NCBI GenBank assembly: GCA_030704615.1
Contig: CM060732.1
Location: forward strand, 59,892,001-59,956,000
Direction of reading: 5' to 3'
Source: Takakia lepidozioides
Lineage: Eukaryota > Plantae > Bryophyta
DNA: 64,000 nucleotides
The notes beneath the pieces are model-generated. The model was given only the letters and a program-made list of their open reading frames with translations, ran no database searches and was not told the origin of the DNA. This document shows positions 1 through 64,000 of the stretch, one piece after another. Within the stretch, counting starts at the first letter, position 1. Every line of letters starts with the position of its first letter. Made by a program: the position numbers and the translations under genes.

Positions 1-1027
1 TGTCAATGTCCTCGAGACACAAATCAAGGCAATGTGCAGTACATTCTGAAAATGTAACGTGAGGGTACTTCTCTTCTATGAGTCTCCCGGCTCTCTTGCA
101 GACAGCTGCATTGTCTGTGACAACCTGAACAACATTTTGAGACCCTATCTCCTCCATGACATCTATCAACTGTTGTGAAATGTACTCACTTGTTTTTTCT
201 TGTCCACTCGTATCAATAGCCTTCTTGAAAAACTCTCATTTGGGTGATACACACAGTGCATTAAGTAGAGGTCTATTGGTGGTATTAGACCACCCATCAC
301 AAGTCAATGTGCATCCGGTTTTGTTCCAAGACTCTATGATGGGTTGTAAGTCTTTGTTCAACTCTTTTCTGAAATCCTGCAACAAAGTGGTGCACAACTG
401 CTCTGAACCAGGTGCTTTATAACCTGCCCCATAGTTCGAAATGGCTGATATCGTATTCTGAAAATATGGGGTCCTTGCATAGTTGAAAGGAACCCCACAT
501 GAGTAATAGAAACGTACAACAGCTTGGTCTACATCTTGTTTTCACATCTTTGCAGCTTGCCAAGATGCAACCAATGTAGGTTGTGAAGCACTCAATGATT
601 TCTTACTTGACAGGGAGGCTCTCTCCTCTGTTTTTCTCTTGGTAGTTGCTCTCTCTAGGTAATTCATTTTGTCCACAACTACCCTCACAGGTGCTAAAAT
701 CTCCTCACTGACACTGGTGCACACCTCAATGTTCCCTCCTCCAAAATAATGCTCTCTAACACGACCAACAGACCCTGCCTTGAATTCTTTTCCACAATGT
801 TTGCACTTGACTTCCCAGCATTTTCCATGCTGGATTGGAGCATTGATACAGTCAACCAATGACCATTCAAGTGCAGGGCTTGGAGGAAATTTTGGTGCTC
901 TCTTCCTAAAAGAGGATGCAACATTGTTGTCCGAACTAGTGCAGGAGTTTAGAGAAGACATGCTTTCCTGACAAGTGGGACTGAGCTGAATGTTGTTTGC
1001 TGCCACGCAATAATGATTCCACGCCAC
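1..1027 (-). mobile_element. Degraded hAT-superfamily transposase (BED zinc finger + DUF659 region), running off the window start
   Basis: ORF 542..1027 has a BED-like motif (WEVKCKHCGKEF...VREH). The same frame continues past the stop as ...RFYYSCGVPFN...TLTCDGWSN...NVVQVVTDNAAVCKRAGRLIEEKYPH...CTAHCLDLCLEDI, typical of plant DUF659 hAT transposases. Internal stops indicate decay. Confidence 0.88.
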
Positions 1028-1437
1028 TCAACAGCTACCTCGCTTGTGTTTTTCCTCACCCACCAGCATGAATCTGCCTCCCGCAACGCGCTCTCTCTCG
1101 TCGCAGACTGAGTAATTGTCTGATTTCAAAAGAATCTGCTCTAACAGGGTTCTAGGGTTTGTTGCCCGATTTTTCATCCATTCAAATTTTGGATGAAAAA
1201 CTTATCATCCACCCCTAAACGTTTTCTTTACGTTTCTTTTTTTTTACACCAAGGAACGTCAGAAACGACGTTCTCCTAAGTCACTTAGAGCGTTCACTGT
1301 GACTGGGATGTAATTTCAGACGGGATACTCTGAGACATGTGTCAAGGTCATGGAATCCCTGGGGCTTGGGTTCTACGGTGTGGGTGCTTAACGGCGTAGT
1401 CCTTTGTGCACTCAGAAGACCCCAAGACTGTGAAAAC

Positions 1438-1808
1438 TATTGGAGGTTTACAGTACAGCTTATAGTTAAACACTACATTACATTTAGTATAGCTTGTAGT
1501 TAAATACTTCATTAGGTATGCTGACTTACTATTCATCTGTGCTACTACTTAGTGTTAAATACTTCATTAGGTTTAGTGCTACTACTTAGTGTTCTTCGAT
1601 TGGTTTCGATGCTTCTTGATTCTTACGTTAGGTGTTCATGCGTGGTAGTCTCTGCTAGGGCTCATGTAGCTTGATTGTTTACTACTGCTCGATGACAGTT
1701 GATTAGTGTTAAACATCTGATAAATGACTCTGCAGTAAATGTTTTGCTAACATTGTAGGCAGTTTCCTTGAATGCTCTTGATTGATAGCACGTTCTTGAA
1801 ATTCTAAA
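1438..1808 (+). repeat. Copia 5' LTR
   Basis: Direct repeat of the sequence starting at 5321; ends immediately before the PBS. Confidence 0.85.
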
Positions 1809-1937
1809 GGTTATGGGCCCACTTACATAAAGTGAACTAGAATTTTAGTGTCAAGTTTGTTGCTACTGTGCGTACATGTAGTTACATGTGTGTCAGAATT
1901 CATCTCAGTTTTAGCAATGTTTTTGAACGGAAGATTG

Positions 1938-4900
1938 ATGGATCTTTCACGAGAGTTGAACAATATTGAGCGGTACTGTGGTGATGATTTTCACCTCTGA
2001 AAAATGCAAATGCGGGCTATATTTGTGGCCAGGGATCTAATTGAAATCGTCGAAGAAACCGAAGAGGCCAATGATGACAAGCAGGCATGGCAGAAGTGTG
2101 ATAGTATTGCTGTCAGCCTCCTCTATCAGTCGATTGAACGGAAATACTTACGGCAACTACAAGGTTGTGAAACCTCTGCTTAGATCTGGGAGCACTTAAA
2201 GATTAATCATGAGCATAAGGCATCCGAGAATGTTCAGTCTCTTCAGACAAAGTTCTTCCTATCGAAATTATCAGAGAGACAAGATATTGCTTCTCATATT
2301 GGAGAGCTAGAGTCTATCATCCGTCGTCTTAAAGACCTTGGAGATCCCGGATTCAGTGAGAGTCTGTTAATGACCAAGCTTATCAGCAACCTGCCTAGGA
2401 ATTATCGACATCTCAAGACTACTTGGAATAGTGTACCGGATGAGAAAAAGACTCTTGAGATGCTCACATTCCGCATCCTCAAGGAGGAAATAGCTCTCAA
2501 AGAAGATGAAATAGAACTACACGCTTTCTATGCTCACAAGAATAGTGGAAGCGGTGGGAGTGCCGGACAATCTGGAAGCAATGGGGGTGCCAGACAATTT
2601 GGAAGTAGAGTGAGTGGTGCAAAACCATATCTCACACGAACAGAAAAAGCAACGGCGACTTCACATTGAAAGTCTTAAGCAAAAGACGCGTTGCGGAAAC
2701 TGTGGTGAAGTCGGTCACTGCCACCGTGAATGCAAGCAGCCTAACAAAGAACGGGCTCCCAAACCTGAATCATCGAAACATCATACGTTTATGGCTCACC
2801 TGAGCACGGAGACCTCTAACGATCCTACAAATGTTTGGTTCGCTGATAGTGCTTGTTCACAACACATGACAGATAAGAGACACTGGTTTAAGAATCTAAA
2901 ACCGATAGATGGACCAGGATGGAGAGTTCATGCAATCAAGGATATCTCTACTGCTGTTGTGGCTCACGGTGACATTGTGTAAATAATGAGTGGCACACGG
3001 GAGTTCTGCATGACGTGCTTTACGTTCTAGATTTGCGGAGAAATCTATTTTCCATTGCTTCAGCCACGTAGAAAGGTATCATTTACACAACAGACAACCA
3101 TGGCTGCACTCTTAGTCATCGTGGAGAAATCATCATGACTGGATTACTTTTTGCAGAGCACATGTATGAATTGCAATTGGAGGTCATTGTGAATCCATCA
3201 ACAGCATTAATTGCTAACACCATTGGCGTTCCTACGAAGCTGGACAGTACCCAAAGTATCACTACTTGGCACAACAGACTGGCTTATCTCAATCATGCAA
3301 TGATTAAGGAGATGGAGTCTAACAAATTGGTTGACGGCCTCATCATTTCTGGTGAGAGAGATAAAGAATTCTGCACTGGTTGTGTACTTGGCAAAAGTCA
3401 TCGTTCACCATTCCCTATGCATCCTATTCGTGACAAAGCCACGACACCGGGATTCTTGGTTCATATGGACATATGTGGTCCATTTCCTCCTTCCCTAGGA
3501 GGTATGAGATACTTCATACTTTTCAAGGATGATTGCTCCGAATACCGTATCCTCTATTGCATGAAGTCTCGCGATGAAACGCTTCTTTGTTTAAAGCGTA
3601 TGTTTCATACCACAAAGAGAGAGACGGGTAATTCTATCACTATTCTCGGGACTGATCGTGCACGAGAATTTGAGTTCAAGAAGTTTATGAACGATGAAGG
3701 GATTCATCATGAATTAACCACAGCATATACACCCGAACAAAACTCAGTGGCAGAACGTGAAAATCAGACCATCGTCGAGAGTGTTCGAAGTATGTTACAT
3801 TTTAGTGGCATGCCAATTAAGCTATGGGGTGAAGCTGCCTATACTGCAGCATATGTTCTCAATTGCTCGGTGACACACATGATCAACAATGCTACATCGT
3901 TTTAGATTTGGACGGAACCAAGCCATCTATTGCTCACTTGAAGATATTTGGCTGTGAAGGCTATGTTCATATTCCAAAGGAATTAAGAACCAAGCTCCAA
4001 CCTAAAAGTAAGTCCAGTGTCTTTTGTGGCTACGATGATTCATCGAAGGGATATCGTTTTTGGGATAGAGGTACCCAACGTGTTATTGTCAGCAGAGATG
4101 TGATCTTCCGTGAAGACTCTTTTCCGTTTCTGAGCAATCCTCCATCTGAAACCTCTCCATCATGCGTCACTTTGTCTATACCTGCTGACATTGAAACAGT
4201 GGATTCCGATTCTTTGCCAGAAAGTGACAATGCGGACATGTCCACAGCTATGGATTCATTGGCTATGGCTTCCAGTCCTGAGACCTCACATTCTGGTAGC
4301 CCTGAGATTCAACTTGATGCGATCATACCGATTTGTCCGGAGACTCCTCCAATCATATTGTCACCACCTCGCCCTACGGAGTTTATTTTACCTGCGGGTG
4401 ATCTACCAGAAGGCACAGTTCGCTCTCGGCAATTTCCAGTACGTTATGGAGATTGGGTCTCTTATGCCTGTACAACAACTATGGATAATTCTCCTATTGT
4501 TGACCCTGTCGATTATTATCAGGCTATTGATTCCCCACAACAAGCTGAGTGGTTACATGCTATGAGGGAGGAATACACATCCCTTATGGAGAATCAGACG
4601 TGGTCTCTTACTCCATTGCCTCCTAATCGGAAGACAGTGAAATGCAAATGGATATTTAAGGTCAAATATAACTTAGATGGAAGCATTGAGAGGTTCAAGG
4701 CTCGTTTGGTGGCCAAGGGATTCATACAGAAACCTTGTATTGATTTTACTGAAACTTTCGCACATGTTGCTAAATTTGACAGCTTCCGAACCATACTTTC
4801 CATTGTGGCAGCAGATGATATGGAGCTCGAGCAGTTTGATGTCAAGACAACGTTTCTTTATGGAGAATTAGCTGAAGAGGTTTTGTTTTGCTTCTTAACC

Positions 4901-5302
4901 AGGGCCCAGTGGCATGGGGCTCACGCAAGCAATGGTAGTAGGCAGAATATGTCGCTGCATGCACAGCAGCAAAGGAAACTATGGTTAACGAGACTTCTGT
5001 TTGATTTGGGATATCCACAAATTGATCCAACTGCTTTGCATAGTGATAATCAGGCAGCAATTCGTCTGGTACATAATCCAGAATTCCATCGGCGGACGAA
5101 GCATATTGACCTGCAGTACCACATGATTCGCGAATACCAGTCCAATGGTGAAATTTTGATTTCATACGTTTCTACTCACGATCAGCTGGCTGGTGTGTTT
5201 ACGAAAGGCCTTACTCCATACAAGTTCAATCGCATGTGCACTCTGTTAAATTGTCTTGCAGTGCACTCAGCTGCAGTTGAAGTGAGAGAATGTAGTGTTT
5301 GA
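1938..5302 (+). pseudogene. Copia gag-pol polyprotein pseudogene
   Basis: ORF pieces 2370-2669, 2614-2982, 3135-3905 and 3863-5302 carry Gag, ZnK, PR, IN, partial RT and RH motifs. RT jumps from YGELAEE straight to RNase H-proximal sequence near 4880. Confidence 0.9.
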
Positions 5303-5320
5303 ATTCCAGCTGAGTGGAAG

Positions 5321-5687
5321 TATTGGAGGTTTACAGTACAACTTATAGTTAAACACTACATTATGTTTAGTATAGCTTGTAGTTAAATACTTCATTAGGT
5401 TTAGTGACTTATTATTCATCTGTGCTACTACTTAGTGTCTTCTTCGATTGGTTTCGATGCTTCTTGATTCTTACGTTAGGTGTTCCTGCTTGGTAGCCTC
5501 TGCAGGGTTTTGATGTTCTTGTTTGGTAGTCTTTGCTAGGTTTTGATGCTCATGTAGCTTGATTGTCTACTACTGCTCGATGACAGTTGATTAGTGTTAA
5601 ACATCTTAATATTTCAAGAACGTGCTATCAATCAAATGCATTCAAGGAAACTGCCTACAATGTTAGCAAAACATTTACTGCAGAGTC
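5321..5687 (+). repeat. Copia 3' LTR (distal ~77 bp inverted)
   Basis: Matches 1438-1718 directly up to ~5606. 5611-5687 is the reverse complement of 1726-1802. Confidence 0.85.
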
Positions 5688-5699
5688 CTTAAAATACTC

Positions 5700-6750
5700 C
5701 CACTCACGTAACAGAAGAGAAGAAGGTCCACCATTTCACATTCTGACTACATACATTGTGCAGACTGATTGTAGCGTCTCGTTTTCTCTCTCTGGACCAT
5801 TTCCCATCTCAATTCGTAGCCTTGAGAACCAACTTGGAAGGTGCCAAGGACCCACATGAGGGTAGGTGGGCCTGATTATGTGCTTGTGTCTTAAAATTTT
5901 GAGAGTGGTTATAAGTTTTCCGTCTGTACCCCATGTGTGTTGCACATAGAACTTCCTGAGATCTTCTTGAATCAGCGAGTTCCTCATGTTGTTTGTAAGT
6001 ATGACCTCCAGTAGGGGGTTAAGGATTTGCGGTGTTGCATCCAAGGAACTTGCCCACCGGCTGTACCAGTAGAGAGAGAGGCATTGTATTTTCCTGCCAA
6101 ACATTATCTTGATTGATTTCCCTTTGCTATCTTGTTTCCCTCCGAAGGTGGCACTTGCTTCAATGAAGCTTATGGTTTCTTGTTCTCCCAGGGCTCCTGC
6201 ATATGATCTGGCCTTTGGTCTCTTTTGTTGACTTATGGCCTTTTGCCTTCATGCCTTTTCGTGAAGAAGTGGTTTCCTGATCAGCGAATAATTGATTTGG
6301 GTAGATTTGGCAGAGTTTTCGGCCAAGGAAGCCAGCAAGCAAAGCAGAGCAAACGCGTTAGTGCTTGCGCGCCTTGAAGCAAGCACACAAGGTTGTTTAC
6401 TGGCTCTTTCTCCATTTTGTCATTCAGTGGTTCTCTGATGCTGTAAGGTGTACTATCTGTTGTCATAAAGCCTGTGTGTTTCCAGGCTAGTGTTTCCACT
6501 AGCCTGTCCTCTCTCCCTGTTGATCTTAATATGGCATTTTCTTTGGCTCTGTACAAGCCATAGCCGTTTTGGGTTGAGTTTCTCTTATGATTTCTGATGT
6601 TCTCTTGAAATGTCCACGATAGTACTTTACTAGCTGCACATCAGATTTTCCTTACCAATGACTTCACTTGGGCAGTGATCTATTTATATGCCACATGGCC
6701 CTCATCTTGGTCATTTGTAGAATGTGGCCAAAACTTGTTTTAAAAACACT
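5700..6750 (-). mobile_element. Possible degraded non-LTR (LINE-like) retroelement fragment
   Basis: Broken minus-strand ORFs (5736-6104, 6160-6342, 6281-6556) are K/W-rich, like LINE ORF2 C-terminal regions. No diagnostic motif recognised. Confidence 0.3.
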
Positions 6751-7603
6751 CTTGATATAAATCAGTTTTGAGTCATCCAAATGTTTTTGGTTCCTGCCAT
6801 GTATTTGTATTCTATGTTTTGCTGTATTTCTAATAGATTTTCAATGCAGTGCAGTGAATCAATAAATTTAAATACAAAACCCACTAATTCACATTTATAT
6901 AGATATAAAATAAATAATCAAAATAATAAAAATTAAAAATTAAATAACAGTAATAAACCAAAAAATAATAAAACCAAATATAAAAAAAAGCCTCCCCAAT
7001 TTATTTATTTATATTTTATTTATTTAAATATAAAATATATTTTATATTTATGTATATATATATACTAGGTACACGTCATGCATCCACGTCATACTATACG
7101 TCATGCATTCATGTCATAATTCATTTAAACCACTTTACTACACGTCATAACCACGTCATAGCCACGTCGCATCCACGTCATACTGTGCTACCTACACGTC
7201 ACCCCCTAGGTTTTACTGTCACATTTCACTGTCAGAACCTGGCATCTGGATTCGACCGCTTGACTGAAACAACTCGACCTTTGTCATGCATGTTTGATTA
7301 TGGAGGCTGGGAGTAAAAATGTCGCAAACAACTAAAAAATGAGTCAAATACAGAGTCAAAAAGCCCAGTTTGTATTGTAGTTGTCGTGCGCATACATATC
7401 GCTACAGAACTACATTGCTGTCCAAAACCACACAACACATGTGCACACCACACACTATTATTCCACTAGTCCAGCCACTAGTCCAACCATTAGGCTACAA
7501 CTAGTCAGTCACTAGGCTGCCACTATGCTGCCCACTATGGCAGTCACTAGTCTACACAATGATAAAGAAGAAGAATACAAGCACAAGCTCATGCGAGCTC
7601 ACA

Positions 7604-9741
7604 GCATCCCACAGGAGGCCAGGTCCACAATCCCGGAAAGCATGCGATCATGGGAAGCTGAGCAGTGTGGGTAATGTTGCTCGTGGTTGACCCACCTTGT
7701 TGACCACTGCCAAAGGCGAACGGTCATCGTGTCTCATACGCTGAGACTGCCTCCATGTGTCCAGAATGTTATCCACTGTGAGATGTGCTGGCCGTTGCAC
7801 CCCATCAAATGCACGCTTGAGCAGTGCGGGTGGCATCATGTTAGTCCACCATAGCCGTGGACGATGAGCCTGTGACCCCACTGTAGCTGCATCTAACAAC
7901 ACTGCTGACCCAAGCCACGACCGGACTTGATGCACACTGGCCATCATCCTGGCTCGAGAATCGCCCATCAGTGGCACATTCTCCAAGATGTATGCTGGAG
8001 ATACAACTTGATGAAGCTGCAAGTGGCGCAAAACCCGCACCATCTCCCAAAACAGACCCGACCTCGAGTCTCGCAATCCATTGTCATGCTCGGCTCATGA
8101 ATGCCCTTGGCAGGGCCAACCTGCCACTACCAGATCAATGAAACCAACCCGCTCCAAATCTTGCGCCCCCAGCAACGAAATGTCTGCTGACAAGGCCTGC
8201 TGATATCCACGAACTGCAGCCACCAGCAACAACTCAGGGTACCGCTGCACCAACTGAGCAACATGGCAAAGTGAAATGCGTCGTGCAGTCTCATCCCTCT
8301 CCACATACAGGTAACGCCGAACTCGTACACCTGCATATAACACAGCAGCCAATCTGGTGCTGATCCCGCCAAGCAAGTCCAGAAGACAAATGCTTTCATC
8401 CGGATACTGCCACACAATAGGTGTGGTGTCCAATGGAGACAACTGAGATGGTCCTGGTGCAATCCCCGCATTCTCCTCCTCTCCTGATGGTACAAAAGCC
8501 TCCACCCAGGCTTGTTGCACCCGTCGATCAGCAACCCGCTGCAAATCCTTGCTTGTGGCCCACAATGGAGTCTGAGCAACCATGGCAGGCAACTCTGTCA
8601 TATCATACATGTCATCTTGTTCTCCTGGAGGTATGTCATCCTCTGAATGAGCGTTTCTTTCAAGCAACTCTCCAGGCCAAGTCACTGCAGCTGTGAATGC
8701 TGCTAGTGTCGACATCTTGCCCCGCTGGGCAACTGCAACTCCTCCTATAAACGTCACAGGGAGCTGCACACGCCGGACCTCCCCTGACTGCCATCTAGAC
8801 CTATAGGAAGCTGACTCCTCCCAAAAATCCAGGGTGAAGCCCATGGGATACAACATTGCCCCACCAACCAGGACATCGTACGAGACCACGTTTGTCACAA
8901 TGGCCTTGGCTTGCATCACTGAGCCATCTGTAGGGTGATCTGGCCGTAGTCTGATAGCCAACTCATGTCGTGTCATGCCCCGAGCGTGCTCCGATCCTCC
9001 CAGAGACGTCTGTATCTGGAAAGGACAAGGCTCCATATCCGCCTCCATGAGGCCCAAGCCTGCAATAGCAGCTCTGCCCAGCATCAATGGCTGAGCTCCT
9101 GAGTCCAATAAGACCCGCAGTGGCCGGTACCTCTTGCCTGCCGGTCCACTCAAACAGAAAATGCCATCCTGGTTGTCTAACATGACAACTCCAGGTGTCA
9201 CCATGGCGCGCTCAATGGCTGGCCTAGCTGACAGCTCCATCAACCTGGCAGCTGCAGCTTGCCATGGTGCCGCCGTGGCAGTCTTGACCCTCAAATCCGA
9301 GGATCCCTCCGGCACTACACCTCCCACTATCTCCGCAGAAGATGAAGTAACCTCCCCACTCTCACAGAGTATAGCTGCCAGCCTGAACACCTCAGCTGGT
9401 CTTACCCCCGGCGTCGCAATCATGGTAGCCGAGAACAATGGAGCCTGACACACAGATGTGGCCGCTCCCAACAGCACATTAATTGCCGTAGCCTTGGCAA
9501 CACTAGGTAGTGGTGCTGCCCGTGTAGCTCTCCCCAATGGCGTAGTAACCTCCGCCTCGGTAACAATCGGGCGAGAACTAGGTGTCATGGATGGCGTCGA
9601 CACTGTCTCCGCCAATGTGAATGACTGAGGGAGCCTAGCCTGACGGCTTGCCTCCCCACGCTGTGGATCCAACTCCACCTCTGCAACTCGTGGCTCAGGA
9701 ACTCGTGCTGTTCCTCGAGTCACGGCTGCAGCAGACTCCAC
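7604..9741 (-). pseudogene. Retroviral-type aspartic protease fused to a C5-cytosine DNA methyltransferase (DNMT3-like motifs), C-terminally truncated
   Basis: Protease VLLDSGAQPLM...YDVLVGG. MTase motif I LDLLGGIS, II YVERD, III DI, IV GWPCQGHS, VI ILENV, VIII AHRPRLWWTN. ORFs 8095-9741 and 7648-8076 are in frame across a single TGA. Confidence 0.88.
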
Positions 9742-9870
9742 CTACACTAGTGGTAGTGCTGCTCCGCACATGAATCCCATGCCTACCATATCTCCTCCCT
9801 CAGGAGCAGGAGGTGGACCATCCGGCCTTGGAGCCGGTACCACCTAAGTTGTAGCCATGGCAGCGAGCCT

Positions 9871-11298
9871 CTACTCTAGCTGCTGAAGCCGGTTGGCCAT
9901 GCCTTGGTCAACACGCTGACCTCCGTGTCTTTGGCCATGTTGAGCTTGCCCTTGGCCTACACCCCGTGCCTGGCCACCTCGTCCTCTTTGGGCTGCTCCC
10001 CCTCGCCCCCGGCCACCATTGTTCCCTTGGAACTGGCTTGGGTGCAACTCGGGATGCAAACCATAACATTGGGCCTCTCCATGCCCGTGCTTACCACAAT
10101 GCCCACACTGCAACTGTGCAGGCTGTGCATGTGCCGGCCCTTTGCCTCCCTCTAGACAATCCTTCTTGACGTGGGGTCCTCCACATGTCCAACACACCAC
10201 ATCCGCCCGTTATTGGCCTGCAAATGAAGGGAGAGACCCTTGCATCTGAGGTCCTCTCTGCCCTTCCCTGAGCTTCACCTGAGCCCCCTTATTGCCTTGA
10301 GCACGTTGAGGTAGTGGTTGGCTAGGAGCACCACTACCCCGTGGTGTCTCCTTAGCAAATCCCACCATGACCACTCGTTCCTCCACCATGTTGAGCTCTA
10401 TCCGCTCTGCCAGCAAAAACACATTTGCTAAGGTGGGTTGGGCCGCTTGTAGGAGAGTTGCATCCCGCACCCTTCTCCTCAGCTCCTTGTCCAATATCCC
10501 ATACCAAAATTGGACTGCCTGAGCTTCCGTAAACCCTTGGGTTACATTTATCAAGCGCCTCATGTGAGTGAAAGCCTCCATCAAGCTCTCAGTAGGCTTC
10601 CTTTGGAACTCTTGCAAACTCCGCAACTTCTCTATCCTCACCCCTTGGTAGTTCCCTCTCAACTCTTCGAAGAACTCCACAACAGGGTTGAAGGCAGGCA
10701 TGGGTACTGGTGCTGGTGCGGTAGTGGCTTGGGTGGACGTCGTAGCTACGGTACCACCAGTCCTACTAGTCCCACTTCTGTTTGCTGAAGCTGCCGGTGC
10801 AGCGGCAGGTGTAGCCACTGCCCTTGTGACTCTAGTGCCCCTAGTGATGGAGACATAGTCGGGTGACCAGTACATCCTCCACTCCTCGATCTCAACCTCA
10901 TGCCCCCGCCTGAACTCATGATAATCATCCATAGGCGGCCCCTCAAGGTGCTGAAACAGCCCCTTCCATGCCATGAAAGGCGTAAATAGTTGTGGATTGC
11001 GCATTTGCTACAAATCACACCAACTATCAAACTCTTGGATAAAATCATCCAACTCGATGGTGCCCACCGCCCCAGAGTACCTTCGTGGCCCCTTGGTAGC
11101 TCCATATATCTCCTCCATTGTGTCCCACAACAATGGCAAGGAAACAACTTGCACCGCCAGTATGAGTCCTCCTGATTCACAATCCGAAATCAGAACCTTC
11201 TGTAAAAGACATAGGAGGTGAAGGTGGCCTAAACCGCACACCTCGTCTCGTGTACCCACTAGTATCGCTAGTGCTCGAACCGGCACTGTCCCCAGCAA
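9871..11298 (-). pseudogene. Retrotransposon Gag with two zinc knuckles
   Basis: ORFs 11008-11298, 10210-11004 and 9871-10200 are in one frame. Gag-like segments ELDDFIQEFDSW and LQEFQRKPTESLMEAFTHMRRL; knuckles CWTCGGPHVKKDC and CGHCGKHGHGEAQC. Confidence 0.8.
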
Positions 11299-12039
11299 CT
11301 AGTGGCACCTCCGTGTTGACAACTCAACCAGTCATGAACATGTCCCTAACCCCCTCTCCAAAAAGGTAACCGGGTAGAGAACCTGTTGCGGCTTATGGTT
11401 TGGAATACTAAGTTCCTAACATAGCTTACACTTGTACCTGCATCCACCGCAAGCACTCCTATGGTTGGCTGGTCATCACCTCCAACCTTACCATAGGAGA
11501 AACAATGATGGTCTGGCTGGTCATCACCCCAGCCTCACCATCGACAGCATGCTCTAGGAGTGGCCGGTGATCAAATCCGGACCAATCACCTATAAAAACA
11601 AGCACCCACACAAAACTAGCATGGCGCACAGTCAAGCATGCAGGTATGGAGGGGATCCAAACACAAGAAATCAGAGCGACAACTCCCCCACACTAAAAAC
11701 AACTCCACGGTGTTGCTCCTGCAAGGACACCCCAGCCCAAACCCGGACTGACTCTTGCCTCCACCTGCGGAAAGGTCTTGGCCTAATGAGAGGGTGGAAA
11801 CTACGAGGAAGAGAAGCTAAAGCAATGCCTAACCCCAGCATGCCCTCATCCCAACACTCTTCCTCTCCTCTCTTCCCTCACTTGCATGACCATGGGAATA
11901 TCATGAAGATATTCCTCAAACCGCCCTCCACGAGCTTCAAAATTCGGCCTTCAAGACCACATGCCAGTCCTTAGGCAGTCCACTAGTGCCTCCACGAGTC
12001 AATACAGGCCGTCCACAGGTCAACACGGGCCACCACAGA

Positions 12040-13350
12040 CCCAGCACAGGCCCACACAGCTCACTGGTCACAACCATCACAGCCCCACACAAGCCACAGC
12101 CTGTCACAGCCCTACGCAGGTCACAGGGTCATAGGCCGTAGCCTATCACAGCCCGTCACAGCCCCAAAGGCCACATGTCATAGCCTGTCACAGCCCATCA
12201 CAACCCCAAAGGCCACAGGCACAGCCTGTCACAGCCCTACAAAGGTCACAGGGTCACAGCCCCAAAGGCCACAGCCCCTCACAGCCCGTCACAAACCCCA
12301 CAGGCCACAGGGCACAGCCTGTCCCAGCCTGCCACAACCTGTCACAGCCCCACAGGCCACATGGCACAACCTATCACAGCCTTACATAGGTCACAGGGGT
12401 CACAGCCCAAAGGCCATAGCCCGTCACAGCCCGTCACAGCCCCACAGGCCACAGGGCACAGCCTGTCACAACCCGCCACAGCCCATCACAGCCCCACAGG
12501 CCACATGGCACAGCCTGTCACAGCTACACAGGTCACAGGGGTCACAGCCCCAAAGGCCACAGCCCCTCACAGCCCGTCACCGCCCCACAGGCCACAGGCC
12601 ACAGCCTGTCACAGCCCCTCACAGCCCCACAGGCCACAGGGCACAGCTTGTCACAGCCCGCCACAGCCCATCACAGCCCATCACAGCTCGCCACAGCCTG
12701 TCACAGCCCCACAGGCCACAGGCCACAGCCTATCACAACCCCTCATAGCCCGTCACAGCCCCACAGGCCACAGGGCACAGCCTATCACAGCCCCTCACAG
12801 CCCGTCACAGCCCCACAGGCCATTGGGCACAACCTGTCACAGCCCGTCACAGCCCGTCACAGCTCGCCACAGCCTGTCACAGCCCGTCACAGCCCGTCAC
12901 AGCTCGCCACAGCCTGTCACAGCCCCTCATAGCCCGTCACAACCCCACAGGCCACACGGCACAGCTTGTCACAGCCCCACAGGCCACTGGGCACAGCCTG
13001 TCACAGCCCGTCACAGCCTGTCACAACCCCTCACAGCCCGTCACAGCTCGCCACAATCTGTCACAGCCCGTCACAGCCCCACAAGCCACAGGGCACAGCC
13101 TGTCACAGCCCCTCATAGCCCATCACAGCCCCACAGGCCACAAGGCACAGCCTGTCACATCCCCTCACAGCCCGTCACAGCCCCAAAGGCCACTGGGCAC
13201 AGTCTGTCACAGCCCGCCACATCCTGTCACAGCCCCTCACAGCCCATCACAGCGTGTCACAGCCCGTCACAGCCCCACAGGCCACAGGGCATAGCCTGTC
13301 ACAACCCACCACAGCCTGTCACAGCCAGTCACAGCTCCACAGGCCACTCA
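12040..13350. repeat. Minisatellite of a ~10-bp unit (CACAGCCCGT and variants) in the leader of the DNMT element
   Basis: Many tandem copies of CCCGTCACAG/CCTGTCACAG/CCCATCACAG interleaved with CCCCACAGGCCACAGGG. Confidence 0.95.
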
Positions 13351-13769
13351 TGACAGTTTAGCCATTTCTCCAAGGGGTTTAGCCACGCCAAGCTAGGGTT
13401 TGTGTCTCTTGGACTCTAGGCTTCTTTGCACCGAGCTATGGCGGCTGTGAAGAAATCAGCAAGGTATTCTTGCTCTTTCGGCTCCTACACACCACCAATA
13501 GTAGTCCTAAGCCATGAGGAAGATGGTTGCCACAAACCAAGCCTTCTTTCTCACTTAGACTCCCCAAACACGCCACTAAACTCAATGGCAAACAACCAAG
13601 CCTTGCTGGTTTCCAGCCCTTGTGAGCACTCATTCAAGCGTTTCCTTTGGCCATAGCATCTGTCTTAGAGCCTATTCCAGCCCCCTACACCTGCCACTTC
13701 AAGAGCCATGCTCTATCTAGGCTTGAGATTGAAACCCCAACTCAGAACACGCTCTACAAGTGTCGGACT

Positions 13770-14200
13770 GTCACATAAGAGCAGATCAGCCCCTTATCTT
13801 CTCTTCTAGTTCTCTAAAGCTTGAAAACAAAAGCCCAATGGACTGAAGGCATGCTCCACACATGCCCCACTCTCACCACTAGAGAATCAGCCCCTTTGCT
13901 TTCTTTCTTGCACCCACCAACCTAAAAATACACGCTTCAGTGGGCTGGAAGCATGCTCCACACATGCCCTACAGGGAAACCAGCCCCTTCATTCATTTCT
14001 TGCACTCCCAAACCTGAAAGTACAAGCCTTCAACAGGCTGAAAGCATGCTCCACACATGCATTGCTCTCACATAAGGGAAGTCAGCCCTTCCCTCTTCCT
14101 TGCTTGCCCTCCAAGCTTGAAGATGGAAGCTTCAATGAGCTGAATACATGCTCCACACATGCAACCTCTTCACACAAGAGGTATCAGCCCCCTATCTTGG
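13770..14200. repeat. Degenerate ~100-bp tandem repeat in the element leader
   Basis: CATGCTCCACACATGC recurs at ~13850, 13953, 14045 and 14147, each followed by TCAGCCC and a pyrimidine-rich run. Confidence 0.75.
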
Positions 14201-14557
14201 CTCCTTAGCTCCTTGATGCTCTCTAAGACAAGACTAAGCACTCCACAGCCCTTGCCAAGCTCATGAAACCCTAAGGCTTACATTTCCAGCCACAAGACAC
14301 TCCTCTTGTGGTGCAAGAGCTCTTCTTCCAAGCTCTGAAACCCTAGGTGCACATTCCATGGCCTTGCCGCACCTCTTAGTTCCTATTCCAGCCGTGCTCT
14401 TGCCATGACAAGAGCCCTCTCAATGCTGAAGCTCGAGATTGAAACCCAATCTCAACATACTCCACAAAGTGCATTGATTTGCCCCAATACAAATCAGCCC
14501 TTTCGCTTGGTCTTGCAATCCTGCAGCATGGTGCTTTCATCTCTGAAGCTGAAGATC

Positions 14558-15298
14558 GAATGCCAAGGTCTACCACCTCGTAACCCACATCGCCTCCGCT
14601 TCTAACAACCAAGAGCTCCACGGTGCTCCTTGCATAACAACCTGGTTTCTCTCATTCTCAAGCAAAAACCACAAGTGCTACAACTAACTCGTATCTGGCA
14701 CTCACAGATACGAACCCATCTTTCTCGAGTGATAAAGAAGAAGAATACAAGCACAAGCTCATGCGAGCTCACAAAGCTGAAGCATAAACTCATGCATATA
14801 TAAACTCGTCACTCAAATACAAGTCAAGCCAAATGCACCCCACGCCATGAGGAATCCACACTACGGCGCCATAGCTAGGCGCGGTGAGGCTCAACTCGAT
14901 AAAGATGAGCCTCCCGCGCTTGCCGTGAATGCCAAGGTCTACGACCTTGTAACCCACATCGCCTCCGCTTCTAACAACCAAGAGCTCCACGGTGCTCTTT
15001 GCATAACAACCTGGTTTCTCTCATTCTCAAGCAAAAACCACAAGTGCTACAACTAACTCGTATCTCGCATTCACATATACGAGTTCATCTTTCTCGAGTG
15101 ATAAAGAAGAAGAATACAAACACAAACTCATGCGAACTCACAAAGCTGAAGCATAAACTCGTGCATATATAAACTCATCACTCAAATACAAGTCAAGCCA
15201 AATGCACCCCACGCCATGGGGAATCCACACTACGGCGCCATAGCTAGGCGCAGTGAGGCTCAACTCGATAAAGATGAGCCTCCCGCGCTTGCCGTGAA
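14558..15298. repeat. Tandem duplication of a 369-bp unit (putative terminal repeat region of the DNMT element)
   Basis: 14558-14926 and 14927-15295 are near-identical. Part of the unit reappears at 7560-7603. Confidence 0.92.
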
Positions 15299-16827
15299 GA
15301 TAACCACTCCAGGATCTAAATCTGCCTTGACCCCTGGATTGACACTTGGGCCAATCCCAAATGTCAATATGTAAAAGCTAGCTATTTCCTAGCTAAGTTC
15401 ACACTAGTGGTAAAATAACTTGACATAGTGCTTCTACCTTAGATCCTAATCCACACCTGTCCCAGCATCACTGCAAAGCACTATTCATATCCAAAGCCTA
15501 TGTAACTTGGATCGCTACCCCGTCTCCGTTACACTCCTACATGCATTCCTCCCTACCCAACCCGATACCAGCCACACCACCTCCCAACCCACAACTGAGA
15601 ATTAGGTCCCCCATACCACTAGACAATATCAATGTCTGCCAAGCTAACTTTCAACAATATGCAGCAGATAATATTCTACATTTATCCAACATCATGGCAG
15701 ATGGCACTCAAAACCATAATAACATCAACTGGGCCAGAGCTAACGACACCCTCCAAATCATCATGCAACTGTTACAACTCACCTGACACCGCAAGCGTTA
15801 TTGCCACATCTTCGGCACCTAAGGGCATACCTTAGACTCACCGCACTAAGCAAAATGGATGATATCTTACTCGCACACAATAACGGAAATGGACCTCCCA
15901 CCTTAATACGTATCACACCATCCAAAGAGCCCTCATAGCCGCACCCAAACCTGATAATGTCAATACGTACCTAGAATGACATCTAGATCCATGCATCACC
16001 TGACTAAGCATTGTCCGTGCCTACGAAACCCTCCTCCCCCCCTAGGACACATCAAGCCTCTCGGCTTGGATCGGCGACATTGCTAAGATTGGTACCCCTC
16101 TATGTTACCAATTTCATAAAAACTGAAGCAGATTTGAAAATGCAATTTACGTTTAAATGAGCCCTGAAGCCCGTTTTGGGCCTGGTGGGCGTGTTAATTT
16201 TGCAAGATTTAGAGAGGGCTTTGATGCATGAGTCATACATGGTGCGTGTGAAAGTGTCATGGATTCGGTCGGAGCTGTAACCTCGTTTGCTAAGGGATAA
16301 ATCATCAAATTTTTTCCAATGGGTAGTGCGTGACCTTGCATGTGCATTTGTAGATATGACGAGTTGGGGTTAGACAATTAGTGGTGGTAGGAGTGTAAAT
16401 GTCTTTGGCTTGAGCCCCATGTTTCCTAATTTGATGTCTACGGGTTTTGTGAGCCTGTGGTCCAGTCTGTGTTTTAGATAGTCTAGTGGGGTTTAAGAGT
16501 AGGGTTGAAGATAGCTTTTTGTGCCTTTCTAGGTTGCTCATGTAATAGTTGGCAGAAAGATGTAATAATTTTTTTATGGTTGTATGTAGCCTTTTGTTCG
16601 GTATTAAGTAGACGGCTTTCTTGGCGTCTCCCCTGTCGTGCACTGCCAGGATCGGGCAACTGATGGCCCTAGTTTCGAGTTAAAGCAAAGTTGTCTCATC
16701 AGGCAAGCAAGGGGGTTAGGTTTTGATGAAGGTAATTCTGTTTTTTTTCATGCCAAGATTTTTTCACACGCGTGTGTGAGAGTTATAGTTAGGGGATCTA
16801 ACCAGGTTTGACCAGGTGGCATCACTA

Positions 16828-17788
16828 GAGTCTGCCCTGTATAAATGTTACCTCTATAAACGTTAAACTACCATAAATGTTAAGAAAATTTTACTCCCCT
16901 ACTTGTGCGCACTAGCAAATGTTAAGTGTTATTTGTTAACAATTGCTTACTCCCCTCTTTGTTAATTTGCTCTGAATAAATGTTAAGTGCTCCATAAAGG
17001 TTTTAGCCAACCGGAGATATGCTCCATAATTATAAATTCCAAACTAGATTAGATTATGATAAGATTACATCCTAAAACATAACCAATCAGAAGACTAGAA
17101 AGTAAGTGGGAGGTAATACTAAAGTGTTCAAATCAGAAGCAAATCAGTTACCTTGATAAAGATAAATATAAAGTTTCTTTAACGTCCAATGAATTTACAG
17201 AGCCTACTACTCAGCACCAAGGCCATCGAGGGCCCAATGGACGGTCTGAAGGAACATGTTGAAGGATTGAACCCAGGATCTGAACCTAGGTTATGCACAT
17301 GCAAGGCACAAACACCCAACCATTGGGCTACATGCTCAAGTGCAAGGAGTGTATGTTCCACATTTCGACACTTGACATGGAGGTTGTTTTTGAGAGACGA
17401 GACCACATATGTGTTGATTGCACTTGTGTTAGATGTGTTTGCAAGTAGATGGTAGCATTCAAAGATGCCAAAAAATGGCCATAGCTACAATTTCTCAATG
17501 TTTGGAACAAAGGCCTTATGACGTTATGAAAACTATTTTAGCCATGAAATGCCTAGAGAAAGAACTCGATGATATGCATAGAGATAGTTATCATACCACA
17601 ATCGATTCATATTTCCTACCCATAACTGAATAACTCAATACAATTACACTTTGTTTCATAAGTGTTGTTACCTTATGTAAATGTTAATGTGTTACAGTTA
17701 ACCCTTTCATAACTGTTGATGTGTTAACCTTGTCTAAATGTTATTTTTCTCCTACTCCCGACTATTAACATTTATCCAGGGGAGACTC
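16828..17788. mobile_element. Non-autonomous TIR element with TA flanks (Tc1/mariner-pogo-like)
   Basis: Left end TA|GAGTCTGCCCTGTATAAATGTTA and right end TAACATTTATCCAGGGGAGACTC|TA form a 21/23 inverted match. Internal TAAATGTTA subterminal repeats. Confidence 0.75.
17252..17337 (-). pseudogene. tRNA-Ala(TGC)-like pseudogene or SINE head
   Basis: Minus strand GAGCATG...CATGTTC 7-bp acceptor stem, A-box TAGCCCAATGG, TTGCA anticodon loop, and two B-box-like GGTTCA(G)ATCC motifs. Confidence 0.5.
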
Positions 17789-18143
17789 TACATGTGTTGG
17801 CCAAATTTGATAGTTTTGGCTTGTTGGATGAGGGATCCCAAGGGGATGAAGCGTGTCAAATCTCGCCTCAATTGGAGTAAGTGATCCAGTCACTCAAATC
17901 TTTAAAAAACTGCTAAAAAATGCTATGTTTCTCCAATGGGTCCCACATTCACCGGTGGTGTTTTTCGAATGTGAGGATGATTGCCCTGGAAATTGGTAGG
18001 TGGGTGCAGGAGGAAGATACTCACATAATGTGTAGTCTATTTCTAAAAAAGTCAATTCTCTAAAAGTTACACCATCTTTTCACTGCAAGGGATCCTATTA
18101 TTTTGAAAAAGTCAAACTATGGCACTGTGCGTTTAAGGGTTAA

Positions 18144-18931
18144 CCCCTAAAGGCCGGCGCGACCTGAATTAGGTCACAGCCATTTTCACTTTTCATTCAG
18201 ACACTTTTTTCATCCACTTTACTGCGCCCCCAAAAACCCAAAACTCTACCCACCTACGATTTTTCAAAGATCAGGGGTACCCCCAAATAGATGGATCTGA
18301 GGCCACCACTGCAATTGACCTGTCGACATGGATTGCCGACAGCCCTCAGATGGAAGTGACTAGAAAAGTCACAAAAAAGCCCATCTACAGAGCAGTTTTT
18401 GGTTTTTTGGAAAACAATTTGGGGATTCTTCTTGCCCTGTGGACCCTGCAGGATACCACCAGAGGAAACTTGATTTTGTAAAAAACTCCAGGAGCTATGT
18501 GGATCTTTTTTTTCCAATGTAGTTTTTCTTCCATTGAATCCCTTGATTGCATATACAAAGGCGCCATATTGTTTTGGGGGAATTTGGCCCTCAAATTTCT
18601 TAAGGACATGTGTAACCCTGCAAAGATTATGACTGAATTGGTCCGGCCCCCAGAAAAAAAATATCTGTCAGGGCAAATTTGCTTGGTCAAACAGAATTTT
18701 CCCTTAAAAACTTCCTTAGAGTTGAAAAAAACCCCTGGTAATTTATTATAATCTCCCAATGGGAACAGTCAATTCTTCCCAAATTTGCACAGTACCTGCA
18801 TCTAGTAGGTAACTGCCACTTAGTAAGATTCATTTCCGTGGATGAACTCCTGCTAGCAGATATGGCTTGGGAGGTGTCAGTGGGTCCCATTTTTTAGGTG
18901 GACCCCCAAAAACACTCCCGGCGCTTAGGGG
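18144..18931. mobile_element. Non-autonomous TIR element with TTAA target-site duplication (piggyBac-like)
   Basis: TTAA|CCCCTAAAGGCCGG ... CCGGCGCTTAGGGG|TTAA, with TTAA at 18140-18143 and 18932-18935. Confidence 0.7.
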
Positions 18932-21673
18932 TTAAGGGACTCATGAAGCTTTCTAGGACCCTTCAACAATTTCCATTCTCTAGAGTCAACGTATAGTCAA
19001 CCGCAGAGCTCTACCCTTGCTTGAGTAAGGGCCAGGTTCATGGGCGTGGATCCAAGCAACTGCCTCCAAAGAGGGAATGGCCCCTTTAAAACCTCAAGGG
19101 GGTGGTTCCATGGAGACCTTTCCATTCAGCCCCTCTTAAATCATGGAACGAATTGCCATGTGGGCCCATGATATAGTAAATGATAATTAATTTAAAATTT
19201 TGATGAAAATGTCAAAATTCACTCCCTCTCCTAACACATCTCTCTTAGTCTGGATGAAAAAAAAAAATATTATGTAAGGCTTCCCGGTAAGAAAAAGACA
19301 AAATAGTTTGGATGCTGCGATTCTGTTTGTGAAGGGAGGGTTTTTTGCGCCCTTTATCACGGGGCGATTCAGCAGGGGCGCCCCTTAAAAATATTCTCCC
19401 TTAGCCACTACAGCCTCTTTAAAACCCAAGGACCTTGGCACTAATAAGGCTCTCATACCTCTAGGCTTTTTATTTTATTTTATATTGAATATGTCGCAAA
19501 ACCTCATAAAACCATGAATCGATATTTCTGTTGGTAAGCCTTATCACCTCTCAATAGAGATCCCCTGGTATTCTCAAGTGTTATTTGAGTGATCCCATAT
19601 TCGATATAGACCACTTGAATCTCCTAATAAAGCTGCTCAATACACTGGAAGAATCTTCCAAAGTCATCTGATTAGTTAATTAAAATACAGCTAGAGAGCA
19701 AATTTTGTGGAATGAAAACTTAGTCATGCTCTATTCCACCTATTCACATCAAAGAAACAACAACAAAAAAAAAATGACCATTTTTGCTACATGACCTTGG
19801 TGTTCTCTTCCCACAAAGATATTTACAAACAAGCTCCATAGAGGCACCATATTGTAACATAGGTATTTCCAGAATTTACAAATAGACACTTCACTAACCC
19901 TGCCAACTTGTATTCTCGCCACATGGACAGCTGTCAAGCCGTGGGAGTCGGGGGTGTCTCTGGGTAGCAAATGGACAGGTGGTCAGTGTAGGGATGCACA
20001 GGTGTCGGCAGTGGAGGAGCTGACCAAATTCTGTATGGGTTATTGTGCAGGTCCAAAGCGGCAGGCTACCAATGGGGGCTGACACTACGTTTTGGGGTAG
20101 CTTCTGTACAGGTGTCGAGCGCTGGGAGTTAGGGTGTTCTCTTGTGGGTACCAAGTGGACAGGTGAGGGATGCACAAGTGTGCGCCCTGGAGGAGCTGAG
20201 CTGAGGGCAGATGGGCCCCGCCACCTGGGTAGCCGGTCACTTTAGGGCCAACACCATTAAGCTGTCCTACCCTACCCTCCAGGGACAGTCCCCTTTAAGA
20301 GGCCTCATCCTCGATTACGGACTACGGGCTGTAGCCTGTGTATAGCCTGGGACACGCTACTGTCTGACCTAAATTTACTGTACGTTATCCTTCTTTTCTT
20401 AAAGTTTTTAGATTGTGGTATTTAAGAAATAAGAATTCTGCATGGTAGAGGTACGGTGCCCGAGAAGATACGGTTGCGTGTACGCACATGCGGAGTTAAC
20501 CCACGAGGGCTGGTGTGAACAACAAGGCTTCGGCCGACGTACGTCGTGGCAGGACCCGGCTAAAATGCGGGCCGGCCGGCTCCAATGTCGCGAAGCCGGC
20601 CGCGCCGGCATCCGGCTGGCAGCCAGCAAGCCGCACTATGTCCGCTGGATGGATGAATACTGATACATTCCTCTGGATAAGTCGATGGATGAGGGTCGAG
20701 ATATCATCCAGTGGATGGCAAGAGCTTGCTATATCCGTCATTTGGTTGATTTATTTATCACATTTTCTGTCATTCCGTATTCTGCAGGGTCGTGGCACGC
20801 ACGAATCGGAATTCCACTGCCGTGCGGTGCGGTGTCGGCCTGGCCGCATGCCAGGTGCCCGTCTCGGATTAGGTCTGGTTAGAGGAAGTTTCATTCTATT
20901 TCTTTTCATCCCCCTTCTAGCCAATAAGAACCCTTCCCGGGAATCTCTGTCTCCAGACCGGTGACAGACGGTCATAGATGCGAATATCACTGGCTATAGC
21001 CCGCGGGAGACCCGGAGCAGCCGGTCGCCCTCAGATCCTCAGACATTGGAACTTGGAGCCCCATCCCGAGGACCTCGTGGTGCAGGATTTTAATCGGTGG
21101 ATAATAGGTATAACTGATGGGCGAAACATGGAACATGCGTCATTCTTCCGGTTTTAGGTTTTGGACCGCTGGATAAAGAGGCCAAGAACTGCTCGCTTGC
21201 GTCCTTGCGAGAGCAGTGTCGTGCTGTTTTTGCTCTGTTGCCGTCTTCTTGGCACAAGCAAGAGGAGCGGATGGAATCACGCATCAATTCAAGGCTTGTG
21301 TGTGTATGAAGCTTGGATTACTTGTTGCTTCTTGGCACAAGCAATCCAAACTCATCAAACCACGCATCAAATCCAGGGCTTGGGGCTGCGTGAAGCTTTG
21401 TTTGTACATCCTCTTCTGTCTCTCTCCTTCCGTCTTTTTTTCTATCTTCTGCCTCTGATCTCTCGTCTTCTTTTCTCAGAAAATGGTAAGATTGAATTGA
21501 TCACATTATCAATTGAAGGGCTCTGTGCGTGGGAAGCTGGCTCTGTCGCCGGGCCTCTCGTTCCTTGACTGCAGGCCCAACGAGTGGCTGGCGCCGCTCC
21601 TTTCTGACTCTTTCTCAACGTTTCCAGGCCAGGAGCAGAAATTCCCCTAAAATATGCGGGTATTCGCAGAAAT

Positions 21674-24600
21674 ATGGGGAACAAGATAACGCGCAGGAGG
21701 CCGACTATAGAAGATCGCTACACCCGTCCTCAGGGCTTGTACCCGCACAGAGATGTGGATCAACGCAAGCTTCGTCGCCTTATTCTTGATGCGAAGCTGG
21801 CGCCTTGTTACCCTGGAGGAGAGGAGCCCGCAGTGGAACTGGAAGAATGCCCCATCTGTTTCCTGGTATGCTCATTGGACCTTCCTCTTGTCGAATTGGA
21901 CTTATCTCAGGCGTCTACGGCCAATTATCTCATTTCCTTACCCCGGAGCATAGAAGGTGGGGACCATTTCATTGAACTTGCCGAATAGGTGCCAGTAATT
22001 ATTGTGGCATATGTCGCGTCTTCTGTAATGAATTCGATAGGATTTCCGTCGTCACTATGTGGAAAGGGATGGCGGAAAAAATTCACGGCTTGGTGGAGTA
22101 ACGTGCGTTATCAGCTTGTTTCTTGGTATAAGCTCTCAAAAACTGCTGAATGTACCCCTTAGTTCGATGGTAGAGTGGGTCACGGAAGTATTGGTGGAAT
22201 GAACCTTGACCAGTCTTCAAGTCTTCTCTGGTGCACGAGGATACCAAATTCTGCATGACTCATTGTTCGGCAAGTGTAGATGGGATGTGGAGGTATACCT
22301 CCTGGAAGCCCAGCATATATTGTACTCATAAGACGTTGTTTGCTCGTAGCCTTGTGGCCATTGACCCCGCGCCCAGTTTGAGCGGGAACAAAAGGGACAG
22401 AACCTACCTCTGTCAGGGGCTGACGTTGGTAGTAAGACTTACCTCCATATAAAGAATTAATCCGGTTTTTCCAGATATCCTCTGGAAATCCCTTCACACA
22501 AGCATCAATCTGCTGTGTGTGATTTGCCCAAAAACTAGGCCTCAGGAGGGCCTGGGATTTTGGCTCAGCCTCGAGACTTTCAAAGTTGGTAAACAGGGGT
22601 ACAGGCACAATTCCCTTAATAGATTTGAAGAGAGCGTCTCTTTGGTGAGAGAACCCCGGACAGTGTATCAGAAAATGAATACTGTCTTCAGATTGCCCAC
22701 ACAACGGGCAATTGCACTCTCCCTTTCCTCTCTGCTTCTGTTTGCTGTTCAAAGGTAGGCTTCCTGTAGTACTGTGCACTTTTGTAAAGGCGGCGATTCA
22801 AGGTTAATTATTGCTTTGGATTAGGTACGTGTGAGGTGTTTTGGAGTACAAGGGGCTTATTTAATGGTGCATTAGTGAAGCTCATTACATAGCAGCCTAT
22901 TGATTCTTATTTCAAATTCCTAATTTGTTTTTGAAAGTGGAGGCGAGTGTTTTGGGACAATGGCCAATTAATACAGCAGCCAAGCGTCAATGCAAATGGG
23001 ATGCATGGTGCACCTTATATAGTGTTACAATGCACACATTTTTATCATGCTTCCGTTGCCAAGGATGGCGGAAGAATGGGAAATGAGGGAGTTGTGGAGT
23101 CTTCTAGCTGTGTCCACGGGGTCGGCTAGTTTAGGGTTATCAGATGGCCATATATGAGGAGTTGTAGGTCAACTCAGGGCATACTTAAGGGAGTTGTATA
23201 TGGTCAGATTTTGCACAGGTCGTCATCCCTCCAAAGGAAAGTTATGAGTCCTTCCATAAGTAGATGTGCCCAATCCCGCGCTGGGAGACCGTTACTTTTG
23301 GGCCCGCACATGGCCTAGTTTTGTTAATTTTTGGGACAGTTGTAGGTGCACATCTTGTGCACTCAGGGCAACTTAAAGCACATATCAAGGGATTATATGG
23401 CATTATAGTGCCGAGAGTGGGTAGACCCTTGAGGTCATCCAAGATGTCCTCCCCCATGTCACAGACTGGAAACAAGTTCAGGGAAGTTTTCTGCCTAACT
23501 TCATTTTCATCAGACAATCTCATGGCAACAGACATGGCTGAGGACACTACAGCCTCTAAGTCAGATTTATCCAGCAGGGTCAAGACTTGCGGATCCAGGT
23601 CCAGGTCCTTGAGGATCTCTTCTACTCTCTTCTGCCAGGACTTAGCCTGTTTGACAGGGCGGTCCTGTTTCCAAGATATAGAGTCGATTAACTTAGGATA
23701 TCTGGTGTTGGGTTTAGGGTTTAGGGTGAAGCCCAGCATATAGTGAGTGAGATAGAGTGTTGGGCTCATCGCCCGCTTCTCACACCAGATTCTCCAAAAT
23801 CAAATACAGAGCCAATGCAACATGAAGTGAATTGATATACCTGTAACAGCAGGTCCTCTGGGAAGAAATTAACAACCAAAAAACTAACCCTAAATTTCAT
23901 AGAGCATACACATTTTGCCATTTTGTGTTGAAAGTTCATTCCAAAATGTTAGTAAAAGCAGGATGGCTTGTAATGTCACACTGGGGTTGGGGTAAATTTT
24001 TGAGTATCATCACCTTTTCTGAACTTTATGTCAGAAGAGCACATGTTGAGTGGCTTTCTGTCCGGAAGATGTCAATCTCACAGGTTTTAGAAGATAGTAT
24101 CAGTTTTGATCACGTAGGGGGCCCAGTCAGACAGAGAGATCCAAGAGGATGGCAGGATGGGCTGATGACCTAGTGGCATGGTGGTTTTTGGAACAGAATT
24201 ATCCAAGTCTTAATCGATCCAAATGCTGCTCCAAGGGCATTTGCACTGGTGATGCCATTGCTCCCTTTTCCTTCATTGGAAACATTTTGCAACTTCCTCC
24301 TCTCTCTCTCTCTCCCCTGTCTAGGCTACGGCAAATTCTCTCCCGTCTGTTCCAAGGTAAGTCAAACTGCCGGTGTCAGCCCCTGACAAAGGTAGTTTCT
24401 CTTTGTGTTCTGCTCAATCTGAGCGCAGGGCCACAAGGCTTCGGCAAACAACGTCTTCTGAGTACAAACTATCCTTACAACTTTTGTTAACAGAGTTTTA
24501 CGTCATACTGAAGAAATGTGTGGAGTTTGTGGCGAAGTTCCATGGTGATAAAGGAGAGGGTAATTTGCAGTATGCAGGATCAGTGCAATTGTCTGCATAT

Positions 24601-27600
24601 GGTAACCCTTCTGTTTCATTTTGGACATTTACTAGGTGAAATGAATTGTAAAAGAATAATGCAAAAGAGAGGTAACTCTACTTAGATCGATTGGCTGTTT
24701 GAATATGATGTGCCATTCAAGGAATAGTCCAAGCCAGTCAAGGGGGTATACCTTCAATGGTGTGAAATGACACTTGTGAGGGTATATTGTCCAACAGTGG
24801 CCTTCACTAGAGAACTGCTGGAGCAGCTATGCTGTGAAAGAGATGGGGCTAGTTGGGCAAGTTGTACTAAGTGACAAGGAGCTTGCAATTTGCATCTATA
24901 CATGTTCTTGAGAAGCAAGTGTTCTCAGAGTAGCTTTCGGAAGAGCGTCTTGGCAAAAGCAGCACCTGAATTCTGCACTATTGTATGCAACCTTCGTAAT
25001 TATCTAGGAGTGTTGGCCACCTTCAATGGATGATTAAAAGCAGGCTTCCCCAGTGCAAGACAGAGTCTGGGCTCAGCAATCCATGTGAATAAAAAGCAGT
25101 TCTTTCTCTTCATCTGCTGTCAGAATTACAAAGCAGCATCAAGAGTCAGGCCAAACTTTTCACATTACCAAGCAAGGCAATGGATAGGGATTGAAAATAT
25201 TTGCATGTCCTTAGCGGTGCAACGTACAGAACTTTGACATGGGCCTGTTGCTTGGCTATTTTGCAGAGTGCTTTCTTCAGATGAAGTCCCCACATGCGAC
25301 TCGTCCAACCCAGTATCCTTTGCAGCTCCTCGTGTTGAGAGCTTCGAAACTACTACATTTGGCTTTCTCTGTGGGTGTAGTCTAACAGGGGTTCCAGCCA
25401 TCCATCTTAAGAGGTGACTGAAATGTAGGGATCTAGGGCCAAATAGAGGGGGGAGAAGGAACAACTGGGAAACAAGAAAAAGTCCTTTCTTTCTTTCTTT
25501 TGTTTCCCTCTCATGTTTTTCCCATTTTGTCCCATAAGCTCTTTGAGCTTTTCGCGGACGTTATAAAGTACCATTTCATTTCATTTCATTTCATTTCTTA
25601 CCACTAGTTGCTGATCCAATAAAGAGTTGCCCTTTATGATGTCAGTATGGGGTGTTGAATGAGACGATAGTAGTGCCCGAAGTCATGTTTCGTGCATCAA
25701 CTTCAACTTCATGCTTCACTTTCGCTTGCCTTCTCTGAGGCCGCTTGATTTTGGTACGATGATATGTCGCTTCTTTCTGGTTGTACATTGTCAAATTGGG
25801 TGGATCCACTTATCATGTCATTTGAGTCAAATTTCTTTCTCTGACCGAATTTCAGAAAATCTCCTTGATGCGTGACTGCTAAAGATGCCCTTTCTGCAAA
25901 ACACCCAACTATGCTGTTGAGTACCGAGGTGCCAAGACCCTGGAGGAGAAGGGTGTTGAGCAAGCTGTAAGTACTTACAAGTTGCTCTTTCTTTCAACTT
26001 TCTTTGGTGTGAGTTTTCTTTGCTGGTCTTTACAGTTAGCAAGGAAGCCACATTCATTTTGAGGATTCGTGCCATCCTCAGATGAGAAGTCCTCTGGGTA
26101 TTTGAAGATTATGGATTGATGTGGCTGGGATTGCCAATGCCAGGAAGAGCAGAAAGTGATAGAGGCTAAGATTCGTATGCGGCAGCAAGAGCTCCAGGAT
26201 GATGAAAAGAGAGAACAACAAAGGGAGGAGGACATCCGTGAGGGTCAAATACTGCCTACACCACCTCTTCTGCCTGATGGGTTGCGATTGACAGAGGATA
26301 TCCCATCTTCCGATAGAGCACGGGAGCGTGGGAGCTGGCGATGGGGCAATATTGGTCGGCCCTCCCCTTATCAAACCCCCTTACAGGTTAGCAAACTCTC
26401 TGAGCACCACTATTGGCAGATAAGATTGAAGGGGGCCAGATTTTCCTGTTTTGGTCGGCCCTGGCTGCACAAAGCAGCAGGATCAGATAGTCTGGCCATG
26501 TGGCAAGGTGCGATGTGAAGCAGGATCGTCCAGGGTCAGTAATAAGTTCAGCCCTGAGTGTCTTCGTTGGTGATGGAGGTCTGCAACCAGCATGGTTTTC
26601 ACCTTCCATCTTACCAGATTCTGCAGCCCCCACTTTCCTCACCTCCCATGATTGGTGAGTGCTCATTGAAAGAGAATGTTGCCCCCTTTAACAGAGAATG
26701 GGACAGTGAAAGCTGGCAGCTACCTTGCAAATTTATGGGCCAGCCCTCTCACCACCACTCGACAGTGGCTAGCAAGTTGCCAGAGTATCACTGTTGGCAG
26801 GTAAGAGTACAGAAAATGGATATTTTTTTGGCTGCCCCCTGCAGACGGCATTAGGTGTGGGGGCAGCCCAGCAGGTTGGGGAGGTTGATCGTGAAGCTGA
26901 GCGGTTGGCGGTATGTAAAGTCTGTCATAGCCAGCTTATGCAATTTCAGGCAGGATACTCTGAGACATGTGTCAAGGTCATGGAATCCCTGGGGCTTGGG
27001 TTCTGGGGATGTGGGAAAGAATAGGATGGTGCTTTCAGTACTATACTGTGCCCCCCTATTCTAGTGTTTGATCTGGGAAGTTTGCTCTCCAAAACACGAA
27101 AATAAAAAAAAGAATAAGAAGCAGATTTCCCCCGTCCATTTACCATTCCCTATTATTTGTTGGCTAGTTAAGAATGCACAATATTAACCATCCCAGATCC
27201 AATTATGAGGTTCCTACCCACACAAAGGTATGCAAAATCAGCCTGAAATTGACATGGTGTTGATATGCATCCACGGCAAGCCAGTGAAGGAAATGGAGTG
27301 TTGATGTAAGTGATGCTATGACATCATAATATTTATTCAGCGCTGCTGCTCTAGCCCCCAAACATGGCAGAGATTGCACTGTCACTCACTGTGCTTGACA
27401 AACAGTAGAGAGGAGCAGAGAAGGGAGGGATGCAATTTGAGTGCTTTCTAAAATTCCTTTCTTTTCTGGATGACAGGGTGCATGTGAGAGACCAAGACAG
27501 GCAGTCGACCCAGACTCATTGTGGGTCTGTGGGGGCCAACGGAGTGAAGTGGCTGATGGCATTGAAGGGTTACGACAAGCCACGCCACTGCAACTTTCAA

Positions 27601-30522
27601 ATTCACTTGCTTCCACAGAAAACCAGAATGCTGCTGCAACTGGATCTATGGATGCAGTACCTGTAGGCCCTGGCCAAGGACCCCCCCGGGTGCCTCGGTA
27701 TAACAGGTATTGTCAACCTGAATCCTTGAGTTCGGGACGAAGGTTTTCTTTTAGAGTATTATATACATGAGGGCGATGATGTATTCCCTGCTGTGCCCTT
27801 GAATGCTTGGTTCCTCTGGTATATTCTGAGCCAGTTGTGGGCTTTGGTATTGACAAGGGTGTGAAAATGCAGCCCTAAATCTGCCATAGAGCTTGCGCAC
27901 AGCCAACAAGCATCCTGCAAAGGGACTTAACGGTTGGTGTTTAGGCATGTATTCATGCTAGAAAGTGCAATGTTGAGTCCAGCATTGCCGCTCTAGCCTC
28001 CAACTAGTCAGACCATGGAAAGCGAGAGCAGAAAGAGAAGAAATGAAATGAAATGGTACTTTATAATGTCTGGAAAGCTCAAAGAGCTTATGGGAAAAAA
28101 AACATGAGAGAGGAAACAAAACCAGAGCCAAAAAACAGCCCAAAAGCAACTACTGCTCAAGGGATTGTCTAAGGGTCAGAGAGAGAAGAAAGAAAGGAAC
28201 TTTATAGTGGCCTAGGTACACAAAGGCTCTCCACATTAATGAAGTTGTAGTGTAACTTGATGGTTGGTGGCTGGTTATTTGGGCCCCACTTTTCTTTTCT
28301 GAAATTCAAGATGTCTGCAGGAGGCCCAAAGGGGCTCAAGGGACACAAGTAGATGAACACACTAAAACCATGGAAAACAAAGAACAACCAAAATCTCAAG
28401 CCTTGCACAAAGGCAGTACGTCATGCAGGTGAGCGGCTAAGCACGTCTTCATAGCCGATGGATGGACAGAGAGAGAGAAGTTATATTGGGGGTGCCCAAA
28501 GGGCCAAGGGAGTAAGAACAGAAGCTGAAACAAAAATATTCTGAAATACTGAAACAAAGCCAAATAACTACTTAAGCTTGGCATGAAGGCATACTGCCTT
28601 CCGAGCGAATGTACTCAAAAGACGTTGTTTGCCTTCAGAGAGAAAGGAAATGAACTGGAACTTCATAACGTCGGCAGAAAGCTTAAAGAGCTTATGGGAC
28701 AAAAGAAAAACAAGAAAAAAGAACTTTATGAAGACAAAGAGCGAAGCCAGAAGCGAAGGAAGAAAGGAAGAGAGAGGGCTTGTTTCATTTGGGATTTCTG
28801 GAATAAAAGCGCTGGTTCTTGCTGGGTGCAGAGATGATGAATTTGACCTGGACCTGGAAGACATTATGGTGATGGAAGCCATCTGGCTTTCTATCCAGGT
28901 AGTTCCACATTGCCTGTTCATTTACTCACTCGTAACTTCTGCACTGTTTTTAATTCCTATCTTGAGGAAATTGGGACCCCGGTCACAAATATAGGAGGCA
29001 TCACGTTATGGGCTGTGCAGGTGACAGCCAGTGCATCATGCATATGAGCACTATTCAGCAGAGAAATGAAATGAAATGAAATGGTACTCTAATTTCATTA
29101 CACCACAGGAAGCCCAAGGGTGCGAGAGAGAATGTACTCATGAGATGTTGCTTGCCACAGCCTTGTGGCCACTGACCCAGCACCCAGTTTGGGCAGAACA
29201 GGGAGAGATTGTACTCATAAGACGTTGTTTGCCGTAGCCTTGTGGCCATTGACCCCGCGCCCAGTTTGAGCGGGAACAAAAGGGACAGAACCTACCTCTG
29301 TCAGGGGCTGACGTTGGTAGTAAGACTTACCTTCATATATAGAATTAATCCGGGTTTTCCAGATATCCTCTAGAAATCCCTTCACACAAGCATCAATCTG
29401 CTGTGTGTGATTTGCCCAAAGACTAGGCCTCAGGAGGGCCTGGGCTTTTGGCTCAGCCTCGAGACTTTCAAAGTTGGTAAACAGGGGTACAGGCACAATT
29501 CCCTTAATAGATTTGAAGAGAGCGTCTCTTTGGTGAGAGAACCCCGGACAGTGTATCAGAAAATGAATACTGTCTTCAGATTGCCCACACAACGGGCAAT
29601 TGCACTCTCCCTTTCCTCTCTGCTTCTGTTTGCTGTTCAAAGGTAGGCTTCCTGCCCTGAGTTTAAATTTCAGTCTAGTGCCGAGAGTGGGAGAGAGGGA
29701 GAGAGAGAGAGAAGGTACTCATAAGACGTTTGCTGTAGCCTTGTGGCCATAGACCCTGCGCCCGGTTTGCGGGAACAGATACTACCTTTGTGAGGGGCTC
29801 ACTCCAGTAGTGTGACTTCATGATAAGGACAGTTAGTTCGGGTTTTCCAGATATCCTCTAGAAAGCCCTTCGTGTGAGCTGCCCAGCAATTAGACCCCAA
29901 GCCAGGGCTTTTAGGCTCAACCTCAAGAATTTAAAGTTAGTGAACAGAGGTGTTGGGACACGTTCCTTCTCTGGTGAGAATATCCCGGACAATGTATCGG
30001 AAAATGGATATCGTCTTCAGGCTGTCCGCACTCGTAGTTTAAATTTGTTTCTAGTGCGGAGGGTAGGTATGCCCTTGAGATCATCCTTAAGGATGTCTGG
30101 AAACAAGTTCAGGGAAGTTTTATGCCTAACTTCATTTTCAGCGGACAGTCTTCTGGCATCCGACATGGCATGAGACACTGGAACCTCCAGGTCAGCTTCA
30201 TCTAGCAGGGTCAATTCTTCTGGGCTAATACTCAGATACTTGTTAAATATCTTCTACCCTTTTCTGCCAGGAGTTAGCTTATTTAACAGGACAGTCGGGC
30301 TACCACGAAATAGCGTCAATTATGTTAGGGTATCTTGTTTTAGACATGCGATACAACTGACCCCACCATCTGACCATGAACTCATCACGTCGAGAGTATG
30401 CCAAACTTGCCCTGAACAGCCAGGTTAGCTGTTCTAGTGTATGCTGACAGTCTCTCTGTGAGCACCGCAACCTGAATGGATTCAAGAGATTTAGCATGGT
30501 TGGAGTTACTGATCCATACAAC

Positions 30523-30553
<31 letters not shown>

Positions 30554-32300
30554 CCTACTCATAAGACATGGAAAGGAATTCCAGCCCGAAATTGCCACAG
30601 TGCTTGTGCAAAGCTGATGGCACTCCAGTTACAGGTTGGATTCTGGTTTGAGGGCTTGCTTTGATAGCGTACTAAAATAAATAATGACTTCGGCACTCAG
30701 ACAGAGGAGATACTTGTGGAACACCCCTCTATGTATTGTTAAAAGATATGTGTCAGCCCAAGTTGTCTTTGAAAATTATTTGTCCATTTGAAGAGGTAAT
30801 TTTGTTATACACAAGATACTTGCAGGAAGTGAGTGCAAATGCTTAAGAGAAGATCAAGTCAGAGTCATCATTAGTGAAAGTGGGCATGGTCCTCTGGTTT
30901 TGTCAACCTGAATTTTGTTTTGGATTACTAATCACCTCTAATTTTCTGGTCTCCTGTGGGTGGTACTTCTCCATAGCGTCGTTTCCTCTGGGAGAGCTAA
31001 GCTATGCTATGTTATCGAGCTTCCCGGGTTGGCGGGTGGGGACTGCAGTGCTGAACTTACATCTTCAACCACCCCTCCTTGCCTGCAGGGAGAAAGTTAT
31101 ATAGTTCCCGTTGAAGAGATTTCTGGCTATGGATCCCTAGTTGAATGGATTCACCTACAATTTGTTGCTGGCTGTCCGCTAGGGGTATTAGTGGACAGTG
31201 GCTATGACATACTCTTAAGTGCGCGGTCCCCAGGGATACTAATCATTCAGAGTCAGGTAAAACTTAGACTGTACGGCAAGCAAACATTAACTCGTCAATT
31301 GAACTTCTGGATGTGATGGGTCTAGGAGCAAGGGCCCCGACCAACGTACTCAGAAAACGAGCCTACCCTAGTCGTCCCAGGCAGGCTGTCTGCCTTGATG
31401 TCTCACTTGGATGCAAGACAGCAAGGCGTCCGTTCTGAGTTACCACTTGCACCTTCTGAGGCCAGGGATCAACCACCTGGTGTGCGAGGTTCACTAAGGG
31501 GGGGACTTGCAGGTGCCATTGCAGCAATGGCCGAACGGCAGGTTGCAAGTGGGGATGCAACAACCAACTCTCAGCAATCACGATCCATTCTTTCAATAGC
31601 GGATAGTGCTGGATCAGATTGGGGCAATCAAGAAGGGGAGGTTTTGGATAGGCAGCCAGACTCACAGGCTAGTGAACCACTCAATGTGGGAAATGAAGGG
31701 TCCCAGACTGCGTCCCTGAGTGGGTGGTGGGATGGATCCCGATGGCCAGAACCAGACAAGTTACACACTAGCAAAGGTGATCTAGTCTCTCAAGAGTATA
31801 TGAGGGGGAACTTGAGGACCATGGCAGAGGTAGTACCTCTTGGATGGGAGAGGGAGGGAGAGCCATGGGTTCCTGAGAGTGCCAGCGGTGTCTCTGAAGA
31901 TGTAAATAGCAGTGGAGGGTTATCTGAATGGGTGGGCACCACAGAAAGAGAGATCTGTATTTCAGAGTATACACAGGAACGTGACCAAAATACATGTGGA
32001 GCTTCCATCTCGGAGTGGGGTGGTGATCAAAGCTCTGAACAGGTTGAGGTTGGAACAAGTTTCTGTAGTAGTGTACCATCTGCATCAGAATTACCGTGGG
32101 AAGCATTGGAGAACTCACCTGATTTGCCAAATGGGGAAACAAGTGGTGGTTTGGAAGGGGGTAAACCTAACATGCTGCCTGAAAGTTTCGAGGAGCAGAT
32201 GATGTTGGCTATGGCCTTGTCACTTGCAGATGCACAAGCAAGGGCATGCTGGGAAGCTAGTGACAAGAATTGCCAACGAACAACCAATCCTAGTAGTTGA
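21674..32300 (+). CDS. DA2: RING-type E3 ubiquitin ligase, DA2/GW2 family (multi-exon)
   Basis: Exons ~21674-21865, 24197-24248, 25267-25312, 25885-25966, 26144-26386, 27477-27706, 28832-28898 and 31326-32300. They give [107 protein letters not shown], all hallmark DA2/GW2 motifs. Confidence 0.92.
22321..22766 (-). mobile_element. 5'-truncated LINE 3' end (C-terminal CCHC-type domain), copy A
   Basis: [17 protein letters not shown] motif; near-identical to 29210-29654. Confidence 0.75.
23400..23810 (-). mobile_element. LINE ORF2 fragment of the same family
   Basis: Similar to 30050-30400 ([27 protein letters not shown] vs [10 protein letters not shown]; [16 protein letters not shown]). Confidence 0.6.
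25313..25884 (+). other. U12-type (minor spliceosome) GT-AG intron in DA2
   Basis: 5' site GTATCCTTT. Branch-like TCCTTGAT at 25862-25869, ~15 nt before the AG, with no polypyrimidine tract. Splicing restores RPTQ-CPFC. Confidence 0.85.
29060..30480 (-). mobile_element. Stacked cluster of LINE 3' ends (copy B 29210-29654, longer degenerate copy 29715-30480)
   Basis: Terminal tag GTACTCATRAGAYGTT..GCCTTGTGGCCA repeats at 29134, 29211 and 29715. ORF 29215-29640 has the CCHC-type motif. Confidence 0.75.
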
Positions 32301-32797
32301 TATGATCCAATCAATCAGGTTGTGTAAGTACTATTGGATAGTAAAGTTTAGTTTCTTCTGAAATACCTCATGTAAATATGCTACACATCAAACAACATAT
32401 ATTTCTGCAATTACGAAGCTGCTTAAGCAATTCAATATCTCCATGTAACTTTTAAATTCTCATCAGCTATGATCACAAATATATATGACCACTTTTCTGC
32501 TTAATATGCCCCAGCCTATGAAACTAGTGCCAAATGCTACTTCTTGAATGTACTATTGGAGAATAACTCACAGCACCTGCAAAGGGAAACTTACAATAGA
32601 CTTTCAGTAACTTCGCCCAGATACCACCAATCAGCACCAGTGATCTTTAATACTCGGCACCGGGAGATACAATAAATGCTCTGCTCAATAACATGCAAAA
32701 TTCCAGACCATCTCAACTGCCACTACAATGACGTGAGGGCAAACCGAGCAGGATGCACAATATCTTACAGTCGGATCATCTGACAATGGATCACTGT

Positions 32798-35700
32798 CTA
32801 GTTGAAAAAATAGGGTGCTTTCAGCACTTCTTTCAAGTCAAGGATGCCTCTAGCAGGCACATCAGGAAAATTCAAATTGGGGAACTGTTGCTGAAAATCC
32901 TTCAGTAGCTGCCAACCAAATACACCACCAACAACAAGACCTGTCAGTGCCCATTTAGAGTGGCAAAACCTGAAAGATACTCATCAAACGTGAGAAAGAG
33001 ACAATATTATTCATTCTTCTCCTTAAATCAGAAATTGTACAGACAGAATGAGTTTATTCCCCAACCCTGTTCCATAATACCTTTCCACCCAGTTTAGAGG
33101 GTACAGGGTCACTAAATCTTGGACAACAATATATGAGAAGAGTCACCTTCATGGGAAGAAAACATTTTCCACCCTCCACCTCAGGAAAGCACAGAGGAAA
33201 AAAATGTGCACTCACATTTTCAAGAATAGGTTGACTGTAAAGTTCTACAAACTTTTCTCGGAGCAGAGAATTGATATGCTCCACATTCCCGGCATGCGTC
33301 CAATACGAATCATGTACACCTGAAATCAGTGAGAGTAAGGGACCAGATAACTAAATGCAGGAAGAAGATAGGACCATATCCAGAAACAGTGCATGCTCTA
33401 ATAATAAGAAACTGACCTAAGGTGAAAAATGAAAACACCACTATAAGAGAGAAAAAAGAACACTGCAGCCTTGACTCACCAGGCCCTCAAAGGTTCAAAT
33501 TGTGAAAGAAATCATTCATGCAGCTCATAAGCATGTTGAAAGCACATGGACAATCTGAAGAAACACTCCGTAATTGGAACAAAAAGGAAACAGAAGCTAT
33601 ATCTGCCAGATCATTATACCCAGCTGAACATTGGTTTAGAGGCATTGTTTCTATCTCCAGAGTAAGGAAGATTGGACAACATTCTTCCTGGTGAATGCCA
33701 ATCAGACCTCATGCCTACTAGTGTATTATACCATATCACAATGCTATTGAGAAAATGACAGCCTGCAGGGAAATTTGTGATACACGCTGTAGCATTACCA
33801 GCAAATGCAAGGCCTGCCTCTTCACAAGCAAGGGCAGTCATCATCATGTGGGAACTGTCAAGGGAATGAACAAAATTTGGAGGAAAAGCACTGCGCTGTC
33901 TTTGCACCAACACCTGCAATTTTCCATGTGAGATATCAACTGAATTGAAGACTCGGGCAGCTACTTCTTTGGATGGCCAGTTCTGAGAGAAAGTGGGACA
34001 ACACCAGAAGGGTGCCAAGGGCCCATCGGACAAATAAAGAACAGCTAGAAAAGCATACCAAAAGACTGCAAATGTTGCCTGGGGTTGAAACACCTTATGC
34101 ATGTAAGCTAAGAGACAGGTAACATACCGGTTGGTTGCGGTCCAAATTTCTCAATGCCAGTACTTGCAGCGATGTTTTCACCTGCAGCATGCATTCCCTT
34201 GGCACCTTAACCTCCATGTTTGTGACATAATAGTTTACAGAACTGACGCAGAAGAAGACCAGCAAAGCTTTACATGCAGTGAGAACAGTAACTGACATTG
34301 AAGCACACTGGCAGAGCTAGGAAACAAAAAAATAGAATCACAAAGATGAATGGCTTGTCTGTTCTTGTCACATACCAGGTGCCTTCCAGGCTTTCGGTAA
34401 GGTTGGACAACTGGAAGGCCCAAAGGAGTAATCCATTTCACTGACTCCCCACTTGAGGCAACGATCTGATCAAAAGGATAATCCACACATCAAGCACTTC
34501 ATCATTGGAGGCAACAAGGGCATTTGAGGAAAAAGATTGTTGGGCCATTTGACCCCTCTATGACTCATGCCCCTACAGTTCTAATGATTCTGTGGTTTGC
34601 TATTTACTTTCCATTCTTTCATGCGTAATGATGGTCAAGATTGCCCAATTGACGAATCACTACACTAACATGGCACCTCCATGAAGGGCAAATTATTTCC
34701 ATTTATGTTATTTCCATTTCCCTGTTGTCTTTCCTGTCAGTTTTACCCATTGTTCGCAGCGATTCTTCCCTAGTTTGAACATCCAGTTTATTCCCAGTAA
34801 CAGACATGTTTGCTCTGCTCAACCTTTTCATGATAGTCCACCATGAGACAAGGCTTGAGACACCCACCTTAGCACAGTCTCCAAGCCAATTCATGATGCA
34901 CCGGGCCTCCTTGAACATTTCGCCTAACGCATCCATTGTTGTCTATGGAAAGACCACTTTGCCATCTCTTAGTGCTACTCATCTTGAGTAGGAGTGTCAG
35001 TTTGCAAAACCAGGTGAGCAGAGCTTGTCACTAGGAGCCTCAACAGGCACATATGGTATGGTATACAGGTAATGCATCAGAAAACTTACAACAAGAATGA
35101 GATCAGAAAACAAAAGCTGACTTCCCACTAGTTCCAGCTAAGATGATACGTGGGGCAGTACACCTGTTAATAAGTGTTGCGCTCAAGGAACCATAACTGT
35201 GAAGCCAGTCAGTTGGAGTTCTCTTGAGATTGAAGGCAACAATGCCCACTACAGAAAAGAGAAGTTCTTGCTGACTTGAGCTACGTCGCTCTAAAGCCAA
35301 TGCTTAGGACACTCTACATGGTAGCCTTATCGACAACCATTGGAATAGATTGTGCTCCAAGAAGGATTCGAGAAGAATCTAAGTGCCACGAAACAGGTAA
35401 GCAAGACAGAGAGGGGGAAAAAGAGGAAAGGATTACCTTAGCAGCATAACAAGAGGCACGGTACATCTCTGTTTGATCAGCTATGGATCCCCTTTCCTTC
35501 AGTCTGTTCATAATTTGCATTCGCGCTCCAACAAAGGTGACCCCATACACTGATGTCATGACCGTTTGTTTCACAAGCTTCCGGTCAATCTGCACACGTA
35601 GGGGAGTGGGTGGTTACTGATGTCATGGTGCTGGTGCAATGCTCACATACGGTTAACACAACTTAACAACTAGCTGTGCTTGTACATGGAAGCGTGGAAG

Positions 35701-38700
35701 ATGGATTCTGTCCCATGATGGAGGGATACACAGACATACTGCACCCAAGACACAATATGACAAAAGAGAGATCGCAGGAGCATGATTTAAGATGTACATA
35801 CCTCACCAAGGAGAAGCCTGGCACTTGCTGCACTTCGGCTTGTCAATGGGTCTTTCAAAGCATCCTTTTCCATGATGTCTCGCACTCTGCCCAAGACCAG
35901 ACAAAGGGGGACTCAATTTTCCTATGCAGGTAATTTCATATGCCATGCCTGTATCGGCTCCCACCCAAACTTTCGTCTTATCGCTGAAGGCACTGGTTGC
36001 AGACACAAAAATCAGATAGTACCTGCTAGCATATAGAACTATGATGCTCAAACAACTGCTCCAAAAGTTGGACTGTACCTGGCTGCAATACCTGAGTAAA
36101 CATCTGCAGGCTGGTCACATGCAATCAAGTTCACTGATGCAGCTCCGTTCTACACCCCACATTTATTTCCGGTTTCTCTTCAAATGTAAGTGCCCAATTG
36201 ATACAATAAATTCAGAGGTCCTGATAGCATACACAGCTGTCATGAATTTAGCCAAAAATTTGCTTGACGTCTAGAGCAGTCTAAACAACTAAACCCTTCC
36301 CCACTGGTTAAAGCATGAAACTGAACGGCAAGGATACCAGAATCCTTTCATTAATCAGAAAGATCTGCCATAACCCACACATCTTCACAACCTAGAAAAA
36401 ACCAATCAGGGTGGAGGCAGAAAGATCCAATCACAACCTAGAATTTTGGTATCCAGGTAGAAAACTCAACCTTGAGACTAGCACAATTGAAAAACATTGA
36501 CACCAAAAAGGTGAAGAATCTCACTCTATCACGCCCTAGTGCTGCATAGTGTTGCAATCCATTGCAGGACCCGTCCTGCAGAAACAAGAAAGCCTTGACA
36601 ATGAGCCATTCATACATCCTTGGTTATCTTCAAATTTCAACCAAAGCATATTGCCAGAACCAACTTCAACTGTTTGATCAGGATTTCCCCATACAGATCC
36701 GCTCTCTCAGAAGGAAAACATATGACCATGCACTGTCCTACCTCAAGGTGGAAAATACGGGAAACTAAAACTGAAGTTTTGTTCACCAACAACTTCTTCA
36801 GCATGGTATTAACAGTAGATCTCACACTGTCAACCTATTTCCCTTTTGTTCTGCCCAACTGGGGGGTCTATGGCCACAAGGCTACGACAAACAAGAAACA
36901 TTCTAGCAACCTTTTTTACACCATTAGTCCAGCCAAGGCAGTTCACCTGGTGCACTGGTAAATAAGATACACAAGTTTCAGGGCTCCCTGATACAATGGC
37001 ACGTCGAATTTCCATGCATGTTGCTAAGCACTGGAAAGGATCCTCAGCCTCCAGCCACCACCGCTGCCCTTCCAGTGGTCTCTCAGCTGAATCAAAGATC
37101 TTATCCATGTGGGTGTCAACGTATGAAACACGACCTGCAAAAGACATCTTTCCCACTTTCCCGCCATACAAATTCGCTAGGTGTATCTTCAACCAGCGCA
37201 GTCCATTGGGTCCCAGAGCCCGGCCTTCCGCAAACTCGAGAATACCACGACACATATCAGATCCCAAGTGGTTGAGGTTTGGATGCATCGGATATGCCCG
37301 CCCCCGAAAATCCAAGTTGTGAGGATAGTAAAAGGCCTCTTCATCCTTGAACTTGCGTGCCACCTGAGCCGCAAGTTTCCAGATGGGAACAGAATCAAAC
37401 TTCGGCATATAGGCTCTTCATTTGCATGTAAGGAAATGTGACCGCAACATCACAGTGTGATCAAGCAACACTAAAAGACTTGGCATGCGTGACATCAAAT
37501 AGGCTGGAGACAATATTGACCAGCTCGTCATGACTTAATTCATGGAGGAAATCCTGAATAGTGTGTCAGAAGGTACTGCCTTCTAGACATCAACAGTGCT
37601 GAATAAAGGACTTCCGTGAGTAGCGTGGAGTAGCAGACATAAACAATCCATAGTGCTATTTCATCTGACTATATTTCTACAACTACTACTCTGATTCTAT
37701 CAGGTTGAGAGGCTACAGCAAACAACATTTTATGAGTACATTCTATCAGGTTGAGAACATGAACATATAATAGGGCAAGGGTGTCTGGGAAGTAGAGGTA
37801 TGGGGAGTCACACAGCATGGAAGGAGCAGTCAAAGTCTTACTGCAAGCTTGAGTTCTATGTCACAGCGCATAGAATGACGCTCACTATTTATGCGCTTTA
37901 TCTTGGAAGTCTCCATCCTCCAGATTTTCAATATATCCTTGTCCTCTGTCTGAGGCTTTGTAGGTAGAGGAAGCTATCATCCATCCCAACACAGTGCAAC
38001 TTGAGATGCATGCTACATAGACAAGTCTGGAGCTATAATGAATACACCTAGAATCTGAAGGTACTTGCACTGGTACAGTAAAGCTCAATAAAATCCTCTG
38101 AAGAAAATACACAGAAACCTGCATTCTGGCTGGAGAAGATCAATGCATATATGTGGCAAGGGTAAGAGATGGGAGAAACCCAGTGCAGTGGACCCGTGGT
38201 CAGCCCCTGAACCTTCATCCACTCTAACTCTAGGCAGGCCAGATTTGTTGGGTGGATGAACTTACACTAGTAGCATCGACAATGTCGGCCAGGCATCCAC
38301 CGTCTGACCATATCCTCTCCAGGACATCCAACACCGATCCATTGATTCTCCACCCTGTTTTGCCCAGTGAATTAAGTGCCTGAGTCCATAGTCACACAAC
38401 CATATCTCTCTGTTATCTACAGCAGTCATTAACTTCAATAGAATCAGGTGGGAAAAATAGTAATATCCTGGAAACAGATCACCTTACGTTGTTACCCAAC
38501 CACACATGTTTAAGCATTAGACCCTGTTGGGAATGTGTTCCATTAAACGAGAAGAGAAGAAGAACACGCAGGCATACCTGTATAACTGTCCTCATATTTT
38601 CAGGAGGGGTAACTTTCATGGTATCCTGCTGCTCCTTGGCACCATGGGTCCTCATCATGGAGGCCTTGAGATGTAGGTAACCCCCATCAGAGAAACTGCC

Positions 38701-41390
38701 AATTTCAACCACAAAAATGTCAAGGTAATGGACCTCCTGGATCCTACATTGCAACCTGTTATTTGGGTTGTTAGGTTGTTGAAATTGCTGAGGTTCTGAG
38801 AGCAACACCCTACATCAAGCACATTCATTATTACCTAAACAGCCACCACTCGTGTCCCTTGGCATCTAGCCCTCTTTTTCCTGCCAATGCTAGTGTTTGG
38901 TCTATAGAACAGGACTACAGGGTGTATATCTTGCAAATGTTCGACATATTCAGAGGGAAAAGGCAGTAGCAAACCTCTCCCAAGGCCGGGGCTCCACCAA
39001 CATTGGCATATATGGCATCACCATATGCTTCGCCTGCCAGGCACACCACCACACCATTATAAGCATCATTCAAACATTTATGCAATACCGTCCTCCCCTA
39101 CAAGCTTTGAGGACTCAAAACATAACAGGACCAATCCAGTTTCACCATAGTATACATTCACATGCAGCTGAGAAAAATGTGGTACAGAACTTCAAGAAAA
39201 CACCTTGCATACAAGTGACCACAACCCACAGGACAACTCAACCACAAGCCAGTCATTGACACCCTGCAGCACAGCTAGCTGGCTGTGGGGATAGGAGCAC
39301 TTACTGATTTGTCCACCTCTCTCATCACCAATGGATCACATTCTATGACACCATATATCCGATTCACCCTGCAACAGAAAAATCCACAGGGCTGATCACA
39401 CAACTCACACTCCAACATTCTCAGAAACAGAATATAACTTGGAAGTTACCAAAAATAAGAAATTGATGGACAAAAACAAATGGGCCAAGATACAGCACAC
39501 AGTCCAGATAGTAAAATTCACTTAGAGTCAGCCGTTTTCCTGAGTCTTTGAATCCGAAATGCTGTGGCTGGTTACCTGCTCTTCAAGGGATAGTTTTTCA
39601 AACTGTGCTTGAATGCAGGTCGCAGCTCAGAGATGTCATGGGCAGTTTGGTCAGCAGGTGGCCGCACAAATGCAGTTTCCAACATCAGTTCTAGAAGCCT
39701 GCTTCCAACCTGCAAAATCTCCATAGTATGTAAACGAGGTGTCAACCATTCCTATAAGACCAGACAATCTCCAGGGGAAGACATGTACACATACATGCTA
39801 TGACATTCATCGTACTCAGAAAGGGAATGAAATGTCGCCCAGTTTTTCTGGGTGGGATAGGAGCAATGACTGGATCCCTTACCTTGGCCTGAATTGAAGG
39901 GCCCCAAGGCTCCCCACCATTGGCGTGCCTCAGTACACTCCCAACCATTCGCAGCTTCTGTCGTTTCACCAAGTTCTTCACTTTTTTCTTCAGCTTATCT
40001 TGCATCTTTTTTGCAGATTGAAGCTCAGCCTCTGTAAGTCCTTCCACACTCTCATCTATATTCGACTTGCCAGCCCCTGCATTTGACTTCAACTCCTCTT
40101 TTTTCTTTTTTTTCTTCTTCTTGCTCTTCAAGAACTTATATATTCCCGCCTGTCAGGAGCCCCAAAGTTCCAATCAGTTTTTCTGTAATGCCTCAACTGC
40201 CTGCAGCACCTACATGTACTTCTAACTATACCCGTACAAGGCACCAGTCCAGGAATCTTTTTAGCCTCCTAAGAAGGTCTTAGACACTTCAGAAAAAGAA
40301 ATCAGCAATGATGAGAGCATGTTTGCCAGATCTGGTGCACTACCTCCTGTTCGACAGCTTCCCCAATCTGAAGAGCTGCATGAAGCACCTTTACACACCC
40401 ATTTTCCTGGTCACTCATGATCAGCCCCAGTAACTTATGCATCGTTATAACTGCCAGCATATCAGCTGGCAGCTGTCGCATGAATGGACCGTATATTGCC
40501 CGGTGCTCCCTGTACTCCTTACTTTCAAAGCCATTTATCTCTGCCAGAATTGCATCCCTGCACCCCATACATGTGTGTAAAGACTGTAACTTCTAAGGAG
40601 AAGAATGTATTTACTGTAAAAACTCATAACCTCATTGCCCCTTGCAATATTCTGCAATGTAGTACTGAATAGGCACAGAATACCTTAGAGGCTCGAACCA
40701 GCCCAGGAGCAAGGCTTGGGCAAATGGCAAGTTGGGTGCCAGACTCTTCCGACACATCTCCACCACCAGATGCTTGTACTCCGCCGCTGTGTTTAGCCAT
40801 GCTTCTGTCTCTATCTTCAACTGCCTTTTGTGTAACTCATGCTTCTTCTTCTTTTTTAATTTCTCTTCCTTAAGTTGCGACTTGATGCTCAATTCTGCAG
40901 GAACCAGAAGAGCAGAATGGTGTTCGTCTATATCAACATCATCAACAACTTCAGCAGCACTTGCGAATGTGCGATTGTAGTCTAAGGTAGCCACATCCCT
41001 GTACTTCAAGCGGAGTTCTCCACCATCTAGGCTGGTGTCCACTGGAGAACCCTGCCAAAAGAGCCATGGTAAATTCACAACATTGATAAGTGCTGCATCA
41101 AGCGTCTTGTCGAGCTGTGACCGCAGTGGGAGCAAGCAGGCTGCTGCTGCTGGAGGACGTAAAGGTAAAGCTGGGGAAGTACTTGCCGCTGGCTGCAGCC
41201 TCCACCTGGCCTCTATAGAGGGCTCTCTGTCAGTTGGCCTCTCTGTTACAGGGTCCCTTGCAGTGGCTGAGCTAGCCGACCTTCGACAGCCACAGATTTG
41301 TGAGACAGAGAGTAAATTTGCTTCCAACCTGAAGCCCTGGACTCGCTGTAATCTTTGTCTTGACAGCTGCCGTGCTGCGGCCCTCCACAT
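32798..41390 (-). CDS. RpoT: Nuclear-encoded phage-type (T3/T7-like) organellar RNA polymerase, ~20 exons
   Basis: N-terminus [10 protein letters not shown] (mitochondrial presequence-like). Motifs [113 protein letters not shown] and C-terminal APYFFN* all join through GT-AG introns. Confidence 0.96.
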
Positions 41391-42559
41391 GCCTCCCCCT
41401 CAATGGCCCCCACACCCAAACTTTGTAGCTAGGCACTGCAAACAGCCATTGCAGGCATAGAGTCGGTATAATAGGTCCGCTCAGTGAACACATTTTTTCT
41501 TTAGGGGGGTTGGTGGAAGAAATGGGATCGGTAGTGGGCCACAATCACACAGATATGTCTGGTGAAAATGTGAACATCAACGTTTGTGACCTCCAATTCA
41601 CAATGTCACTTCAAATACCACTAAAACATATGTTGCAGTGGCTTCCTCCCACCCTAAACCCTCCAGGCCACAGGCTGCACCTTCTTATCCCTCTCTGTCT
41701 CAAATGCAAACAGAAAGTAGCTGGCATGAACCCTAGGGTTTAGGGGTTTAGGGGAGTCCCACGATAAACAAAACCCTTCGACTGGTGTTCATACCTGCTA
41801 CGTAACTTTCGCAGGGAAAGCGCAGAAAATCTGCCCCCCATACGACCAAAACTCACTGAAGAAAAGACTAAAATTTCGACACTGATTTTCATACACAAAG
41901 TCTTCCAATGACTCCAACATCACACCCTTGACTTGATGGACTCTCCCTCCGATTTGCAACAATCATTAACTTGCGATGATTGTTTCCATTTACCTGAGTG
42001 CACCTGGAACTGAATTTTAGAAGTATCTCGGCGAATACATGGCCGGTCAATAGATGTAAACTTGATCACGGTGAGAAAAAAAGACGACTTACAAACACAG
42101 GGAGACTCAGGTGTCGCACCAACTCCACCAAGTATGTGTTTTAAGAGATAATCGTTACCGCGGTGCTTAACAGCCAAACTCAAAACACTGTGGCAAAGCC
42201 AAGACAAGGAGAGAAGTGCTCACATTATAAAGCCAGGACATAACTCCAGTGCGACAAGTCTCTGGTTTTTGCGAATGTAATAGACGACAACCTGCTGAAG
42301 GTGCTCCCATAGAAAAATGGCCTCCGAGCGCGTACTGGAATCTTTCTTGCTACAGAGACAGAGAGAGATCAGAGAAATGGGTTCCAAAGAGATCCAAGTT
42401 TCCTTCGTAATGTAAAAGCCCCAGATCCAGCGAAGCAACCAGTGGATCCAGAGATGAATCTCGTGACGAGGAGCGAACAGGGAGATGCGAGTGAGAGCAG
42501 AGAACGTTGGCGGCTAATAGTGCTCTGTAATAGTGTTTGGACACCTGGCGTTTTCCAGG

Positions 42560-42625
42560 TGGCGAGTAAAACCCTAATCATATAAATAGTCTCTAAAACC
42601 CTGATAACCTAGAAGCCCATATCTC
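42560..42625. promoter_or_regulatory. Candidate RpoT promoter elements (telo-box AAACCCTA, site II AGCCCA)
   Basis: AAACCCTAAT at ~42568 and GAAGCCCA at ~42612, upstream of a CT-rich minus-strand leader. Confidence 0.4.
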
Positions 42626-45197
42626 TGTAAAGCGGGTGCAAATGGCGGGATCCAGAAGGGAAAATTCGATCACCTTAATCCGAATCGTCAGGTTGGAGAG
42701 GGTAGCTTCAGGAAATCTGAACAGATTGATGTCAAATTTCATCATGGCATCCAGACTGCCGAACAATAGCCTGCAGCTAATCTGCTGCTGATATCTAGGT
42801 GTGCTTTGGCTGGCAGATTTGATCACGAAGGCTCAACATTGCTTTGATGCAGCTTTCTTCTCCAATTCTTCATGGAAAACTGGCAGTGCGAGTGCTCATT
42901 TCATACTTCCAAATTAGTCTGGAATGCTTTGCTGTATACTGGACTGTGAAAACAGTGTAACCGGGTGCTGCACTAGTTTTCCAGTTACAGATCTTGAATG
43001 CGCAATACTGCACATGTGTACTATATATGTAGTTCCACATTGTCATGTCACTGGAAATTTTATAGTTTCAAGTTTCAACCCATTTCGAGTTATTGCACAC
43101 TTGGAAGTAGAATGATGACCCGTGTACATGAGTAGTGCTACTTTCGTTTGTGCTGTATTCTCTCTGCCCTCATACATTTTCAACCAATACTAGGACCCAT
43201 GTAGGAGGGTCACTACTGAATCATTTGCACTAATAGGACTGTCCTTGGTACATGCATGTTGCCAAACAACCTCCCTCGAGTCTGAATGCCCTCTGGAGAA
43301 CGACGTCAGGATAAATTTGACTATCTAGAACCTCCTGGATGGAACACTTCAAGGGTCTAATGTGGTTGCCATATTCAGGGACTTTGATACAATACCTTGC
43401 GGCTTTGTTAAGATGACACGGGTTCTTGTGGAGGACACACAAAAACCGATTGCCAAGAAGAGCTAACTTCCCTCCCTCACTTTCGGCAGCGGCAGAAAAA
43501 TGAGTTGCACATGGCTATTAGGTGCTGTTCGCGACTGAGTGTTACTAATCATTGGCAATCAGAAATCTCGCTATTCCTGCATTTGTTCTGTAAGCTGTCC
43601 AGAAGAAGAAGAATCGGGCAACCATAATCTACACCCTGATCAGAATTGCGGAAGAAAAAGCATCTGATGTCAAGAGAAGATAAATCACTCTACGTTGTTT
43701 GGTAACTTTGGGAGGACCAAAAAGAGAGCTGCCCCCCGACCGCTTTCATCCTCCAGTCAAGCTTATCAACCAACAACGCAGACGGTGAGGGAGCTAAGTT
43801 ATGGAAGTGTGGTCAACAGAAAACCAAGAGCCTTTGGGTAGCTTGAAGGATAAACCGGCTCTGAGGAGCAATGAGGAGCCCTCCGAATTCCAGATTTCAG
43901 GCCCGAGGCTGGTTCAGTTGCAGCTTTCCTACCCGACAAACTCCTGAAAATTTCCAGGAAGTCTCTGAATTCTGCAGCAGTTGAAAAATTTGCTGGTCAA
44001 GAAGGACCTTCACCCATCTTCAATCAACACACAAGATTGATTAGGGCCTCAGCTCTGTCGACTAGTACCTCTAACCTCTTCCAATCTTCGGAGAAATTCG
44101 TCGAACTTCGGAGTGAATGTGCTTCACATGCGCAAATGTTACAGTTTGCGAAGTGATGCAGACTAATCCTCAGGCCATCATGTGCTGTAGCATCTCTTCA
44201 CGCCAAGATGCAAGATCCGACTCGTACTGTACAGATAAGGTGCAAATCTGAACGCCACGCATTCCATACAGAATTCGTAGAACGGGGCCACTGTTGTTGC
44301 GGTCGATGAGTGGGGCCCAAGATTTGGTGTCCAGTCGCCCCAGTTCAATTTTGCATCGTCATTATTGCCCTGAAAGGAGTGATCAGTGCAAGATTGTCTC
44401 GGTTTACTGTTCATTCGGACATGACAGGTAGCTCCTTGATCTGAATCAGGGTTGGGCCGGTATTACTTTTTTTATTACCAGCCGGGTCCTGGATCCTGGT
44501 ATTGAAAAAGATATATATTTCAATACCAGCCGGTTCCATAGTACTGGAATATAATTTTAACTAGGGTAGCTTGTGCCGTTGGCCCAAGTGTCCAGTATCA
44601 CCAAAGCCCAAGAGCAATCTCCTATGTTTCCAAGTGCGTCTTCGCTTTGAGGGAAAGCTCGGAGTTGTAGGTGACGTCTAAATGCTCCAAACAACTGTTT
44701 GTTGGGAGTTGAAGCTTTGTTGTTTCTCTGTGCTTGGTCAACAACCACCCCCCAGCGTGTGATGTGATGGAGCTTCTGACAATGTGACGAGAGCGTTCGC
44801 CTATTCAGCACGAGGACGGCGACCAAGGAGTGGAGCCCGCCCTTCCGTATGCAAAGCTTGGGTGGGATTGAGAAGATGCATATTGTTGACCAAACTGCTC
44901 TGCTCAGCAGAGCGACATGTGTGAAGTACTGTGGAGCTATGGCCCGGCGGCTGTGACACCGATACCTTCAAGGGGAAAGTGGCCCTACGTCGACGGCCAA
45001 CCTAAATACACGTGCCCGCCACTTGCAGCTATGGCCCCGCAGTATGAATACCTTGTCAAGGATGCTCACCTAACAGTATAAGAAGGAGCAGAAAGAAAGA
45101 GCTGCATGCATATGGTCAGCCCGGATTCGCTTAACATTTCCAGCTGAGATCGTTGTGGGGGGCTCCGTGGGAGTTCCGTGGACCCCTTTCCTACATT

Positions 45198-47041
45198 ATG
45201 GCTAGCTTTGCAAACCCAGCTGCCGTTCTAGCATGTATTACACTTTGCACGCTGTTTTTCCTTCCTACCGATCAAACTCTCGACGCAGATTTCTATGCTT
45301 CCAGCTGTCCCGATGCTGCATCGATTGTAAGAAGTGTAGTGGAAAAGGCAATCAAGAAGGAGAAGCGTATGGCAGGGTCACTGCTTCGTCTACATTACCA
45401 TGACTGTTTTGTCAATGTATGCTCCTTGACCATCCTCCTCTCTGGGCAAACTTGTAATAAATTTCCTTGTCACTAGATTATATACACCTGAGACCTTATG
45501 TTTGATGTACATAGAATCACACACATTAACCGGGTTTTAACTAGAAGAGACTATAGCTCTTAGAACTACAACTCTGTCTTGGACCTGTCTTGGAGAGCTC
45601 TGTTTTCCAAGTCGCTAAGCTGCGTTCTGGATCTCACGTCGATCTGCAGGGTTGCGATGCCTCGGTTCTGGTCGACGACACACCAACATTACTTGGCGAG
45701 AAGCACTCCCCTCCCAATAACAATTCACTCCGAGGCTTTGAAGTGGTCGACGATATAAAGGCAGCACTGGAAGCAGAATGCCCTCAGACGGTCTCTTGTG
45801 CCGATGTCCTGGCCATTACTGCTCGCGAATGTACGGTTCTGGTAAGCAATTTTGTCTTCAACTTGGGGTCTTGATCCTTCATCCAACTCTTCCGCTTGCA
45901 AAGTCTAATCTGGGTCCTGAGTAGAACTATATAGATCTATATACTACATGATCAGTAATAGGCACATGAGCTCTAGATCAGGAAGTCAGTTATCAACACC
46001 CCGAAAAACATAAGACAGTGTCACCTAGCTCTCGAAATGGAAGTTTTTCTTTACAAGCTGTGCACAATGTTGTATACAAGATTGTCTGACCTTGCCTTTG
46101 TGCCTACAGACTGGAGGCCAGAGTTATGACGTGCTTTTGGGAAGACGGGACGGCTCCATCACCAATGCCAGTTTTTCCCAAGCCGAGTCCCACATGCCCC
46201 CACCTACCTTCAACGTCAGTCAACTTGTTACGGCGTTTGCGAATGTGGGTCTCAATGCACAAGACATGGTTGTCCTTTCAGGTACATCCTGAGCATACTT
46301 CTATATAAGCAGCTTCAAAGTTCAAACCCTTACCGTGGACTATTGCTCCATGCTCGATGACGCCAATCTGTTTGTACTAATACCCAGTAGAACAGCAAAT
46401 GTTCAGGAATCTCTTCGGAGACACTTTTAACAAAATTCATGAATGATTTATATATATCTCCTGGTCAGTGGACTCGGTTCCTTTTCATGGTCCTTTTCAT
46501 GGGGCCGGTGTGAAGTGCTTTCCATCGTACTGAGCTTATGATCCTGGCATTCTCGAACCTGGGCCGCTTATGTATATCTTTTGACCCATCTCCATCTTGT
46601 GCCGCAGGTGCTCACACAATCGGTAGTGCTCGTTGCTCTTCTCTCGGAGGCCGCCTCACAGAAACAAACATTGACGCGAAATTCAAAAAGCAACTCCAGC
46701 AAGTGTGCCCCACTAGTGACACAAATAATGTCACTGTCTTGGACTTGGTCCACCCATACAAGTTTGACAGTCAGTACTACAGTAATTTGGTTAAGTTAAA
46801 GGGTCTTCTCCACTCAGATCAGGTTCTATACAGTGAGCAAGGCACTAACGAGGACCTTGTCAACCTATTCAGCGAAAACCAAACCAGCTTCTTCGACGCT
46901 TTCAGTGCGAGCATGATCAAATTGGGAAACCTTCGGGTTCTCACTGGCACAGAGGGTCAGATCCGGACCGACTGCCGCAAGGTCAATACTCCTTCCTTGG
47001 AGATCAATGGCGATGCCAGCTTACTGCATGCCTCTGCGTAG
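45198..47041 (+). CDS. Class III secretory peroxidase with C-terminal extension
   Basis: Exons 45198-45416, 45650-45841, 46110-46281 and 46608-47041. Signal peptide, RLHYHDCFVN-GCDAS, VSCAD, GRRDG, LSG-AHTIG, DSQYYSNL, GQIRTDCRKVN. Confidence 0.95.
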
Positions 47042-47865
47042 TTAGAGTTCGGCAGGTCACTTACTGTCACAAAGCTCTCCAGGTACTCTATACACCACAC
47101 CACCTCTGAACCTCTAGGATTTAAGACTATTGCTAAATACCACGATTCCACGATATCTAAACTCTGGACATTTGGTACAAGTTTTCATTCCTCTGCAAAA
47201 TCGAGTCTCCCGCCTGTTCGAGGAAGTCTCAAATCAATTTTGGAGTTCTGCAGTAGATATGAAACGTCTGGATCAAGTAGCTTCCAGATGTGCAAATCTT
47301 TCAGATGCAATCATGTACACAGTTGTAAGCATATTAAGATCTCCTGTGCCTAGGCTCTCGAGATTAGTACTCTAGTTCTAGACCAGTTTGACCTCCTCGA
47401 AGTTGGCTGTTCAAAACTCATGTGGAATGAATCCGCTTCAGTACTAATCTGAGAGTGGAGACCATCTTCTGATTATTTGTCGACTTCAGAATCAAATGTC
47501 ATGCCGCAAATTGTACATTTGTAGACGTCCAGCCGAGTCCTCTGCCATCGTGATGAACAAATAGAATCAGGACTTGCGAAGGCTCAAACCTCTGGACAAA
47601 CTCTAACGTTCGGGTGGAACAACTTGTACCGGAGGAAAAGTAGGCAGGACCTTTCCCTTTGATCAGATCCTTGCCCGGCCCCGGACTCTGACTACACAGC
47701 CAACTTGCATGCTCGTGTTTTCAAGAACATACACCTGCATGAGATTCATGCTTTCTATGCATACATATATATGTAATGTACAGTTCGCTGTACACTGGGC
47801 CCCATTGTCCTGGGACCCAGTCTATGATCATCTTAGCTACTCCAAATGACCTCCTCATCTACGTC

Positions 47866-47921
47866 TTCTCGATCGTGACCCTGTAAATCATGGTTCTCGA
47901 TCGTGACCCTGTAAATCATGG
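47866..47921. repeat. 28-bp perfect tandem duplication
   Basis: TTCTCGATCGTGACCCTGTAAATCATGG twice. Confidence 0.85.
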
Positions 47922-49625
47922 GACCTAAGACTCGTGCGGAGATTGCCTCCAGTACGGGCACATATGATGCACTTTCCAAGCCCCCTTTGTTGTTTCTGGC
48001 TCGGCCTCTCTTCGAAAATGTGCAGAGATATCAATAGCAATGTTAGACCAGGCAAGAGTATCATGGCGAGGCAAGCCAACACACATGGATTTGCCTACTA
48101 TGACCTTCAAATGAATACCTTCCATGCCGCAGGCCTCATCTTGCATGCTCACTAATCATCGTTGCAAGACAGATCTGAAAGAGAGAGCCAATCTAGCAAA
48201 ATCTCACATGGCTTTTTGGGTATGGATCTGATCAGTAACAGAGTTGTGCTCCTCGGCGGCATGGGAACTAGTTCGGTCCTGAGGAACATGTGGGTCCTCC
48301 TGAGACCCTCTGCAACCTTCACTCCATTGTAGCGGCAAATGGAACTCACTATGTCGAGGAGACAATCGCAGGATAATAACTTAGAAGTAATTTTACTTTG
48401 TGCAAGCCTGTATTGAAATGCTGGAATCAGCTGCGAGCCCTTCCTTCCGACGCCAACCGGCCCGTTCTAGTAGGATTTATGGTTGACGCCCCACCACCAC
48501 ATACAAGACTATAAGTTCTAGATACTCGGAAGTCACTAGTGATATACGACTTGAAATATCCAAGTTATGGAATCAAACAGGAAACCTGCCATTGGCATTT
48601 GGAGATTTTTCGATGATATACAACTTCTGGGATCAAAGAGGAAACATGCCTTTGCCAACTAGTACGACGTCCGAGCATAGTAAGTGTGATTGCAAGAAAG
48701 TTGGTTATGCAATGACTTACAGCCAAGGTTTCCTCACTCAAGTGCAGAGCCAGGTTCTGTTGGTTGGGCGACTCGTTCCAGAGCTACAGAGCACATCCCT
48801 GAAACCGTGTACATTTGTGGGAGTTGAATCTTCCTACTCCAGAACTTGCAAGGAAATGGCAAAATTTCCTGACAAATTACTGAAAGGCTTCTCAAGCCGT
48901 CGGATTGTCTTTCGGGGGGGTGGCATGCTATGGGGTGTGGTAGATTTGTAGGGTGGAAGCGCAGTGAGAGAAAACGTTGACACGACTTGTTGCACCAAGT
49001 GTGGGGATGGCTTCCTTCCTCTCGAAACGAAATCATAGCTCTACGGAATTCTAAACTATGCGGCACCCATAATCGGAGCACTCGGCAATGTTTCCTTACT
49101 CAGCGACATTCAATAGATATTTGCACAGAAACCCACAATGTGATTTTGCATGCATGCATCGTGCGCCAAGCTGACTCGTGTGGGGCCATGTTTTGGACCT
49201 GACAGCATTTCTCCTGTTTGGCTTGGTGGAATACCCATGCTTGCTACAAGACGGATATACCTAGCCATCTCGTCTCAGTGTTGAGTATGACATCTTGTGT
49301 CAGGGATAAGGACTACGGTATGGAGCATATCTCAGGCGTAGGTTATGGAGAGGTAAGATCTGATTCAGAGCTCCTGTGTCAAGCTGCCACTTTGTGCTAC
49401 AGAGCTGCCAGGGTAGAAGTATGACGTTTGTAGTACGGTGTGTGCAATCTGCAGACAGCTCGGGAAGTGATTGGTATGAGAAGATCAGTAAAGCAAGAGG
49501 CACTCTGGGCTGTAAATAATTGTGTGTGACGAGTATGAGAGAAGATGAAGAGGAGGGGCGTCAAATAACAAAGGAAAATCTGAACGGTGCTTTATGGCCA
49601 GTAACAGGAACTACCCCGGAGTCCT

Positions 49626-49638
49626 AAACCCTAACCCT
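49626..49638 (+). promoter_or_regulatory. Telo-box upstream of RPL13
   Basis: AAACCCTAACCCT ~75 bp upstream of the ATG. Telo-boxes are typical of plant ribosomal-protein promoters. Confidence 0.65.
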
Positions 49639-49707
49639 ATACACATCAGCCATCGAGCAGATCGTCTCTATCCTTTGGCTCGGTGCTTGCCTCTAAGGAG
49701 TTGAACA

Positions 49708-51119
49708 ATGGTGAAGCATAACACTGTTGTGCCAAATGGGCACTTCAAGAAGGACTGGCAGTCTTATGTGAGGACCTGGTTCAACCAACCTGCTTGCAAA
49801 AAGCGCAGACGCACTGGTATGTTGCACGCCATCTTGTTACAGCGACTGGATCTGTTTGTCAAAGGAACATGATTAGGAAAGAAGAGAGAAGTTAGGGGTT
49901 CGTGTTTTCCTTGGGGCTCTCTCTGCCTAGTGATTCATTCCCGAGCTTTTTCCTCCAGTAGGGAGTCCATGATTTTAGACTTTGTTGCTTCACAGAAAGC
50001 AAGTTCTCCAGAATTACTTCTGAGATTTTTTGTTGAGAAAGCTGACATCTCCTCCGGTAGGCATGGTGGAGTATATAACACTTTCCTTGTGTATTTTCAA
50101 TTGTGATGGCCCACTGTTATCTTGCAGTCCGCCAGAAGAAGGCAGTGGCAGTATTCCCTCGTCCTACTGCTGGCCCCTTACGGCCAGTGGTCCATTCTCA
50201 AACTCTGAAATACAATTCCAAGATTCGGGCTGGACGGGCCTTCACGCTGGAGGAGCTGAAGGTTTGTCGCCTTTTACCTCCACTAAATATTTTTGCTGTT
50301 AACTCTGATTTCACCAGTTTAATGTAATGGTATTGGACAACCATTTGATTCAAACTGTGTGTGGGCAAAATGGTCACTCTCACATCCTCTGATCTCTCGG
50401 AACTCACGATTATTTTTGGAATTATAAGGATAGTCCTGGAATGGCTATAATCTCTTGTTCATTTTTTAAATTCTGACATGCCAACAGAACTCGCCAAGTT
50501 ATGTAAGCGGATACCAAAAAGCAGTGTTTGTGAAAAGTATACTCGTTGCTAGACTTGATTTGATGGTTTAGGTTATAATCTCAGTTCTCTCTTTGTCTGT
50601 GGGCTGCAGGTATCTCAAAGAAGCTTGCACCCACTATTGGGATTGCTGTGGATCACCGGCGCAAGAACCGATGCTTGGAGAGTTTACAGGAGAATGTCAA
50701 CCGTCTCAACACATACAAGGCTAAGTTGATTGTCTTCCCACGACGATCGCGGAAGGCCAAGGTAAACTTCTAGTGACTTTGAGTCGTTGCTAGAGTTTAT
50801 GATGGTCTTCCACTATTTCCTGCCGATTTCAACCTTACATACAATGAAGTGTTATGGATTGTGATGAACTCATCCAGTGTTTTGCTGTGTGGGCCAGGTG
50901 GGAGACTCAAGCCCAGAGGACCTGGCTAGTGTAATCCAGATCCAAGGGCCAGTGTTACCTATTGTGAAGCGCCGGCCAACAGCAGACTTGGTGGCTGTCA
51001 CCGAGGAGATGAAGGCAGTGAAAGGCTATCAGAAACTGCGGTTGGAGAGGATGAATGAAAGGTTGGTAGGCATGCGCAAGAAGAAGGCTGCAGAGGCTGA
51101 GAAAGATGAGAAGAAGTGA
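49708..51119 (+). CDS. RPL13: 60S ribosomal protein L13 (eL13), 4 exons; intron 2 acceptor non-canonical
   Basis: Exons 49708-49816, 50128-50261, ~50603-50761 and 50898-51119 give [76 protein letters not shown]. Confidence 0.9.
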
Positions 51120-51371
51120 GGGAGTTTTGATTGGGTTTGGATGTGGGTGACAGTTTGTGGGTTGGGAAATGGGTGACAGTTTCATAACCAGGTGCATGGT
51201 CTAGTCAAACAATCAGAGCCCGTCAATCTGCTCAGCCTTTTTCCTTGTTATGAAACTGCAATTCTTCACACTCAATACTGAGGTTGAAGTGCATGTCCCT
51301 TGCAATATCCTTCGAGCTTGGCATGCAATTCATTAGCTAAGATAGTCATGGGAAACAGTTGCTGCTCCTAT

Positions 51372-51595
51372 TGTCAGAAACAGAGTTTCCAATTTAAAGA
51401 AGGATGGCAAACAATATTGGTAGTGTGTACATGTTGACAAGTCCCTTCACTGATATGACCCAATAGTGATCTGGGAAAGAGACTCCTGTTGTCAGAAACA
51501 GAGTTTCCAATTTCTAAATTCTGGCATACAATATTGGTAGTGTGTACAAGTTGACAAGTCCCTTCACTGATATGGCGCAATAGTGATAGGGGAAA
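51372..51595. repeat. ~118-bp tandem duplication
   Basis: TGTCAGAAACAGAGTTTCCAATTT...GTTGACAAGTCCCTTCACTGATATG at ~51372 and ~51490. Confidence 0.85.
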
Positions 51596-54500
51596 TCTCT
51601 TTCACAGAACTATCCTCCACTGTGGTAGAGTAGGCACTGGAAACTAGGGAAAGATAAAGAAGCTTGCAGAATTTGTAAGTGCTTATTTCTAAATGGCCGC
51701 CACTCAGATGCTTTTTGACATTAAGATCCTACGAAAACACACAATCGCCTGGCCATCAAGTTAATATCCTGCCTCAACTCAAATTGGTCTCAGATTCTAC
51801 TTGGGACCAAGCCTTTGTCCTGTAGGATTTGTGACCTTGATATGACCCAGTCCCACTCTAAATGGCCCAATGGGGATTGTAGGAACTCACAGTTATCTCT
51901 TTCCCTTCTTGGTGTTGGGCATGGTGGTGGTCAAATGATGGCTGTTGCTCTGCTGAAGACAAAGAAAACGTCTTGTTGAATTCACTGAATCTCCTCGAGG
52001 GTGACACGAGGTAAGTGAATGATGAAACCAGCCAATCAGTATATCATCTATTCATCCACTCACTTGGACATTCAGATATTTCTGGATGAAGACTGGTAAG
52101 CCACATAAATGTCTTAAAAATACAAAGGGAAAACTAGGATTATGGACTGATCAACGGTTTCTCCTTTGTTTCATTGATTGGTGATTTTTATTTGGTGCTT
52201 AGACAACTTTTGACAAAATGTCTTACATGCTGACGGTCTCGTCGTCTCGTCCCTGTATGTTCATTCCTCTCTGAATTATGTGGGACCTCCTGGCTCTCAA
52301 TTCTTTGCTTCATCTTCCTGAAGTTCACTGATCTGAAATTCATTGCTCTTTCTCGAGGCTTGTCCGTTCTCCTTTGTTGATTCGGCCGTGCGTGTCCTCT
52401 TTGTGGCTTTAAAATCATCATACCCACCATAACCGACCCAAATAAGTTCCCAATGACTTTAGGGCCTCTGTCTCTCATGTTTTTTGAATGAACAGTTCCT
52501 TTGTATGCGATTGAATTGAAGAAAGGGGAGGGGAGGCCCCAAACTCAGGTATAAAAACAAGGAAAGAATAACCTTGCATTTGAAGGCAAACACAGACACA
52601 CAGGCTACAACCGCGACATCTTAGCAATTTCAAAAACCTCCTCTATCATAATGCTCTCACAGAGAATGATTGTGTTCAAATGGAATGGTTTGACATGTGT
52701 AGATCTAAATGATCTCAGCCACTGATAAAGATTTGAATTAAATTTCTTTCATTTTTATTTTTTTTCTTTGGGGCAACTGAGTATGGTGATGTTGATTTTG
52801 TGGTGGAAAAGGGAAAGGCATAGTCAGCAGCAGCGTCCGGGAAATAATTTCAGTTGAACCAGCCAGTAGCCGCTCATTCCCAGCAGCAATCGGCTAAGTG
52901 GGTTGGGCAGTCGGTTGCTGCCCCTTAGTGGTAACTATACCCGGTCAATTTCCGAGATAATTTCTTTACAACCGGTAATATTCCTAATGATTTATTTTGT
53001 GTTCAGCTATAAATCCGGCCCTTATAAATTTCAACCGGTTGACAACACAAGTGTCAAATGCACAACAATAAGTAAATAATAATAATAATAAATAATCACA
53101 ACCAGTTTTAAGCAATTCAAACAAGTGAAGAACATTGTATCCTTATAGAAGTTGGACCTGTCAATGCCTTCAAACCACATGGAGGCCAAGAATTGAACCC
53201 GCGTGGACAGGTGAGCTGTGATAGCAGGCAGCGAGTGCAAGCAGGCGTGGGGCTGGGGCTGGGGCTGCGAGAGCAACGTCCAAACTTAGTAGGGTTTGCC
53301 CGCGGGCCTGCCCTCTTTGAGTTCAATATTTTTTCACCTAAACGCCCTTCCTTGGATGTAACCCGGCCTGGCACGTTGGATTTCTGCCATGTGGTGGACT
53401 TCGACGGCCATTTCCATATTTTGTAATATAAGAAGGGCCGGAATCCGTCGAGGCCTTGCCAACTAAGGCAGATTTCCTGTCTGTAATGAAATGGAAAGGC
53501 AAATATCCTTCCTAAAAGTAGGGCACCTGGTTGATTTCCACTTCGGCCATTTTTTCCCTCGGATCCATTTCCTGAGGTTTCATATTTCATTCGGAAATTC
53601 TGGAATTCAGTCGGCTAGCATGTAACTGGCTGCCGGTTCTCCCCGGACGTTGGTCAGCAGCTCAGTGAAAAAGCGAAGAGGTCTAAAGTGTCAACAATAA
53701 AACCTGACAGCCCAATATTCCCTCCTTTTCATTCCTTCCTCCCTTTTGACAACTATCACTTTCCAGCCACCGCAGTAACCTGGAAGCTTGACAAACTGAC
53801 AAATGCCTGGTGAAGGATGGATGTAGATCTGCCAGCACCGAACTTTCTCATCCTCCCCATCCGACCAAAGCACATACAATGGATGAAAAGTGGAAGCAAG
53901 TGGGCTTTGCTCATCCCTTTGACTCCGGATATTGACCAACCGCACACTCCATTTCGTCAAATGGACAACGGCAGTTTTTTTCAAACCTGTATTTACAATT
54001 TTACATTTATTTTTATTGAAAAGGTTTTTACTTATTTATCTAACTCACTACCTTGACAAATACGTAATTGTTCAAAAATAATTTTAATAATTTCCCCTCA
54101 ATAATTTTAATAAAGCTCCGAGGGGCTTTCCTCCCAAAAATAACAAAAATAACAAAAAACAAAAAGGTTCAATAAAGTGCCAGCTTGTGCTTTCAAGTTT
54201 GTCCCTTAAAAAAAACAAATCCACTGCAGAAACTAGCTGTCTCTTTCTAAAGGTGGAGGGTGGTTAGGTATAGGGCTAGGGTTAGGGTTAGGGTTAGCAC
54301 CAATGTTGGGCGGTTATTTAAATTTCTCTCTAACACCGGTTACCTATCCGGTCTATATATGACCGGCAGAGGTGAAAAATTGAAGTAACCGGTCGAGTTA
54401 GGAACCGGCGGAAGTCAGGCATTCAAATAACCGAGCAAAGGACCTTTTCAAGAACCGCCCAATACCCGCAGTTATTTGATAAAAACCATCGGTTATTTGA

Positions 54501-55258
54501 GGTTTTTTTGCAAGTAACCGCAACCGCAGGTTATATCTAGCCATAGGAAAATTATTAACCGCAATCGGAGGTTAATAGTTTCCTAAAATTCCAAGCTACC
54601 GAAACCGCCTGTTATGAAAAAGTTCAAATAGCGGTTGACCGCGGATCACCGTCGTTGCCGATGAACGACGATGGGCGCCGCAACCGCGTCAGCCCGTTGA
54701 CGGTAACGGGCCCAAAGCTGGCAGTGGGCCACACGAGGACTTTATATTCCGCAATCATCTGCGAGCTACTTCACTGATCCGCATCGCCGCCTCCACCACC
54801 TTCGAGCTACTTGCTGATACATCTCTTTTGTGACCACTGAGATTGACAAGTTGACTAGTTATTGAGCATTTCTTTCTGTGTGCACTGATCACCTGACTCT
54901 CAAGAGAACTAGATGCTTAGCAACGCTGAGAGTATGAATCTTGTCTAGAGACATAAGGGAGGCAGAGAGAGAGTGTGCCACATTTCAGAGTGCGGGTGCT
55001 GAATTGGAAGGAGTTAACTACTATATGGTCTAGGTTGATATCACTTCCAATTCGTACATGTATGCCCAGTCTTTGATCAGTATTCAATATATGACTTGAA
55101 TTTTAGCTGGAAGTCCTGCAATAACCGAGAAGGGCAGAGATCAACTGCTAGTATTGGACATTGATGCAAATAGCTGGAACGGTGTAAACGTTCAGCACCT
55201 GTTTGACTGAGAGGAAGTTGAAGTTCAGGTCTGCAACCAGCTGTAGAGTTCCGAGTAG

Positions 55259-57221
<1,963 letters not shown>

Positions 57222-60200
57222 GCCTCAATGGTGGAGCTGGTGGACATAGTCTTTGTGAATTACGAGGAGATGATCTTCAAGAGCGTACATGTATGTATAG
57301 ATCTATGACTTCTAGATTAAACACTTCCCAAACTGAGAACTGGGCCCGGCACTTGAAATTCGCGAGGCTAATCAGAGATCCTCGATGTAATTGTACATGA
57401 GATACTGTGGCTTAGGAAAGCTAACTACATACTAAACAAGCTCTCATTCCTTAGCGTGGTCAACAAATTATTTAAATTACTGGGACCAGTGTGCACAGTT
57501 CTTAGGCCTTTTCACTTGAGACTGACCTGGGTTTTCAGATCCTTAAGAGAAGGAAGCATCCGCAGAAAGATGCACCTGCACAGACCAAATGGTCTGGCCA
57601 TACTCGAGCGATGAATAAATTTGTCTTACCACAACTTTTCGTGTGATCTGTGAACTCGTCTACTTCTCAATCTACCGTGTCTGTATCTGTGAGGTCCCAG
57701 TTTCTGTTTCTGATCTATTCTTTAATAAATTGTTTGTTTCTTTTCATTCCAACAAGAGGGAAACCAGCTTAGAAACGATTCAAAACTCAATGAAACCAGC
57801 CATTCAATTCCATGATTTCAACAAATTTGCTTTGAATGTTAAAGACATCATCTACTGAATTATCCATTCTCCCTGAACAATAGCAACAATGTAACGGTAC
57901 CCCCCTAACCAACCTGTCAAATTGTTCCCACTCCTTCTTGAGAGAGAGAGTACAAACTGGACACCAATCAGTACTACTATGCTCTCTAAAGAGAGGGTTG
58001 GTTGCCTAAATGCCATTTTTCACTGCATTTTTACTCAAATTGCAAATCCGAGCATTCTGAATGGCGTCCTACTGAATAAAATTCGTCGTGGGGACGCTAC
58101 CGAGTCATCTCTTTCATACTGTTTATTGTTCACATCCTACCAATCTCCTTTCCTTCTTCTATCTGGACTAAGTACCAAAACAAGAAAAAGAAAATCCATC
58201 GCAACCTCCCCTTTAATCTCTGTGCAACCAAACTTAGGGCTTTGCCATCCTGTACAGAACTGCTCTCACACGAGGAATTGACGCCAGGCGGCATCGTCAA
58301 AATTCCGCCGCAGCAGCATCAAAGCTGCCCATATCCACAGAGCAAAGCCCACAAGTGGCCTTGCATCCTTGTAGTACCAATACCAAAATTGCCGAGTCTT
58401 CAGTCTGTGATCTTCCAAGCATTTGTGACTCTAGGGAAGCATGGTTACCAACACGATTGTGCCCACTGCATCTAACAATCTGAGCCAGCTGAACATCCTG
58501 CTTTCCCGTCCCAGAGAAATTGCACCACATAAATACTAACTAAGCGAGTCACCGTTGTCGTGATCCTCCGCCTGGGAACGTCTACAGGCCATATTGCAGC
58601 CGTATTCTTCTTTGTCTGCTTTGGATTTAAAGATGGCGCCTCTGAACCAACACAATCACAACTTGACACCACAACCATAGATCGGACTAGCTTACCTGGA
58701 GTTCTTTGCAGAAACCAAAACTGAGATCACGCACTCTCGTCGTTCTACGAAACAAACATCAGCTGCAATCTGCACAACTTTGCAATTACTTCCACCTGAC
58801 ACAATGACCTTGTAACTTATATAATGTCCACAGTGTGACAGCCTACATAAGCAGGCGTCCTCCATTGAATTTTGAGATTCCAGTTAGAACGGTTGAGCTT
58901 CTATGGTACATGCGTTTGCAAGCCCATTGCCAGATACCTCTGCGAGGCTGCTGTTTTACATTTTGCAGATCAGTAGACGATGAACCGCCAGCCTCGTAAG
59001 CCGAAGTCACCTGCCCAGGACGATTTGCCTTCTTCTCTCTCTGCATCAAAACTGTGGTCTGTTTCTGTCTGCAAGTTCTGTCTGCAACTTTCCCGGCGAG
59101 GTACCCAACATTACGAGATCAAAATGTCGCCCTGAATCTCACCTTTCCGAGCATGCCGCCAGCAGATTTTTATCGGTCTTACGAAAATGTGTGCAATATC
59201 ACATCCATCATCTCTCGGTGATCGAATATATTTTATGTGTTTAGGATGTCATTTGACGATGCTTGTTTGCCTGTGAGGAGGGGTTTGACGTTGAACAATG
59301 TCGGATAACTAGCCGTACCATTATTTTGACCACCAGTCAGTAGCTCAGTTGGATAGCGCACTGAGTGCCACCTGCTACATTGTCGAGTGTGGTATGTTCT
59401 TCTCCCCCTTCCCTTGGGCAAGCTGAGAACACTCCACTGTTTTGCTGCGCTTGGTAGAATGTATTTTGCAATGGGGGGATGTTGTTGGCATCTTGAATGA
59501 ACGGTTTGATGTCTTGACAAGGGGGCCGGACCGGGCTTTTGAGTTGCATTGATATCGTTGAATAGTGGGCAGCAGCCAGGAGTCTGTTATTTCCAGGTCA
59601 ATTAAGTGTCCAGAATGAGTTGCTCGTCATTCGGATCTGAGCTTGGCGCATTTAGGAAATATATCTTTGATGCAGGGGACCTGCTGCTCACTCGAGAATT
59701 TTCAACGGACGGTGAAAGGAAATTACGATGACTACAATGCATGAGGGTGAGAAGCACATGAACGCCACACACGAGGTGCGTGTGCCGACATATGGCGAGC
59801 TGACTTCTCAGTTACGCGCTATGGAGGACGACATGACAAGGATCCATCAGCAGGTTCAGGATATAATTAGAGCCTTGTCTTCACGAGAACATGTTCAACT
59901 TAGCAACTTTCAGGATGTCAAGAACCAACATATAGAAAGAACGGTCCGGCAGCAGCCGAAGCTGATGAACGAAAACGACGAGGTTCAGATAAGCTTAGAT
60001 CATGGCCAGGCTAGTAGGGACCCTGAGATACCTACGTCGGCAGACCTGGTCCGTTTGCAGTACATCGAAGACAGGCTTCACCTTGTAAACTTTGGACGTT
60101 CCTGATCAATTACCAAAACTCTGTGCCAAGGCCCGAAACATGTGACTTCAGGAAAAAGGAGAGTTGTCCCAGCCTCAAGGGGAAAAGTTCTTATTTGACA

Positions 60201-61239
60201 AGCTTGCACTTCCAAACATGGACTTGTCTTCCACTTTATTAAGTATTGTAGATTACGCTCTGACAGATCTGCAGCAGATATCCGCTAAGTTATGCACTGG
60301 CAGTTTAGGATTGAAATTTTTCGCCACCTGCAATACTAACTTGCGATATGAGCTCCGCATCTTTAGAGCCTGCACGCACCCTCTGCAACGATCAAGCAGT
60401 TCACGAGCACCAAAGTTTCTTACTTTTGGACAAGCTGAGTATGTAATATTTCTGGACTTTTAGACATATCACTTGAGTTAATTCCAAAAATATAATTAAT
60501 TTGTGTCGAATCTGACAGCAACGTAGGGTATTCCCACACCCAGTTGGTGGATTTGAGCATCACCCATTTTACAAGAACCTCATCACCATCCACAAATGGT
60601 GATGAATATACATCTTGGGGTAGGGAATTCCAAAAAGGCCTTGATGTGAAATGCATCGCAATTCACTTGATCACCCCCCTATAGTGCGCAACTGCAAAAA
60701 CTAGCTTGAAAACAACCCTAATTTGCAATTCAATTGAATTGTCATTACACAACTCGCAATACACTGATTGAATTGTAATCTATAAATTTTAATTTATATT
60801 ATGTATATTATATATATGTATATGTATATATTCATCTTTTATATATATACACATACGAGAATATAAGCTGAAAATACAACTATTCCTGCTGCCCGTCCAG
60901 GAATGGGGCCCGTCCAGAAATGAGACAGTAGGGGAAATAAATCGACGGAAGTACTACGAATGGAGCCATGGTGCCGTTCATTCACTGCTTGATATCTATG
61001 AGGAGAAGTAGAATTACTTAAGCTTAAGCTTATTGAGCTTAGACAGAGGTTTGTTTTCAAGCTCCTGTATTTGTAACGACGTGTGTGCAAGGTGGTGGGC
61101 TATGAGCGGCATGATCCCAACTCGAACGGTATGTCTTCATTTACTTCACTTCTTTTTTACCATCATTTTTCTATGCCAACTATTTGAAGGCATATTTTCT
61201 CAGTTGTTTCTCTTTACACAACATTGTGTTTTGAACTAA

Positions 61240-61450
61240 GGTCTTATGCCGCAAGGTACTTTGTAATGCGTGTGCAAGCCTGACAGCTTTTAAGAAGGAC
61301 AAAGAGATCCAGGTGACATCTGAAATTGCACCAGATGTCATTCTAAACATTGCACTGTTGGAAATGTATGCCAAATGTGGGTGCAACAATGCAACAAATG
61401 GGAGTGTTTGACAATGTGGCTGAATGAGATGTGGTGTTTTGGAGTGGCAT
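61240..61450 (+). pseudogene. PPR-protein fragment, degraded
   Basis: Translates in pieces as NACASL..PDVILNIALLEMYAKCG..VFDNVAE*DVVFW. Confidence 0.6.
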
Positions 61451-62199
61451 GTATCCTACCCCTGGCACTGATGGACCTGACTCACTGGGAAGAAGAGCTC
61501 TGGGTTATTAATATGCTTTGGACAGAGACTTAGCTCAAATTTGGGTGATGGAGGGTCATTAGCAAGTACTAATTCTCACTCCACACAGCCAGACACTGGA
61601 TTTGAACGGTGTGAGAATTGTAAGCAGTTGATTCCAGCTCGAACATTTGTTCTTCATTAAACTTACTGCATGTCAATTTTCCTACATCAAATGAGCAAAT
61701 TTTGTACTCATCTAGAACTCTTTGTGGAGCGACTATCACTGATTGTCTATCTCAGTTCTCTTGCTTCAATTAAATCTCGTCATATTTCCAGTATGAACCA
61801 GCCCTTAAATCACCTCTCCAGTTTGTTGGAGTGTTGGTGAGTGTTATGTCAATTTTCTTCATGCATTGAGGGACTCAGACTCCATGAGAAGGAATCGGTT
61901 CCCATTGTACTGCTCCCTGAAAAAATATCCTAGATAACCCTACTTAGGACGGTCTATGCATGATATCTCTTGGTTATTGCATGCCCATAAAAAGAATGTG
62001 ACACGCTGCACAGTACCTGGCCAAACATGATTCATTACATTATGGTCCACCAGAAGATTTTGCACTGCTGGTTCAATAAATTTGCATCCTTATGTGTACT
62101 GCAATGGTCAGAAAGGAGAAGACAAGCTGGCATGCCCACATATTTCCGGCGCGTGCTTACTAGGTCTTCTAGTCGTAACAAAGGTGACTCTGTTTGATT

Positions 62200-62900
62200 T
62201 AAGTTGAGAGAATTCATAATCAAATCATGTAGTGTGTTTTAGTGAAACCTAGCCAAACATGTTTCTACATAACACTTTTGTCAACATGTATGTGAAGTGT
62301 AGGAGTATCGTGGATGCACAACGCGTGTTTGATAAAATGCCTAAACGGAATATGTTTTCGTGGACTATAATGATGTTAGGCTATACCAAGCATGGTTGTG
62401 GTAGAAAGACCTTTGAGATGTATGGGCAAATGATACAGGAAGGGATGAAGCCCGACCAGGTCACATTCATTGGTGTTCTCAAGGCGTGTGCTAGCCTGGT
62501 AGCCTTGGAACAGGGCAAAGAGGTCCATGCTGACATCATGAAAGCTCAGATTGCACAAACTACCATTCTTGACAATACCCTTGTGGGCATGTATGCCAAA
62601 TCCGGGAGCATTAAGGATGCAAAGGTAGTGTTTGAGAAGATGGCTAAACAAGATGTGGTATCATAATGATTGTAGGATATGCCGCCGCATGGTTGTGGGA
62701 TGAAATCTTTGGAGACCTATGAGCAAATGATGCTGAAAGAGGTACAGCCCAACCAGGATATTTGTTTGCCTAAATGCAATGCGTATGCAAGCCTAGCAGC
62801 CCTGGGAAAGGGCAAAGAGGTCCATGTGTTGACATCAGGAAAGCTGGGATTGTACCAAATATCATTCTGGAAAATGCATGATATGTACTCGAAGACCAAA
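62200..62900 (+). pseudogene. PLS-class pentatricopeptide repeat protein pseudogene fragment
   Basis: NTFVNMYVKCRSIVDAQRVFDKMPKRNMFSWTIM..KPDQVTFIGVLKACASL..MYAKSGSIKDAKVVFEKM, followed by a stop and frameshifts. Confidence 0.85.
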
Positions 62901-63082
62901 CATAACCAATTTGTCATAAGCTGCATCACGAATTGCATATATGTTTTAGTTTGCCTACAATTTTGTGCGATATGTAATGTAAGCAAACGTCTTGCATGTG
63001 CATCTACAAAGAATATTAAGATGCATGAGACAAAATACTTATAATCGATGTGCCATAGAGCCATAGGCATTGTCACATTATA

Positions 63083-63628
63083 AGAAAGATGAACCTTAAA
63101 TGGACAGTTTATCTAGTGCTCATGATTAGAATGAGTGGAGGAAAATGGACATAATTTTCATGGATTAGCAAATGAAAAAGAAACAAGATGTAAGTGGTTT
63201 CATGAATTATATTTGAAACTTGAAATTGATATGTTTTTCCAAACTTTGGACTCATAGACACCTAATTTTGACACATAGGCCCCCTCAAAAGTGAACAACG
63301 TTCATCCTATTATGGTTACTATGCCATCCAATTATAATTGTATGTTGTCTTGAAATAGACATAAAGATAGGCTAATTATGAAAATAACATTAACCTTAAA
63401 TGGACATCGACTAACCGACAGTTTCTTGTATGCGGCCTTGCCGGCCTGCTGTCCCATAAATGCAAAATATCTACCTTCTTGCAAGTTTGTTTGAACCTAA
63501 AATGGTCATAGTGTCGAGTTAGTGTGGGCCCCATTTGCTTGTTATCATCTCAAGGTCAAGGAGCCACTTTTCAGATACAAATGTAGGTGTCCATTTAAGG
63601 GAAGTGTCCATTTAAGGTTCATCTCCCT
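63083..63628. mobile_element. MITE-like TIR element
   Basis: AGATGAACCTTAAATGGACA (63087) and TGTCCATTTAAGGTTCATCT (63605) form a perfect 20-bp inverted pair, extendable outward to TA flanks. The motif also occurs as internal subterminal copies. Confidence 0.75.
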
Positions 63629-64000
63629 TACTGAGTCCTCCAAATTATCTGTGCCCTTCTCTTACGCTCGTAATGGTAGGGTGAGATGATTTTCAAAGCT
63701 TCCCCCACCTTCCTTCGATGAATCCGCAAATTTGACCCCCTTAAGGCAGATTGCATTGTTCTCATTCCCCAATTTGTCCCATTCTCTTCAATAGGAAGTA
63801 ATTCTTAAATCTTTTCACTGGACACTCAATTGATGACCTTGGACTTCTGATAGCAATCTTTTCAACGGTCGTACATCATCAAGAAAGGGTAATGGCGATT
63901 GATTTCATTGTAGCACCCTCATTCAACATTGCTTTCACATAAAGTACTAAATCATCCACTACTTTGTCACCGTCAAAATGGTTGTTTTCGGCCATGCTCA

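Follow-up and report, generated by a model that had tools for sequence, protein, structure and literature searches.

A decayed Takakia member of a Ty3/Gypsy-type retrotransposon family that encodes a DNMT3-like methyltransferase and has split terminal repeats

A high-copy Ty3/Gypsy-type family that carries its own DNMT3-like methyltransferase is represented in the window, a stretch of 64,000 nucleotides of Takakia lepidozioides DNA, by a copy that is dead and has an internal deletion. The element lies on the minus strand, with its left end at the high coordinates. It is flanked by the target-site duplication ACTA at 15426..15429 on the left, the sole ACTA+TGTC among 28 TGTC in 11122-20000, and at 7378..7381 on the right. 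Repeat A1 (15099..15425, 327 nt) starts with TGTCAAG, the left att, and finishes with TTTATCA. Inside it, the site at 15264..15279 is complementary at 14 of 16 positions to the sequence directly after A1, the primer-binding-site position (15083..15098), which adjoins the A1 end and lacks TGG. This A1 site is likely the 5' end of the transcript, which would serve self-priming. The 3' part of A1 and the leader start are covered by a 369-bp tandem duplication (14558..15298) whose copies are 95% alike, and the long 5' leader (11119..14557) carries tandem arrays of 10/42/52-bp units at about 12139-13348 and of 93-bp units at 13888-14060. The capsid-like part of Gag follows (10350..11118, with its Met at 11118 and one stop at 11008-11010), then two CCHC-type zinc knuckles (10066..10194), an aspartic protease (8750..9175, LLDSGA at 9094-9111) and the remnant of a DNMT3-like C5 methyltransferase (7604..8421). 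In the latter, motif I is at 8359-8382, the PC motif at 8098-8121, ENV at 7975-7983 and the RxR block at 7840-7869, and stops interrupt it at 8095-8097 and 7648-7650. The last 44 nt of repeat A2 (7560..7603) are identical to 14730-14773, and repeat B2 (7382..7559, 178 nt), whose final 19 nt match B of the relative L045 at 95%, finishes with CACGACA, the right att. No RT match was found anywhere in the window, and an Rfam search over 7100-16000 returned no match.

The coding frame contains 7 stops over 7603-11121. Each of the remaining five frames has 34-61, and shuffled sequence averages 41, never falling below 25. A sequence-only reading of this DNA had listed five open reading frame pieces; all five are present in one shared minus-strand frame without frameshift, as are two further short pieces between 9744 and 9870, and every motif it named occurs in the translation (two CCHC-type knuckles, LLDSGA, LDLLGGIS, GWPCQGHS, ENV and AHRPRLWWTN). 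It had begun the coding region at 11298. The frame does run down to 7604, but translation is placed to begin with the Met at 11118, which pairs with Met1 of Marchantia Mp_4g09160 in an alignment of 1184 columns at 53% identity, and the extent 7604..11298 is smaller than the element, which spans 15425-7382. When the proposed PF00145 search is run on the read-through translation with X at the stops, it gives E=1e-11 (45 bits, cut-off 22); on single ORF pieces it gives E=0.0013, and single pieces all fall under the Pfam cut-offs. The order Gag, knuckles, protease and DNMT holds, but the Gag and protease of the window copy stay under the Pfam cut-off (Retrotrans_gag at E=0.043 only), and these putative assignments rest on similarity to relatives; in the relative L040, Asp_protease_2 is matched at E=2e-4.

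Through an internal deletion the copy has lost the end of the DNMT, all of RT, RNase H, integrase and B1, and the greater part of A2, so that the methyltransferase now abuts the A2 remnant at 7603/7604. Other contigs also run on into repeat A at 7603, which is a loose end. The methyltransferase breaks off at 7604, before the final two blocks of conserved sequence, and at two conserved positions of motif I it deviates from the family. With two stops, a changed motif I and the last two blocks gone, this copy does not have the complete motif set I-X, which is present in intact relatives. The sequence-only reading mentions neither that this copy is deleted and dead, nor the DNMT-RT stop, nor the splitting of the repeats.

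The element analysis covers 63 of 80 metagenome loci, L064-L080 (17 with weak or short matches) being left out. The end structures derive from these metagenome loci, many of which are near-copies or one locus in several samples, so that counts are not independent. RT comes after the DNMT in 42 of the 63; one has another order, and the remainder end or are deleted before RT. The order Gag-PR-RT-RH-INT is found in L040, L037, L022 and other relatives, the window copy retaining Gag-PR-DNMT only. Pfam finds RVT_1, RNase H, rve and PHD in L040 and L037, and the rve domain of the integrase has an intact D-D-E triad. The best solved relative of the RT is Ty3 Gag-Pol (E=4e-98), followed by a CaMV-type protein (2e-47), an affinity to Ty3/Gypsy that is read from match scores. 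Two architectures occur: in one the DNMT follows the protease and precedes RT, in the other it follows RNase H and precedes the integrase. We regard the identity and architecture of the family as close to certain.

An in-frame stop is found at the same place in all 27 in-frame DNMT-RT junctions, with a Gln codon next in 26; this count leaves out 7 of the 42 RT-bearing loci, which have insertions or are duplicates. The stop separates Gag-PR-DNMT (ORF1) from RT-RH-INT-PHD (ORF2), and intact Marchantia ORF1s all terminate at the corresponding place. CARYYA is a readthrough signal. It forms the stop context in L022, L037, L040 and L041; 26 Sphagnum-like loci have CAACCC or CAACCT, which agrees with 5/6 CARYYA positions only, and a Met two codons downstream. 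No conserved Met follows the stop among the junctions compared. Probably, the stop is translated by readthrough into RT-RH-INT-PHD. Because database gene models span it with predicted introns (P0010, P0012, P0043), and because of the Sphagnum-like Met, splicing or reinitiation could also take place. Since the conserved stop splits off Gag-PR-DNMT, the enzyme is likely made at Gag levels.

The integrated form is not that of a canonical LTR element, as its ends are split instead of being identical LTRs. It is either A1..B1-A2-B2 or A1..B1, bounded by TGTC..GACA and by 4-bp target duplications, which are present in the window and in 5/5 relatives with both ends (L017, L025, L027, L033, L045). The longer form is seen in L027, L045 and L048 and, with its deletion, in the window; repeat A measures 324-339 nt among Sphagnum-like members, while that of L040 has 362 nt. 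The B1/A2 junction reads CAYGACA-NN-TGTCA in L015, L027, L045, L048, L037 and L040. The A2/B2 joints are ragged, with L033 (identical to L034) retaining 9 nt of the primer-binding site and L027 the purine-tract end. L017 starts at an att-like site near the A end, with a matching duplication. In 7/8 elements, 13-16 of the 16 primer-site positions can pair with the site in A, against only 10 of 16 in L025; in the minimum-energy fold of the window copy it is not paired with its partner. The mirror product, with A-B-A at the left, is absent (0/12 distinct left ends). Insertion of a nested solo A-B unit is ruled out, the B1/A2 joint being 2 nt without a 4-bp duplication and a single duplication flanking the entire element. 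Four additional "A start" pattern matches turned out to be false.

The explanation that best covers the whole, combining the domain order, readthrough, a split-end cycle and cDNA methylation, has in our estimate a probability of about 0.68. The RNA would begin in A1 and extend into A2. Gag-PR-DNMT would be the main product, with a few per cent of ribosomes passing UAG-CARYYA, and such low readthrough would result in many methyltransferases per RT in each particle. Minus-strand synthesis would be primed by the RNA 5' end at the site that follows A and plus-strand synthesis by the purine tract that precedes B1, yielding LTRs of the form B+2 nt+A. LTRs of this form would hold the att sites inside the LTR as a ready CA-NN-TG junction, and this junction would be cleaved by the integrase. 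The raw RT ends would be fused by end-joining, either before integration (as a 2-LTR circle) or after it, giving A1..B1-A2-B2, the sole form that could be copied again, while A1..B1 would arise by recombination between B1 and B2, by cutting twice or by way of a 1-LTR circle. The enzyme would methylate CG on the new DNA, and the element would enter chromatin pre-marked.

In this cycle, the integrase probably cuts the att junction inside the LTR of end-joined cDNA and not at DNA ends. Cutting either junction of a 2-LTR circle predicts the mirror form, and given its absence the cut would need a bias. For retroviruses, integration of the 2-LTR circle was overturned as a model, and linear DNA is favored (PMC11054761). 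The ends could instead be made by the RT, with B1-A2 as an internal template likened to the internal circle-junction sequence of DIRS-1, strand jumps rebuilding the termini and the integrase trimming 2 nt from linear ends. Such a route accounts for the missing mirror form and retains the standard linear pathway (PMC11054761), and the same repeat order is found in tyrosine-recombinase elements (accessible part of PMC6681497). We nevertheless hold it to be unlikely: a purine tract that precedes B1 and a primer site that follows A define an RT product B-A..B-A, the A2/B2 joints vary and contain primer remnants as end-joined RT termini would, and L017 begins at an internal att-like site. More widely, and at somewhat less than even odds, a green-lineage-wide Ty3/Gypsy group would have remodeled the retroviral cycle: it would be self-priming, use stop readthrough to package a DNMT3-type enzyme at Gag levels for pre-methylation of its cDNA, have its DDE integrase pass over the RT ends and cut an att-att junction within the LTR, and remobilize only end-joined (2-LTR-circle-type) cDNA. 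If true, this would be a natural case, still living in Marchantia, of the circle-junction integration that was put forward for retroviruses and later abandoned.

Profile scores place the enzyme nearest to DNMT3A (73 bits, against 36 for DRM and 33 for HhaI), and the structure model (pLDDT 95, TM 0.72), for which the Foldseek matches listed are all DNMT3, gives it a DNMT3 fold. Its canonical motif order, lack of introns and position within a polyprotein set it apart from a host DRM/DNMT3 gene. Every tested motif is intact in 7/8 ORF1s checked, naturally intact enzymes being those of Marchantia Mp_5g06330, Mp_5g06860 and Mp_Vg00370 and of L040, and dN/dS on the enzyme is 0.10-0.20 between lineages and 0.60-0.96 between decayed sibling copies, which in these alignments indicates purifying selection. 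The prediction, at roughly even odds, is that the cDNA of the element itself becomes methylated by this enzyme, acting in or from the particle. The sequence-only reading had supposed both such self-methylation and a release of the enzyme by the protease. Purifying selection is silent on the substrate, and an active enzyme could act on host chromatin or older copies, not on fresh cDNA: freed from Gag, it would mark the target region, with the PHD finger of the integrase reading histones, or it would damp sibling copies and so limit harm to the host. The dose expected at ORF1 level exceeds the need of one cDNA, and Pol does terminate in a PHD finger. Against this, neither architecture has the DNMT outside the polyprotein, a position that puts it beside the cDNA within the particle, and among 145 proteins classed no free-standing DNMT of this type was found, bar one prokaryote-type match; we judge action on host chromatin or older copies to be rather unlikely. 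It is more doubtful still that the domain is kept for nucleic-acid binding or RNA methylation. In favor of such a role, the KnitGypsy-Dnmt3 enzyme of Klebsormidium produced no de novo methylation in yeast, a result its authors call inconclusive; against it, human DNMT3B failed in the same assay (accessible text of PMC5890265). The catalytic Cys, the ENV Glu and both RxR Arg are invariant in a 36-sequence alignment, and fold and sequence are nearest DNMT3 and far from DNMT2.

The family extends well beyond this copy. In one run, 44,107 contigs map to 7480-11950, covering all 30 bins, and 51 protein matches include 16 from Marchantia, 2 from Calypogeia and 2 from Sphagnum, which bears out the earlier proposal of a retrotransposon family with its own DNMT3-like enzyme in land plants. 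In all, 486 clusters (50% identity) score E<=1e-30. IMG/VR yields 30 loci with weak prokaryote-type methyltransferases only (E at least 9e-12), which serve as the tree outgroup. The close relatives are in Marchantia (several intact ORFs), Calypogeia and Sphagnum, and more distant ones in Coleochaete, Closterium and Klebsormidium; chlorophytes have the same enzyme at a different position in the element. The window enzyme is about 70% identical to element-borne enzymes and has only a weak local match to DNMT3A. A single, one-off capture of a host DNMT3/DRM fragment is refuted as the source of the DNMT piece, and an algal or contaminant contig can hardly be upheld: close relatives do occur in streptophyte algae (the Coleochaete Pol is 64% identical to that of L022), but in the 1184-column Marchantia alignment the enzyme keeps its place in line with Gag and protease, it is covered as deeply as the remaining element, enzymes of Marchantia, Calypogeia and Sphagnum share a 99% clade with it, and the host genes of the window (an intron-rich RpoT, two class III-type peroxidases, a PPR tract) are consistent with a land plant. 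In FastTree trees, the RTs of all PR-DNMT-RT elements, including Klebsormidium, form one side of a 99% branch. Because of this, of the two histories suggested earlier, survival into embryophytes fits better than reacquisition, although at the basal forks of the DNMT tree, built without host DNMT3, chlorophyte-type enzymes may nest inside.

The nearest known system is KnitGypsy-Dnmt3 of Klebsormidium nitens (de Mendoza et al., 2018; PMC5890265, accessible text). It shares the Gypsy domains, an intronless, non-rearranged DNMT3-like domain in the polyprotein and purifying selection, as well as DIRS-like repeats, which for Klebsormidium are known from one line of the Fig. 4c legend. In K. nitens KFL_009030040 the order is PR-DNMT-RT-RH-INT, and its RT groups with these elements. 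That text presents an acquisition in the K. nitens lineage, whereas here the elements extend to liverworts, peat mosses, Coleochaete and Closterium, and in its accessible part it makes no mention of an att junction, target duplication, self-priming or readthrough. Elements of the bryophyte clade have the stop between DNMT and RT, while several algal-type gene calls continue without it. The conserved stop and the split repeats with an internal att-att junction are the points that the present analysis adds. The literature searched contains no description of this element type in land plants or of an internal-att integration route; subscription papers, Repbase and some supplements, including those of PMC5890265 and of the bioRxiv preprint cited below, may contain either.

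The repeat order A1..B1-A2-B2 is that of the tyrosine-recombinase elements PAT, Ngaro and VIPER (PMC6681497, accessible part), and the DNMT3 of SymbioDIRS-Dnmt3 has been shown to methylate CG (PMC5890265, accessible text). The family here differs from tyrosine-recombinase elements in its DDE integrase, in ends of the form TG..CA and in target duplications of 4 bp. The ORF1/ORF2 scans show no tyrosine recombinase, with 166- and 179-aa minus-strand ORFs of 2/5 elements lying outside the scan. Self-priming Ty3/Gypsy elements such as Tf1 carry an ordinary LTR at either end and are not known to have a methyltransferase. What the family shares with them is the lack of TGG and a left-repeat sequence complementary to the adjoining site (principle in the accessible part of PMC5006619). 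Gypsy-7a_cRei and REM1 of Chlamydomonas are likewise green-lineage Gypsy elements with a PHD finger in Pol, but the domain legend shows no methyltransferase and their LTRs are apparently not A1..B1-A2-B2 (PMC9940879, accessible part). The EpiLTRs of Cymbomonas and Euglena are also LTR retrotransposons with a cytosine methyltransferase, but theirs is sister to DNMT4 and has a DAM domain and a chromodomain; their authors, in the accessible preprint text, hold them distinct from streptophyte Gypsy-DNMT3 (bioRxiv 10.64898/2026.05.21.726589). Troyka was considered and rejected, having CG..CG termini and a 3-bp duplication and occurring in animals only (accessible part of PMC12440569), versus TG..CA and 4 bp here.

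What had been an algal oddity is an old, diverse lineage living in a model land plant, and the question of why a transposon carries a transposon-silencing enzyme becomes testable in Marchantia. Whether a DDE integrase can work on a junction within the element may be tested concretely on this end structure. The split ends would explain why LTR-finding tools may overlook these elements, and the intact ORFs of the family in Marchantia are annotated as host genes.

The stretch at 7604-11298 (minus strand) belongs to a dead, internally deleted element that begins with TGTCAAG at 15425, ends with CACGACA at 7382 and is flanked on both sides by ACTA. The sequence-only reading had placed five ORF pieces in one minus-strand frame, and this is borne out: across 11121-7603 the coding frame holds 7 stops, versus 34-61 in the other five frames and an average of 41 in shuffles. 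The read-through translation (P0003, with X at stops) aligns to Marchantia Mp_4g09160 from the Met to the break without a frameshift (53% identity, 1184 columns). Its methyltransferase part, X at stops included, matches PF00145 at E=1e-11, confirming the C5-methyltransferase call, and has DNMT3A as its best solved relative. This part carries two internal stops and two altered motif-I positions, and lacks the final two conserved blocks. The 64-kb window yielded no match to the family's RT, RNase H or integrase. Compared with other copies in sequencing run X1, the window sequence at 7480-11950 has A/T where the others have G/C at 145 places and the reverse at 78, an excess expected from the decay of methylated cytosines.

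The enzyme might have been a one-off host fragment, but it belongs to a family present in run X1, with relatives in Marchantia, Calypogeia and Sphagnum. In that run 44,107 contigs map to 7480-11950, covering 30/30 bins, and enzyme depth equals Gag depth, summed depth not being copy number. An algal or contaminant contig was the other concern. Here a single-subunit RNA polymerase gene (RpoT; 33600-41400, minus strand) and two peroxidases with a PPR tract (45300-47041, 55400-57221 and 61200-63000, plus strand), together with a 99% clade uniting the window enzyme with Marchantia, Calypogeia and Sphagnum sequences, indicate a land-plant host. By eye, the PPR tract looks PLS-type. The land-plant range of these Gypsy elements is solid. 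Twenty-four of the 51 longer relatives are named (Marchantia 16, Closterium 4, Calypogeia 2, Sphagnum 2). A profile search brings in Klebsormidium KFL_009030040 and chlorophytes; 486 clusters (50% identity) score E<=1e-30, and no named vascular plant is among the matches listed in the searches for relatives. The accessible text of de Mendoza et al. (2018; PMC5890265) describes the Gypsy-DNMT3 kind in Klebsormidium and DIRS-like repeats in a single legend line; later literature, in the portions available, speaks of "streptophytes" without naming land plants, and chlorophyte Gypsy-DNMT3 does not appear in the available portions on such elements. We found no published description of land-plant DNMT-bearing Gypsy elements or of the end structure below, though supplements and Repbase could hold them. 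The Marchantia ORF1 gene models clustering with P0005 (Mp_4g09160, Mp_5g06330, Mp_5g06860, Mp_Vg00370, Mp_Vg00540 and others) carry annotations as hypothetical host proteins, and several map to the V chromosome. Two element proteins labelled Synechococcales cyanobacterium (P0417) and Minisyncoccia bacterium (P0108) probably come from eukaryotic DNA that ended up in bacterial assembly bins.

RT lies downstream of the enzyme in 42/63 metagenome loci analysed. In the complete element L040, ORF1 (1369 codons) encodes Gag, protease and DNMT; after a single stop, ORF2 (1047 codons) continues in the same frame with RT, RNase H, integrase and PHD. The stop occupies the identical place in all 27 in-frame junctions examined, is present in the RT frame in 7 of 8 frameshifted ones, and matches the ends of intact Marchantia ORF1s. 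It is followed by CAACCA in L022, CAATCA in L037 and CAGTTA in L040 and L041; 26 Sphagnum-like loci have CAACCC/T there. UAG followed by CARYYA is the readthrough signal of the tobamovirus type. Readthrough is likely, and a Met downstream of the stop is present in some lineages only. Because several algal-type gene calls fuse DNMT and RT in one ORF, the stop looks derived; its placement suggests that the enzyme would be made and packaged at Gag levels.

A second architecture, RT-RH-DNMT-INT-PHD, carries the same enzyme family in 45 of 145 proteins classed (L059:828-5789; P0115, P0118, P0139 and others; named members Chromochloris, Haematococcus and Cymbomonas), its enzymes forming a 99% clade of their own. 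In the RT-RNase H tree, a 99% branch separates 13 PR-DNMT-RT from 12 RH-DNMT-INT elements. Bryophyte sequences form a short-branch cluster, but Coleochaete sits closer to it than Closterium does and a single Calypogeia sequence falls outside, making several old lineages, or transfer, likely. P0280, a transcript-derived RT-RH-INT-PHD protein of Coleochaete scutata, is nearer bryophyte elements than Closterium ones, counter to host phylogeny, which we read as paralogous lineages or transfer. Between survival and reacquisition, both entertained at first, inheritance from streptophyte ancestors appears to fit these FastTree trees, unrooted by host DNMT3, better than new capture.

The enzyme profile scores DNMT3A at 73 bits, DRM at 36 and HhaI at 33. 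When the L040 domain is modelled with AlphaFold (pLDDT 95), all structural matches listed are DNMT3 (TM 0.72). No variation is seen across 36 diverse sequences at the catalytic Cys, the ENV Glu or either RxR Arg, and dN/dS is 0.10-0.20 between lineages versus 0.60-0.96 between decayed sibling copies. According to the available text of PMC5890265, neither the Klebsormidium enzyme nor human DNMT3B produced methylation in a yeast assay. We give roughly even odds to a predicted role in CG methylation of new cDNA; action on host chromatin is a less favoured prediction.

In the window copy, A1 (327 nt, minus strand) starts at 15425, the end of a second A (A2) lies at 7560-7603, and a 178-nt B (B2) adjoins it. 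Relatives L027, L045 and L048 show the full form, A1..purine tract-B1-NN-A2-B2; among other full-form loci, L015 is cut by a contig end and L033=L034 is rearranged. L011, L016, L017, L025, L035 and L053 have a short form that stops after B1. A 4-bp duplication flanks each of the five relatives for which both ends are present. The window copy thus began as an A1..B1-A2-B2 insertion; a later deletion removed its sequence from the end of the enzyme up to, but not including, the final 44 nt of A2. B1 and A2 meet at CAYGACA-NN-TGTCA, also in distant L037 and L040, so that two element-end (att) sites lie 2 nt apart. A2/B2 joints vary among copies, 9 nt of primer site being retained in L033=L034 and the purine-tract end in L027. 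TGG is missing from the site following A; in 7/8 elements this site complements one within A, about 25 nt downstream of a TATA-like box where that box is intact; such complementarity is as in self-priming elements, in the available text of PMC5006619. At L013:6456-6589 and the L014 left end, an inverted purine tract region plus B is joined to the A end, perhaps an aberrant strand-transfer product.

As set by the primer site and purine tract, the RT product would be B-A..B-A, with an att pair inside each LTR. Since integrated copies end at att sites, integrase likely cuts inside the LTR. The raw RT ends would be joined before or after strand transfer, shifting B rightward to yield A1..B1-A2-B2, the only form that would give RNA with A at both ends. 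Against such a cut, no mirror product was found among 12 distinct left ends, and for retroviruses the idea of integration through a circle junction did not hold up (PMC11054761). In the competing account, B1-A2 serves RT as the source from which both ends are rebuilt. Internal cutting, if true, would free a self-priming element from the need for clean cDNA ends, and both the proposed integration route and the putative self-methylation are testable in Marchantia.

Elsewhere in the window lies a decayed Copia element (1435-5690; gag-pre-integrase, rve, RVT_2), whose LTR-like repeats span roughly 1435-1718 and 5318-5606; its 85-nt inverted pair occupies 1723-1807 and 5606-5690. Two minus-strand pieces, 98% alike (22180-22797 and 29215-29718), gave no Pfam match and carry a CPLC..H..HC motif, which we take to resemble the C-terminal zinc finger of non-LTR retrotransposons; short related repeats lie nearby in both orientations.
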